Below, one piece after another: positions 1 to 64,000 of a DNA stretch of 64,000 nt; position 1 is the stretch's first letter, and every line of letters starts with the position of its first letter. The notes below the pieces were generated by a model. The model saw only the letters and a program-made list of their open reading frames with translations. It had not been told where the DNA came from and made no database searches. The translations under genes and the position numbers were made by a program. Source of the stretch: Anthoceros angustus (taxonomy: Eukaryota; Plantae; Anthocerotophyta); the NCBI GenBank assembly GCA_010909165.1, contig MU008162.1:1860001-1924000 (forward strand). The letters are read 5' to 3'.

Positions 1-809
1 CAGTGTTATTATTGCAAGTGGACACCCTAACACATTCACGCACATATTCGGACCAAGTGTAAGTACCTAAGTTTAAGGTCCTTCAATATGTACATACCTT
101 AAAGTGATACATGTCTTCAAATTTTATAAAATGCTCAAAAGGTCTGAATATGTTAGTATGAGTTTCTCTTTCTTCATATTGTGAGGATAAAATGTTTTAA
201 TTTTAAAGCTATAAAATAGTTTTATAGAGCCACAATGTTTCAATTTAATTAGTGGTATATATTAGGATCTTAGTGGTATATATATGAATATTATATTATT
301 CTAGAACTAAATATATTTTATTTAAATAGAACAGATGAACCCGGCTATTCTAGGAAACCCAGCCAAAGAAGGCTTGCTTTTTCCTACAAACAAATTGTAA
401 GCCATGTGCTTACAATTCTTGTAGACATGTCGGTAGTTTCTGATGAGATGCAAACAAGATATGTAACCAATAGGGAGTTTCTATGACATGTAGGTAGTTT
501 GTGTTAACAACAAAGCTCCGCCATCTTAATCATGCCAAACAATGTACACATACATGGTGGTATTGGTGGATGATGATGATGATGATAATGATGATGATAA
601 TGATAATAATAATAACTGGTTTAATTATTTCATTAATATGCTAACATGAAAAAACAGGTTAAAGAAAACTCTGGAGGGCACTCAATGGTACGTCCTAGTT
701 GATTAATTAATTAGATATCCAGGGAAAAACAGTTTAGAGAAAACCCTATAAGACACCAAATGGTACGTCAATGGGCAGTGGGTCAGGGAGGCGAATTCGA
801 GGGGCCAAT

Positions 810-864
810 AATTCCGTCCTTGTGGACTTAAATGAAATTCTTCTTCTTCTTCTTCTTCTTCTTC
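810..864 (+). mobile_element. 3' end fragment of a dispersed microsatellite-tailed element, (TTC)n tail
   Basis: ccgtccttgtggacttaaatgaaa(ttc)9 matches ccgtcttagtggactaaaataaaattcttc at ~31366-31400 and the reverse-strand copy at ~55440-55480. Confidence 0.6.
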
Positions 865-892
865 AATATACATACGCCTGGACAGGATATCG

Positions 893-1602
893 GTGTCCCA
901 AATCCAACGTCGGAGAAGCTGCTGCAAACTCGCTTGGTTAGACATTAGTTTGTGCGAGATGTTGATCCCATGGACAAGGACCTATCACTTCAGACTTGTA
1001 CGGGGACCACGAGCAAGACTCGAGGCTATCCTACGCACTTGTGATAAGCGTGACGAGCAATTGAATCGGGGCATCCGACTAGCGCGGCGAGTATTATCAA
1101 TGTTTTTAAGGGTAGAGGACTCCATGGCACGCTCACGCTTATCGGCGCACCAACGGTAAGTACCTAAGTTTAAGTATCTTCAAGATGTATGTACATATAT
1201 GTCTACATTGTTTGTAGCAAGCACGGAGGACTGCTCATGCCCTAGTGTAGCTAGTTCTGCGTGTCAGAACGATGATTTAGATCGTTAGCACCAGCTTTAA
1301 TCCTCAGCTGGGAATCGCAATGTGCTTTCAAACGGCATTGGCACGACTCCTGCCCTTGCAATCGCAGATTCTTGAAGAAACTGCGGAAAGATCTTGAGTT
1401 GACGAAAAAGAGAATAGACTTCCTTCTGAACATGCGAGATGCGGTTGGAGCAATTCAAAGTGCAGCTCAGGAGTTACAAAGGCGGATAGCTGACAACCCA
1501 TTCCAGGATGCTGCTCTCATCGTTAGGCGTAGCATCTGGTTGTCATTTATGTGCGAAGCTGTCTGCGAGCTGGACACTCGTGAAAGCTTCGGGGGTTGCT
1601 AA
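893..1602 (+). pseudogene. Possible two-exon fragment of an unidentified gene
   Basis: Two non-repetitive ORFs (893-1159, 1372-1602) are separated by a gtaagt donor at 1156. No family recognised. Confidence 0.25.
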
Positions 1603-3309
1603 AATATTGATGTGTTTAAGGTACGGCGGCAGGTATGAACTGTGATGCACAAGCATGTTCAGCCAATTGTTTGAATCGTTGTTCGTCAGGCCCAAGGACA
1701 ACTCCCGTGCAACGATCTCATTGAGTCGTGACAATTGATAGAGACAAAATATGCCAAGGCGCTGCAGCTAGCATTGATGTATTAGGGTAGAAGACGCACA
1801 ATTGATATTATGGCCAGTGAGGACAAAATGTGGACTCCTTCCGTCATTCCATGGACGCTGAGCTGAAGAAGGCAACGTTCAGAGCTGAACGTTGAGGGCA
1901 AGGTTCAGGCAGAGCTGAAGAAGGCAACGTTCTGACCTTGTGGTGATGTCATATTCCTCTCAGCATGAGGTTTGCAAATTCTTGCCGGAACGGAATGCAT
2001 GTGATATTACTCTCAGCATGAGCTAGGGTTACAGATTCTTGTCTGACTGGGAATGGAGACATGAAGCTATGGGTGTCGACTCCTAAGGGTTCTGCTGTCG
2101 TTCCAGGTGCAGGCAAGGTTGGTCCAAATGTGGTGTCTACAGAACTTTGCAACATGCTCGTCCTTGTTGAACAGCTTCAAATAAACGAATCTCTCTGAAT
2201 GTTTGTGAATGTCAGGAGCTGTGGATGTTTAGGAATAGACAGCTTCTTGGATATTAACGCTTTGACCTCGTAGTGCTTTGTAATGCCTTTTCTATTGATG
2301 ACGGTAAAACAGATCAGGCAACTAATCCTGGTCTATATCAGGCTGGTTGTTAGTAGGATTGTTCTTAATCCTTGCTTGTTCAAAACCAAAATAGCAAAAC
2401 ACTGGCAATAAAGCCAAAGAAGGCATGCTTTTTCGTACAAACGCATTGGGCTGGCTGCTTCAGCAGATGGCTCACAATGCAACCAACGCACACCTGTTGC
2501 TGCGGGGAGCCGTTCTCAGATCCCTCCTCATGACCAAATGTTTCCATCCCTCGGGTTGTTGCAGTGTGAAGCTTAGAGCGTGCTCGAAAGGTGTTCGACC
2601 GGTTAGCCTCGACAGAGAACGTGGTGACATGGAATGCTCTGCTAAATGGCTAAGCCAGCATAGCAACAGCACAACCTGCTTGATGTCCTGGGTCGGGCAG
2701 GCCCCCTCGAAAGCATGCTGGAAACTTTGCCGTTTGAGAACAATGTGGTGGGATGGACGTCAGCTGACGCAGCAAGGAACGGTGCACCTGGTGCACCCCA
2801 GTCGGCGTAACACTCCAGGGACTGGTCCTCAATTCCTCCTTAGTGCCTTTTCCTATGGCTGGCATCCCACAGCCAGGTTCCAAAGTACTTAATACAGGCT
2901 TTCAATACTCTTCGTGATGGCATCCTGATCTGGGATGAACCTATGAGTGATGCCTGCCAGGAGACACTAAACAGTCAGGTTGGACAGTGCACCGTGAAGG
3001 GTTATTTGCCCAACGCCCCGATCACAAGCCCTCAGTGGGGACGGAAGAAGTTCCGGATGATGAGCAGGAGGAACCCAACCCTATGGCGAGTGCCCTTGCA
3101 GATGCTGGTCGCAAAAGCAAGAAGGAGGTCACCTTCCGAGAACTACCTGAGCCGTCATGACTACATGAAGAACCGGCAAAATAAGCTCTCCTCCAGCTGA
3201 GCACCCTGAGGAGGGTATGATTCTGAGAAGATGCCTCCAGTGGAACTACACTTATTTTGTTTGCCCAACTTTCGGCAGGGAGGCTGTTCTCGGTGGTAGA
3301 ATCATATTA

Positions 3310-4510
3310 GTGATAGCATGCTGAGCTTCGACTTCAGCAGGATGGGAATGAAGGATACGACAGAGAGAGCACCAACCAAGGTATATCTCCTCCCCATTTG
3401 GGGCATGTTCCATCCCCAAAGGACAATACTCAGGTGCCTCGACATTGACAATCCCCTGATTGAGATCCTGACGCCTTTCTGTCGCTAGGTGACAGGAGTC
3501 ACAAAAGTGAACAGTTCCAAAGCAAAACTAAGTGGGCCACGGTGCAGCAATATTTGCACTTGAATTCCATGTAAGCAGTGCCATGGCCTGGTACAGTACA
3601 TATTCCATGGCCAGCTGCGGCAGCATAACGGCGGCCACACATAAACTCGCAGGGATCATAACCGCGTTCCCTGCACGATCAAGCATGATTGTACAAGCTC
3701 GCAAACAACTCTCGAAGGTCTTGAATCAATCAACAAGAGAAAATGACGTCCTTTGCCCAGCCCTTACTGTTCGTTTCTCGCTCGCGGTTGCGAATCCCAC
3801 CAAAATATGGCTCGTTGCACTCAAAGCACAAATAATACTGACACTTCCTCATGGCAGCTATCACCAACTCCTCGGTTACTTCTAGCTTTGCCTTGTTTAC
3901 CTTCCGAGTGGAAGGCTTTGATGAAGCCTCCATGTGGAAGCGCTCTTCTTCCATCTGCTCCATCCGGAGCTGCTCCTTTACCGTGTGCCTAACCTGCACA
4001 GCCAAATGTCTCAACGGACATGCTGCAACATTGATTGCTCTTTGTTGAGTTATTCGACGAAGCATGAATTGCTGATTAAACGTATGACATGAATGTCTTG
4101 GTGAAGCAATACCCCGTTCATATTATGGAAAGCGATCCTCACTCGAGGTAACGGACGCTGATTTCGGGGCCTGGAAACCCTCATCAAAGTGCACCATATG
4201 CCCACAGGTCAGTGAAGATCTTCTGACCAGCACATGGATTTGAGTGACAGCAATCCTGCGGAAAGTAGGAAAGGGTGTCACATCAGTTGCCCGACATGCC
4301 AAAGCATTCTCACCACCGTGAAGGAAAAGAGTGCAGAAATGAGATCGGGGTTAGCAAAATCATCTTTAGACAGGGAAGGCAAGTACGATCGTGTCGAACT
4401 CCTCCACAGCGATGCCCACATTTCAAAGTCCGCAAATACGTAAGCCTGCGCAGCTTCCTACGGTCCAACTCCAAGCAAACAGCAGAAGCAATATTCAACA
4501 CCTGCACAAA
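3310..4510 (-). pseudogene. Decayed C-terminus of a MYCBP2/Highwire/RPM-1 (PHR)-like E3 ligase: B-box, RING remnant, tandem-cysteine domain
   Basis: Minus-strand translation gives motifs collinear with MYCBP2: [103 protein letters not shown]. Several frameshifts; one GT-AG intron at 3671-3767. Confidence 0.85.
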
Positions 4511-5067
4511 GTCTCTTATTATTCCCGCACCAGGAAAGATCCATGAACTTGCCAGTCATGATGACAAGCTCGCCCCTTATCTGTTCTTCAGACATGGACT
4601 TCAATTTTCTGAGCCTCTGACTCTCAGCACTGGAAGAACGAACAATTCTTTCACAGAAAATGCACTTGATCGCTGATATCTCCTCCTCATACTGCTCGCC
4701 AATTTCCGGAAGCCTCTCATCACATAACTTCTCGACTTCTGATGATCTGGAGCTTGCCCTTTATGTTGCGAGAAACTGCTGAAGCGAACACATTCTACTT
4801 TGAGTCTTCTATTTGCAGCTTACCCCTTGAAATGCTTCCGAAAACATTTTGATACAGATTGTGATGACACTAACCTTCCCATTCCTCAATTCGTAAGCAG
4901 AGAAGTTTTGAAACCAGAAATGCTTCTAAAACCAACGATGCTTCCAGTACCGAGGAGCGCTGAGTCACACAATCAATTGCAGACGAAAAGAAATCTGCAG
5001 GGAGTGCTTAAGAAGTTTAGATGATCCGGAGTTCTACACGGCTTGGGAGGATCGACCTGTGACGGAA

Positions 5068-5142
5068 CATCTTGCATTGCCACATGTGAGCCATCTTACA
5101 TTGCCACATGTGAGCCATCTTGCATTGCCACATGTGAGCCAT
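5068..5142. repeat. 24-bp tandem repeat x3
   Basis: Unit catcttgcattgccacatgtgagc, three near-identical copies. Confidence 0.95.
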
Positions 5143-5299
5143 GTCGTTTAGTCTACCTGTTTTCAGACTTCGTACATAGGTATGTAGCGTGCTGTCAACA
5201 ATTTGGATATTTTCTCCTTGGGAATGAGCTCTGTCTTGTCCCACTCGGGACGTAAGCGCTGAAAACCTGGAACGACAGTTGCGTAAGGATGGCTACATC

Positions 5300-5990
5300 A
5301 CATCCACTACAATAATGCTGAGTCGTGGAAAGTACTCATGCTCTGGCTTCGGACGACTGCCAAAATTCATCTGACTATCCGCAGTCCTAATTGCAGTTGG
5401 CATGCAGGTAATGAAGCTATGAGACGTTTGAACTTCGACGACCCCTACAGTCTGTGCCGTGCTCTTTCTGGAAAGTTCCTCGGCAAATTTCCGTTAATTC
5501 AAGACTAAATCCACCCAGGAGGAAGAAGGTTCCAGATCATCAAAAGTCGAGAAGCTTGAATTTGACGACCAATTGTCCATCCTCTTCATATCTTTTATCG
5601 AGCGCCGTGGCTAACATCCGGCATCCTTTTGCACATATTTAGTGCCGACATCCACGGATTCTGCAGTCCTCAAACTTCCTTTCTGCGACTCGTAGGCCAT
5701 GGATGCAGGTTGTCCATTCTCTCCTACAAATCCATATCTCCCCATTGTGATTAACAAGTTCGTAAAACAGTTTTGAGCATCGTCCCTGCTGCCATGCTTC
5801 ATACACGACTTCCACCTTCCAACTTCAAACACAGAAATCACGCTCACTGGCCAACGTGAGAGGAGCATGATGCACCTGCTGCCTAGACTGTTCGCTGCCA
5901 GAAACATATGGTTGTGTAATGTCTGGCCGATTCCGATAATGCTATCATCTGACCTGACCGCCATGGTCAGGCAGTTTGTGGTTACGTGAA
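5300..5990 (-). pseudogene. Possible upstream remnants (RCC1-like / DOC-like) of the same PHR-like gene
   Basis: Weak motifs only: LTMAVRSDDSIIGIG, HNGEIW, GENGQ (RCC1-like) and DEFWQSSE (DOC-like). Same strand, upstream of the RING/TC region. Confidence 0.3.
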
Positions 5991-6334
5991 CCACCCTAAT
6001 ACCATGGGCAGTATTTTCCCAGTAGGAAGGGCTTCATGTTTCACACAGAATCTTGAGGCCCTTCCTCTCTACAGTGCAGTAGTGGGAACTCGCCAGATGT
6101 GGCAGCTTAGCATGGACGAAAGCAAACTTCGAAATGTAGCCCCTGGAAGTGGGTCCTCAGGAAGCCCTTGTCCTGTGTGCAAGTGTTGGTATCCCGAATT
6201 TGGACAATGGCAGGAAGCTCCCTGTGCAGATTAGAGATCAAGGGTTCATGTCAGATGCCAACAGTTCGATAGTCAAGTGTATGTGACGTGCGGCGTGGCA
6301 GCCTATAGTATGCTTAAAGCATGTGTGCAGCAGA

Positions 6335-6650
6335 ATCTGAAGAAGAAGAAGTCTTTTATAGTCTGCTTGGATGGAATTTTCCTATCATAGCCCTTGGTAC
6401 TTCACCACTTGTACCATGGTGTGCCTAAGCTGCTAAGTTGGCTACACCAAAGGGCATCCACTCCCTCTAGGCACCCCATGTAAGTACAGATCCAAGCGCA
6501 GGACATGTAAGTACCCATCGAAGCGCAGGACATGTAAGTACCGATCGAAGAGCGGGACATGAAAGAACCGATCGAAGCGCAGGACATGTAAGTACCGATC
6601 GAAGCGCAGGACATCTAATTACCGATCGAAGCCGATCAGTAATTACCATT
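6335..6650 (-). mobile_element. Copy of the microsatellite-tailed dispersed element, with an internal minisatellite expansion
   Basis: (gaa)n tail followed by cttgtaccatggtgtgcctaagct...ccaaagggcatccactccctctaggcacccc, homologous to 55440-55575 and to the reverse complement of 31270-31400. Confidence 0.7.
6477..6632. repeat. 27-bp minisatellite, ~5.7 copies
   Basis: Consensus catgtaagtaccgatcgaagcgcagga. Confidence 0.95.
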
Positions 6651-9099
6651 CAAAGACCATATGTTTGCTGAAGCGGTGGCAAACGAGGGGTGGCCATGGC
6701 CTTCACCAACCATGTGTTTATCTGACCTTAACTTCAGTGATTACCAATCAAAGGGCTATTACCATTCAAAGGCATGTGCCATAGGTGGTCTGACTCGTCT
6801 TGCCGAAGCTGTGTGGCCCGTCGCTACAGCTCATCCTCGATTGTTGTTTCAGCTGTGAATCTTCAAGCTGGCCATCTTCAACGGCAGCAACAAATAGTGA
6901 TAATGCCTCTTCTTTCATTAGCGACCGCTAAGGTCGTACTCGCTCGTGTCCCCTCGCCTTTGATGACACACAGACGGGACTCACCTACAGAGTGGAACGG
7001 CCGTTCCACAGTGAAAGAGTTGGCGTGACATCTGATGCCGATGTTTTCGATAAAGTGGAAGCAACGCATTTTACCAACCCATGGTACATTGGCAAAGCCC
7101 AAAATGGGCACTCCAAACGTTGAAGCATGTTTATGTGGATCTGCTCCATGTAAATCTTGGCGTTGCAGTAAGGTCTGACTGTTACTTGCGACAAAGGAAC
7201 AGAGCCAAGCCTCCACTGATGAAATTTCAACCCCTGTGAGTACTGCACCCTTGAACTACATGCTTTCCAAATGTTCAGGAGCATGCAGTGGCAGCGTACA
7301 CGTAACGTCCATCACATATGTACCCAAAAATGCCGACATTAGTAGCTACCTTCCTTACATACAGCCTTGTGAACTCCGTCCATACCTTCGGTGAACAATT
7401 CCCTCACCTTGGCCACCTTACAGAACTTCCCAGGTGCACCAAGCCCTATGTCACACCCGCCATCGGCTCCACACACTTCACCAGCTCGTCTACCAGTTTC
7501 ATGCACCCTGAAGCCTCTCCGATATCCCATCCCATCGGTTGGTCTTGAAGCTGGATTCACTTCCGCACATTCTGCCTGTGTTCAAAGATTCTTGACAGCC
7601 GCTGCTCGGTGCTCACACAGAAAGCCTTTGTGCCGACCGGTTTGTCTGCTTCGAACACTGTCACAACGTCCATCGCTGAGGCCTTATGGCAACAGCGACC
7701 AACAGCGACCACGCGGCACGCATTCGGATTGCCCCGGCACCGGCTGAGCAAAACCAAAACCGGACATCCCGTGATGATGGAGACAGCAAACACCACTCCT
7801 TCCCGACTTATCTCAATCAGCTCAGCCTCACATCTGTGCACATTATCCCGCTTTCTTAGTGGAAGCAGGCGGCCTCCAAGATCCAAGAAACAAACAAAGT
7901 GCCATTTCCCATCCCTACGAAAAAAAACGAAGTGCTATTCCTGTGAAGCAGATCACTTTCGTTTTCTTCCCCTCGCACCGAGGACGTATTTCTCATATGA
8001 TCTGCCCGCACAACACTACACAAGCAGCAGATCGGAGATAACAAAAGCTAGATCCAGGAATCTCGTACGCCTCCAAGTAGGCCGTGTTCCTTGTTTCGAT
8101 AGCATTCCAACATTCCATATTTTATGCGTATGCGAAAAGCTCAATACGTAAAAAGATTCTTGCCTTGCAGGCAGGGAGCAAAAAAAGTTGCCTACCTCCA
8201 GGTCCACCACGGGATTTCCTCTCCACAGCGCCATGCCCTGGGGCTAGGAGGCTCGCTCAAAGAGTTTATTACAGTCGAGAATGGAAAGATGCGCGGTGCC
8301 GGCTCGCCCGCCCCTGGATCAAATCTAAGCAGTCCGAGAAAAACCTCCAACAAGTTGCCCTCGCCTGCTCGTTTGCTGTGGTGGCCTTCTCGCAGACGTG
8401 CGAAGAAGCGGGACGCCCGGCCCCAGCTCCCGGCTCCCAGCTTCCAGCCCCGCGCGTTTTCTTCATGCAACAAGAGACGCAGAACCGGGGCAGGCTGTGC
8501 CCGAGGCGGGTCCCCGCGAATGCCTGTGAGCTCAGCGCCCACGCGCTCGCCCACGGGCGTCCCGACCCCACGCCCCGCCGATGTCCTCTACGATTCATCC
8601 CGAAACAGTGAAAAGGGGTGTCACATACACATCATATGGATGGCGGCCTATCACATTGGCCGGATGGTGTGCATGCCCTGGTGCAAGCAGCAAAGTTGTC
8701 AAATATGACAGGAAAATTTAGTCCACGTGGATTATAATGCACTTTCATTCCTCTACAAATTAATAATCTCGCACAAGGGAATTCGACGTGTCCCAAGTTT
8801 AATAGTCTCATAGTCTCGCACAAGGGAATCCGACGTGTCATATATACATACAGTATGTATATATGTACATATGTACATAAGGCCAAGGCGCGTTAGTGCG
8901 TTAACGAGGCCTGTACGAAACAGGGAACAGGCCTCGTTAGCAGCACGTGGGCGTCAGGAGCCCGGAAGGCCCCTGGCGTGTCCTAATGCCCCCATCCTTG
9001 GGGCCGCCCTGGCGTGTCCGGGTTTTTTTTAGGCCCGGTTATCGAATATGCCGGATTGGGGGTGATAAGCGCGGTTGCTTATCGCGCTAACCGGGGAGT

Positions 9100-9290
9100 C
9101 AAAGCCCGGGCCGGGCTCGGGCATGGGCCTGGGCCTGGGCCTGGGCCTGGGCTGCCGGCGAATAGCGCGCACCTGGGCGGGCCCCGCCAGGGCGCAGCCG
9201 GAAGCGGCTCTCGGGGGGCTTGGAGGTGAAACGGGGCTGGGCTTTTTAGAGGCCGGGAGAGGGGAAGGCGATGGAAGGCGGTATAAGTGG
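9100..9290 (+). promoter_or_regulatory. GC-rich proximal promoter with tandem site-II-like (TGGGCC) motifs and a TATA-like motif
   Basis: (tgggcc)4 at ~9123-9150 and tataa at ~9281, upstream of the Myb/SANT ORF. Function is inferred. Confidence 0.4.
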
Positions 9291-9875
9291 CTGGCACCGC
9301 GAGACGTCTCGCGGGGAGACGGAAAAACTAAGTTAACGCGGAGCGCGAGCTGTGCCGCGGCAGCAGGCAGGCCAGGCAGGGGCCGAGCGGCCATGGCCGC
9401 CCCGGCCGGGCCAGTCCTGTGCCGCCTCCTTCCGGCCTCGCTCGCGCCCGCCGCTGCTGCTGGCTATGGCGGCGCCGGGTGTGGTTCTCGCAGGCGGAGG
9501 CCGCCGCTGTGGCCGCTGTGACGCAGGGGTATGGATTCAGCGGATTTGAGGTGAGTGCGGGGTTCGGGGACGGGAGCTATGGCGTGAGCCTGGGAGTCAG
9601 GGGTGGAGGTGGAGGTGGAGGAGGAGGGGAGGAGGAGGGAATGTTTGAGCCAATGCAGTACCATGCGGGAGGGGAGTGGCTGGGAGTGGTAGGGAAGGGA
9701 GGCGGTGGAGGAGGAGGTGGTGAGGAAGGGAGGTTTGGGAGGAGGAGGAAGGGAGCAGGAGCGAGGAGGCAGGAGTGAGGAGGCAGGAGCGAGGGAGGAA
9801 GAGGCAGGGAAGAAGCGGGAGGGGAAGAAGGGAGGAAGGGAGGAGGAGGAGGACGGAGGAAGAAGCGGCGGGGAG

Positions 9876-10622
9876 ATGGAGTCGCCGGTGCCGTGGACGG
9901 AGGACATGGTGAGGTTCTTGTTCGAGACGTATGACGATGTGCATCGGAGGCTGTGGATCGAGAGCCGGGGGAAGGTGAAGAACCAGAAGAAGTGGGATCC
10001 GATTATCAAGACGATGCAGGAGAAGTTCGGGAGGGACTTCACCAAGAACCAGTGCGAGAGCAAGTACTGGAAGGTGCGGCGGGAGTGCGCCAGGTTCAAG
10101 AGCCGGAGCGAGAAGCGGGCCTTGACGGAGCCGGTTGGGAAGATTGGCAAGTTGGGGAGGGATTTGATGAAGCCGAAGTTTTACGACGTGTGGCTGGAGG
10201 TGGCGGGGAATGATCCGGTGAAGATGCCGGAGATTGAGCTGTCGTCGGCGTCGGGGGACGAGGACGGCATGTCGCCGGGCCGCGGGTGTGAGGAGGAGGA
10301 TATGGATGGCTCCCGGACGGCGAAGCACGCTGGGAGTGGCACCGTGAAGGAGATGAGGTTGTTTCTCAGTTCGCATCAGGAGGCGTCGGAGAAGCGGGAG
10401 GAGGCTTTGAGCATACGGGCTGAGCTCACCATGGAGCTGCTGCGTGAGCACATGGATCGTATGGAGCGCCGGGGCAGCAGCATTGACGAGACGCGCAAGG
10501 CGCAGCTTTCAATGTTGGAGGGCGTGGAGAACAAACTAGACAGGCTGCTGCATGGCCTCACTGCTTTGAATGGCAACATAGGAGCCATTGTTGGCAGATT
10601 AGCTTCCCTTCCGCAACATTAG
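9876..10622 (+). CDS. Myb/SANT-like (trihelix-type) DNA-binding protein with C-terminal coiled coil, 248 aa, intronless
   Basis: WTEDMVRFL...KKWDPIIKTMQEKFGRDFTKNQCESKYWKVRREC. First in-frame ATG is at 9876 within the ORF 9705-10622. Confidence 0.8.
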   Translation: MESPVPWTEDMVRFLFETYDDVHRRLWIESRGKVKNQKKWDPIIKTMQEKFGRDFTKNQCESKYWKVRRECARFKSRSEKRALTEPVGKIGKLGRDLMKPKFYDVWLEVAGNDPVKMPEIELSSASGDEDGMSPGRGCEEEDMDGSRTAKHAGSGTVKEMRLFLSSHQEASEKREEALSIRAELTMELLREHMDRMERRGSSIDETRKAQLSMLEGVENKLDRLLHGLTALNGNIGAIVGRLASLPQH

Positions 10623-12058
10623 TTGCTGCCAACTGGAATGAATGAATATGTGAGTTCCACGTTCTAGCCGACAGTTGTTGTTAGTTGTTAATAAATGACT
10701 TGTCTGTGTAAATGGCTAGGCAATCGCTTTTTTTTGGCCTAGAGCACTTAGTGCTGTTTGTCTGTACGCACTCCTTGTTGACAGGCTTCTTGGATCTTGC
10801 TCTGCCAGGAGATGCATTTGGAAAGCCACATTATTTCATGGACTGGATGCTGCCTTGCTGCTTGAATTCCTTTCCTTAACACGCTCTGCAGGCTTGTAGG
10901 TTTGCTTCTTTTATGTTGCTTGATCCGACCCACCAGTAGGCCCCTAGCGTCTTTATGTCTCAGCTGTTTGTGGTTTGTGCCGGTCGTGTGAGTTTTGGCT
11001 GAAGTTGTTCGTGATGTTGCAGAAAGCAGCTGCGATGGAAGGAACAGAGCTAGCAGTACTGAATCCTGTATCTTGACGAAACTGCCGACATGCGCCCTTC
11101 GACATGAGCTCTGTGACCAGCTGCAAGCTTGGTCACCCAGAGGTGATTGCAGTAGTCTCACATTTTTGTCTCAGCTCTACTCTCGACCTACATCCCGTCA
11201 CTGTGACAACACTTTGTTGGCTGTAATCTCAAGCACCTGACTCACCATCGTTGTATGCAGGTGGTCATGTTTCTTTTCGGCCAGCTGGTAGAGAACGGTC
11301 AACCTCAAGGAGAGGCTCTACCAATGTCCACAGTATTTTCAGGTCCTTAAGCTTGTTCACCTCTGTGGCCTCCTCGGTCTGAAGGAAGCAGATTTAGTTG
11401 TAGTGCTGGAGGGGCATTCTTAAGGCAACCAGAATCTAGTCCCTAATGGAGGGTTCTTATATGGAGGCAAGTCTTTGTGGACCTCCTGTTCAACACCCTG
11501 GAATCTCCAAATTTATTTGTGTTGACGATGTCTAGAATCTGTAAAACTCCCGTGGAAACACTGTTAATCATTGTTGTCAAATAGTGGTGTCCAACAGTCA
11601 GCCACTATGAGAAATCCTTGGTCCATGAAGGTGCTAAAAGAGTATCTTTATGTTTGCTGCTCCAGGTAGGGACAGCCCTGAACCGCTATCAGCAGCAGCA
11701 GTTGAAGAAAAGGGGACAAATAAAAACCAAACAGGGTACTGAAATGCCTTCACAAACTGTACTCACTCTTACTGTACTGAAATGCCTTCTCAAACTGCTT
11801 TGCTGCTGGTTGCGTCCTCCCATCTTCCACAAAGGATTGGCACACTTCTTCAAGTTCACCCCACTATACTTATCTTTTCTCCATGTTTCTGCCTTTGATG
11901 CGGATGAGCAGACAAACGCGATGTGAGTGCGTGTGTGCCGTACTCATCAACGCCAGCACGAAACTGTCAGTGCCCAGAGACGGAGGTTGGGTGTGAGACG
12001 AAGCTCCCTGAGTGTCGTAGCAAGTTGATCAGGAATACTCCTGCCCTCTGATATGATG

Positions 12059-12140
12059 AAGGTACGAAGGTGATCAAAGAGATTCAAGGTACAAAGGTGA
12101 TCAAAGAGATTCAAGGTACGAAGGTGATCAAAGAGATTCA
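12059..12140. repeat. 27-bp tandem repeat x3
   Basis: Unit aaggtacgaaggtgatcaaagagattc. Confidence 0.95.
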
Positions 12141-13059
12141 CGCCAGCCGGATAGTTGCCGTTGTCAGAGAATTATTGCTCGCTAACCCTAATTAGTTCGC
12201 AGGACACCATGCGAAATTGGTGGATGACGACAAATTCCCGAGCCTCACCAATTCCGAGCTTGGGATTGCTCGTTCTTCAGTACAGATTGGCCAGGAGGAT
12301 TCTGATCGCGACGCGGAATCCTCTCGGCCAGTACTCAAAAACGACGGTCTGGTTTGATTCTCTCCACAAATAACTTTGTGATGATTTACGGAGTAATTTC
12401 CTATTTTGGAATTGGCGCAATCCGTGTGGCAGGGCAACTTTTGTCTATTTGTGCAGATCGCTTCCGCACATGGGCCTCCCTGCTGCAACTTGCAGCCCGG
12501 TCGTTCCTTGGCTGCTTTCGCACCTGGCCAACAGCATGTGGTCGGCGACAGCTTGAATATTTGTGGACCGCTTGAACAAGTTAATAAATTCGCTAGAAAA
12601 TATTTGTGGACCGACTTCGCTACGAACAGGTGTGCTGGTAATGATAACATGGACAGATCCACCAGTTATGAGGTAGTGGTCGAATCGGTTGATCTTTGGG
12701 AGTGCTACCTAGTCTCACTCTTTGAACTAATTTTTATCTTAAATTAACTTTCATTTTTATTTTCAACATTATGTAGAGCTCTCATCCTTTTCACCTAACA
12801 AATAGCTCTATGCAATAAAGATTTAAGCTCATTATAAAATATAGTATAATACTTATAAATAATATTTGTATTTTATATACAATATATTACAAATATTTAA
12901 GGTTGATCGCCGTAGAATTTGTTAGTATTTACTTGAAGATCTAATTTTAGACTCACTTGCATATATGGAGCTCCCCATCTGGTATCGTTGGGTTGAACTC
13001 TATGTGGACTCTTTAGCTATATGGCCCTTGTTAGGCTCCTTCTTTGTGCAACGAAGCTC

Positions 13060-13590
13060 CCTACCTAAAGTCACCTACTACACCAGCAATATCATATGCA
13101 GGAAGAATAAACAGCCTACACAATACGGAGAAAGAGGAGGATGCATCACTTGCTGTTGCTTTGTGAAGAATCAGCATTGCGAAGAGGAGGATGCATCACC
13201 TGCCGCAGCCGCTTTGTAGAGGATCGGAGTTGCGAGTGCGGGTTCGAAGGGCAATGGAAACACGCTGTTTGAAGAACGTCGTGAAGTAAGAAAGGGACAG
13301 CTACACCCCGTGCTTGCAGGCATGGTAGGGAGACTTGATAAATTTATCAAAGTCCTCAACCATTGCCCCATCCGTTTCCAAGGCGAGCGGAATGAAGAGA
13401 TGGTCCGCTTGCATCTCATCATATTTCCTGACCGTGAGAGTTGCTCCAGCAGGAGCCCAACCTGGATGGTTAGTAATAACCTGAGCAAAAGTGGTGTCAC
13501 GTGCAAGATCAATGACCACCATGTCCGCCACCGAGACTTGGTCGCTACAAACGAGGTACAAGTCGGCCTTAAGCGACCGAAATGTACAAA
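13060..13590 (-). mobile_element. CRE-like (RLE-type) non-LTR retrotransposon 3' fragment A
   Basis: KADLYLV...DMVVIDLARD...VRKYDEMQADHLFIPLALETDG...FFKQRVSIALR, plus a 3' UTR shared with 14860-14935. Confidence 0.75.
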
Positions 13591-13789
13591 GAGTGTGCCA
13601 CTGCTTCATGAATTTTAGATTAAACCTATTATTGCAACCATAAAATTTACTTATAAATGTGAAAACAGTTCTAAAAATTGCAGATTTTGGAGTTTATTGC
13701 TATGGAAACTTAAATACTGAACATAGTGAAGAATTGTTGTAAGAGAATATACATGGCTTTGGAGATTCATTTGGGATCAAAATATTTAT

Positions 13790-14280
13790 AAGGGAGCACC
13801 ATGTGATATATAGTCCGCAAGAGTAACCTTGTGGTTGTAATAGATCCTATCCGAAATACTGTTTGCGAGTATATCATCATCAACCCTTCGGGTTTAGCGA
13901 GGAGGGGTGCATGACAACGAAGGTTTACAAATACACCTCCCATGCAAGAAGGCCATGTTTTCATTTCCCGTGCTATCGCGACTCATGAGGCCATGGGTAA
14001 GGATTGTTCGAGGTTTATTAAGGGTTGTGCTAAAGTTTACCACATCTGCAAAAACCGGGTAGGTCTCCCTCTTATCTCTGTAAATAGCAGGATGCAAGCG
14101 GGCCGCTTGGTCCGCTTGCATCCCTGCTCGAGAAGTAGCTCGGCCAGCCTTTCCAGTTTGTCCTCGTGGACCCCTCCATCCCCAAGTTCACAAGAGTGCG
14201 GCTCCGCTCTTGTTCTGGGAAGGGCGCATGTGCTTGGCTATTGGCTCGCCCATGCATATGGGGTTTTCACATCGCACCAA
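13790..14280 (+). mobile_element. CRE-like fragments B and C (degraded, partial)
   Basis: VVIDPIRNT...MQEGHVFISRAIATHEAMGKDCSRFIKGCAKVYH is collinear with fragment D. aaatagcaggatgcaagcggg and gagtgcggctccgc are duplicated from D. Confidence 0.65.
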
Positions 14281-14329
14281 CCACCTTCATTAATGCGATG
14301 TGATTCTGTCTTGGCCTGCTCCAGTATGT

Positions 14330-15010
14330 AGCTTCTTCGCTCCTTACGAGTGCGGCTCTGCCCTCGATGATTCTAGGGTACACCTTGCTTGTTGTCCCCA
14401 TGGGGGTCATCGCATTATCACCCACGATGTCATCTGCGATGTCATGTTCATCATCGCTCGCGAAAGCGGCTACATGGCCTGGAGAGAGTGGGGGTATACT
14501 CTTCGTACAGGTTGTTTAAGAAGGGCTGACCTGTACCTTGTCCGTGGCGACCAGGTTTCAATGGCGGATGTGGTGATTACTGATCCTGCACGTGACACCA
14601 TCTCCGCTCAGGTCATCACTAACCGTCCAAGTTGGGCTGCTGCCGGAGCAGCGACTCTCAAGGTCCGCAAATATAGCAGGATGCAAGCGGGTCACCTCTT
14701 TATTCCGCTTGCACTAGAAAAGTATGGGGCTATAGCTGAGGACTTTGACAAATTTGTCAAGTCCTGTGCCAAAGCTTACCATGCGCGCAAGCACGCATGG
14801 TACGGTGGATCCTCCACAAGGCGGCGACAATAGGTGATGCATCTTCTTCTACCTCCGTGGTTTGCATACAGGCTGTTTATTCTTCCTGCATATGACATTG
14901 TGGGTACAGTAGGTGACTTTAGGTAGGGAGCTCAGCCGCTCCTCTCCACCTCGATCCTCGGGGTACTCTTTACTAGTCCCCTCCTGGATGGGCTCTTCCC
15001 ATCATTTTTT
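14330..15010 (+). mobile_element. CRE-like non-LTR retrotransposon 3' fragment D (zinc knuckle, restriction-like endonuclease, 3' UTR)
   Basis: CGSALDDSRVHLACCPHGGHRIITHD (CCHC-type knuckle), RADL...DVVITDP...KVRKY...FIPLALEKYG (PD-(D/E)XK-type RLE). Confidence 0.8.
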
Positions 15011-15860
15011 CACCTCAATGAAGTATCTTAGTTATGGAATGAAAGATATGGTTCATAACTAAAGCTATGGCTCCTTGGCTATCATTAAATAATGATGTAG
15101 AGTTACTTTGCGGATATATATGTTTCAAATTTTATGTAGCAATTGCGTGATGCATTTTGCAGCAGCTTTCTTATTTGCTTCAAAATGTATTGGATAAAGT
15201 CAACATATTCAACTGTAAACCTACGGTTTTTACTCCTATGTAGAGAGCTCTTCTGCTTAACAAAACAATGGATCCTCAAGCTCTATCGGAATAAGAAGCA
15301 ATACGCTCCATTCCATATGTAGGAGCTATAAGAAGTTATCAATATCTTATACTAAATTTATACCTAACTTGATGTAGCTTTCCAACCCATAATTGGGATT
15401 AGATAACAAGGAAGGACTCAGTGGAGTCCAAGACAAAGTTACAAGACATAAAATAGATACAATTTATCCAAGTGATATTGACTCTTAAAAGTCTACAAAG
15501 TCCTCTTCCTCTTCTATCTTCAAGCAATTCTACATAACGAAGTGTAATATCTAGCTACATGCAATTGTTGGAACGTTAACTAGTGTCGTGTCATGATTTC
15601 AACTCATACATTCGAAGCATATGGTCAAACATCACGAGACCCTTTTTTTAGAAATCTTGATCGTGGATTTAATTCAAAGCGTATTTACAGCAGTAGGCTT
15701 TTTACAATAGATGACCCTGTAGGGCTTTTACAATAGGGGATGAATAGCATCTCATCCCAATAGTGATCCAACTATCCCATCCCATGTTTTTCCAAGAAAA
15801 TATTTTTTAAGGATTAATGATGTTATATTGGACTTTTTTTTATTACTAATTCCTAGATGT

Positions 15861-16512
15861 CACTACATTAGTATATTAGTAGTATTATGGTGACTTGGTA
15901 CTATTAGAGCTATCTCCCTATGTTCCATAAGGCACACTGGTTTCCCACAACCGATGTCTACTTCTTCCTCCTTTCGCACTACATTAGTATATTTGTAGTA
16001 CCAGGGTGACTTGGTACTATTAGGACCATCTCCCTACATTAGTATATTAGTAGTACTAGGGTGACTTGGTACTATTAGGACCATCTCCCTATGTTGGTAT
16101 ATTTGTAGTATCAGGGTGACTTGGTACTATTAGGACCATCTCCCTACATTAGTATATTAGTAGTACTAGGGTGACTTGATACTATTAGGACCATCTCCCT
16201 ATGTTGCATAGGGCACACTGGTTTCCCACAACCGATGTCTACTTCTTCCTCCTTTCGCACTACATTAGTATATTTGTAGTATCGGTGACTTGGTACTATT
16301 AGGACCATCTCCCTACATTAGTATATTAGTAGTACTAGGGTGACTTGGTACTATTAGGACCATCTCCCTATGTTGGTATATTTGTAGTATCAGGGTGACT
16401 TGGTACTATTAGGACCATCTCCCTACATTAGTATATTAGTAGTACTAGGGTGACTTGATACTATTAGGACCATCTCCCTATGTTGCATAGGGCACACTGG
16501 TTTCCCACAACC
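15861..16512. repeat. Higher-order minisatellite: 55-bp subunits arranged in ~280-bp HOR units
   Basis: Subunit tacattagtatattagtagtactagggtgacttggtactattaggaccatctccc alternates with a variant. The marker ggcacactggtttcccacaacc occurs at 15931, 16212 and 16491. Confidence 0.9.
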
Positions 16513-16564
16513 AAGACGTACAACGTGTAATAAATCTATTTATCTATCTATCATCTTAACAGTG

Positions 16565-17210
16565 ATATGACTCAAGGGTGCTTGACCGTGGAGTTCCAAT
16601 GAACAGAGAACTAGAGGCACCTAGAGGCTCCCACACTTAGAGGCTTTCCAATGGACTCACGTCTATCATCCCATTAGAGGCTCCCACACTTAGAGGCTTT
16701 CCAATGGACTCACATCTATCATCTATCATCCCATTAGAGGCTCCCACACTTAGAGGCTTTCCAATGGACTCACATCTATCATCCCATTAGTGATCCGACT
16801 CAAGAGTGCTTGATTGTGGAGTTCCAATGAGTAGCATCTCATCCCATTAGTGATCCGACTCAACTCAAGGGTGCTTGACCGTGGAGTTCCAATGGACAGA
16901 GATCTAGAGGCACCTAGAGGCTCCCACACTTGGAGGCTTTCCAATGGACTCATGTCTACCATCCCATTAGAGGCTCCCACAATTAGAGGCTTTCCAATGG
17001 ACTCACATCTATCATCCCATTAGTGATCCGACTCAAGAGTACTTGATTGTGGAGTTCCAATGAGTAGCATCTGATCCCATTAATGATCCGAGTCAACTCA
17101 AGAGTGCTTGACTGAGGAGTTCCAATGGACCCACGCCTAAATGGCACTATTGAAGGGAGGCATGGGTAGCATCCCATCCCAGCGATCTCAAGGGTGCTTG
17201 ACCATGGAAT
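16565..17210. repeat. Modular minisatellite (52-60 bp modules, ~296-bp higher-order period)
   Basis: Modules attagaggctcccacacttagaggctttccaatggactcacatctatcatccc and attagtgatccgactcaagagtgcttgattgtggagttccaatg recur. tcaagggtgcttgaccgtggagttccaatg occurs at ~16572 and ~16866. Confidence 0.85.
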
Positions 17211-18069
17211 TTCTTTGGACCCATGCCTACATGTTTACTCTTGAAGGGAGGACACGAGATTCTCTTTTCAGGAAGAGACTCATTCTTTTAATTTTGAACT
17301 TAATGTCTGCAAATTTGTATTTTAATCTACTTCTAAAATAGTTAAAAAAATTAAAATTTCTATTAGTTTGACTATCATAATTTATGAAGTAATTGTGTGC
17401 AGATTGAATAATTTTTTATTCCCAAAAGATCCTCTTACTATATACACATGAGGATGGGTTTATCTCAAACCACGACATTCTCGAAGAAGTAGGTAGTTTC
17501 AAAATGGGCGATCAAGGTGCTAGTCCCCATGGCCTAGTGCCCCCTTGAGGATTATTACCCTTCGTTTCAGACTAGATGGGATTTCCCATCTCTTTTTACT
17601 ACACAAAGTCTCCGTTGTGTTACACAGGTGACGATGGATTGCTGGGAAGCGAGGTGATAATTGATTACCGTGACTTGTGAGCAAGGTGATAGTAGATTGA
17701 TGTGAGTGTGAGGGTCGTGACAATCAATTGTTGTGACCATGTCTTTGCATAAATAAGGCTTTGTTTGTATTACCAAAATTATGATGAGCATACCACCTAT
17801 CTATAAAATCTGACATTTAATTTTTTATATTATATTAATTTTATTATCTTAATATAATAATTTTTATTATTTCAAAGCTAGAAAATATATCATATATATT
17901 ATTAAAATATTAAAATAAAAGATTAAAGTTGGATGATATTAGTAGTCATCGTTTAATAGATATAAATATTATTATTTTCCGTTATTGTTATTGTTGTTCC
18001 TTCACTCTATGGAGATCTAGGTTCAACACCAACTACCATATGCAATGTCAGAAGACATATATTTTACTA

Positions 18070-18104
18070 TCACACACTAGAGGTCCTCAGCTCGAACCTG
18101 GGCT
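18070..18104 (+). pseudogene. tRNA-Val(CAC) 3'-half remnant (tRNA pseudogene or tRNA-derived SINE fragment)
   Basis: tcacacactagaggtcctcagctcgaacctgggct matches the tRNA at 31543 at 31 of 35 positions. The 5' half is absent. Confidence 0.65.
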
Positions 18105-18829
18105 AGAGGCTTTCCTCCCTTACCCCTGCTTTTTGGCGTCTTTGGTTAGGCTTTACTTGAGAGTGAGAGTCGCGAAGGACCAAAGGCTGGTTGGTTAGGT
18201 CGGCATTTATGGCTAGATAAATGATACGCATGGAACACACTTCTGCAACTCATAGCCACATACATATGGAAGTGACGTGTGCGAAGAAAATTCCATGTGG
18301 ATTGTAGTAGTTCAAACGAAAGAGTCTTACACGGCCTTTACCGTTTGGGCGCCCGAGTAACAATGCTGGCTGGCTGGCTACCTAACTATTTTTACCCCGG
18401 GAAGATTTGAAAGCGGGGAGAGAGAGCGTGAACGGGGGAAAGAGCGTGGGAGAGAGAGAGCGGGGAGTGAGCAATTTGGGCACGGCCATTGTGGTGACAT
18501 TCCTCCCTTCGCCACCTCGTTCGCTCCATAGCCGCCCCCTTGTGCATCATCACCGGAGCCGCAGCCGCAGCTGCAAGGGTTCGCTCCGCACAAAACATGC
18601 GCCTCTCTGAACCGTCTCCGCCCCGCTGCCGCCGCTGCTCAATCTTGCTAGGAACAGGGCCGGGGAATGGAGGCGGCCGCATTGCCTCTGTGTCGTAATG
18701 CCTGCTGCGGCTGCGGAGAGGCCGGGAGTTTGTGGCTGATGCACGGGGAGCTCGCACAAAAAGATTTGCAAGTTTTGGAGCATGGATTGGTGAGGTCATG
18801 GCTGCCGTTGTTTTGAGGTAGGTGTGAGT

Positions 18830-18927
18830 GGGAGTGGAGTCGGCAGGGTGTGGAGTGGAGTTGGCAGGGTTTGGTGTGGCTTGGGGTGGAGTGGCGTGGA
18901 GTGGCGTGGAGTGGAGTGGAGTGGAGT
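18830..18927. repeat. (GTGGA/GTGGC)n pentanucleotide tract in the 5' region of the coiled-coil gene
   Basis: Directly visible run of gtgga/gtggc. Confidence 0.85.
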
Positions 18928-18956
18928 TTTGTTGGATTATTTGGAGCTGGCTTCGC

Positions 18957-20138
18957 ATGGCTGTGGTGGAAAGCGTGCCGGTGATGGAGAAGCATTTCCG
19001 GCTTCCCACGGAGCTGGATGAGTACATGCAGGAGTCGATATACCACATGGTAGGCTTCTGTTCGACGGAGGAGGAGATGAAGAAGAGAGTGGCGGAGGCG
19101 AAGGAGGAGCAGAGGAAGCTGCAGGCTCAGCTGGCGAGGATGCAGCAGAGGATGCGGGAGCTGGAATTCAAGAGCGGGAAGGCGAAGGAGGAGGCGGCGT
19201 TGAATGCGCAGGCGCTGAGGCGGCAGGTAGCGGAGTGCCAGAAGCTGACGGAGCAGTGCTCTCGGCTGAAGGAGGAGTGTTCTAGGCTGGAGAACGAGTG
19301 CCAGCTGTTTCACAATGACAGGGAGGTGTTCATGGAGGCTGCCGATGAAGCGGAGGAACGGGCTGCGGAGGCGTACGAGAGAGCTACCGATGCGGAGGCC
19401 AGGGCCAGCGCGCTCTTCGCTGAGACGGAGAGGTTGAAGCGGCAGCTGGCGCTTACCGGCGCTAGGGTGGAGGGAGTGGAGAGCGTCGGCGCATTGCGGG
19501 CCAGGGTGTCCCAGCTGGAGGCGGATAACGGCCGGTTGCAGAAGGAGCTGAGCGCGGTGAGGTCGGAGGCTCAATTGGAGCTCAGTTCGGCGCATGACCA
19601 GATTGCTAAGCTCGGGAAGGATAAGGCGGAGTTGATGGCTCTCGTGTCCACGGCCAATGAGCGGTACCGGGAGCTGTTAAGGGAGCTCACTGCGGCGCAG
19701 GACGGGAGTTCTGTGTTGAGGGAGGTTGAGCTGCCGGTTAATTTGATAGGGGCTTCGGCTGCCGGCGCTGGAGTGTGCAAGGCTATGGAGCAGGAGAACA
19801 GGGCCGCTGCCTCTGACTGCAAGTCGTTAGTGAAGAGTATGAAGAAGGAGCTGTACAAGAGCAAGGCTAAGCTGAGTGTGGCTGAGGAGAAGGTGCAGGC
19901 ATTGTTAGAAGAGGTGGAGGAGTTGAAGGCAGCGGTGGCCCTGTCGAAGGAAGATTCTAGCAGGACAGCAGGAGAAGTGCAGTTCATGAAGGCTGAAAAC
20001 AAGGTCATGAGGCTGATACTCAGCTCAAGGGCTGATTCGCTTTCCAGTATCTGTACTGGCGTCTCGAACTGCCTCAGGGGAGGTTCAAGGCCTCGAAGTC
20101 AAGTTCAGGGGTGGCACAAATGCATGCAACGGATGTGA
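18957..20138 (+). CDS. Conserved plant long coiled-coil protein of unknown function, ~393 aa
   Basis: LPTELDEYMQESIYH...EAALNAQALRR...LENECQLFHNDREVFMEAADEAEERA resembles an uncharacterised land-plant coiled-coil family (recalled, not searched). The 3' end may be spliced. Confidence 0.75.
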   Translation: MAVVESVPVMEKHFRLPTELDEYMQESIYHMVGFCSTEEEMKKRVAEAKEEQRKLQAQLARMQQRMRELEFKSGKAKEEAALNAQALRRQVAECQKLTEQCSRLKEECSRLENECQLFHNDREVFMEAADEAEERAAEAYERATDAEARASALFAETERLKRQLALTGARVEGVESVGALRARVSQLEADNGRLQKELSAVRSEAQLELSSAHDQIAKLGKDKAELMALVSTANERYRELLRELTAAQDGSSVLREVELPVNLIGASAAGAGVCKAMEQENRAAASDCKSLVKSMKKELYKSKAKLSVAEEKVQALLEEVEELKAAVALSKEDSSRTAGEVQFMKAENKVMRLILSSRADSLSSICTGVSNCLRGGSRPRSQVQGWHKCMQRM

Positions 20139-20752
20139 GCACGCTTCATTGTTGTGTACAGGCACGGGTGGTTGTATTGGAGTTCATTTGTTACGTGTAT
20201 GTCCATAGTGTGGGTGCACCGACCACACAGGTCCAAGACCTGGAAGGAAGAATGCGAGCCATGAGCTGCAGCGAGAGACGGAACAGATGATGGCTGGAAT
20301 ATCGGCAAGGCGGCTCGTGATGTTGCTGGCCCTGTGGACGTGGGAGGAGAGGAAGTATCGACTTGGGCTACCCATGTTTGTGTATTATGTGTTGGCCACT
20401 CAATGGCGTATGCACTCAATGGCGTATGTGGGTATGTGGCTCACTCGTACCAAGGCGTGTCAGCTTGTGGATGAGACAATCTCTCTTCTGGCCACAAGAG
20501 TCAGGCGTGCGGCACTGTCATTTCCGATGTACATACGCATGTACTGCCAATCGCAACAGATAACATGGATGGATATGAAGTGAACTGCCCTGCACCGCAA
20601 GTCAGCCCTGCCTGTGCTCCCACTTTGTGAACAAACAGTAACTTTGTTACTGGAAATTGCTTTGAAGCCTCTTGCCAAGAGGAAAGAATTGGTTTGCTTT
20701 TACAGTACATGTAACCTAACTAGCAGCATTTGCTGGCTGTGATTGGACTTCG

Positions 20753-23059
20753 CTACTTTGGGGTGAACACTACACTACCTACCTGCTTCATTGTCCGTGG
20801 CGTGCCCCGGTCACCCTTTAAGTGCAACAAAAATTTGTGTGAGCTGCGCAGAACTGTGACAAAATTAGTGGCAGCCACATCCTTGATTCCACAGAGAACC
20901 CGTTGCAAAGGCCGGCAACTCTTTTTTTGCGTAGCAGAAATGCAGCAGAAAGCGGAGCTGTCCACGGGACGGCCTCCTTGATATACCATCTTGGGCTCAA
21001 AGCTGGCCACCATGAGACTGCCTGCTGCTGCGCTGGGATGTTCGGCATGGACTTGGAAGCTCTTGGCCGCACTCACCTTGTGCAGCTTCTGGTTGAGGAC
21101 GTGCACTTTGGAAGCAGGCTGCGGATGATGCTTCTGCGAAGCAACCATGTCCATGCCTCCTCCTTTCCCATGCCCAACCCCAGCAGTAGCCTCCGACATC
21201 TTCACCGCCTCCCAGTTCTGCATGGCCAGCGGGCTCTCCCCTAGGCCTCCATCATCCACCACCACCTCCCCACCCCTGCTCCCCTCCTGCTCCTTCCCCT
21301 GCCTTACAGAGACGCTGGTTCTGCCTCTCTGCATCCTCTCCAAATACGCATCCTTCCTCCTCTGCCTCTCGTGCAAGCCCCGCCGGAACGTCCTGCGGTT
21401 GTTGAGCTTCACCACATCCCTGGCCCTGGCAGCAACATGCCTCATCCTCCCATGATGCTGCTGCTGCTGCCCCCCGCCGGCTATGTGCAAGGAGGGCACA
21501 TGGTTGTACAGATGCAACTGGTCGTAAGGGAACGCCTCTTCCGGATGGGCAGAGAAATCTGGTGCCCTGAACGGATGCCCAACATGGCTCCGCATCAACA
21601 GCAATGAGGCATCCGCCAGAATGTTGAGAAAGGGCAGCAGCGAGAGGGAAGATCCCCGCTTCAGCTCCGCTGCCCTCCTGTCCCTCCCCAGCCCGAACAG
21701 GCTCGAGTAGCAGAAAACGGAGAAATGCCCAAACCTCTGCAACGCCAACGCCAGCTGCTTCTGGTGCAGCCTGGTATCTCCAAACTCCAAGCTGGTGCCC
21801 ATGATGATGGCTGGCTCTGGTGGGCGACACCATTCATGCACATGTCCATCATCCCCATAACGCCAATCACCATAGCCATCACCTTCTTGCCATTTCCTCT
21901 CCTTCGGCTTCTGCCTCTTCTTCTTCAGTCTGCTGCTGCCGCTGCTGCTGCTGGTGGCAGGAAGCTTGGCCATGTGCTCCTGCCACTCATGCTCCACCCG
22001 GATCCTGAACGTGCGAGGGCAAGCAGTGTAATTCATGGGCACCACAGCATCCAGCAACCGTTCCTTCCACCACCTCTCCACGTCCTGGAACTTGCTCAGC
22101 GCCTGCTTCCTCTCGGCAGCAACAGCCGCAGTGAGCACCAGCTGCGGCCTGAGCGACCTGCACGTCCTCCGGATGTCCCGCAGCAAGGCAGTGACGCAGT
22201 CGCATCGCCATCGATCCCACACCTGCGGCCTCTCATCCGGGGACGCCAGCCCGGTCTCTGCCCGGAACAGCTCCAGCGTCCTCCCGTCCCTGGAGTACTC
22301 CCCGCCCTTCACCACGGGCTTCTCGTTGGGGAAGCGGATGTAGTCCAGATGCAGCCCGTCGATGCTGTACTGCGACACGATCTCCTTGCACACGCCCACG
22401 ATGTGGCTCCTGGCCTCCGGCAGGCACGGGTTGAGGCTGACGTAGAAGCCACGGGTGAGGGGCTGCCGCCTCCCGGCCGCATCGTACCAGCTCCACTCCG
22501 GGCGGGCCAGGTAGAGGTGCGCCGGGTTGGTGGGCGGCTCCGGCCCCCGCCACAGCGGCATCACGTTGATCCAGGCGTGCAAGGCCATGCCCTTGGCGTG
22601 CGCCTCCCCGATGGCCAGCTGCAGAGGATCGAAGCCCGGGTGCTTCCAGCCGTACGCCTCCGACCAGGGCTCCAGCCGCGACGGGTAGTAGGTGCTGGCG
22701 TTCCCCCGCACCTGGAAGAAGACGGTGTTGAAGCCCGCCTGTGCCGACCTCTGCATGATGCGCACGATGTCCTCCCCGCTGTGGAAGTCGTATCTCGTCA
22801 CCCACACTGCGCGAACCTGGTCCCCGTACCGGAGATTGGGCAGCCGGCCCGATCGCCGGAAGGCTGGGTCCTCCCACTCGTACGGGCACAGCAGCGCCCC
22901 TGTTCCTGCCATGTCCCTCCTCATTCCCTGCTCCTTCTCCTCCTCCGCATCCCCGTGCATTGCATCCAACCTTCCTTCCGCCTCTGTCTCCTCCTCCTTC
23001 CTCCTTCCTCCTCCTCCCCCGATCCTGCCCTCACAACATGCCCTCCTTGCCTCCTTCAT
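20753..23059 (-). CDS. GHL10/DUF187 (YddW/DigH-like) glycoside hydrolase with low-complexity extensions, 768 aa, intronless
   Basis: VRAVWVTRYD, GFNTVFFQVRG, DPLQLAIGEAHAKGMALHAWINV, SLNPCLPEARSHI, DGLHLDYIRFP, LDAVVPMNY. Confidence 0.88.
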   Translation of the reverse strand: MKEARRACCEGRIGGGGGRRKEEETEAEGRLDAMHGDAEEEKEQGMRRDMAGTGALLCPYEWEDPAFRRSGRLPNLRYGDQVRAVWVTRYDFHSGEDIVRIMQRSAQAGFNTVFFQVRGNASTYYPSRLEPWSEAYGWKHPGFDPLQLAIGEAHAKGMALHAWINVMPLWRGPEPPTNPAHLYLARPEWSWYDAAGRRQPLTRGFYVSLNPCLPEARSHIVGVCKEIVSQYSIDGLHLDYIRFPNEKPVVKGGEYSRDGRTLELFRAETGLASPDERPQVWDRWRCDCVTALLRDIRRTCRSLRPQLVLTAAVAAERKQALSKFQDVERWWKERLLDAVVPMNYTACPRTFRIRVEHEWQEHMAKLPATSSSSGSSRLKKKRQKPKERKWQEGDGYGDWRYGDDGHVHEWCRPPEPAIIMGTSLEFGDTRLHQKQLALALQRFGHFSVFCYSSLFGLGRDRRAAELKRGSSLSLLPFLNILADASLLLMRSHVGHPFRAPDFSAHPEEAFPYDQLHLYNHVPSLHIAGGGQQQQHHGRMRHVAARARDVVKLNNRRTFRRGLHERQRRKDAYLERMQRGRTSVSVRQGKEQEGSRGGEVVVDDGGLGESPLAMQNWEAVKMSEATAGVGHGKGGGMDMVASQKHHPQPASKVHVLNQKLHKVSAAKSFQVHAEHPSAAAGSLMVASFEPKMVYQGGRPVDSSAFCCISATQKKSCRPLQRVLCGIKDVAATNFVTVLRSSHKFLLHLKGDRGTPRTMKQVGSVVFTPK

Positions 23060-24685
23060 TCCGCCTCCCCCCTCCCTTCTTCACCACCATCTGCCACGCA
23101 CAAGGACAAACACCCACCATCCTCTTCGGCTCTCAAGCCTCACAATAACAAGGCCTGGGCTGGACAATGTGGGCTCCTACATAACTGAACACTGAAACAA
23201 GCTCTCATGCTGCTTCATACATGCTCCTTCACACTGAATAGAGCAGAAAGAAAGATGCAGTCCCACAAAGACCCTGAATACTGCTGAAGGTCTCACACCT
23301 GCTCAACACTGAAACAAGATATCACATCTGAAAGAACATCTCCCAAACTCACACGATATCCTCAAAGAAGGTTTTCCAATCTCACACGATCTCCTGAATA
23401 CAGAAACAAGAAGGCCTCCCACTTCCTGAATCCTCAAAGGAATTCTCACATCTCTAACAATCCCCGACGAGGAAGAGGAAGGAGGCTCGATATTGAAAGA
23501 GGCCTGAATTGCAAACAACTCTCACGCTTACAATCCTCAGCGAAACGAAAGAACTAACAATCATGTACGAACAGGCGGCGGAGGCTCCATGCATTGAAAG
23601 AAACTGCAACTGAAAGAAGGTCTCGCGCTTTATGCTGGTGGGTTACATGGAGCGCTCGCGGAACCCAGAGGCGACACAACCAACAGCAGGGGTGGGGAAG
23701 GCAGGGGAAGAGAGATTTGCGTGCGGGGAAGGAGAACGGGAGGGCAATTGCGTGCGGGGGCGAGAGACGGTGCTGCCGTTGATAAAAAACACCAACTGCT
23801 GGGTTCCCAGCAGCGAGAAAGGAGAAGAGGAGGGCGCAGCGAGACGCGGGATAGATATGCCACCAAATCCTGGGTTACAGCACGCTAATAGGGCTGCATC
23901 TGGGACGAGATGCGAAGTTGCGGGCTAAGTGGGCGGAGCTGGCGTGCGCACTGGCAGGAAAGGGAGCTCGTGAGCTGGGCCAGACGTGCGCCGGCGGGGC
24001 TGCAACAAGTAAGCCGCTCCGCCATAGCCGGATGCGGAGCTCGAGGTGGGGGCCCCGCCTATTCTGCCTTCCCCCAAGCTCAACCCTCTCAAACGCCATG
24101 TGTGCCAGGCAAACCACAGCCTCGGAATCGGCAATCCAGGCGTGCGTTTTTTTATAACGCGGAATCTCCCATTCCCGTTCCGTTCCCGCATTCTACTATT
24201 ATCCGATCTCGCCAGCCTGGGTAAGAACAGTGGATCGCACTCGCTGGGAAAACTGCACGGACTTTGCGTTTGCTGCAAACGCAATGACAGTGAAAATGGA
24301 CAGGGAGGAGCCGGAATGAAGAATGAACTGACCGCAGAGAAATGCACACACGATACGTCTCAAGATTCCTGTTGTGAACACTCCACCTGTGGAGTGGACG
24401 ACGGTCGACTCAATGTCGCTGCCCTAAGGAAGGGTCGGGAAGGAGATTCCACTCCTTTGTAGAATGTGAAACGCAACTGCGTACCGTCTGTAGATCGGGT
24501 GAATGAATCTAGGTCGAGCTTAGTTCCGACTGTTAGACGTTTATTGGCTCAGTCGCGGGGAAGTATAGGCTGGTTGCTCGGCGCGGTCTCGGTCGCGGAG
24601 CTGCACGGGGAGCGGTGACGAGTGAGATGCAGCTCCGATTGATCGCCTGACGAGGTTGTAGCTGCGGATTCGAAGGTTCGGAGAC

Positions 24686-25661
24686 ATGGCGTCTCCGGAG
24701 AATGTAGGCTTAGGTGAGTCTGCGTTGGAGCTGCTCGAGGTGCTTGGTTTGTGGAAAGATCTCAGCTGGCTGGCAGCTGGTTGTGTTGGAGCTGGAATTT
24801 GGAAGATCGGTGTGGCTGTTGATGTTTCTAACGCTGTTGCGCTTGAGTTGATGAGTTCGATCTTCGTTGCGGTGTGTTTTTGAGTTTGGACGGATTCGGG
24901 GGACTGTCCAGGAGACTGAGTTTTGTGGACTTCGGGAGTAGGATAGGTTTGGTCATCCATTTTCGTGTGCTGGTTTTGGTGTTTTTGATGGATGTTTCTG
25001 CTTGTACGTCGTGTTGGAGTTGTTGTTCAGGGAAAGAATGTATTCAAGTGCAGTATTTGTAATCATAATGTCGCTGGAGGATGTTCTCTTACTACCATGA
25101 TGCCTGCCAGGTACAGAAGCAACTCCCCCGCCCGAGCCGGCGAAATTTTGGATCAGATACAGGTGGCCAATTCGGTTCGTTCTTGCGGCCAACGTCGCCA
25201 TGGGCGGTGAGTGATTACTGTGGCCGTCCTTGCTTGCTGTGAGGGGCCTTGAAACAGCTACTTCTATCGTTGTTCTTTGTTCATGCCGGAATTGATGTGG
25301 TGGTGGTTACTGTCATGTGTTCACAGCTTATTTCTTATTTTCCAATGTCGCAAAACAACGCGGGAAGCTCAAAGCCGAACACCCGAAGAGGTCTGAGAGG
25401 AAGGTAGTTTCTCCGGATAAGACTGCTGCTGTGGCTCAAGAGTCAACTCTGGAGACGACCACAGAACCAATACCAGCAGTTAAGTTTGTGCCAAGAGCAA
25501 AGCCACCTGTGACTCCGGAGCAGCAGAGGGAAATTCTTCAGTACATTCTGGATGAAAAGCGGAAGCTGAAGCCCAGGACGAAGAAGGAGAAAGCTAAACT
25601 GAATGAAGAAAAAGCCCTGCTGAAGCATCTGCTCCGAAGTGGGGAATTGCCTGCTATCTGA
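24686..25661 (+). CDS. Small 3-exon plant protein with one hydrophobic segment and basic C-terminal domain; join(24686..24713,25111..25206,25327..25661), 152 aa
   Basis: Canonical GT-AG splicing keeps the frame (459 nt): ...RWPIRFVLAANVAMGAYFLF...PVTPEQQREILQYILDEKRKLKP...EEKALLKHLLRS. Exon 1 is the least certain. Confidence 0.7.
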
Positions 25662-26098
25662 ATCGACGGAAGCAACCAGCTTCAAACAGGCAAAAGTCTT
25701 GGACTGTAACTCGAGCATCGAGTATATGCAAACGTCACCCAGGAGTGGAAGATGATCGCTTGGTAGGAAGTCAGAACAGTGTCACGCACTTTTCTTTGCT
25801 ATTGGATTTCGCGAACTGCCTCATTCCACCAGATTGTATTATCATTCCGTGTCTGTTCCTTCAGGAACTGACTCGCCGGGACAATTGAGAGAAATATCCC
25901 ACATGGGGCGCCTCGGTTGCGTGCACAGGGTGGTGTACTTCGTTCTCTCAGGCACCAAAATGTCCACCACAGATGGCTGAGCGGAATGGGCTCAAAGCCA
26001 TTCAATATTGGAACGGGACTTGCGAGCAAGCCTGGCCAGTGGCCTCTACTTGCATAAACATTCTCCTTTCTTCAAGACACTGTATCTACGCTCTGTCT

Positions 26099-29000
26099 CT
26101 ACCCACATGAACTACCTCCTACAGAAATGCCCACCCATGACTCCGAGTCCAGATGTCTCGCATACCCAGCGTTCTTCATTTCGGAAATGAGCTGTTTCAG
26201 CCTTGCATACACAGCTTCTCTCTCAGGGTGTTTTTTATCCCCGACCAAGAAAGTGTGCACTATGCCGTCCGTGTCTGTCCACCAGCTCTGGCCCGGCTCC
26301 TTCCAGGCCTTCATTCCAGTTCTCCTGGCCTGCATCTCCTCTGCCTGCTCCCACATGTTGGCACTTTTGTATATGTTTGACATCAACACGTATGCGGCAG
26401 TATCGTTCTCGTCCAGCTTCACTGCTTCCTGAAAAGCATGAAGTCCCACCTCCACATTGCTCCACATTCGACAAGCACCCAGTAGGCTGTGCCAGACTGC
26501 AGAGTCGGGCCGTATAGGCATTGTGCTAACCAAATCCAGTGCCTCGTCCAGCAGGCCTGCACGACCCAGGAGATCCATCATGGTTGTGTAGTGCCCAACT
26601 GTGGGACTGCTGCCGTACTGTTTGGTCATGGCCTCGAAGTACTCTCTCCCATCCTTCACTAGACCGGCATGACTGCATACTGTTAGGACACTTAGGAAGG
26701 TGACGCCCGTTGGCTGTATGCCATCATCTCTCATTCTGCGAAACAAGTCAAAGACCACTTCACTGTCTCCTTGACGGCTGTAGCCTGCAATCAAGGCATT
26801 CCAGGCCACGACATCTCTTTTGGGCAGAGTCTCAAACACTTGCTGTGCATGAAACATGCTCCCAGACTTTGCATACATATTTATCAAACTGATCGCTACA
26901 AGCACATCAGATTGGAGCCCCTGTTGTGTGATCTGTGCATGAAGCTGCTTTCCCAGACGCAAAGCTGCCACGTTTGCACAAGCCTGGAGGAGGCACACAA
27001 ATGTTACAGCATCGGGTGCAACAACGGCTTCTTTTTGCATAGCTCTGTAAAGACGAAGTGCTTCCTGCCCCATACCCTGCTGGGCATAGCCTCCAATCAT
27101 GGCGTTCCACATCACCACATCTTTATGAGGCAACCCATCAAACACGCCCTGAGCATCTTCCAAGTTGCCACGATTTACATATCCTGCTATCAGAGCGGTC
27201 CATGTCACCACATTCTTTTTTCCAAGTCCGTCAAACACTCTTTGGGCATCTTCCAAGCTGCCACACTTTGCATACATGTTCACCAGGCTGCCGCCTACTT
27301 TCACATCAGTCTGAAGGCCTCGTTCTCCAATCTGTGTATGTAGCTGTTTCCCAGTCTCCAAAGCAGGTGCACCCACAGTTGCACATGCCTGCAGGAGAGA
27401 CACAAATGTTACAGAATCAGGCACAGCAGTGCTTTCTTCTCGCATTGCATTGTAAATGTGAAGAGCTTCCTCTCCCATGCCCTGCTGAGCGTATCCTGCT
27501 ATCAGGGCTGTCCACGTCACCACATTCTTTTGACCAATTCCGTCAAACACTCTTTGGGCATCTTCCAAGCTGCCACATTTTGCATACATATCCACCAGAC
27601 AGCTACAAACGAATAGATCAGGCTCAACCCCGCTGGCCAACACATCAGCATGCAACTGCTGCCCGGTTGTTAAGTCTCTTGCCCTTGCACAAGCCTGAAG
27701 GGCTGCTGCAAAGATATGGCCGTCTGGATTCACACTTGACCTGCGCATCTGATGATAGAGTTGTATGGCCTGGTTATCTTGCCCGTGTTTGACATGTGCA
27801 GAGATTAGCGAAGACCAAATGAAGGCGTCTGGTTTGGTGACCATGGTGAACACGTCCATCGCTTCTTGCAAACTGTCATGAGTAGCATACATTCGCAACA
27901 TACAGTTGGACAAGAAGGTGTCCGACTTGTACTGCCCTCTCATAATGAGAGCATGGACACAACGACCCAGAACCAGATCCTTCTGAAGCCCACATCTTTT
28001 CAACACAGTATAAAAGAGGGATCGTGGAATATGACGGTGTGTTTGTACCAAAACTCCTAGAGCCTCAACAGCCTCAGCAAGGTGCTCCTGCTGACATAGT
28101 TTCCTCACAGTATCAGCCGTTATGCCGCTTTCAAGTTCTGTAGGCCTCCGACAGTCATGATCATGTGGCACATTCAAGTTGTTAGTACAACCCATCTGCT
28201 TATCCACAGCTACAAGCTGCACGTCTTTCTTCATTTTCTGGATCAGCCGTTCCAGCATTGCATATATACCTTCACTCTCAGGATGCTTTGCATCCCCAAC
28301 CAAAAAGCTGTGCACCAGTCCGTCCATGTCTGTCCACCAGCTCTGGCCTGGCTCCTTCCACGCCCCAATACCTGTTCTCCTCTCCTGCATCTCCTGTGCC
28401 TGCTGCCACATCTTGGCACCCCTATATATGTTCGACATCAACATATATGCTGCAGTATCGTTTTTGTCTAGATTCACTGCTTCTTTGAATGCAAGAGTTC
28501 CCACTTCTACATTGCTCCACATTTGACAAGCACCTAGTAGAGTGTGCCAAACTGCAGCATCAGGAAGTAAAGGCATTGACCTTACCAAAGCTAGTGCCTC
28601 GTCCAGTTGGCCTGCACGACCCAAGAGATCCACCATGCATGTGTAGTGCTCCACGGTGGGAGAGATGCCATGGTGCCTGCTCATAGCCTCAAAGTACTCT
28701 TGCCCCCTCTTCACTAGACCTGCATGACTGCATACTGTTAGCAGACCAACGAACGTGACGCCAGTTGGCTGAGTGCCATCCTCTCTCATTCTGTTAAACA
28801 AGTCAAAGACCACTTCAGTGTCTACCTGATGGCTGTAGCCTGCAATGAGTGCATTCCAGGCGACGACACCTTTTTCGGGCAATGCCTCGAACACCTGCTG
28901 CGCGCGGACCATGCTCCCACACTTTGCATACATATTTATCAAACTGACAGCAACAGGCACATCAGCCTGAAGTCCTTGTTCTACAATCTGAGCATGGAGC

Positions 29001-30565
29001 TGCTTTCCGACATGCAAAGCTGCGACATCTGCACATGCCTGCAGGAGGCACACAAATGTCACAGCATTCGGTGCAATAATGCCTTCGTCCTGCATACCCC
29101 TGTACAAATGAAGGGCTTCCTGCCCCATGCCCTGCTGGGAATATCCTGCAATCATGGCATTCCACGTCGCGACGTTCTTGTGAGGGAGCCTGTCAAACAC
29201 TTTCTGCGCGTCTTCCAAGCTGCCACACTTCACGCATCCTGCTATCAGAGCATTGCACGTTGCCACATCCTTGTGAGGGAGTTTGTCAAAGACCCTTTGA
29301 GCGTCTTCCAAGCTGCCACATTTAGCATACATGTCTACCAAGCTGCAGCCTACTACCAAATCAGCCTGAAGTCCCTGTTCTCCAATTTGTGCGTGAAGCT
29401 GTTTTCCCTGTTCCAAAGCCAGGCTTCCCACACTAGCACATGCCTGCAGGAGGCACACAAAGGTAACACAATTGGGTGCAGCAAAGCCGTCTTGTTGCAT
29501 GGCATCGTAGAGCTGAAGGGCTTGCTGACCTTTACCCTGCTGGGCATATCCTGCTATCAGAGCTGTCCAAGTTACCACATTTTTGCGACCAAGTCCATCG
29601 AACACTCTTTGCGCTTCTTCCAAGCTGCCACATTTTGCGTACATGTCCACCAATCCACTACTAACAAACAGATCAGGTTCACCGCCACTCGCCAACACAT
29701 CTGCATGCACCTGCTGCCCAGTTTCCAAGTCTGCCCCCTTCGCACAAGCCTGAAGGGCTGCTACAAACACATGGCCGTCGGGCTTCACACTTGACCTGCG
29801 CAGCCGATGGTACAATTGTATGGCCTGACCATCCTGTCCGTGTTCAACATGCGCAGAGATTATGGAAGACCACATGAAGGCATCTGGTTTACATACCACG
29901 GTAAACACGTCCATTGCTTCTTGCAAGCTGGCATGAGTAGCATACATCCGCAGGATGTGGTTGCACAAGAAGGTGTCCGACTCATACCCCCCTTTCACAG
30001 TCAGAGCATGGACCCGACGACCCAGAACCAGAAGCTTCTGACTCACACATCCTTTCAGCACAGTATACAAGAGGGATTGAGAAACATGATAGTCTGTCTC
30101 CACCAGAACTCCCAGGCCCTCAACAGCCTCGCTAAACTGCCCCTGTTGACATAGATGGCTCACCGTATCAGCCGTTACATCTGTCTCGTATCCTGCAGGC
30201 CTGCGAAGTCCAAGATCATTCCGCATGTTCCAGTTGGAAGTAGTGGCCCGACGACCCATCCGCATATCCACAGCTGCCAGCTGCACATCGACCCAACCTG
30301 GCTTGTCCCAGAGGACCTCCTGGGACTCACAGCTCTGCCGGAAAACGGCCTCGTCACATCCTGAAGTCAGACCAGCCAACCAATTTTCCCTGTTCGGATC
30401 CAGGAAACCCGTTGCCACCCGAGGCCGTGTGCCCCTGTATGCGGATGTAGTGCAATGGGCCAAGCAGCCATGATTAGCACAAGCACATCGTGAAAATATG
30501 GAGACCCCAACACCCAATTCCCCTACGCCAGCTCCAGCGCAAGCTGAACCAAGTGTCCAAATCAT
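26099..30565 (-). CDS. PLS-class PPR protein with two complete PLS-E1-E2-E+ modules in one ORF (~1488 aa); putative organellar RNA-editing factor, no DYW domain
   Basis: Repeated P/L/S motifs. Two E/E+ regions, each with EHY/GHYTxMxDLLGRAG and KEPGQSWWTD...HxFLVGD. First ATG at 30565 within the ORF 26099-30589. Confidence 0.92.
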   Translation of the reverse strand: MIWTLGSACAGAGVGELGVGVSIFSRCACANHGCLAHCTTSAYRGTRPRVATGFLDPNRENWLAGLTSGCDEAVFRQSCESQEVLWDKPGWVDVQLAAVDMRMGRRATTSNWNMRNDLGLRRPAGYETDVTADTVSHLCQQGQFSEAVEGLGVLVETDYHVSQSLLYTVLKGCVSQKLLVLGRRVHALTVKGGYESDTFLCNHILRMYATHASLQEAMDVFTVVCKPDAFMWSSIISAHVEHGQDGQAIQLYHRLRRSSVKPDGHVFVAALQACAKGADLETGQQVHADVLASGGEPDLFVSSGLVDMYAKCGSLEEAQRVFDGLGRKNVVTWTALIAGYAQQGKGQQALQLYDAMQQDGFAAPNCVTFVCLLQACASVGSLALEQGKQLHAQIGEQGLQADLVVGCSLVDMYAKCGSLEDAQRVFDKLPHKDVATCNALIAGCVKCGSLEDAQKVFDRLPHKNVATWNAMIAGYSQQGMGQEALHLYRGMQDEGIIAPNAVTFVCLLQACADVAALHVGKQLHAQIVEQGLQADVPVAVSLINMYAKCGSMVRAQQVFEALPEKGVVAWNALIAGYSHQVDTEVVFDLFNRMREDGTQPTGVTFVGLLTVCSHAGLVKRGQEYFEAMSRHHGISPTVEHYTCMVDLLGRAGQLDEALALVRSMPLLPDAAVWHTLLGACQMWSNVEVGTLAFKEAVNLDKNDTAAYMLMSNIYRGAKMWQQAQEMQERRTGIGAWKEPGQSWWTDMDGLVHSFLVGDAKHPESEGIYAMLERLIQKMKKDVQLVAVDKQMGCTNNLNVPHDHDCRRPTELESGITADTVRKLCQQEHLAEAVEALGVLVQTHRHIPRSLFYTVLKRCGLQKDLVLGRCVHALIMRGQYKSDTFLSNCMLRMYATHDSLQEAMDVFTMVTKPDAFIWSSLISAHVKHGQDNQAIQLYHQMRRSSVNPDGHIFAAALQACARARDLTTGQQLHADVLASGVEPDLFVCSCLVDMYAKCGSLEDAQRVFDGIGQKNVVTWTALIAGYAQQGMGEEALHIYNAMREESTAVPDSVTFVSLLQACATVGAPALETGKQLHTQIGERGLQTDVKVGGSLVNMYAKCGSLEDAQRVFDGLGKKNVVTWTALIAGYVNRGNLEDAQGVFDGLPHKDVVMWNAMIGGYAQQGMGQEALRLYRAMQKEAVVAPDAVTFVCLLQACANVAALRLGKQLHAQITQQGLQSDVLVAISLINMYAKSGSMFHAQQVFETLPKRDVVAWNALIAGYSRQGDSEVVFDLFRRMRDDGIQPTGVTFLSVLTVCSHAGLVKDGREYFEAMTKQYGSSPTVGHYTTMMDLLGRAGLLDEALDLVSTMPIRPDSAVWHSLLGACRMWSNVEVGLHAFQEAVKLDENDTAAYVLMSNIYKSANMWEQAEEMQARRTGMKAWKEPGQSWWTDTDGIVHTFLVGDKKHPEREAVYARLKQLISEMKNAGYARHLDSESWVGISVGGSSCG

Positions 30566-31194
30566 AGTGCCCACATTCTTGCACAGCAATATTCAAGGTT
30601 TCCATCCAGTGTACATATCTTCACGATACCCAAACTGCTGCTTCTTCATGAACTGCACATGGTGCACACCTAGCTGCACAGCAGTGCGCAGGATACAGTC
30701 TGTTGGCTATCTCCTTCACTTGCGTTGATATAACCTCCTGGTTGGAGATCCTATGTCAATTTGTTGCTCTGCATGGAAGTTGGATAAATGTGCAACATTC
30801 TGCTCGTTGAGGTTGGACAACACATGCAGGCAATCTAGGATCTCAATCTTGCTCTTTGGCAGCCAGAGATGCAGATGTTCAGTGTGGAATGGAGGGCCCC
30901 TTCATAATCGGAGCTATGATGCATCCAGTGATCTAACTTCTGGCCCTGAGCACCTAGATCAAATTGAAAGATTACTCCACCTCCAGACGAGCGAGGTTAT
31001 GCCCCAAATCATACGAGGGCAACCCTCAAGTGTGCGGTCCTTCTTCGATCTTAAAGCGATGCTATGTTATGGACTCTCGGATAACCAATAAGTAGGAGCC
31101 TTTCGGTTGATAACCCTCAATCCCAAATTCTCAAGGCAAATCTCAGATTGAGCCGATTGAACTTGTTCGTGACATCTGAGTCATGTCGGAAGCC

Positions 31195-31410
31195 ATGTGG
31201 CTTAGGCCAAAACGGACACACATTTATAAGAACGCCGTGATTAAGCATCCTGAGCTTAGATCGGTACTTAGATGGGGTGCCTAAAGGGAGTGGATGCCCT
31301 TGGTGCAAGTAGCTTAGGCACACCTTGGTACAAGTTGTTAAGTACCAAGTCCCATGACGGAAATCCGTCTTAGTGGACTAAAATAAAATTCTTCTTCATC
31401 TTCTTCATGT
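31195..31410 (+). mobile_element. Copy of the microsatellite-tailed dispersed element (duplicated at ~35533-35755)
   Basis: ...gatggggtgcctaaagggagtggatgcccttggtgcaagtagcttaggcacacc...gtggactaaaataaaa(ttc)n. Confidence 0.7.
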
Positions 31411-31542
31411 GTCAGTTGAGGGGACTTCAAAAAAATTCATCATCTTCATGTGTCAGTTGAGGCAGTGGAAGATGATGGCGAAATTCACCCGTGTACATGT
31501 GACAAAAAATACAACTTTTTTGTCCTCTTTTATGGACATCTC

Positions 31543-31616
31543 GTCTGGGTGGTGTAGTTGGTCATCACGCTAGTCTCACACACTAGAGGTCCCCGGTTCG
31601 AACCCGGGCTCAGACA
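31543..31616 (+). tRNA. tRNA-Val (anticodon CAC)
   Basis: GTCTGGG acceptor stem pairing with CTCAGAC, anticodon arm CTAGT-CTCACAC-ACTAG, TTCGAAC T-loop, downstream T-tract. Confidence 0.97.
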
Positions 31617-32269
31617 GTATGGCAAGCGAGTTCTTTTATTTTAAGCTTACCGTCTTGTTTGCGGTTTGATCTTGCTATTCTAGCGGCCGGTGCAAAAGGT
31701 TGGTGATTGAGTATTGACCAGATTGCGCTACAAAAGAAGCGATGATCTAATAAGAATTGGGGATATCGAAACTGGACAAACGAAGCCATAATGTAATCAG
31801 AACTGGGGATGTCGAAACTGGATAGATGCTGGGCTGTCGGAATGCCGAGAACGTGCCTCTCCGGTGGCCACTCGGTGGATCATCCTCTTCCAGTTGCTGC
31901 AGGCCAATCCAAATCCATTGTAGAGACGCTCGGACGAGACTGTGGAGCTGCTGCTGCTCAATAGTTGAACCCACGTGCACCTCATCATCGATGTCGGCAG
32001 ATGCTACCAGAATCTGCCTCATTCTATTGGTCAGACTGCGGCTTGCGTCCCCGGACAGCGGCTTGCATCCCCTGGCCTGCCTGGACTGCGCTGATTGCCG
32101 GCATTCTCCTGACATTCCCTATATCAATTCGATACACGTGTTTTGGCAAAATTTTACAGGCTGTGCCCGGGCAAGCTGGAGGCTGATGTGGCGGATGCCC
32201 TCAATAATGGAGTCTGTAACACAAGTCTGTCTATATGGGAGCGGAAATCCACATCCTGGAGAGGCGTGA

Positions 32270-33033
32270 ATGACACAGGTCTTGGACGATGGGAAGTTAC
32301 TCGCCCTCGCCCAGGTTGCGGCTCTCACAATCCTCTTGGCTGCCATCGCTCGTAAGCAGGAGATGGAGAAGCTGAAACTCCTACGAATTTCAAACGCTCT
32401 TCACGTTGCTGCTGCTCAGTGCAGCAATGCAGAATTGGGAATGATGGGTTGCGGCTCCTGCAGGTGCAGACGCCGTAAGGCCCGCCATCTTCGTCTTCGG
32501 CGACTCGTACGGGGACACTGGGAATCGCAACCGGACGGACCCTCTGTTTAATCAGCCATGGCAGCAGCCGTACGGCATCGGCTGGCCTGGGCGCCCTGCC
32601 GGCCGCGCCTCCGACGGCAGGGTGTCCACGGATTTCTAGGTACGTCCTTCGCAGCTGCTTTCAATCAGGCAATGCAGTCACCGAGAATTCGATAGACCTC
32701 TTCATGAGTTTCATACCAATGTGCGTTAATATGTCCCAGCTCCTCTCATAACATCCGCCAAGATCAAGGCTTACCAGTCAATCGCCAGCAGCACTCCGGC
32801 CAGGAGCATCAAGCACGGCGTCAATTTCGCTGTGGGCGGCTCGGGAACGTTCCCCTTCCTCTCGCTCACCTCGCTGTCCGGGCAGGTGGAGCAGCTGGAA
32901 GGCGTCCTCACCAAGTACCAAGGCCTGTATTCCCCGCCCGAGTCTGTGGTGATCTGGATGAGTGGAAACGACTACGGCTTCCTGCGATTAACAAACCCTA
33001 ATGCCACTCGAGCAGTGAGGCCTTCACACATCC
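32270..33033 (+). pseudogene. Truncated GDSL copy 1 (exons 1-3)
   Basis: Signal-peptide exon, FVFGDSYGDTGN exon and GVNFAVGGSG exon, then a jump into PPR-derived sequence. Confidence 0.85.
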
Positions 33034-33121
33034 TTTCAGCACAGTATACAAGAGGGATTGAGAAACATGATAGTCTGTCTATGTATATGGGAGCGGAAAT
33101 CCACATCCTGGAGAGGCGTGA

Positions 33122-35005
33122 ATGACACAGGTCTTGGACGATGGGAAGTTACTCGCCCTCGCCCAGGTTGCGGCTCTCACAATCCTCTTGGCTGCCATCG
33201 CTCGTAAGCAGGAGATGGAGAAGCTGAAACTCCTACGAATTTCAAACGCTCTTCACGTTGCTGCTGCTCAGTGCAGCAATGCAGAATTGGGAATGGGTTG
33301 CGGCTCCTGCAGGCCAATCCAAATCCATTGTAGAGACGCTCGGACGAGACTGTGGAGCTGCTGCTGCTCAATAGTTGAACCCACGTGCACCTCATCATCG
33401 ATGTCGGCAGATGCTACCAGAATCTGCCTCATTCTATTGGTCAGACTGCGGCTTGCGTCCCCGGACAGCGGCTTGCATCCCCTGGCCTGCCTGGACTGCG
33501 CTGATTGCCGGCATTCTCCTGACATTCCCTATATCAATTCGATACACGTGTTTTGGCAAAATTTTACAGGCTGTGCCCGGGCAAGCTGGAGGCTGATGTG
33601 GCGGATGCCCTCAATAATGGAGTCTGTAACACAAGTCTGTCTATATGGGAGCGGAAATCCACATCCTGGAGAGGCGTGAATGACACAGGTCTTGGACGAT
33701 GGGAAGTTACTCGCCCTCGCCCAGGTTGCGGCTCTCACAATCCTCTTGGCTGCCATCGCTCGTAAGCAGGAGATGGAGAAGCTGAAACTCCTACGAATTT
33801 CAAACGCTCTTCACGTTGCTGCTGCTCAGTGCAGCAATGCAGAATTGGGAATGATGGGTTGCGGCTCCTGCAGGTGCAGACGCCGTAAGGCCCGCCATCT
33901 TCGTCTTCGGCGACTCGTACGGGGACACTGGGAATCGCAACCGGACGGACCCTCTGTTTAATCAGCCATGGCAGCAGCCGTACGGCATCGGCTGGCCTGG
34001 GCGCCCTGCCGGCCGCGCCTCCGACGGCAGGGTGTCCACGGATTTCTAGGTACGTCCTTCGCAGCTGCTTTCAATCAGGCAATGCAGTCACCGAGAATTC
34101 GATAGACCTCTTCATGAGTTTCATACCAATGTGCGTTAATATGTCCCAGCTCCTCTCATAACATCCGCCAAGATCATTCCGCATGTTCCAGTTGCTGCAG
34201 GCCAATCCAAATCCATTGTAGAGACGCTCGGACGAGACTGTGGAGCTGCTGCTGCTCCAATAGTTGAACCCACGTGCACCTCATCATCGATGTCGGCAGA
34301 TGCTACCAGAATCTGCCTCATTCTATTGGTCAGACTGCGGCTTGCGTCCCCCGGACAGCGGCTTGCATCCCCTGGCCTGCCTGGACTGCGCTGATTGCCG
34401 GCATTCTCCTGACATTCCCTATATCAATTCGATACGTGTTTTGGCAAAATTTTACAGGCTGTGCCGGGCAAGCTGGAGGCTGATGTGGCGGATGCCCTCA
34501 ATAATGGAGTCTGTAACACAAGTCTGTCTATGTATATGGGAGCGGAAATCCACATCCTGGAGAGGCGTGAATGACACAGGTCTTGGACGATGGGAAGTTA
34601 CTCGCCCTCGCCCAGGTTGCGGCTCTCACAATCCTCTTGGCTGCCATCGCTCGTAAGCAGGAGATGGAGAAGCTGAAACTCCTACGAATTTCAAACGCTC
34701 TTCACGTTGCTGCTGCTCAGTGCAGCAATGCAGAATTGGGAATGGGTTGCGGCTCCTGCAGGTGCAGACGCCGTAAGGCCCGCCATCTTCGTCTTCGGCG
34801 ACTCGTACGGGGACACTGGGAATCGCAACCGGACGGACCCTCTGTTTAATCAGCCATGGCAGCAGCCGTACGGCATCGGCTGGCCTGGGCGCCCTGCCGG
34901 CCGCGCCTCCGACGGCAGGGTGTCCACGGATTTCTAGGTACGTCCTTCGCAGCTGCTTTCAATCAGGCAATGCAGTCACCGAGAATTCGATAGACCTCTT
35001 CATGA
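33122..35005 (+). pseudogene. Further truncated GDSL 5' copies (33122-33313, 33680-34176, 34571-35005)
   Basis: Near-identical repeats of exon 1, exon 2 and intron sequence, each ending at a microhomology junction. Confidence 0.85.
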
Positions 35006-35886
35006 ACTGCACATGGTGCACACCTAGCTGCACAGCAGTGCGCAGGATACAGTCTGTTGGCTATCTCCTTCACTTGCGTTGATATAACCTCCTGGTTGAG
35101 ATCCTATGTCAATTTGTTGCTCTGCATGGAAGTTGGATAAATGTGCAACATTCTGCTCGTTGAGGTTGGACAACACATGCAGGCAATCTAGGATCTCAAT
35201 CTTGCTCTTTGGCAGCCAGAGATGCAGATGTTCAGTGTGGAATGGAGGGCCCCTTCATAATCGGAGCTATGATGCATCCAGTGATCTAACTTCTGGCCCT
35301 GAGCACCTAGATCAAATTGAAAGATTACTCCACCTCCAGACGAGCGAGGTTATGCCCCAAATCATACGAGGGCAACCTCAAGTGTGCGGTCCTTCTTCGA
35401 TCTTAAAGCGATGCTATGTTATGGACTCTCGGATAACCAATAAGTAGGAGCCTTTCGGTTGATAACCCTCAATCCCAAATTCTCAAGGCAAATCTCAGAT
35501 TGAGCCGATTGAACTTGTTCGTGACATCTGAGTCATGTCGGAAGCCATGTGGCTTAGGCCAAAACGGACACACATTTATAAGAACGCCGTGATTAAGCAT
35601 CCTGAGCTTAGATCGGTACTTAGATGGGGTGCCTAAAGGAGTGGATGCCCTTGGTGCAAGTAGCTTAGGCACACCTTGGTACAAGTTGTTAGTACCAAGT
35701 CCCATGACGGAAATCCGTCTTAGTGGACTAAAATAAAATTCTTCTTCATCTTCTTCATGTGTCAGTTGAGGGACTTCAAAAATTCATCATCTTCATGTGT
35801 CAGTTGAGGCAGTGGAAGATGATGGCGAAATTCACCGTGTACATGTGACAAAAATACAACTTTTTGTCCTCTTTTATGGACATCTC

Positions 35887-35960
35887 GTCTGGGTGGTGTA
35901 GTTGGTCATCACGCTAGTCTCACACACTAGAGGTCCCCAGTTCGAACCCAGGCTCAGACA
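35887..35960 (+). tRNA. tRNA-Val(CAC) duplicate with two T-stem mismatches (possible pseudogene or assembly error)
   Basis: Identical to 31543-31616 except ccccggttcgaacccggg -> ccccagttcgaacccagg. Confidence 0.7.
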
Positions 35961-36636
35961 GTATGGCAAGCGAGTTCTTTTATTTTAAGCTTACCGTCTT
36001 GTTTGCGGTTTGATCTTGCTATTCTAGCGGCCGGTGCAAAGGTTGGTGATTGAGTATTGACCAGATTGCGCTACAAAGAAGCGATGATCTAATAAGAATT
36101 GGGGATATCGAAACTGGACAAACGAAGCCATAATGTAATCAGAACTGGGGATGTCGAAACTGGATAGATGCTGGGCTGTCGGAATGCCGAGAACGTGCCT
36201 CTCCGGTGGCCACTCGGTGGATCATCCTCTTCCAGTTGCTGCAGGCCAATCCAAATCCATTGTAGAGACGCTCGGACGAGACTGTGGAGCTGCTGCTGCT
36301 CCAATAGTTGAACCCACGTGCACCTCATCATCGATGTCGGCAGATGCTACCAGAATCTGCCTCATTCTATTGGTCAGACTGCGGCTTGCGTCCCCCGGAC
36401 AGCGGCTTGCATCCCCTGGCCTGCCTGGACTGCGCTGATTGCCGGCATTCTCCTGACATTCCCTATATCAATTCGATACACGTGTTTTGGCAAAATTTTA
36501 CAGGCTGTGCCCGGGCAAGCTGGAGGCTGATGTGGCGGATGCCCTCAATAATGGAGTCTGTAACACAAGTCTGTCTATGTATATGGGAGCGGAAATCCAC
36601 ATCCTGGAGAGGCGTGAATGACACAGGTCTTGGACG

Positions 36637-38698
36637 ATGGGGAAGTTACTCGCCCTCGCCCAGGTTGCGGCTCTCACAATCCTCTTGGCTGCCATCGCTC
36701 GTAAGCAGGAGATGGAGAAGCTGAAACTCCTACGAATTTCAAACGCTCTTCACGTTGCTGCTGCTCAGTGCAGCAATGCAGAATTGGGAATGATGGGTTG
36801 CGGCTCCTGCAGGTGCAGACGCCGTAAGGCCCGCCATCTTCGTCTTCGGCGACTCGTACGGGGACACTGGGAATCGCAACCGGACGGACCCTCTGTTTAA
36901 TCAGCCATGGCAGCAGCCGTACGGCATCGGCTGGCCTGGGCGCCCTGCCGGCCGCGCCTCCGACGGCAGGGTGTCCACGGATTTCTAGGTACGTCCTTCG
37001 CAGCTGCTTTCAATCAGGCAATGCAGTCACCGAGAATTCGATAGACCTCTTCATGAGTTTCATACCAATGTGCGTTAATATGTCCCAGCTCCTCTCATAA
37101 CATCCGCCAAGATCAAGGCTTACCAGTCAATCGCCAGCAGCACTCCGGCCAGGAGCATCAAGCACGGCGTCAATTTCGCTGTGGGCGGCTCGGGAACGTT
37201 CCCCTTCCTCTCGCTCACCTCGCTGTCCGGGCAGGTGGAGCAGCTGGAAGGCGTCCTCACCAAGTACCAAGGCCTGTATTCCCCGCCCGAGTCTGTGGTG
37301 GTGATCTGGATGAGTGGAAACGACTACGGCTTCCTGCGATTAACAAACCCTAATGCCACTCGAGCAGTGAGGCCTTCACACATCCCTTGCGAAGCCTGAT
37401 CAATCAGATTTGTGTGCAGAATCCATTCGTATTCCATTCACCCGCTGCTCCTGGCCATGGGTGCAGGACTTTCTAGCCCGAGCAGACGAGATCGTTTCAC
37501 GGATCGGACAAAGCGTGCGGAAGCTGTACACTCTCGGATTCCGCAACGTCGCTCTGGCCAACCTAGAACCTTTCGGATGCCTACCGATGATCACCAACCG
37601 GAACAATGACACGGATTGCGATACCAGACAGGGGTTCCTCGTGGATTACCATAACGACAAGCTGGCTCTTGAGATTGCGGATTTGCAGGCGTCCCTGCCT
37701 GGCCTGCGCTGGTTAGAGCTCAACCTCAACAAGGCCTTCTACGTCGTTATCCGTAACCCATCTCTGTTCGGTAAGCTCCGTTCTCGGTTCCACCACATTT
37801 ACAGTGAGTGAAAATGGTTTGACGGTCGCGGCCCTGCCGTGGGGACGGGAGGACTCAGTCTCGAATCCCGCATCTGATGCCCGTTCTCGGACTTACATAT
37901 AGAAACGCTCCTGCTGCAGGTTTCAAGCACGGCGTGGGAAGCTGCTGCAGAGGCCTTCCCCCGGGCGTGTTCTGCGGGGACGTGGACGAGCAGGGCAACC
38001 CGCTCTACACCGTCTGCCCTAACCGCCATGAGTATTTCTTCTGGGACAGCTACCACCCGTCCAACGACGGCTGGGCTGCGTTGAGCAGTCTCTTTTACTA
38101 CGGCTTCAACTTCACCATCGGCGCTCCGAACCTGCTCTTCTGGCTCAATTCCGCCAACTTGGGCAAGCACAGCCACAGCCACGGCCACAGCCACGGGCTC
38201 GGGCGTAGCGGCAGTCTCTCCACTGCAGCAGCGTCCGCCCTTGCGATCGAAGCCCTAAGCAAGTCCGGGTACCTCAGTCCCAGCGAGCTGGCCGCGATCA
38301 ACAGCACGCTGGCCAGGGTCCCCTCCACCATCTTTGCCGATTTGGGGCCGGTGACGGTTTTCCTCCCGGCGCTGGATGGAGCGGCAGTGCAGCAGCTGAA
38401 ATCGGTGGTGTCGCGGGCTCCGGAGCTGGCATCGGAGGTGGCCCTGCAGCAGGTTGTGAATGGAGTGTGGCCGGCGCCGAGGCTGCTGGAGCTGGCTGTC
38501 GGGGGCGGGCATCACTTGACCACTCTGGCGGGGGGCTCGGTTACCGTGACTGTGCGGAGTGGAACCCTTTTTCTGAGACCGGGAGGGGAGGATGCGGAGG
38601 TGTCGGTGGTCAGGCCCTCACTGGTTTCCACCGAGAATGTGGTGGTGCACGGAACTAGCGCCTTGCTTCTTCACCATGACTTCGATCCTCATGTTTGA
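36637..38698 (+). CDS. Secreted GDSL esterase/lipase fused to a C-terminal fasciclin (FAS1) domain; 5 exons (36637-36700, 36813-36988, ~37089-37366, 37467-37770, 37920-38698); apparent 1-bp deletion at the end of exon 2
   Basis: Signal peptide MGKLLALAQVAALTILLAAIA, FGDSYGDTG, GRASDGR, GVNFAVGGSG, GNDY, FFWDSYHP. Then VTVFLP...LTTLAGGSVTV...VVHGTSALLL (FAS1 H1/H2-like). Confidence 0.8.
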
Positions 38699-39374
38699 TC
38701 AGGCTCTTTCTCCTCAACTGGCTCGGGCCGTGGCCAGGGCACGTCGAACAGGCGGCATGCCATTCACATGACAGCAGACCCTCCAAATTCTGCGAAGGCA
38801 GCCTAGAGGCTATTGGAGCTTACAAAACACAATGCGGACGCCCCCAGTAAGCAGTGGGGCCCACCATTCGCCCAAAGAGGGGCGCAATGGGCTCGTTAAC
38901 AAACCCGTTCCCTGGCTTCTTTCGGATTTGTTTTTAATTTTATATTTTGAAAATAAATCAAAACGAACCCGGGGGAGAAATTTTCAGCAAGAGTTCTGGT
39001 TCATGTGTTACACATCGCATTATCTATAGCATCAGAAAAAGACAATGCTCTTTCCAAGGTCATATAAATACATTTCACACGATAGGACTTCTTTCCGATG
39101 CCCAGGTCGGCATGATTCTGAGCGCCATGCCCCATTCCCTGTAGACTATGCCCTAAATCGACACGATGTCCTCATGGCTCCCGGATCATGATCTTCAATG
39201 GTGGTATTAAAAAAGGAGAAGATGCCTTCATTCATGTAGCGGGAAGATAAGTTGCTCATCTTTAATCTTCGTCTTTGCGATATTTTAGATGCAGTTGATT
39301 GTAGTTTTGCAATGGTTTTTTAGTCTCTAGTTCAATAAGCTTACTCTTTCTTCCCCCTCCTTATGCTGCACCAT

Positions 39375-39447
39375 TTTTGTCCCATTGTGCTCTTTTTACT
39401 CTTAGTGGACATAAATGAAGTTGTTGTTGTTGTTGTTGTTGTTGTTG
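39375..39447 (+). mobile_element. Related element 3' end with a (TTG)n tail
   Basis: gtccc...cttagtggacataaatgaag(ttg)n shares its terminal motif with the (TTC)n-tailed copies. Confidence 0.45.
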
Positions 39448-40481
39448 AATAGTTTTGACCACTACTCGACATACGCGAGTTTGATTCTTGACATCCTCAT
39501 TTCAGAAAAATATAATATGGCTCCTATCGATCACGATATTGCTTAGCAGTTTTGTACACCTTGTGAGCACAAGCATCTGAAATTGCAGTCCACCTTTGGT
39601 TGGCTAGTGTCATTTCTGATTGAGACCACCATCCGTTTGTTTCACAACATCCTCCTTTCGCATAGAAACGAAGATCAACTACACAGATTCCTCCCATCTT
39701 TTGCCTGAGTAACTTATTTTCATCAATATGTGGCAAACTATACTAGTTGGGAGCAGGACCCTTGGGTTTTTGTCCACCTTGTGCACGTTTTGGTTTTGTC
39801 GCATAATGCTGAGTACACTAGGCTTCCAGTTCATTATGAAATTGCCTCTTCTACGCTGCAAAGTAGCTACTCTATAATGGTGTTGCCACACTCTCAACTG
39901 TGTAGATACGAGGGAGCAGCGAGCCTATTATCTTTGGAAGGTTGGACTCTAGAGTGTGGTTTGAAGTCAAATCTGCAACATTATAAAAATTCTTGCAGTT
40001 AATCTTCGAGCAACATGAGTGACTAAAAATGTAAATTGGACTCAAAGCTGATGCCATATGGTGCATCTTGTCGTGTAAAAGTAGCAAGTCTTCTTAGGGT
40101 TGAAGGCACCATAAACGAGTACATTTTGGACTGTTGCAATGTCTTGCAATGCGAACGCATGGGCTACATTGAAGCTCAACTTTGCCGCAGCACGGGAATG
40201 CTTCAATCTGAAGCGGCAAGATGAGGACAAATGATCAATTAGCAAGTTATGCTTGTTTCCATATGAAGCTTGAGCCACCTTTTATATAATATTGTTTGTA
40301 GAGAGAAACAGGCTTTACAAGTCATCCTTTGGGTCGGAAGAATCGACGTGTGCCTCAAAAGAAACCCCCCAAAACTCTCTGATTCATAGGGCTTGACCTG
40401 GTCAAAGCCTTAAATGTGTGTAGTCTTTTATGTAAAGTGGTAAGGTAATTTTTGCAACATTCGAGCTCCATGGAAACCCAA

Positions 40482-43400
40482 CATGATTGTTCAAATATTT
40501 CTTCTAAGACAATGATTATCAACTCCATTCGAACTGCGCCCACTGGGCTGCACTCACCAATGCTCCCAACCTGCACTCTTGGCTCTCAAGCAAAAAAAAA
40601 TACGGACTAACATATGGCTACCTAATATCACGTTTATGATCATGTACTAAAAAATGTATTATATGGAGATCAATATTTCATGTTACATACCGATTTTCTC
40701 CTGAGTGACAATGTTGGGCAAGGGCTACAAGTTCACTGAGTCCACCTACGCACAAGCTACTCCTGTAGGCAACGTCAAACCCGCGCATGGTATAGCTATG
40801 ACAGTTGTTGTGCATACTAGATTAAGCGGGAACTGGGGCATACACAAAGCAAAAATACATTCATACCACAATCATTAGTTGTTTAACCTCCAACTCAAGT
40901 CACACGGCTAGAAAGCATACATAGAACGATGAACCAATGTTAGGTAGAGTCAGGCTGTGAATGTAAACAAAGCACTTCAAGCATAGCCAGCTTCAAGCTA
41001 CGGCATAGATAGCTTTGCTGGGCCTGTCTCTTCTGTAGGTAGAAATGCTTTTCTGCTTCGTTTGCGATCAAAAGCGGGAAGTGAAGAGTGCCCGAGAGAG
41101 CCGAGTCCCACTCGCATCATGGCACGACAAGACATACACACAATTGGAGCTGTCATGCCGTGTGATACTAATCTGGATTTAGTGTTTGATTAGCATTAAT
41201 TAATCTAATTACTTATCTTTAAGTAAGTAATTAATGTTAATTAATCTAAAGTGCTTATGTTAATTAAGCGTTGATTAGTGTTAATTAAACATGGTTAGCA
41301 ATAGCTAAGTGGATAAGCTATTCCTTGCATATTATAGTGTATTCTTAGGATATTTAGGCGCCACGCCACAGGTGATCTTAGGAATACCGACGCCAAGGCT
41401 AGTATAGACCCTTCCATTGAGGACAGCTCAGTCATAGCTTATCCTCTAGATATGCAATGCAAGGCGTTGTGAGGAGGCCAAAGCTATGACTCAGAGCGAT
41501 GTGAGGAATTTGCGTGTTGTTCTGGTGGGAGAGTGTGTTTGTGCCACGATTCGCGAGCTACTCCCTCCTATTGTTACAAGCTATGATCTCGTGTGTGTAC
41601 GCTAAATAGGCGTGCTAGGATTGATAGGCCGTGTTAGGCTTAGTGTGCTACGCGATGCTAGGCGATGCTGGGCCGTGCTGGGCAATGTGGGCGTGCTGGG
41701 TGATGCTGGGCTTGGTGTGCTGGGCGTGCTGGGCGTGCTAATGCGCTAGGCAATGCTAGGTGATGCTGGGCAGGTGTGCTGGGCGTGCTGGGCTATGGGC
41801 CATCGCTGGCGTTGCTAGGTGATGCTAGGCTTAGTGTGCTGGGCGTGCTGGGCGTGCTGAGGCTTAATCGCTAGGCAAGTGGGTGATGCTGGGCTTAGTG
41901 TGCTGGCGGCGCCAGGGCCGTGCTAGGCTTAACGCTGGGCAATGCTAGTGATGCCAGGCTTAGTGTGCTAGGCGTGCTAGCCGCGCTGGGCTTAATGCGC
42001 TGAGCGATGCTAGGTGATGCTAGGCTTAGTGTGCGGCTACGCCAGTGCCAGCTTAATGCACCAGGCGATGCCAGGTGATGCTAGGCTTAGTGTGGGTATG
42101 CTGGGCGTTTAACGCGCTGGCGATGCTAGGTGATGGGCGATGCCAGGCGACAGTAATGCTTGCACGCCAGTGCGCCAGGTGAGTGCCAGGCTTTTGGCGC
42201 ACAGGGCGTGCTAGGCTTAGCTTGTGCTGGTTGCCAGTGTGCGAGCTGCGCACAGGCTTAATGCAGGGCTGCCAGGTGATGCCAGGCAGTGTGCCAGCGC
42301 GCTAAATGCGTGCCAGGCCAGCGCCAGCCTAGGTGACGCCAGGCGTGCCAGGCGAAATGCGCCAGGGCCTAACGCGCCAGGCTGCCAGGTGATGCCAGGC
42401 TGGTGTGCCAGGCTGCTAGGCGTGCTGGGCTTAGCGATGCCAGGGTGATGCCAGGCTTAGTGTGCTGGGCGATGCCAGGCGGCTGGCTTAACGCGCCAGC
42501 GTGCCAGGTGATGCTAGGCTTAGTGTGCAGTGCTGTGCTAGGCTTAATGCGCGCCAGGCAGGTGATGCGCTTGGTGCCAGGCTGCGTGCTAGGCAATGCT
42601 GGCCGCCAGGGTGACGCTAGGCTAGTGCGCATGATTGTTCAAATATTTCTTCTAAGACAATGATTATCAACTCCATTCGATAGCCTTTGAGCACTCACTA
42701 ATGCTCCCAACTGCACTCTTGGCTCTCAAGCAAAAAAATACGGACTAACATATGGCTACCTAATATCACGTTTATGATCATGTACTAAAAATGTATTATA
42801 TGGAGATCAATATTTTCATGTTACATACCGATTTTCTCCCTGAGTGACAATGTTGGGCAGGCTACAAGTTCAAGTCCACCTACGCACAAGCTACTCCACA
42901 TGAGCAGCTAAACCCAGCATGGTATAGCTATAGCGGTTGTTGTGCATACTAGATTAAAGGCGGGGCATACACAAAGCAAAATACATTCATACCACAATCA
43001 TTAGTTGTTTAACCTCCAACTCAAGTCACACATTAGAAAGCATACATAGAACGATGAACAATGTCAATGTTAGAGTGAATGTAAACAAAGCACTTCAAGC
43101 ATAGCGACAGCACGACAGATAGCTTTCTGGGCCTGTCTTCTGTAGGTAGAAATGCTGCTCGCTTTGCGATCAAAAGCGGGAAGTGAAGAGTGCCCGAGAG
43201 CCGAGTCCCTCGCGTCACGGCACGACAAGACATACACACAATTGAGTCATGCCGTGTGATACTAATCTGGATTTAGTGTTTGATTAGCATTAATTAATCT
43301 AATTACTTATCTTTAAGTAAGTAATTAATGTTAATTAATCTAAAGTGCTATATTAATTAAGCGTTGATTAGTGTTAATTAAACATGGTTAGCAATAGCTA

Positions 43401-43745
43401 AGTGGATAAGCTCTATTGCATATTATAGTGTATTCTTAGGGATATTTCCCAGATATCACGCCAATAGGTGATCTTAGGAATATCTTGCGAGGCGCTAGTA
43501 TATATAGACCATTGAGGAAGCTCGTCAGTCTATATCAGATATGCAATGCAAGGGCGTTGTGAGGAGGCCAAAGCTATGACTCCGAGAGCGATGTGTGAGG
43601 AATTTGCGTGTTGTTCTCGTGGGGAGAGTGTGTTTGTGCCACGATTCGCGAGCTACTCCCTCCTATTGTTACAAGCTATGATCTCGTGTGTGTACGCTAA
43701 ATAGGCGTGCTAGGATTGATAGGCCGTGTTAGGCTTAGTGTGCTA
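40482..43745. repeat. ~2.15-kb tandem duplication covering flank, LTR start and part of the satellite
   Basis: catgattgttcaaatatt... starts at both 40482 and 42630. The second copy has many small indels. Confidence 0.85.
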
Positions 43746-46700
43746 CGCGATGCTAGGCGATGCTAGGCCGTGCTAGGCTTAATGTGCGAGGCGATGCTAG
43801 GTGATGCTAGGCTTAGTGTGCTAGGCGATGCTAGGCCGTGCTAGGCTTAATGCGCTAGGCAATGCTAGGTGATGCTAGGCTTAGTGTGCTAGGGGCGTGC
43901 TAGCCATGCTAGGCAACGCTGGGCGTTTGCTAGTGATGCTGGGCTTAGTGTGCTAGGCGTGCTAGGCCGTGCTGGAATGCGCCTGGGCAATGCTAGGATG
44001 CTAGGCTTAGTGTGCTGGCGATGCTAGGCGTGCGGCTTAATGCGCCTGGGCGTGCTGGGTGATGCAGGCTTCAGCGCGTGCTGGGCCGTTACTGGGCGCC
44101 AATGCGCTAGCGTGCTAGGTGATGCTAGGCTTAGTGTGCTGGCGTGCTAGGCCGCTGGGCTTAACTTGCGTGCTGGGTGATGCCAGGCAGTGTGCTGGGC
44201 GTCTTGGGCGTGCTAGGCTTAATCACGGCTGCGTGCTGGGTGATGCTGGGCGTGTGCTGGCGTGCTGGGCCGTGCTGGGCTTAATGCGCTAGGCGATGCC
44301 TAGGTGATGCTGGGCTTGGTGTGCCTAGCTGGGCATGGGCCGTGCTAGGCTTAATCGCTGGCTAGGTGATGCTAGGCTTAGTGCATGGGCGATGCTAGGC
44401 GTGCTAGGCTTAATGCGCTGGGCGTGCTGGGTGATGCTAGGCTTGGTGTGCTGGGCGATGCCAGGGCCGTGCTAGGCTTCGCGCGGCTGGGGTGATGCTG
44501 GGCTTGGTGTGCTGGCGTGCTGGTAGCTTTGAATGCAGGGCGTGCTAGGTGATGCTAGGCAGTGTGCTGGGCGGCTGGGGCGTGCTGGGCTTAATCGCTG
44601 GGCGTGCTGGGTGATGCTGGGCTTGATGTGCTGGGCGGTGCTGGGCCAGTGCTAGGCAGCTGGGCGTTAGCTGGGGTGCTGGGCTGGGGCGTGCTGGGGT
44701 GCTGGGCTTAATCGTGGGCGTGCTGGGGTGCTGAGCGGTGTGCTGGCGTGCTGGGCACGTGCTGGGCCAATGCGGCTGGCGTGCTGGTGATGCTAGGCAA
44801 CTGGGCGTGCTGGCGTGCTGGGCAATGGCTGGGTGCGGTGATGGGCTTGGTGTGCTGGGCCGTGCTGGGCCTGCTGGGCAATCGCTGCCAGTGCTAGGTG
44901 ATGCTGGGCTTGGTGTGCGTGCTAGGCCGGCTAGAAGCAATGCGCTAGGGGCTGGGGTGCTGGTGCTACGCCAGTGTGCTGGCGTCTTCAGGCGTGCTGG
45001 GCTGTCGCTAGGCGATGCTGGGTGATGCTGAGGTGTGCTAGTGCTGGCGTGCTAGGCTTAATCGCTGGCGTGCTAGGTGATGCTGAAGCAGTGTGCTGGG
45101 CGCTGGGCGTGCTGGGCAATGCTGGCGTGCTGGGTGATGCTGGGCTTGAGTGCAAGCGTGCTGAGCGTGCAAACAATGCGCAGGCGATGCTAGGTGATGC
45201 TGGGCTTGGTGTGCTAGGCGATGCTGGGCACAGCAATGCGGCGTGCTAGGTGATGCACGTGTGCTAGGCGTGCCAGGCCGCTAGGCTTAACGCGCCAGGC
45301 GTGCTGGGTGATGCTAGGCTTAGTGTGCTGGGCGATGCTGGGCCGTGCTTAACGCAATCGCTGGGCATGCTAGGTGATGCTAGGCTTGGTGCTGGCGTGC
45401 TAAGTAGTGCTGGCTTAATGCTAGGCGATGCTGGGTGATGCTGGGCAGTGTGCTGGGCGATGCTGGGCCGTGCTGGCTTAATCGCTAGGCGTGCAGGTGA
45501 TGCTAGGCTTGGTGTGCTGGCGTGCTCGTGCTGGCTTAATGCGCTGGGCGTGCTGGGGTGCTGGCTTAGTGTGCTGGGGCGTGCTGGCGTGCTAGGCAAT
45601 GCGTGGGCGTGCTGGGTGATGCTGGGCAGTGTGCTGGCTGCGGGTGCTAGGCAATCGCTGGGCGTGCTGGGTGATGCTGGCTTGGTGTGCTGGCGTGCTG
45701 GGCCGTGCTGGGCAATGCGCTAGGCGTGCTGGGTGATGCTGGCTTAGGTGTGCTGGCGTGCTGGCCGTGCTAGGCTTAATCGCTGGGCGTGCTGGGGTGC
45801 TGGCTTAGTGTGCTGGCGTGCTGGCGTGCTGGCTTGCTAGGCGATGCGTGATGCTGGCTTAGTGTGCTGGGCGATGCTGGGCCGTGCTGGCTTAATGCGC
45901 TGGGCGTGCTGGGTGATGCTGGCTTAGTGTGCTGAAGATGCTGGGCCAGTGCTGGCTTAACGCTAGGCGATGCTGGGTGATGCTGGCTTGGTGCTGCGTG
46001 CTGTGCTAGGCTTAATCGCCCAGGCGTGCTGGGTGATGCTGAGCAGTGTGCTGGCGTGCTGGCGTGCTGGGCTTAATCGCTGGGCGATGCTGGTGATGCT
46101 GAGGCTTGGTGTGCTGGGCTGCTGGCGTGCTCAGGCAATGCGCTGGGCATGCTAGGTGATGCTAGGCTTGGTGCTGGCGTGCTAAGTAGTGCTGGGCTTA
46201 ATGCTAGGCGATGCTGGGTGATGCTGGGCAGTGTGCTGGGCGATGCTGGGCCGTGCTGGGCTTAATCGCTAGGCGTGCAGGTGATGCTAGGCTTGGTGTG
46301 CTGGCGTGCTCGTGCTGGGCTTAATGCGCTGGGCGTGCTGGGTGCTGGGCTTAGTGTGCTGGGCGTGCTGGCGTGCTAGGCAATGCGTGGGCGTGCTGGG
46401 TGATGCTGGGCAGTGTGCTGGGCTGCGGGTGCTAGGCAATCGCTGGGCGTGCTGGGTGATGCTGGGCTTGGTGTGCTGGCGTGCTGGGCCGTGCTGGGCA
46501 ATGCGCTAGGCGTGCTGGGTGATGCTGGGCTTAGGTGTGCTGGCGTGCTGGCCGTGCTAGGCTTAATCGCTGGGCGTGCTGGGTGCTGGGCTTAGTGTGC
46601 TGGCGTGCTGGCGTGCTGGCTTGCTAGGCGATGCGTGATGCTGGGCTTAGTGTGCTGGGCGATGCTGGGCCGTGCTGGGCTTAATGCGCTGGGCGTGCTG

Positions 46701-47620
46701 GGTGATGCTGGGCTTAGTGTGCTGAAGATGCTGGGCCAGTGCTGGGCTTAACGCTAGGCGATGCTGGGTGATGCTGGGCTTGGTGCTGCGTGCTGTGCTA
46801 GGCTTAATCGCCCAGGCGTGCTGGGTGATGCTGAGCAGTGTGCTGGCGTGCTGGCGTGCTGGGCTTAATCGCTGGGCGATGCTGGTGATGCTGAGGCTTG
46901 GTGTGCTGGGCTGCTGGCGTGCTCAGGCAATGCGCTGGGCGTGCTGGGTGATGCTGGGCTTAGTGCTGGCGTGCTGGGGTGCTAGGCTTAATCGCTTGCT
47001 GGTGATGCTGGGCAGTGTGCTGCGGGCTTTTGGCGTGCGCTGGGCTTAATCACGTGCGTGCTGGGTGATGCTAGGCTTGGTGTGCTGCGTGCTGGCGTGC
47101 TTCATGCGCTAGGCGTGCTGGGTGATGCTGGGCTTAGTGTGCAGGCGTGCTGGGCTGCTAATGCGCTGGGCGATGCTGGGTGATGCTGGGCTTAGTGTGC
47201 TGGCGTCTTGGGCCGCTGGGCTTAATCGCTGGGCGTGCTGGGTGATGGGCTTAGTGTGCTGGGCGATGCTGGCGTGCTGGGCTTAACGCTAGGCGATGCT
47301 AGGTGATGCTGGGCTTGGTGTGCTGGCGTGCTAGGCGTGCTGGGCAACGCTGGCGCTGGGTGATGCTAGGCAGTGTGCTGCGATGCTAGCCGTCTGGGCT
47401 TAATGCTGGCGTGCTAGGTGATGCTGGCTTAGTGTGCTGGCGTGCTAGTGCTGGGCAATGCTGGCGTGCTGGGTGATGCTAGGCAGTGTGCTGCGTCAGG
47501 CGCAATGAGCGTGCTAGGTGATGCTGGCTTGTGCCAGCGATGCTGGCCGTGCTAAGCTGGCGAGGTGATGCTAGGCTTAGTATGCAGGCGATGCTGGGGG
47601 CTAGGCGAGGCGATGCTAGC
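41611..47620. repeat. G-rich satellite, ~4.9 kb in two blocks (41611-42629, 43705-47620); ~68-bp unit built from 10/10/14-bp GCTAGG-initiated subunits
   Basis: Cleanest at 43750-43890: gctaggcgat gctaggtgat gctaggcttagtgt gctaggcgat gctaggccgt gctaggcttaatgc. Confidence 0.92.
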
Positions 47621-47729
47621 TCATTAAGCAAGGAGCAAGGGACTCTCTAAAGTGCCAGGCAGGCCTAGGGAGGGGCCCAAGGCCAAAGGAGAGGCCCAAG
47701 TCCCAAGGCTTAAGGCCTAGAAAGGGGAC

Positions 47730-47850
47730 CAAGTCCAAGGTCAAGGAGAGGAGGGGAAGAAGCCCAAGGCCAAGGCCAAGGAGAGGAGGCGAAGAAGCCC
47801 AAGTCCAAGGCCAAGGAGAGGAGGCGAAGAAGCCCAAGTCCAAGGCCAAG
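47730..47850. repeat. ~35-bp tandem repeat x3 in the retroelement leader
   Basis: Unit approximately ccaaggccaaggagaggaggcgaagaagcccaagt. Confidence 0.8.
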
Positions 47851-49739
47851 CAAGGAGAGGAATGAGGCTTCTACACGGGGGTTCGGATTTCAAGGGATAA
47901 GTGGATAAGCATGGATATGTCATCAGTCCATTTGACTTTAGTTTCCTAAACCTTGATTGGCACCCCATCCAGGTACTGATCCAACCCGCGGGTGCTTCAC
48001 TTTGGAGTTTGTTGTACTGCACGTAGACTAAAGAGTATTTATATGCAATAGAGACATGATAGAGGTTTCACTAATCACGATCTAATTAAGCGGGGTGTGT
48101 TAACCTTGATTAAGGGTTTTTGACCTAATCACTAACCGCCTGGAGTGCATGCCTGGAAACACTCGATCCGGACGGAGCTACCAACCAGCAAGTCCATCGA
48201 GGCGGTCGAAGTCCCGACCAGAGAGAAGTGCGAACACTCGATTTTGGTACCGGGGAAGGAGGAACCCAATGACCAATCAACAATCTTTGAAGGATCTATG
48301 GTGGCAACACACAAGACACGTTAGTCTTTCGGGACAACTCGGTGGGCGGCGAGGAGGACTTGTCTTTGGAGTCGTCAAGATGGGAGGAGAAGGATCGAAT
48401 GGAGTTGTTCAGGACGAGCGGCACCTTGCCACCGGAGGACTTCATCGAAATGCAGTGCGGTGTGCGGAGATGGAATTGAAGACCGGATACACGAGCGATA
48501 CGGCTTCATCCAAATGCCAAGTACTTGGGGATGAAGCATTGGCGTGCTATCGCGAGCACAAGGCGAGGTTGTTGAGCGCACATCCGGAGGACCATGAGTA
48601 GCAGTTCAAGCTCAAGGAACCGGTGCGACGGGCGGTGGCACCGTACGATCCCATCAAGAGATGTTTGACATCTTCCTGGAGTTTCGCAAGCACGGATGAG
48701 AAGATCTCGGTGACACACTTCAAGATGAAGTCGGTGAGGCTAGATGGCTTATCAAGAATCGACCAGCTTGGTACGTGACACCAAGATCATGAGTGACCGA
48801 TGGCTGCAGAGAAGTACTTGCAGCATTGCCATATGCGCGCATGAAGGTGCAACAAGCGGTGCACAAGACGGCAACACTACACCTCAAGGAAGTGTACGAG
48901 ATGGTCGACAAGATAGGGCCCGCTGACACTTTCTCTCGTGGCACAAAGTGAGTGGTGGACCCAGACAAGTGGAGGAGTGGACAACATGACGACGCGTGAG
49001 GTGCCGAGGGAGGATTTCCTGAGGAGCAACTCACCACACAGGAGTCAAGGGAGCACTCAAGTTATCGAAAGCAACCCCGCCAATGCATCCGCCAACCTCA
49101 TCCACAAAATCGGAAGAGCAAAGGCGCCGGAGGAGGCACCGAAGTCCGTGGACAAAAGAAACGGAAGCATCAAAGAAGACGATGGATGTACGTGGCACGC
49201 CTTGCAAAGCTGGAGAAGTTGGTGCGAAGGCGAAGATCAAGGAGAGCGGCAGTTCATCATCGAGGACGAAGAAGATGAGCACAAGCTTGATACATGGCGA
49301 TCGTGACCGATCCAAGGGCAGGAAGAAACCTCCGCAGCTACGAGAGAAGATAGCTCAGAGGAAGAAGAGGATGTCTTGACACCTGCAGCGGAAGACACGG
49401 AAGGAAGCTTCGGGATCCTCTTCCCGAACCTATGCCAAGATGCCAAAGTCGTTTGAGCCATTGCCAATAGGAGCAAATGTGGGAGCAACATCAAAGTCCA
49501 GAGTGGGCAATGTGGAGAAACCCATGCGCAGACTGTTGACAGAGACGATGGCACAAAAGCTTCTGGAGATGCCATGTTTCAACCTACAAGACATGGGGCT
49601 GAGCGAAAAGGAAGTTAGGGGTTTGACTCGGTGGATGTTAACAACTCTTGAAGATGAAGCAAGTGTCGACGATGTGCCACAACAGGTGGCAATGATGTCA
49701 TTCGACCTCGAGCCAAGCATCTCGTGGAGAAGCGAATGT

Positions 49740-50170
49740 CGCACGAGTGGGGGTGGCTTTGGTCAACAATCGGGAGAGACACATTGAAATCAATGGATTC
49801 GCACCAAGGAGGGTGTTGATTGACACCGAGCAGCCGGTGATCGCTGGAAGAAGAGTGAAGGAAGCGTTGGGTCTCCACCAAGAAAGGTTGAAGGAAACCA
49901 AGTGGAAGATCCGGACCTGGGACCACGGAGCATGTGTTGGGGTGACAAGGTACAAGTTGAAGGTTTCATTCAAACCAAGAATGCAGACTTCACCTTTGTC
50001 GAGGTACCTTTGGTCAATCAGACACTTTTGATGTCTTCTGAGCGGACGCTTTGTACAAACCTCGAGTCATGGTGGATTTGTGGACGGAGGTCTACTATCG
50101 ACAGCCGGAGAAGCCGGAGCAAAACCGATGAACGGATTGCCCGCATCCCTCTCGCAATGCATGGCAAGGA
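49740..50170 (+). pseudogene. Retropepsin-like aspartic protease remnant
   Basis: RVLIDT(G)xQPVIAGRR ... DVF(LG)ADALYK..VMVDLW, with frameshifts. Confidence 0.65.
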
Positions 50171-50499
50171 TCATGAGAACCTCATTGCCAGCAGCGTCTA
50201 CCCAATGTTTGGCGCCAGTGAAGGACACGCCATACGTGCTTGAACCTCTTGGCGTGTGTCTAACAACCGAATCGACTGATGGAGGATTTCACGAGGAGGA
50301 GGAAGACAAGCTAGGGTTGCAACCACCCTGAGGAGGTTCTTCAAGTCACCGGACGGAGCTGGTGGCTGCAGCAATGAGCCGTGCAAAAGCTGTGGAGGAT
50401 GGTGCAAGAGGACCGTGTCCTATGAGCCGAGAACCGTAAGTTCTGCCTAGGGTTGAGCCTGTTTGTGACCTAAACACCTAGGTCATCACATGGCGACCT

Positions 50500-50945
50500 C
50501 GGGAAGACGGCATAGTGTTGGTGGCACTCTTTGGAGGCATCAGTACCGGCTTGGAAGCAGTGCTGAAGTGTGGCATCAAAGTACTAAGATACGTGCATTG
50601 CGACCCGGATCCAAATGCAAGGATTGTGTCACAGATCTGCGTAAGGGACTTGATGGGGGAGTACCTTAACCTCCTGATGTGGGAGTCAGTGAAGGGTTAC
50701 TAGAAGGCACTGCCGATGGATGTTCGCATGATAGGGTTGTCCCATTTGAGTTGTCTTGGGCAACCGGTGGACCTTATCATCGCAGGTTGGGCGTGTCAAG
50801 GACTATCCTCTGCAGACAAGGGTCAAGATCTGAAGGATCCACAAACAGCATTGTTCTATGACCTGATGAGGATCTTGCGCTTGATCTAGAAAGGGCAAGA
50901 AAGGCCTTGTGGATACATGTTGGAGAATGTGCCAGTATGCATGAG
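50500..50945 (+). pseudogene. C5-cytosine DNA methyltransferase domain (motifs I, IV, VI), truncated, inside the retroelement pol region
   Basis: One frame reads VLVALFGGISTGLEAVL...ALPMDV...VDLIIAGWACQGLS...LFYDLMRIL...YMLENVP, with TAG stops at 50700 and 50887. Confidence 0.85.
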
Positions 50946-50950
50946 CGTGA

Positions 50951-51348
50951 AGCTCAGATCATAGCTTGTCCTCTAGATATGCAATGCAAGGGTGTTGTGA
51001 GGAGGCCAAAGCTATGACTCCGAGAGCGATGTGTGAGGAATTTGCGTGAGGTGTGTTTGTGCACGGGAGCTAGAAGCCATGATCCTCGTCCAGTGCTAGC
51101 AGGGCCAGGCTTAGTTTGCGGCGATGTTAGGGCGCCGGCGATGCTAGGTGATGCAGCGACCCTAGGCGATGCTAGCATCGCCTAGGGTCGCCTAGGGTCG
51201 CTTAGCATCACCTAGCATCGCCTAGCGTCGCCTAGCATCGCCTAGCATCACGCTAAGCCTAGCACGGCCTATCTAGCGTACGCACACGAGATCATAGCTT
51301 GTAACAACAGGAGGGAGTAGCTCGCACGTCGTGACACAAACACACTCT
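50951..51348. repeat. Fold-back of LTR and satellite sequence around a perfect 36-bp palindrome (51156-51191)
   Basis: gcgaccctaggcgatgctagcatcgcctagggtcgc is its own reverse complement. The left arm matches 41420-41700 forward; the right arm matches 41530-41660 reversed. Confidence 0.85.
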
Positions 51349-51633
51349 CCCATGCCGACAGCTGAAGAGATCTTCGACACCATTGGGTCTGCCAAGTTCT
51401 TCTCAACATTGGACTTGAGGCATGTAGTTCCACTCGTACAAGCAATCTCTGCCCCAGAACGTCGTTTTCTTTTTGTCTTCTTCGGCAATCTCTACTTGGT
51501 GAAACCCTAGCCTCAAGTCCAATGTTGAGAAGAACTTGCCAGACCCAATGGTGTCGAAGATCTCTTCAGCTATCGGCATGGGATAGTGGTCATGTGGGAT
51601 TCGCTCATTCAACGGCCGATAGTCACCACACAT
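51349..51633 (-). pseudogene. Ty3/gypsy reverse transcriptase fragment with an inverted partial duplicate (51349-51420 is the reverse complement of 51511-51582)
   Basis: CGDYRPLNERIPHDHYPMPIAEEIFDTIGSGKFFSTLDLRLGFHQVEIAEEDKKKTTFWG. Confidence 0.9.
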
Positions 51634-51706
51634 TCTCCTCTCTGTCCAGAACGCTCAAAACCCAAATATCTTTATCACACACACATTCAACAATAATGAG
51701 AAAACG

Positions 51707-51833
51707 TCTTCTTATTCATAAACAAAAACATACCACCCTTTGCAAATTAAACATACACGTCCTTCTTATTCATAAGCAAAAACATATCACCCTTACGTAC
51801 ACGTATTCTTATTCATAGGCAAAAACATACCAC
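51707..51833. repeat. Degenerate 45-53 bp tandem repeat (insertion site of the MITE)
   Basis: ttcttattcataaacaaaaacataccaccctt x3; the third unit continues after the MITE. Confidence 0.75.
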
Positions 51834-52409
51834 CAGGGTGTCATTTTGACCGAGTACTATCTCACCCCCGGACCGCTTAGTCATACGCTCGGTCCGACCG
51901 AGCATGGATCTTTTTATGACCCTTGGTCACTAAATATAATAATATTAAATAAATAATTTATAAATAATAATATAAAAATACAAATATCTAGTATATTCTA
52001 TCGTCGGGCTGGTCTTTCCAAGCTTTAAAAATACCATTCCAATCTATCTCCTTAACAGGCGGAGATAGATTAATAGCCCAGACCAAGCTTTAAAAATACC
52101 ATTCCAATCTATCTCCTTAACAGGCGAAGATAGATTAATAGCCCATAGATCTATGGTAAGTAATGGTAAGTATCTTTATAACCATACTAATTATAAGATG
52201 GATCCATGTATCCATAATAAATATAAATCCTTCGATATAAAATTAAGTAGTTTACTAATTTAAACCGGACCTTTTATGAACCCTTGGTCCCGAAAAAATA
52301 GGGGAGCGAGGGTTGGGACCGGACTCTTAAAGAACCTCCGGTCCCTTGTTTTTTTTAACACATGCCGGGACCGAGACCGCGCTTGGGACGGGGTCAAAAT
52401 GACACCCTG
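51834..52409. mobile_element. hAT-type MITE, 576 bp
   Basis: 18-bp TIRs CAGGGTGTCATTTTGACC / GGTCAAAATGACACCCTG; perfect 8-bp TSD CATACCAC (51826-51833, 52410-52417); internal 63-bp tandem duplication (52018-52145). Confidence 0.93.
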
Positions 52410-53046
52410 CATACCACCCTTTCCAAATTCAGATACATCCAAACGAATTCCACATATGCAGACAGTTGAGCTGACCCGGACGAGGTGAGACCGTGAGAGA
52501 AGGTCGACCTGTAGTCTCGCGGAAACGGTAGTGAACAGAACTTACCTCGTCCATTCCTGGGGATCTGGAACCTTCGGTCGCGACTTCCTTGGACCCCGTT
52601 CTCTGCCGCTCCCCACGTTCGGGTCTGACTATATCTAGATCGCAGGATGCGATTGTTGATGCATCAAGTTTCTCTGCTTTCACTGCAACGATTTGCCTTT
52701 AGATTGCCAGGTATTGGCTCATCTCTCAGCCTCTGTGTGATGGAGCATTCTCTCGAGCTGGGTCGTGTGAACCTGAGTGGAAATGGCCTGAATTTCTGAT
52801 TTCCGTGCTTGATGCAGTGGGCCTCGGTGTGTAGGAGCGGATCGGGCATTGGCTTTGGAGTGGGAGGGCCGGGGTGAAACTGGCAGCTGGGCAGTGAAGT
52901 GGGACAAGATTGAGGGGGCAAGGGCGCGGTCCGGCATCCGGGCCAGGATTGCCGGGCTGTTTTCGGGCAAGAAAACATCTGGGGGAGCAGAAGTGGGATC
53001 GGAGGAGATTGCTACAGGCAACAAAGAGGAGACTGAGGAGAGCAAC

Positions 53047-53859
53047 ATGACTGTCTCGCAGACGACCTATTACTTCTCTCATGGCTCGCCCATGCTGCCT
53101 CTGGAGAATGAGCCCGCCAAGGCTTTTCTCCAAGGGTTCCCCAGGACGCTGCCGGAGAAACCCAAGGTCATCTTGATGATATCAGGGCACTGGGATACCA
53201 AAGAGCCCATGGTGAGCACCACGGCCAAGAACGAGACCATCTATGATTTCTATGGCTTCCCGCCGGAGCTTTACAGGCTGTCTTACACTCCCCCGGGTGC
53301 CCCTGCCGTGGGACGGAGAGTCCTGCAGTTACTGAAGGACGCAGGGTTCAAGGTTGGGGAGGATAAGAGGAGGGGGCTGGATCACGGTGCTTGGGTGCCG
53401 TTGCTGCTGGCCTATCCGGAGGCTGATATTCCGGTGCTGCAGCTGTCCATACAGTCCCACAGAAATGCAGAGTATCACTACAAGGTTGGCCAGGCGCTGC
53501 AGCCTTTGAAGGATGAGGGAGTGTTGATCATAGGGTCCGGGAGTGCTGTGCATAACCTGCGCGAGGTGATGAGGAGTTTTGGAGATACTTCTGGTAAAAT
53601 TCAGTCCTGGGCTAAGGCGTTTGATGACTGGATTCGAGACTCTCTTGTCAGTGGGAAGTTTGACGATGTTGTTCACTACGAAAGCAGGGCCCCTTATGCC
53701 CAGAAGGCTCATCCGAGCAATGACCACTTCGTGCCATTGCTGGTTGCCTTGGGGGCTGCCGGGGAGGGAAGAAGGGCAGAGCTAATTCACACTAGCTGGA
53801 GCCTTTCCTCAATGTCCTATGCTTCGTACGCTTTCAAACCTGCTCCTGCATCTCTGTAG
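53047..53859 (+). CDS. DODA: Extradiol ring-cleavage dioxygenase, LigB/4,5-DOPA dioxygenase family; possible N-terminal extension via exon 52647-52710 spliced to 52835
   Basis: FSHGSP, SGHW, RGLDHGAWVPL, DIPVLQLS, GSGSAVHNL, AHPSNDHFVPL. Confidence 0.92.
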   Translation: MTVSQTTYYFSHGSPMLPLENEPAKAFLQGFPRTLPEKPKVILMISGHWDTKEPMVSTTAKNETIYDFYGFPPELYRLSYTPPGAPAVGRRVLQLLKDAGFKVGEDKRRGLDHGAWVPLLLAYPEADIPVLQLSIQSHRNAEYHYKVGQALQPLKDEGVLIIGSGSAVHNLREVMRSFGDTSGKIQSWAKAFDDWIRDSLVSGKFDDVVHYESRAPYAQKAHPSNDHFVPLLVALGAAGEGRRAELIHTSWSLSSMSYASYAFKPAPASL

Positions 53860-54964
53860 CATTTCTGTGGAGGGCACCAGATTTTCCGCGGGCTTACCAT
53901 GGTGGGACAGATCTTGTATATCATTCCTTTATTACATACTCACTTCCCATACCGAGACAGATCTGGCATATCTTACATATTCACATGACTTGTATGCAGA
54001 AAAGCCCTCCTACTTGGCATGAACTGTAGGCGGTCTCCCTTCGGAAAGCTCTTCTGTCATTGCTGAATGCCCGTACATAGAATTTAGTAAATACAATTCA
54101 GGGTAAGTGTGATCCATAGTCTCGCGTATTGCTAATGCTGCTGTTGGCTCGTCCTCTCATCCTCCTTGAGCTTTTGAAAGCTTGCGGAGCACATCTATTT
54201 AACTATGTACAGGAGTCTTGTCCAGCAGTCTTGTCTAGCAGTCAGAAACTGGGAGACAGCAGTCTCGCATGTAGAGTATAGCAAATCGTCTTGATCATCG
54301 TTGCGACCTAACTGCGCCACGGCTTTCTCCACCAAAATAAAAACTTAAAATGGGCTTGCTTCTATTTAGGGACTTTATTAAAGACCAGAGCGTCTCCGAT
54401 CAGCCTACGACTCGTTGAACTGGGGAAGGAAAAAAGTGAACTCATTTAATAAATTCAACAATTCAACTTCTCGTTGCATCAGTGGCAGACCGATTAGGGC
54501 TCCACAACTTGCATATTAACGCTTCAAACACTTTTATATTATAGGATTCAGTGGTAAGCCCTAAGTAAATATTTATCTCCATTCCAAAACGGTGACATCT
54601 CATTTTTGTGACGGAAGAAAGTAACAAGTATCATAAGGTGAATAAATCAAATATATAATATAAATATCCTCTTAACAAAAATTAAAATACAATTTAAGTT
54701 TAGAATATCTAGTTTATTTTTTCCAGAGTGAAACAACATGATATGCTTTTCACACGGATGACTATTCGGATAAAGAATCACACATAATGGCTCATTCTAT
54801 CCTCACCAATTCCGTCTCGACGGAAAGCCGGAATCTAAAGTTGAGCATTACGATCATGTTAGATTATGATTATGGTTACAATAATGTTAGATGGTGACCA
54901 TTAGCTTCGTTAGACCCCAAAGCTAATGAGCTTCGTCACTCCTTTTCACATTCACCCCTGGGTC

Positions 54965-55015
54965 CACATTCGTCCCTGCTGGATGGGTTTTTCCCCATCA
55001 TTTTTTTCCTCAAGA
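54965..55015 (+). mobile_element. Isolated CRE-like 3' terminal fragment
   Basis: tccctgctggatgggtttttccccatcatttttttcctcaa resembles cccctcctggatgggctcttcccatcattttttcacctcaa at ~14978-15018. Confidence 0.45.
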
Positions 55016-55439
55016 AACCATTTATTTCCCAAACCAATTTATAATATCAATATCTCATCATTTTTTTTATAATATGGGATATCATGGAGTAAAATCGTAC
55101 CAAATTAATCTAGAGTAAAAAACTATTTTACATAAAATTTAATTTATAAAAAATTAAATTAAATGGTCGATATCAATTCTATGGAACATCGATCACATAA
55201 TAAATATGTTGTAATGTTCCAACATGTTGCAAAATAAATTTATGACTCGTTGATTTTGGCACAATGCGGAGACAAGGACACGATATTTATATCATGTAGC
55301 TAAGGATGGATAACACTCCATCGAAGCACTGATGCATCCAATGGACCTTAATTGTGGAGTTTTGAATGCACTCATGTCAATTCTCACTATTTGCCTTATG
55401 GATTCCGGTGAGTGTATTTTGTTACATAAAATACCATCT

Positions 55440-55640
55440 AAAGAAGAAGAAGAATTTTATTTAAGTCCACTAAGGATGGATTTTCGTCATGGGACTTGGT
55501 ATCTAACAACTTGTACCATGGTGTGCCTAAGCTACTTGCACCAAGGGCATCCACTCCCTTTAGGCACCCCATTCTAAGTACCGATTTAAGCTCAGAATGC
55601 TTAAATCACGACGTTCTTATAAATGTCTGTCCATTTGGAC
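55440..55640 (-). mobile_element. Copy of the microsatellite-tailed dispersed element
   Basis: (aag)n tail followed by a near-colinear reverse complement of 31195-31400. Confidence 0.8.
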
Positions 55641-56243
55641 GTACATATCCTCCGTGCTGTGGCTAATAAGTGTGAGGCCGGTATAGGTGGCTTTCTTGTG
55701 ATGAAGGAGGCGGTTTGTGGCTCCGACGCTGGCCGCTAACCGGACACGGACCTGTCATGAGCCAGCTGGCGTCGGGTGGAAACTGGAGACCTCGATGAAG
55801 AGGAGTCAAAGAAGACAAGTGTGCATCGGAGCCTGGAAAGCGCGTAAAGACAGTCGACCGCTTAGCACTTCGACCCGTATGAATGAATGAATGCTTACGC
55901 CGCGTCCTAAAGATGGCTTCAAATGCGCGAAAGCGCTTGTGGAAATTTGTCGCTGTCACGTGAGATTGGAGCACGCAGTTGGCCATAGCTGTCGCCCGAG
56001 CTTGCTCTGATGCAATCGAGAAGACGCGCTGCTCGCTTTTCGGTGTCATCAGCCTGCGGGCGCAGGAGCAGTAGCAGGAGCAGGAGCAGGAGCGGTTGCA
56101 TGCTGCCAGGATCAGTCCGGATGCATGAGTTTCCAGCTCGGAGGGGCTGGCCGGACTATGTTTGTGAGAGCCGAGGTAAATCTGTCGGGATGTGCTGGTA
56201 ATTCTTGCTCGCTGAGATGGATTAGCACGCAAGGAGCTTTACG

Positions 56244-57771
56244 ATGTGTAGCGAGAACTCTCTTTCAGATTTGCGAGTTTGCCGTGCATGTGATGGATTC
56301 CCCTGCTGTGGCAGCGCAACTAGCTCAGAGTCCGGGGGAAGCAGAGGTTTCGCTGCCTGTTGTGTGGCCATGGAGAGCTTTCCGACTCCTAGGAAGCCGC
56401 TGGACTACATCACGGGGGGTTTCATTGCGGCTGGATGCATTCCGTTCATCGTGGGGAACATCATCATCGTAGTGCACCGGAATTACCGACCGATTAAAAC
56501 CAAGGCAGTGGATTTGACCGTCCTCAGCTCTGTTGGAGGTTTTATATGGATCGTAGCAACCATCGTTGTCAACAATCACTTTGGTCGGAAGGAGGGTTCA
56601 TTTTGGGCCTTCTGTAATCTGTGGAGTTTCTGGTTACAAGCGTCGCTGGGGTTTGCCCTTTGGCTCAATTGCATGATAGTTCGTCTACTGAATTTGCACC
56701 TCATCTTTTTCGAAAAAGTTGAGAGAGTGAAGAGGTGGACACACATTGCTCTGCCACTTCTTCTCCTGCTCAGCCCGGTTGTTGCCTATTCCACGGTTGC
56801 CACTGTGTTCCGAGCAAGCCAGTGAGTGGGAACAAACCTTACTGAAGGTGGCTAGTTATGCTTCTCGTACTTCCTTGCAGACTTACAGTCCAAGTTTCTG
56901 TCGTCACGTTTGCAGATTCAGAAAACCACCCGAAAATAACCACGGTGGAGGGGACTGCAAAATTATTCATGAAGGCTGGTCTATTGGACTGCTTATCCTG
57001 CTTCCTTTCTACTTTTTGATATTCCTCTTACTGGCTTTCACTCTACGGAACATCATGGCTCAGTACAATGAATTTCGGTAAGTTTTTGTGACAAAAGGTA
57101 TGTGATGTTCTGCCCTTGTGCTGTTATAGCAGCCTTGTCGAGCTAACATTCTCCATTTGCGTGCAGGTTGATACGGAAGGGTGGGATATTGTCTGTGTTT
57201 CTTTATCTCTTGTCACTGGTTACACTCCAAACGCATGCATATACGGAGGTCACAGGTCGCTGCTTTCTGTCACTATCTGTGGCTGCAGCGGTGTTCTACT
57301 ACTTCTGGGCTCGGAATGCTGTAGTAATATACAATGTTTTATTCCACAAAGAGGAGTACGCCCAGCGGTTCCTTGAAAGCCTTTCAGCTTGCCCGCCTGA
57401 CACACAAGCAAGGTCTGAGGATACCTCACTTTTATCAGCGAAACTCTTTCTAGAAAGGGAGCATATTTGATGAGCTGTACTAAAGTGAAATGTTGCGCAG
57501 GGGGCTCTACCCAGATCTGTACCCAAACCTGGAAGTCTTGCTGCAACAGGCCCGGGAAGAGGCATCCAGTCTGCGAAGTTATGTGCAGGAGCTGGAACTA
57601 AAGCTGGCCAACTTGGAGGCTGTGTGCACCCATCTTGAGCAACAGGTAACGTCCTTCCTATTTTTCAATCAATTTTGTTGTTAGAGCGCTTGATCAGGTT
57701 GGACCTCACTTTACTTTTATCTGCTGGTTACTTGACCTTAGGGTCCTGCAAGGACACATACTCCAAGCTGA
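56244..57771 (+). CDS. RGS1-like seven-transmembrane protein with a coiled-coil tail and no RGS box; join(56244 or 56370..56821,56916..57077,57167..57412,57501..57645,57742..57771)
   Basis: Frame-preserving GT-AG introns; about seven hydrophobic segments. CNLWSFWLQASLGFALWLNCMIVRLLNLHLIF and YNEFRLIRKG resemble the AtRGS1 7TM. Tail EVLLQQAREEASSLRSYVQELELKL. Confidence 0.7.
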
Positions 57772-58226
57772 AATGGAGTTCATCCTGGATGGTCAAAGGC
57801 TATGAGCAGCTGCTCGTTAGGATGCTGTTCCTGGGTCTCATCGGCGACAACTGTGAGAAACGTGATTCTTGTAAGAAGCAGTGATGCACTGCCTGATAGA
57901 TGGACTCGGGCGGCATCCCACAGCTTAGTGTTTCAGCCTTCATTTTCTGCATATTCCTCATACTGAATATGATAATGAAGTGTGTTTTCTAGGCCTTGCT
58001 TGAACAACACTGTTTCTGTTGGTGTGCAGGAGATGGGATCTTGAGCCAATAACTCTGAAGCCTGATATTCTCTGAGGGTGCTGGAACCTCTGAGCGTTGG
58101 TGGTCATGCAACCTGTCTTAGGCTGAAAACAGCCCAACCTTGTGCCACATGGCGGTACCTATGGCCGTTCAAGTCAGTGAATCAGGACATCCAACACATT
58201 ACTTGTGAGTTGTTCAAGTCAGTAAT

Positions 58227-58694
58227 TCAGGACCTCAGCACATTATGTGCGAGTTGATAGTGAACTTCAAACTTTAAGCAAGCTTGGTCTGCGACCGCTG
58301 TGTCTCTATCAGGCGGCCAAAGTCGCAGTTCAGTGTCCTCAGCCTCCATATATTTTTGTCTGTCCAATTCCTTCAAGTACCAAGCTAAGAGATATTTCGC
58401 AATCGGAGTACACTCCTGGAACGTCTCAGACTCGACGATCTTTCTCACTTGTTTTTGCATGCATGGGTTCCCACCGTAAGCCAGGGCAAGAGCCCAGTGC
58501 TTCATGGCTGGCAGATCCTTCGAACCCAGAGCCGAAGCCATGGTTGGATCCGTGACAACAGATATTGCAACCTCGATTCTACGATCGATCTCCCTCAAAA
58601 GATCTTTCGTATCCCGAGAACAGCTCAACTTCAATTGGTCTGCAGGTTCTGGCTTGCGACAGGATTCCTCGAGAGGAGTTTCTTCTGAGTCCAT
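58227..58694 (-). CDS. Unidentified 155-aa ORF
   Basis: ATG-initiated, non-repetitive, helical-looking ORF. No family recognised. Confidence 0.3.
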   Translation of the reverse strand: MDSEETPLEESCRKPEPADQLKLSCSRDTKDLLREIDRRIEVAISVVTDPTMASALGSKDLPAMKHWALALAYGGNPCMQKQVRKIVESETFQECTPIAKYLLAWYLKELDRQKYMEAEDTELRLWPPDRDTAVADQACLKFEVHYQLAHNVLRS

Positions 58695-59048
58695 TTATGT
58701 TCTCTGCTTCCTCCTTTACCAAGTACGATACAGTCGAGGCCAGCCAAGCAATCATATGATGAGGGTGCAGCCACTTGATCTGTCAAAGGACACGACCTTC
58801 AACGAAGTGGCAGGGACTACAAAGCAGTTGGTGTCCTGTATTCTGGCTTCTAATTTACTCTTCGTCGATGGAGATTCCAGCAGCATACTCTATTAGTTCT
58901 AATCCATGTACATATTTATGTAGATACGCGAAACCGAACAAAATTACATACCTCCCTACACTACAGTCCCGGAGGCTATCTCCGCAGACAATGTCAGGCA
59001 ACAAAATTTTGGAGCCACATCAAACGGTCGCCATAGACTGTCAATAAC

Positions 59049-60019
59049 CTAATCGAACAAGCTGAAGCCCATGTCGTCCTCCGACTCTTCAGCGGGTTCC
59101 GCCTTTTCTTCCTCGTTGGCTGCTGCAGCAGCAGGTGCAGCAGCTGCTGATGTCTCCACCGGAGCGGCGGCCACCGCAAATTTGCTCGGATCCTTCAAGT
59201 ACTCCTTCACCTTCCCCGCCTGAGGGAATGAATAGCCTGTGTCAATGGCAATAGCCAACACGTTCTTGTAACTGTTGACGAAGAAGTGTGGTGCTGCCGC
59301 CAGTGTCGGGTAGTCCAGACCCAGAGAAAGTGCTGCCACTGTCGATATTCCAGCAGTGAGCTTGTCCATCAAGTCATCTTCTGTCAGATCCAACACCGCA
59401 GGATCGAACACCGACCCATTGTCGAAGATGCTCTGAACCACAAGCCCGTATGAGAAAGGACGGATTCCCAGCTTAGCCAACAATGCTGCCTCGGAAGACC
59501 CGACCTTGTCACCCTTCTTGATAAGCTCCACCGGGGCTATGATTTCCACAGTCCCCTTGTTAATCTTCGTGGGGATGTTGAGCACCTGGAAGAAGGAAGT
59601 CTGGGAGGGATCCAGCCCAGTGTTCCCCGGAGGAACCACCACATCAATGGGTGCCACAAGACCCACACGGGCAGGTGCTCCCACTTTGTACTTGGGTACT
59701 TGGCAACCTCTTCCCTCACCTCCTTCAGATCACCCTTGGTGAATATCAGCCCAACGTTACCCACCAGCAACGGTATCAGATTCAAGATAGCTTCGTTACC
59801 CATCTTCTCAGCGTGGATTCGAATGGTCCTCTTCATCATCGTGTTTTTCCCCATCAGCACCACGGACTCAGGCCTCAACCCCTTCCTAATGCCCTGCAAC
59901 TGATTGGACCCAACATTGTCGGCAAGACAAATCAGGACCTGATTGAACTCCTCCAACAGGTCGCACATCTTCCTGTCATACGCCTGTTTCTTCTCCTGCT
60001 TAGTACCTTTGAAACCCAT
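59049..60019 (-). pseudogene. RPP0: 60S acidic ribosomal protein P0 (uL10) paralog, frameshifted by an 8-bp duplication
   Basis: Near-identical to 62061-63023. gtacttgg is duplicated at 59688-59703, breaking the frame at AKY/KVG. Confidence 0.9.
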
Positions 60020-60442
60020 GGCTCCTTCCCGAGCTGCATCAGGTACCGCCAATTAGCTTCACCAACACCGCCAACAACAGGCGACATAGCACGACGACCA
60101 ACGACGTGACTACAACAAGGAAGCCACCCCAAGCTCAGTAAAATCCGGGAAAAGAACAGCAGAGCAAAATTCACCCTCGTACCACAGCAGGCAGGAGATA
60201 CTCTCAAAGAAACTAATTAACATGGAGAGCACGAAATCAATGAACTCCAAGGACCGCACCTGTTCAGAACGAACCCCCAAGCTCCGGCGAAGGAAAAACG
60301 CTCCGCTTCACAAACAAAGGAGAGAAGGATATACCCACACCCTGCGATCGACAACGAACCGGGGGCCAAGCCGACGCTGTCGGCATGGCGGGCAGACGTA
60401 CTACGTCGTGCTAGTTCGCTACGTCGTGCTGCGGCTTTCAAA

Positions 60443-61633
60443 ATGGGGGAATTGGAGGGAACCATAGACATTGTGACTCCAGCGCCCAGTGCAACGGGGA
60501 CGTCAGTTGGGGATGAGGAAGGGGGTGTGATCTTTGTGCTGGAAAAGGCGTCCTTGGAAGTTTGCAAAGTTGGCAAGGTATGTGGCCGGGGGCTGCTGGT
60601 GCTGACGAGGTGAAGAGGGCTCAGGCCTTGGATGATAATGCCTGGTTTGTTGCGTGATTTGTGTGTGCAGGGGTATCAGCTTCTGAATTACGATGACCAT
60701 GCCAAGTTCCTGCGGGCACACAAGCGGGATCCTGCGAATTATCGTCCAGACATCGTCCACCAGGTCTTGCTTCGGAGCCCTGTTAGGGGGTTATTGAGCT
60801 TCGCGAGATTGCAGCCATGGGGTTTCCAGCTTACTGATATGGGGATTTTGCATTGGAAGGGAGCAGGCTTTGTTGACTAGGACAGCCCGTTGAATAAGGC
60901 AGGACGGTTGAGGGGGTTGTTTGTGAAGACAGACAAGAATGTCCTGATTCAGGTGAATCCTCACATTCGTATTCCACGGGACCTTCAAGCGCTTCTGTGG
61001 TCTTGTGGGTAAGCTTGTTTTAGAATTAGGTGGTGATTTTCTTATCTGCTGACATTCTTGCTAGGGCTGTCGTCTGACTGATGTTTGTTATGCGGCAGTA
61101 CAATTGCTAGAAAAGCTAAGCATTCGAGAGCGGGGTGCTAGTTCAATGGAATTGGGTTGGCAAGCCCATCTGCGGCTGAGCTCTGCTGGCCTTGGCCCAA
61201 CTGATGGTCTCTACTGGTACATGATGGAAACAGGAATGTCGTTTAGTGCACCCAAAGTTGTTCAATTACGGGACTACATCAAAGCAGCTGGCCTTAAATC
61301 CACTACAGTTTTTGTGGTGAGGATACGGACAAACCTGCTTTTCGGTTTCTTTGTGCCGTGCCATAGTCGAACCTTCTAAGTATCTCAGTACAGGTGGGAG
61401 CAATGGCCCATGGCAAGATTGAAGCTGATTACATAGATGATCTAGTATCAGGTATGAAATGTCTTGGAGCTTGCATGCATTCCTTGTCCTGCAGTCTTTC
61501 ACCAGCGTGGGTATTGAGGAAGGTGCATCATCTGAGTGAATGCTGTCTTGCAGTTTCGGAGCACCCATTAAGCGCTGCGTGCTGCCTTGGTCGCATCTGC
61601 AACGCCCTAGAGCAAGAATGCAAAATCGCATAG
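60443..61633 (+). pseudogene. EMG1: EMG1/NEP1 rRNA pseudouridine methyltransferase, 6 exons, apparently damaged
   Basis: VIFVLEKASLE, YQLLNYDDH, YRPDIVHQ, DSPLNKAGRL, VNPHIRIPR/TFKRFCGL, VGAMAHG, SEHPLSAA. Lesions at ~60879 (deletion), ~60980 (+1 G) and 61128-61232 (non-homologous segment). Confidence 0.85.
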
Positions 61634-62060
61634 TCCTGCTGCAACAATGTCTCTCGTTTGTGTGCTCTCAGGCCACAGGACGTTGAAACTTGAGCAAGCA
61701 GCCGTTCAGGAGACTGTTGGCTGTTACTTCGAAGGCATCTTACTCCGGACATCACCGCCTATTTTGATTCGATTATGTGAGCACACAATGTGGCTTACGA
61801 GTGGTATATCGTAGCAAAAGTTTATCTTCTCCGGCAGACGTCGCTTCACGCGTAGGGACATACGTGGAAATACCTCCTGCCTGCAATGACCTTCCGGGAG
61901 AATCAGCGCTCGAACAGTCTAATTAGAAGTACAGAAGTTCGCTTCTGCAAATTCTTACATCAGACACCTCAAAATTCTTCGGCCAGAGTATGAGAAATTT
62001 GGGAACATCAAATGGCCGTCACAAAATGCCGAAAGAGTGATTAGACAAGCTGGAGCGAAA

Positions 62061-63023
62061 CTAGTCGAACAGGCTGAAGCCCATGTCGTCGTCCGACTCT
62101 TCAGCGGGTTCCGCCTTTTCTTCCTCCTTGGCCGCTGCAGCAGCGGGTGCAGCAGCTGCTGGTGTCTCCACCGGAGCGGCGGCCACCACAAATTTGCTCG
62201 GGTCCTTCAAGTACTCCTTCACCTTCACCGCCTGAGGGAATGAGTAGCCTGTCTCAATGGCAATAGCCAACACGTTCTTGTAACTGTTGACGAAGAAGTG
62301 TGGTGCTGCCGCCAGTGTCGGGTAGTTCAGACCCAGAGAAAGTGCTGCCACTGTCGATATTCCGGCAGTGAGCTTGCTCATCAAGTCATCTTCTGTCAGA
62401 TCCAAGACTGCAGGATCGAACACCGACCCATTATCGTAGATGCTCTGAACCACGAGCCCGTATGAGAAAGGACGGATTCCCAATTTAGCCAACAAAGCAG
62501 CCTCAGAGGACCCGACCTTGTCACCCTTCTTGATAAGCTCCACCGGGGCTATGATTTCCACAGTTCCCTTGTTGATTTTCGTGGGAATGTTAAGCACCTG
62601 AAAGAAAGAAGTCTGGGAGGGATCCAGCCCAGTGTTCCCCGGAGGAACCACCACATCAATGGGTGCCACGAGACCCACACGGGCAGGTGCTCCCACCTTG
62701 TACTTGGCAACCTCCTCCCTCACCTCCTTCAGATCACCCTTGGTGAAGATCAGACCAACGTTACCCACCAGCAACGGTATCAAATTCAAGATAGCTTCAT
62801 TGCCCGTCTTCTCAGAGTGGATACGAATGGTCCTCTTCATCATCGTGTTTTTTCCCATCAACACCACAGACTCGGGCCTCAACCCCTTCCTGATGGCCTG
62901 CAACTGATTGGATCCAACATTGTCGGCGGCACAAATCAGGACCTGATTGAACTCCTCCAATAGGTCGCACATCTTCCTGTCATACGCCTGTTTCTTCTCC
63001 TGCTTGGTACCCTTGAAACCCAT
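62061..63023 (-). CDS. RPP0: 60S acidic ribosomal protein P0 (uL10), 320 aa, intronless CDS
   Basis: Complete ORF: [30 protein letters not shown]-terminal [14 protein letters not shown] 5'-UTR intron acceptor lies just upstream. Confidence 0.97.
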
Positions 63024-63528
63024 TGCTCCTGTAATGGAAGGTACTGAAAGTTAGCGTCATTGAGATTGTCGCGAAGAGAAACATAATTCTATCGTAATAG
63101 AATGACTGACACCGGTAAGTCCTCCTAACATGGGAACCGAAGGCTAAGAAGTACCTTCAAGAGTTCCCCTGTTTGCCAAATGGGTCTGCAGCGTGGCCTA
63201 GCTACAAAGCAAGCTAAAGATACTCGGAAGACATGGACTTCGGATGCTGAGCGAGAAATCAAAACAGTACCACACCTGGTTCGAAGGATCCCGAAAAACT
63301 CCGGCAAACAAACGCTCCGCTTCACCGACAAAGGATACAAGGATGATTTCCTCGAGCTACGAACTGCAAGAAACTGGGGGCCAAGTCGAGCCTGGTCGGA
63401 CAAGGCGGGCAGAGTGACTGCCACTTTAACCCCGATATACGAGATGCGCCGACAAGTGAAGAGCGCAAAGCCACAGCAAAGGAAGGACCTAACTCTTGGC
63501 TCCCTCGCCTATTTCAACAGCCAATATT

Positions 63529-63561
63529 TAGGGTTTTGGCGTTTGTGTCCTTGAACCCTAA
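63529..63561. promoter_or_regulatory. Telo-box motifs in the RPP0/RPF1 divergent promoter
   Basis: tagggttt (63529-63536) and aaccctaa (63554-63561). Telo-boxes are established elements of plant ribosome/translation gene promoters. Confidence 0.6.
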
Positions 63562-63715
63562 ACCTCACCTAAGGAACCGCTGCTATCCATGGGGAGTATT
63601 TACGTATTGAGCACATCTTGCTCCTCTCGGTAGCATCCGCGTCAACTGATCCAGAACCAGGTGTTGGTATATCATAAGCTCAGGAACCCCTGTTCGTCCT
63701 TTTGGGCTTGGAGCC

Positions 63716-63934
63716 ATGGCCAAGGGAAAGCGCAAACGTGGGGATGACGACGACGACGACGATGATGGAGATGATCGCAGAGATAAGAAGGTTGTGCTGC
63801 CCTCGCAGATTAGGAACAAGGATCGGAGAGCTGCTGCTTATGCAAAGTTAAAGACCGCGAAGAAAAGGGATAAGCAAAAGGCTCAGCAGGCGCGCTTGGC
63901 TGCTGAGAAGGAGGCCGAGGAGCTTGGCGAAGCG
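63716..63934 (+). CDS. RPF1: Ribosome production factor 1 (Brix family), exon 1; gene continues beyond the window
   Basis: VLPSQIRNKDRRAAAYAKLKTAKKRDK...AAEKEAEELGE followed by a gtaagc donor matches the RPF1 N-terminus. Confidence 0.8.
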
Positions 63935-64000
63935 GTAAGCTGCTGAACGGTGGGTTGGGGGTATAGCAGTTGTCGCTGCAAGGTTTTCTGATGGGTGATG

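Follow-up and report, generated by a model that had tools for sequence, protein, structure and literature searches.

We identified, at positions 4730–3351 on the minus strand of the analysed window (the whole stretch of 64,000 nucleotides from Anthoceros angustus), the relic of a gene for a MYCBP2-like ubiquitin ligase of the RING-Cys-relay (RCR) class. It is very probably a non-functional, 5′-truncated pseudogene of the plant's own small RING1-IBR + RCR ubiquitin ligase gene.

Extent and composition of the relic

The relic consists of a chain of stop-free pieces in changing frames which follow one another in the order IBR tail, Cys-rich linker, RING and whole tandem-cysteine (TC) domain, collinear with the intact genes. 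A first-pass annotation had placed the feature at 3310–4510; the relic is slightly wider. Its parts are the following:

4650–4730, minus strand: relic of the C-terminal part of an IBR-like zinc finger (KLCDERLPEIGEQYEE..KCIFCE; family HMM positions 271–332, E 1.9e-4; A1 profile positions 32–94)
4367–4516, minus strand: Cys-rich linker, beginning RDFVQV (HMM positions 325–375, E 3.9e-12)
4120–4263, minus strand: RING remnant (tblastn and frameshift-aware alignment)
3769–4020, minus strand: linker helix and first part of the TC domain (match to PDB chain 119–145)
3671–3767, minus strand: intron-like insert of 97 nt, GTAAG...CAG, containing stops, at a conserved phase-2 intron site in the mediator loop
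3535–3669, minus strand: second part of the TC domain (PDB chain 151–192, E 2.6e-6)
3351–3534, minus strand: last part of the TC domain (PDB chain 195–262, E 2.7e-5)

When three of the pieces were searched singly against all solved structures, the sole match of each was the RING-Cys-relay fragment of MYCBP2 (5O6C/6T7F), with the chain order preserved: piece 3733–4122 matched chain 119–145 (E 0.11), piece 3502–3678 chain 151–192 (E 2.6e-6) and piece 3255–3527 chain 195–262 (E 2.7e-5). These ordered matches bear out the initial proposal that the RING remnant and the whole TC domain are collinear with the C-terminus of MYCBP2, and they answer in the affirmative its question of whether the reconstructed peptide would hit the MYCBP2 family; the closing motif of 23 residues that it had read was located at 3425–3357. 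Judged by the sequence homology of the TC domain, the relic derives from an RCR module, being collinear with 5O6C chain 119–262 and matching the family HMM with its last piece at E 4.6e-19. This HMM of 642 positions recognised five collinear relic pieces (positions 271–640), with E values from 4.6e-19 to 1.9e-4; the rest of the 64 kb window yielded no match of similar quality. None of the eight window pieces gave a Pfam match, RING models included: Pfam lacks a model of the TC domain, and the decay of the RING has gone too far for it to be recognised.

The IBR-like segment is the most upstream recognisable homology, with a stop just upstream of it (4763–4761). The segment that follows had been called a B-box. 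The Pfam B-box model (PF00643) found no match (E ≤ 0.01–1) in the window pieces or in any of ten intact plant, protist and animal family members, and the segment is a conserved Cys-rich linker. The RING remnant comprises a block of 18 residues at 4263–4183, followed by GFPGPEISVRYL at 4180–4145, and ends with RFP-stop-Y at 4134–4120, the relic of R-C-P-Q-C.

The 270 N-terminal positions of the family had no match in the six frames of the whole 64 kb, using tblastn with three relatives and the full-family HMM. One match of 18 residues at 6467–6414 (E 0.87), considered as a possible N-terminal remnant, was taken as chance; it overlaps a high-copy repeat. That repeat, at 6364–6658, is a very high-copy element with a summed contig depth of ~6,670 versus ~18 in its flanks, and contains a 27-nt tandem repeat (6450–6658); its many loose ends and joints suggest that the genome holds numerous further copies. 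At 5068–5142, ~300 nt upstream of the most upstream part of the relic, there are also three near-perfect tandem repeats of 24 nt.

A long-dead pseudogene

The reading frame of the relic is broken by at least five frameshifts and two in-frame stops. Breaks were located by frameshift-aware alignment to fern and lycophyte proteins, plus tblastn. Since the aligner, with its cheap gaps, over-splits the poorly conserved RING and helix region, we used only breaks found with both query proteins. Those given by the frameshift-aware alignment, all on the minus strand, are:

near 4517–4514, minus strand: frameshift of 1 nt, between the IBR part and the Cys-rich linker, which lie in different frames
between 4364 and 4317, minus strand: frameshift
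4182–4181, minus strand: deletion of 8 residues (after HFD, in the RING) and shift of 2 nt
4144–4135, minus strand: insertion of 10 nt in the RING
4125–4123, minus strand: stop TAA, in RFP-stop-Y
3534, minus strand: one extra nucleotide
3530–3528, minus strand: stop TAG, in T-stop-FCFG

The original stop of the gene has gone and the frame continues to 3255. Conserved residues have been lost as well. Of the RING zinc ligands, the two outer Cys pairs (first and last) are missing, the final C-P-x-C having become F-P-stop-Y, and two conserved Cys of the Cys-rich linker have been replaced, one by R and the other by Y. The upstream relay cysteine (C4520 in MYCBP2) is an Arg in the relic, encoded by CGC at 3786–3784; the aligned position, index 143 of 5O6C, is C4520 itself, and the column is invariant Cys in nine streptophyte proteins (C284). 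The equivalent of the downstream relay cysteine (C4572; 5O6C index 195) is retained as TGC at 3524–3522, in FCFG, and is preceded by a frameshift and the TAG stop. In the TC domain CGGC has changed into CGRR, and one further Cys has also gone. The terminal branch of the relic in a tree of 31 family members measures 2.61 changes per site, versus a median of 0.46. The relic is a long-dead pseudogene; the earlier view that this copy is dying correctly recognised its decay but understated it, as the frameshifts, stops and lost ligands mark a copy that is dead already.

We considered whether assembly errors could instead have produced the apparent breaks in what is really a working gene. The window does differ from one DNA run in homopolymer length at several C-runs: the contigs of this run have one C less at 2796, 3453, 3669, 4573 and 4823, the five sites inspected, all of them C-runs on the plus strand. 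However, DNA contigs from the same sample cover 2710–5104 at a depth of 17–21, equal to that of the flanks, with zero base substitutions, and because these independent contigs lack substitutions they confirm both stops and the Cys-to-Arg codon. Moreover, applying the short-read version of the five C-runs restored no frame and split two continuous pieces, so that the read version adds breaks and removes none. The missing RING ligands, the 8-residue deletion, the very long tree branch and the absence of the N-terminal third also speak against a working gene, which we consider highly improbable.

The same DNA run has one base less than the window at 2702, 6140, 6950, 7231, 7326 and 7876, in addition to the five inspected sites. 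A second run, from the same sample, matches the window at every such site that both runs cover (6950, 7231, 7326 and 7876). Given this agreement, and since no frame was restored, we kept the window sequence. The one-base differences are either run-specific homopolymer undercalls or strand-biased assembly errors; we treated them as the former, and a few single-base calls are uncertain. Contigs that are 90–95% alike touch 3299–3305, 3571–3595 and 4252–4281, which indicates close paralogues elsewhere in the genome. From the second run, one 173-nt contig falls at 3891–4063, its RNA nature being only a guess.

The relic is native to the plant genome

The RCR module is best known from animals, and many of the closest database matches of the relic are unnamed metagenome proteins, both of which might suggest a contaminant or a recent transfer of DNA from an animal or a protist. 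However, in the tree of 31 family members the relic falls among land plants, in a clade of 11 rows (SH-aLRT 99), itself nested in a green-lineage clade (support 99) apart from the animal and protist rows. The contig depth is the same as in the flanks, the intron site is common with plants and the neighbours of the relic are plant genes, encoding a pentatricopeptide-repeat (PPR) protein and the ribosomal protein P0. The tree and the depth already refute contamination or transfer, to which we leave next to no probability; the first-pass annotation had likewise taken the gene as native to a land-plant genome, and the tree, the depth and the shared intron site agree with it.

The neighbouring genes have particularities of their own. 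P0 occurs as two tandem intronless copies, one (62061–63023, minus strand) an intact ORF of 320 aa and the other (59049–60052, minus strand) interrupted near 59,600–59,690 by a frameshift or an assembly error, so that it reads as two overlapping ORFs. The P0 ORF shares 79–84% identity with named proteins from many groups of land plants, none of which is close to it. The PPR gene (26099–30589, minus strand) is a single ORF of 1,496 aa that resembles a head-to-tail fusion of two similar PPR proteins.

An old and widespread family of small RCR ligases

An exhaustive HMMER search with the last relic piece as query retrieved 88 proteins with 40–58% identity, most of them 400–900 aa long with the matching part at the C-terminus, and many of the closest being the unnamed metagenome proteins mentioned above. 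Members were found in lycophytes (Selaginella XP_024530918.1, Diphasiastrum O6H91_13G085400), ferns (Pteridium, Psilotum, Adiantum GOP47_0001568, Ceratopteris KP509_12G090100), mosses (Ceratodon KC19_2G009400, Physcomitrium patens XP_024395653.1, 674 aa) and green algae (two Chara proteins, Mesostigma and two chlorophytes). Others come from Polysphondylium, Thecamonas, Hondaea and many protists, together with animal Highwire fragments. The idea that early land plants retained an RCR lineage is thus borne out by intact relatives in streptophyte algae, mosses, lycophytes and ferns. Seed plants were absent from the 51 profile matches of a word-indexed search, in line with the first-pass annotation, which knew of no angiosperm member.

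The intact plant members are 579–691 aa long. A profile of nine intact streptophyte members matched 5O6C over chain 7–259 (E 5.8e-75), and in the nine-member alignment the columns of the two relay cysteines (C4520 and C4572) contain only Cys; the intact family therefore belongs, at the sequence level, to the RCR class. In intact members Pfam recognised RING models only, except that some protist members also matched IBR; none of them matched a B-box, RCC1 or PHR model. The family from which the relic derives consists of small RING1-IBR + RCR proteins, which are neither giant PHR proteins nor orthologues of these. A different arrangement, matching neither the giant PHR proteins nor the RING1-IBR form, was observed in a 481-aa protein of the mollusc Dreissena polymorpha labelled 'MYCBP2-like': its RING-TC module directly adjoins a Macro (ADP-ribose-binding) domain.

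The first-pass annotation had regarded the module as characterised in animals. The Physcomitrium protein XP_024395653.1 is already named 'E3 ubiquitin-protein ligase highwire-like isoform X1' in RefSeq, and other members carry the labels 'MYCBP2' (JGI) or 'RCR-type E3 ubiquitin transferase' (UniRef). This old and widespread gene family already bears labels in databases, and its novelty is lower than was assumed.

By analogy with MYCBP2, the RING of intact plant members would bind E2~ubiquitin, from which ubiquitin would pass to the mediator-loop cysteine (the C4520 equivalent) and then be relayed to the second cysteine (the C4572 equivalent) in the zinc-binding TC domain, to be discharged onto a substrate, probably onto a hydroxyl as in MYCBP2. 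The relic cannot carry out such a relay, because ~270 N-terminal residues, the frame, the RING ligands and the first relay cysteine have all been lost.

Introns and origin of the copy

The 97-nt insert (3767..3671) has the GTAAG...CAG ends of an intron, but its excision does not preserve the frame. The exon phases around it are 1+1, that is, two bases and not three, as would follow from loss of a single G at an ancestral AG/GT donor, which would be one more lesion. The Selaginella gene, mapped to its genomic locus, has four exons, and its last intron, of phase 2, lies inside the mediator loop. This intron 3 (GGKRNCGPNL/VEDQGRQYDP, the slash marking the site) falls between the GG..C motif and YDP, in the same place as the relic insert, and Ceratodon and Ceratopteris also have an intron at this mediator-loop site. 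Three C-terminal intron sites are common to Selaginella, Ceratodon and Ceratopteris: after CLPCLE, after ..LELLSLV and in the mediator loop. In Ceratopteris the gene occupies ~41 kb because of two huge introns.

The relic is too compact to hold the conserved introns that follow CLPCL(E) and ..LELLSLV in its relatives. From CLPCL to GFPGPE it has 61 codons, versus 55 in the fern. A stretch of 46 nt after CLPCLK, with a CTAAC branch-point-like motif and a pyrimidine tract, could be a remnant of intron 1. The first-pass annotation had taken the insert at 3671–3767 as a spliceosomal intron arguing for a native gene and not a retrocopy or a contaminant. The splice-like ends and the conserved site uphold the intron, but the two other conserved introns are missing, which makes a semi-processed origin possible.

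Most likely, the copy arose by a DNA-level duplication of part of the gene, which would then have drifted neutrally. A plain DNA duplicate should nevertheless carry the two further conserved introns, and their absence counts against this mode. It would be accounted for by a semi-processed retrocopy, in which a partly spliced parent mRNA with its last intron retained would have been inserted in 5′-truncated form before decaying. The lack of room for the two introns fits that scenario, as does the loss of ~270 N-terminal residues, typical of 5′-truncated retrocopies. Against it stand the 97-nt GT..AG insert, which occupies the third of the conserved intron sites, and the lack of a poly(A) tract downstream of the coding relic, where only a short A-rich run (3262–3252) occurs; the 46-nt stretch, moreover, may be what is left of intron 1. 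We regard a semi-processed retrocopy as rather unlikely and retain the DNA-level duplication as the favoured mode of origin. Capture by a transposon was also considered and set aside: neither terminal repeats nor transposase-like ORFs flank the relic.

Evolutionary significance

The relic itself adds no function and is of little importance as a locus. Its value is that of a marker, indicating that its lineage, too, had the family of small MYCBP2-like RCR ligases. Added to the genes of mosses, lycophytes, ferns and charophytes, it supports inheritance from an ancestor of the green lineage, and the family has probably been lost in seed plants. A broader reading can be offered tentatively, although as a whole it is doubtful: the relic would be a product of ongoing birth-and-death in a small multi-copy family whose intact members are active two-cysteine, hydroxyl-esterifying relay ligases. 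Outside the seed plants, the sampled lineages (streptophyte algae, mosses, the plant of this window, lycophytes and ferns) seem to have kept the family, and its apparent loss in seed plants would then reflect a role linked to a trait common to those lineages, for example motile gametes. If true, this reading would imply hydroxyl-esterifying ubiquitin chemistry, never shown in plants. The RCR family thus seems worth the attention of biochemists: our literature search retrieved no study of a plant member and no biochemistry of a protist or any other non-animal RCR ligase.

Comparison with known systems

In reviews MYCBP2 is presented as the RCR ligase and as a protein conserved from C. elegans to mammals, and the plant reviews that mention RCR cite animal work only. 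Among protists, Dictyostelium DDB_G0284853 has been mentioned in passing as 'mycBP2/Highwire-like', with a TC-domain peptide listed (PMC6743453). This protein, Polysphondylium CYY_007838 and the Hondaea 'MYCBP2' are small and end with the same RING-TC module, some of them with an upstream Pfam IBR; in our tree, these protist MYCBP2-like proteins fall outside the green clade.

The RCR module of human MYCBP2 (5O6C, 6T7F) shows the same order as the relic, namely Cys-rich linker, RING, helix and TC domain. Among the shared features, equivalents of E4534 and H4583 are presumably kept too. In contrast to MYCBP2, the relic has an Arg at the position of C4520, a ruined RING and a broken frame. The proteins differ in overall architecture too, MYCBP2 having ~4,640 aa with RCC1-like, PHR and other domains, whereas those of the plant family have 579–691 aa and no RCC1 or PHR Pfam match. 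The closest counterparts are the proteins of Physcomitrium, Ceratodon, Selaginella, Diphasiastrum, Ceratopteris and Adiantum, which belong to the same family and clade as the relic and share ~50% identity with it in conserved blocks. The moss, lycophyte and fern genes are intact and full length, with three conserved C-terminal introns, whereas the relic is truncated and broken and preserves one such intron.

Follow-up and report, generated by a model that had tools for sequence, protein, structure and literature searches.

Remnant of a putative DNMT-bearing Ty3/gypsy-type retrotransposon in Anthoceros angustus, and its relatives

Positions 47620-51633 of a 64,000-nucleotide stretch of the Anthoceros angustus genome (contig MU008162.1, positions 1,860,001 to 1,924,000; the window) raise the question of whether a Ty3/gypsy retrotransposon of a land plant has carried its own cytosine DNA methyltransferase, and what such an enzyme would do for the element. 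The original prediction, made from the sequence of the window, read the order gag, protease, methyltransferase and reverse transcriptase in a dead copy and considered it a candidate for an undescribed system. The window also encodes a PLS-type PPR protein with E and E+ motifs, which marks the host as a land plant, and it gave no match in Rfam.

The copy in the window

The features of the copy and of the repeats around it are as follows, with the evidence in brackets.

40482-41620, plus strand: first copy of a 1.1-kb unit (87.6% to 42630-43715)
41620-42630, plus strand: G-rich satellite, short array (repeat families D1, D4 and D5; TRF periods 56-129)
42630-43715, plus strand: second copy of the 1.1-kb unit (alignment to the first copy)
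43720-47619, plus strand: long indel-rich satellite array immediately 5' of the coding remnant; LTR or 5' leader (TRF periods 62, 123 and 180)
47620-49400, plus strand: leader with a purine-rich tandem repeat of 35 nt (47729-47857), followed by what is presumably the remnant of gag, with many broken frames (TRF)
49428-49655, plus strand: pre-protease region with weak likeness to the family polyprotein (tblastn, E 0.002)
49696-49980, plus strand: aspartic protease remnant, RVLIDT (tblastn to family proteases)
50482-50952, plus strand: C5 cytosine methyltransferase remnant, DNMT3-like, motifs I-VI (Pfam, DNMT3A match, family-locus matches)
50950-51047, plus strand: terminal-repeat-like piece, joined to the methyltransferase through a 3-nt overlap (alignment)
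51048-51352, no strand assigned: fold-back, a deletion-rich forward repeat and satellite copy (51048 to about 51175), then a cleaner inverted arm (alignment)
51343-51421, plus strand: short reverse transcriptase piece, MPTAEEIFD...LDLR (inverted repeat I5; identity to the reverse transcriptase of L081)
51418-51654, minus strand: longer reverse transcriptase piece, inverted, of the DNMT-before-RT group (Pfam RVT_1, identity, tree)

The methyltransferase (MTase) frame contains motif I (ALFGGI), motif IV including its cysteine (AGWACQG) and motif VI (ENV). The peptide scores as a DNA_methylase, as had been expected of it, with 30 bits against a Pfam cut-off of 22 (E 4.6e-07). Its best match among solved structures is DNMT3A (E 6e-06; M.HhaI, 0.05), and it matches 80 of 80 loci of the family described below. 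It is 40-50% identical to retroelement DNMTs and at most 50% identical to any relative found, and the proline before the catalytic cysteine is replaced by alanine. Judged by these sequence matches, the window MTase is a real DNMT3-like domain. The copy is dead, as the original prediction held: the frame has two in-frame TAG stops and is cut off after motif VI, before motifs VIII-X, so that a complete catalytic domain with motifs I-X is absent from the window copy. No longer homologues of the peptide were found among 731 candidates, a blank that marks a limit of sensitivity because the same family was later found through intact relatives.

Upstream on the same strand, the predicted protease (LIDT) aligns to the family proteases (E 4e-08) at a protease-to-MTase spacing of 786 nt, the family median being 759 nt. 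The Gly of its D-T/S-G motif is missing, and no Pfam match was obtained for the remnant (about 49750-49920). The gag that had been placed ahead of it could not be confirmed: searched with a profile built from the Gag proteins of the family, 47860-49400 yielded nothing significant, the only match being the weak one just 5' of the protease (E 0.002). Many variant contigs of run X1 cover 47620-49400. Downstream, the short reverse transcriptase (RT) piece is 96% complementary to 51510-51588 (I5) and 71% identical to the RT of the relative L081. The longer piece matches Pfam RVT_1 with E 4.5e-06 and 27 bits, under the cut-off of 29.6, and is 54-64% identical to family RTs, the nearest being Closterium proteins (64%); it groups with DNMT-before-RT proteins with a support of 0.97. 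RNase H and integrase are missing from the window because the copy is truncated. Of the proposed order, protease then MTase on one strand holds; the RT does not continue directly from the MTase, and its longer piece lies in the opposite orientation.

Between MTase and RT lie the terminal-repeat-like piece and two fold-backs. This piece, to which the MTase is fused at 50950-50952, is 92-99% identical to 41425-41516 and 43537-43610. The two copies of the 1.1-kb unit align over 1156 columns with 43 gap openings; the 3' part of the first (from about 41425) is terminal-repeat-like and runs into the satellite, and the second has a TATA-like run about 40 nt 5' of the piece that it shares with 50975-51048. 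The repeat sequence of the window is unrelated to that of the relatives. Of the contigs of run X1, 11 depart from the window past 50952 into different sequence, which makes this break a peculiarity of the window copy; 13 contigs enter at 50950, and three connect 51047 to 51351 on opposite strands. The copy is best explained by a deletion or by faulty strand transfer, either of which would have fused the MTase, past motif VI, to the interior of a terminal repeat. The two fold-backs may be real or may be long-read artefacts.

Relatives and their DNMT domain

Named relatives of the element were found in Marchantia, Calypogeia, Sphagnum, Closterium and Klebsormidium, and in chlorophytes there is a sister type whose DNMT stands between RNase H and integrase. 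A total of 248 clusters (50% identity) score at E 1e-30 or better, and another Pol domain is present in 92 of the best 150 matches. Copies in Marchantia polymorpha are annotated as plain host genes (Mp_8g17980, MARPO_0008s0049, and MARPO_0084s0073). The K. nitens protein KFL_000540020 matches at E 6e-29, is too gapped for the tree, and has its DNMT ahead of a stretch resembling the family's pre-RT stretch; we infer that it is a copy of KnitGypsy-Dnmt3, which de Mendoza et al. (2018) have described from that alga. Genome contigs gave four matches. L083 and L084 match over only 40-57 residues; L081 and L082, although assigned to bacterial MAGs, are complete retroelements that we read as eukaryotic contamination, and a prokaryotic origin was rejected. 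No relative was present among 30 pattern matches in viral contigs, and the best phage match has 24% identity (E 4e-09).

Intact relatives read gag-PR-DNMT-RT-RH-INT-PHD. The linkage of the MTase to pol, on which the original prediction turned, recurs in other copies: an RT lies downstream on the same strand in 55 of the 58 peat-moss-type loci that extend far enough (2 kb or more), at a median distance of 1587 nt, and a protease precedes the DNMT in 47 of the 70 loci long enough to show one. The relative L013 (10343-12883) has a single frame of 847 aa containing DNMT, RT, and RNase H, with integrase and PHD coming after it, and L077 has protease and DNMT within one frame. The elements L081 and L082 have long stop-free frames. 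In L081, which represents one sub-lineage, the DNMT stands at the end of a separate Gag-side frame, and the C-terminal 239 residues of L082 gave no match in Pfam or PDB. Motifs I-X of the DNMT are complete and in plain order in L013, L081, and L082.

The relatives have TG...CA ends and an rve integrase. Of 11 elements examined, 8 are flanked by a perfect 4-bp target duplication; counted by distinct site, 7 of 10 are. By these ends and duplications they are evidently mobile by an integrase-type route. The terminal repeats are split: A alone lies upstream in 31 of 35 loci with room, and the downstream part is BAB in 14 of 28 loci, B in 8, BA in 4, and none in 2. The repeat pairs of L053 and L060 were left out of boundary setting, that of L060 being a different repeat. 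The purine tract precedes B1, and no TGG-type primer site was found after A1 in the seven elements inspected. The simple version of an origin in which a two-LTR circle is opened at one or the other B-A junction to give the split repeats was rejected, since A-B-A is never found upstream (0 of 35). Retrotransposons of the DIRS/Ngaro kind have a tyrosine recombinase, no DDE integrase and usually no target duplication; identity with them was rejected since the relatives have the rve integrase and 4-bp target duplications.

The DNMT of an intact relative matches DNMT3A at 4e-09, DRM2 at 0.018, and M.HhaI at 0.007. A predicted model of the domain in an intact relative (pLDDT 92.6) has the complete DNMT3 fold; all 31 of the Foldseek matches listed are DNMT3 entries, the best at E 1.4e-18 and TM 0.72. 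The catalytic Cys and the motif VI Glu are invariant in 21 of 21 aligned domains and the motif VIII Arg is nearly so. Before the catalytic Cys, Glu (GWECQ) is found in 65 and Pro (GWPCQ) in 40 of the best 150 matches. Pairwise dN/dS of the DNMT (0.41) is little below that of the linker (0.48), a weak test because dead copies dominate (a stop-free domain in only 1 of 65), and shared and private variants were compared in its place. Across 65 distinct copies, and excluding C>T and G>A changes, the nonsynonymous/synonymous counts are 14/36 for shared and 228/81 for private variants (p 1e-09); with both kept, they are 196/119 and 266/107 (p 0.012). These counts bring out purifying selection on the DNMT in the peat-moss-type relatives. 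The same comparison for RNase H was not significant (p 0.45).

Trees of the DNMT and RT from 63 proteins with both domains evidently co-vary (Mantel r 0.63), with only 13 of 60 splits in common. Each tree has a split (0.88 in both cases) that sets the six DNMT-before-RT members apart as a group, which the window MTase and RT pieces both join.

Role of the methyltransferase and rival explanations

The best explanation, in which we place considerable confidence, is that the region holds a dead Ty3/gypsy-type copy, truncated and locally inverted, of an element with a DNMT3-like MTase between protease and RT, an enzyme that likely methylates the element's own new cDNA. The identity of the element as a DNMT-bearing Ty3/gypsy-type retrotransposon we regard as very probable, and the self-methylation step has roughly even chances. 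The DNMT would be packaged with Gag-Pol, released within the particle by the protease of the element, and would methylate the cDNA or the insertion site with host SAM; a new copy, we propose, would in this way arrive already marked. The many variant X1 contigs over the protease and MTase regions count for this explanation. Counted against it are the Klebsormidium domain that was inactive in yeast, the replaced Pro, the non-contiguous MTase and RT, the pairwise dN/dS values, the few splits in common between the two trees, the family Gag profile that brought no significant match, and the X1 depth. Summed depth, which is not copy number, is about 100-300 on the RT and mostly 300-2500 on the MTase; the difference fits an RT-poor family, and the X1 contigs are too short to span from MTase to RT.

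The same element may have kept its DNMT for something other than cDNA methylation: nucleic-acid binding, methylation of RNA or RNA:DNA hybrids, or a decoy for the host MTase. de Mendoza et al. (2018; PMC5890265) have reported no methylation by the Klebsormidium domain in yeast, which they term inconclusive, and have raised RNA methylation and other roles for the retroelement Dnmt; the frequent replacement of Pro-Cys by Glu-Cys points the same way. However, the active-site Cys, Glu, and Arg are kept across domains only 33-47% identical, a full fold is predicted, and the related SymbioDIRS-Dnmt3 domains do methylate CG in yeast (PMC5890265), and we consider such a role unlikely, if the strongest of the alternatives. 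More doubtful is a reading in which rearrangement brought in the RT pieces from a separate sister copy, the family that is abundant in this host being a non-autonomous gag-PR-DNMT derivative. It would account for the lower summed X1 depth on the RT, which has one main contig, and for a longer RT piece that is inverted and reached only through the repeat fold-back, and in the L081 sub-lineage the DNMT closes a separate Gag-side frame. Depth sums from contigs are unreliable, however, the MTase and RT pieces of the window belong to one and the same group in the two trees, and the 11 contigs that leave at 50952 make the break a property of this copy.

A host DNMT3 retrocopy or fragment that inserted by chance into a decayed gypsy element would suit the chimeric look of the junctions at 50950-51654 in an indel-rich region, as would a chimeric assembly of unrelated pieces. 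Such a reading does not suit the protease-MTase spacing, which fits the family, the identity of the window MTase to retroelement DNMTs together with its far lower score against animal DNMT3, or the many variant X1 contigs over both regions. On comparative sequence grounds this explanation, to which we give hardly any weight, is largely refuted by the family spacing, the RT linkage in the loci and the L013 frame.

Known systems and significance

de Mendoza et al. (2018; PMC5890265) have reported KnitGypsy-Dnmt3 from Klebsormidium nitens, with an intronless, non-rearranged Dnmt3-like domain in a Gypsy Pol, an integrase, purifying selection and A-coding-B-A-B split repeats, and have treated the Dnmt3 capture as particular to the K. 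nitens lineage. Compared through the text of that paper and its Fig. 4 legend, our family has the same DNMT type, likewise placed in Pol, and, in the relatives, the same repeat layout; the window has protease then DNMT at family spacing, and the relatives one frame with RT and RNase H. It differs in that the host of the window copy is a land plant, that the window domain is so distant from every relative, and that the relatives span mosses, liverworts, Closterium, and chlorophytes with two domain orders. Because DNMT type, placement in Pol and the relatives' repeat layout are those of KnitGypsy-Dnmt3, the system is not the undescribed one that had been suggested; the window element adds a new member, from a land plant, to the KnitGypsy-Dnmt3 kind, and this kind is far more widespread than published.

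Other systems are less close. SymbioDIRS-Dnmt3 and SymbioLINE-Dnmt of Symbiodinium are also retrotransposon-borne cytosine methyltransferases, and SymbioDIRS-Dnmt3 likewise has its Dnmt3 domain within Pol, occurs in two domain orders and has A-coding-B-A-B repeats; unlike our family, they have a tyrosine recombinase or a LINE endonuclease in place of the DDE integrase, an unrelated RT, and a dinoflagellate host. Standard plant Ty3/gypsy elements (chromoviruses, Athila/Tat, Phygy, and Selgy) share the gag-PR-RT-RH-INT order, polypurine tract, TG...CA ends and target duplication, whereas the relatives have in addition the DNMT, a PHD finger after the integrase, split repeats and a purine tract before B1. 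Host plant DNMT3 has the same type of catalytic domain in genes outside Pol; the portion of Yaari et al. (2019, PMC6453930) considered here describes de novo CG and CHH methylation by moss PpDNMT3b. DRM has a rearranged motif order, in contrast to the plain order of motifs I to X in the retroelement family.

A broader reading, which we offer tentatively and think somewhat less probable than its opposite, is that a single DNMT3 capture before the chlorophyte/streptophyte split gave rise to a pan-green Ty3/gypsy clade of hundreds of families with an active de novo MTase, a PHD-bearing integrase and split terminal repeats. The domain would later have changed its place in Pol, to stand before RT in streptophytes and between RNase H and integrase in those of chlorophytes; in a moss-type sub-lineage it would be produced at Gag level through a leaky stop, and copies would arrive pre-methylated in bryophytes including Marchantia.

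What a retrotransposon gains from carrying an enzyme of the silencing class was left open in 2018, when the Gypsy form was known from one alga (PMC5890265). The window copy is a fossil that adds one more distant lineage to what, from the 248 clusters and the 92 of the best 150 matches with another Pol domain, is a large and old clade of Gypsy-borne DNMTs reaching land plants. Counts of plant DNMT3 genes may include transposon copies. The long stop-free elements L081 and L082 are a source of natural domains, and the Marchantia copies annotated as host genes make the question testable in a genetic model.

The broken copy and its surroundings

The region 47500-51800 was read by six-frame translation, and the pieces of the element and of its rearranged 3' side are as follows.

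about 49750-49920, + strand: protease-like stretch RRVLIDT
50482-50952, + strand: methyltransferase (MTase) frame carrying ALFGGI (motif I), AGWACQG (motif IV) and ENV (motif VI)
51048 to about 51175: deletion-rich forward copy of repeat plus satellite
to 51352: cleaner inverted arm adjoining that forward copy
79 nt, + strand: short RT piece of a second inverted repeat
51418-51654, - strand: longer RT piece of the same inverted repeat

With its stops read as X, the MTase scored 30 bits against the Pfam DNA_methylase cut-off of 22 (E 4.6e-07) and DNMT3A was its best solved-structure match (E 6e-06; M.HhaI, E 0.05), which bears out its naming as a DNA methylase. Two TAG stops interrupt the frame and motifs VIII-X are absent, so that the original prediction of a dead, truncated enzyme holds. 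At the second stop, the window disagrees with contigs of X1 (a sequencing run matching the window) that make up 290 of 405 depth units. The protease piece had no Pfam match and aligned to proteases of related elements (E 4e-08). The predicted order gag-protease-MTase-RT stood in part: protease and MTase share a strand, but a family profile built from 12 Gag regions did not score significantly on 47860-49400, gag being assumed from position alone, and the MTase-RT link is broken, with the longer RT piece on the minus strand. RNase H and integrase were not found within the window. This copy is a fossil.

At 50950-50952 the MTase passes into a piece 92-99% identical to 41425-41516 and 43537-43610, the sequence ahead of the upstream satellite arrays. 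Eleven X1 contigs depart from the window after 50952 and 13 join at 50950; MTase and repeat piece are therefore normally apart, with a three-base overlap here, and the junction fits a deletion, or a strand transfer gone wrong, peculiar to this copy. Summed X1 depth over the stretch peaks in the repeat piece (3200-5700, which is not copy number), as fits a terminal repeat. Three X1 contigs connect 51047 to 51351 on opposite strands, and this joining is the repeat's normal continuity. Long reads are known to produce a noisy arm next to a clean inverted one as an artefact, so the fold-backs in the window may be of that type rather than real. Ahead of the coding remnant, a 1.1-kb unit with satellite occurs twice in tandem (40482-47619). 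Its copies differ by 43 gap openings, possibly from noisy long-read consensus, and the long satellite array has an additional internal duplication about 783 nt apart.

Other features of the window are listed below.

within 9693-63050: PLS-type PPR protein with E and E+ motifs (1497 aa, double PLS-E), LigB dioxygenase, Myb/SANT gene, and 7TM RGS1-like gene in several frames
neighbouring: fasciclin gene
59049-60052 and 62061-63050: two ribosomal P0 copies in tandem at 93% identity, the former frame-shifted by an 8-base gap
20753-23080, - strand: GHL10 glycosyl hydrolase domain (E 5e-33) in a 775-aa frame
6385-6658, 31203-31369, 35555-35692 and 55475-55643: short repeat scattered in both orientations (copies 85-97% alike)
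31730-36940: segmental tandem duplications, 300-nt blocks 99-100% identical, 1410 and about 2940 nt apart

The neighbouring gene set points to a land plant; the host genes in 9693-63050 appear intronless, which would be unusual for one. GHL10 is known mostly from bacteria, and an old gene transfer is possible. The dispersed repeat is perhaps a small non-autonomous element.

Linkage and mobility in related elements

A metagenome scan started from three homologues at 40-42% identity and gave 359 confirmed stretches, the best 80 of which were analysed; these loci are called peat-moss-type on account of a Sphagnum magellanicum protein that matches one of them at 93% identity across a quarter of the query. 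Among these best 80 of 359, the window MTase matched all 80. Of the 58 loci with 2 kb or more of room, 55 had a match to the RT piece on the same strand downstream (median 1587 nt). A match to the protease piece lay upstream at 47 of 70 loci, a median of 759 nt away (786 in the window). One locus, L013, carries at 10343-12883 a single frame of 847 residues, free of stops, that encodes DNA_methylase, RVT_1 and RNase H; rve and a PHD finger come after it. In another (L077) one frame holds both protease and DNMT. These elements settle the linkage of MTase to pol, for which other copies had been the proposed check. Likeness at the DNA level to the same 80 loci is confined to 39 nt around motif IV, and the window is thus a different lineage.

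The relatives transposed as whole units. Repeat A (290 nt; A and B are parts of split terminal repeats) has a single upstream copy in 31 of 35 loci with room, and the downstream pattern in 28 loci was B-A-B (14), B (8), B-A (4) or none (2). A purine run stands ahead of B1, the elements end TG...CA, and a TGG primer site after A1 was absent from all seven elements inspected. Perfect 4-bp target duplications flank 8 of 11 elements with both ends, or 7 of 10 distinct sites, since L007 and L015 occupy one shared site (one as B-A-B, the other as B). In L004, L007, L013, L052, L067 and L078, CA, two bases and TG stand at the inner B1-A2 junction, resembling joined integrase ends; these repeats have a purine tract ahead of B1 and lack a tRNA primer site after A1.

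In the circularly assembled element L081 (3469-3510), the gag-PR-DNMT frame stops at TAG, followed by CAA TCA and in-frame RT-RH-INT-PHD, which we take to resemble the UAG-CARYYA read-through signal; such a leaky stop would place DNMT at Gag abundance. Nine related proteins (571-1351 aa) terminate at this same point, with SATK, SATE or SATQ as their last residues. Element L082 (3061-9519), from a contig assigned to a bacterial MAG, has a 2152-aa frame, RT-RH-DNMT-INT-PHD-Tudor, whose last 239 residues had no Pfam or PDB match; they contain LDPFGEG and IVTAPW and by eye recall an amino-methyltransferase fold. Both contigs, within two GTDB representative MAGs, are probably eukaryotic contamination.

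Breadth, selection and predicted fold of the DNMT domain

DNMT-bearing gypsy elements form a wide family. An intact-domain search gave 47 mostly unnamed proteins, with named hosts Marchantia polymorpha, Calypogeia fissa, Sphagnum, Closterium, Klebsormidium nitens, Chromochloris and Monoraphidium. The domain order is Gag, protease, DNMT and RT start in a Marchantia protein (P0050), and protease, DNMT, RT and RNase H in a Closterium one (P0063); both chlorophyte proteins have DNMT after RNase H. The Marchantia polymorpha gene models Mp_8g17980, MARPO_0008s0049 and MARPO_0084s0073 (P0042, P0045, P0050), annotated as host genes, encode polyproteins that belong to this family. Of 1.84 billion representatives, 248 matched at E 1e-30 or better; the best 150 comprised RT or RNase H before DNMT (69), DNMT before RT (3), DNMT with integrase only (20) and DNMT without another Pol domain (58).

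A DNMT tree of 46 rows separates off the after-RNase-H type with support 99/94. The window piece lies across that split on a long branch and is no more than 50% identical to any row. For the 63 proteins that have both domains, the DNMT and RT trees each split off the six DNMT-before-RT members (0.88), and the window DNMT and RT pieces both group with them. DNMT and RT distances correlate (Mantel r 0.63, p 0.001, inflated by related sequences), and the RT tree repeats 11 of 24 well supported DNMT splits. On these trees, which are unrooted and without host DNMT3, a single capture of DNMT is likely.

Codon patterns argue that selection acted on the DNMT domain in the peat-moss-type relatives. In 65 distinct copies (78 loci less their near-duplicates), N/S was 14/36 for variants found in at least three copies vs 228/81 for private ones when C>T and G>A were excluded (p 1e-09), and 196/119 vs 266/107 when included (p 0.012). 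RT behaved similarly (p 4e-05), the linker was weak (p 0.014), and RNase H was not significant. Median pairwise dN/dS was 0.41 for DNMT, 0.32 for RT and 0.48 for the linker. The domain looks complete in the predicted L013 model (pLDDT 92.6), for which all 31 Foldseek matches listed were DNMT3 entries (best E 1.4e-18, TM 0.72). All 21 aligned domains keep the catalytic Cys and the motif VI Glu. Against a complete domain, the residue preceding the Cys is often Glu in place of Pro (GWECQ 65, GWPCQ 40 of the best 150 matches), and in the window it is Ala.

Mechanism and published systems

Place in the polyprotein, conservation, predicted fold and integrase-type mobility are directly supported. The DNMT domain would be packaged, freed by the element protease, and would then methylate cDNA or the target site, as the Discussion of de Mendoza et al. 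2018 (PMC5890265) proposed for algal elements; we give such self-methylation about an even chance. In that paper, CG methylation was shown for Symbiodinium DIRS domains only; in yeast both the Klebsormidium domain and DNMT3B gave a negative result. Its Fig. 1 legend gives A-coding-B-A-B as the DIRS layout, and its Fig. 4 legend gives KnitGypsy-Dnmt3, the Klebsormidium nitens element, the same layout, a pattern also seen among the peat-moss-type relatives.

DNMT3 is described as lost in angiosperms in the accessible text of PMC6453930, and that of PMC12344493 restates the streptophyte and dinoflagellate cases. Land-plant or chlorophyte elements are unreported in the accessible parts of PMC12344493, PMC10952607, PMC6453930 and PMC11982613, and no other primary report appeared in the literature searched, with subscription papers mostly outside coverage. 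Overall, the feature is real and is a new land-plant member of the KnitGypsy-Dnmt3 kind, and the suggestion of an undescribed system gives way to this known kind. What gives it value is how broad the clade is, together with the intact relatives, which permit a test.
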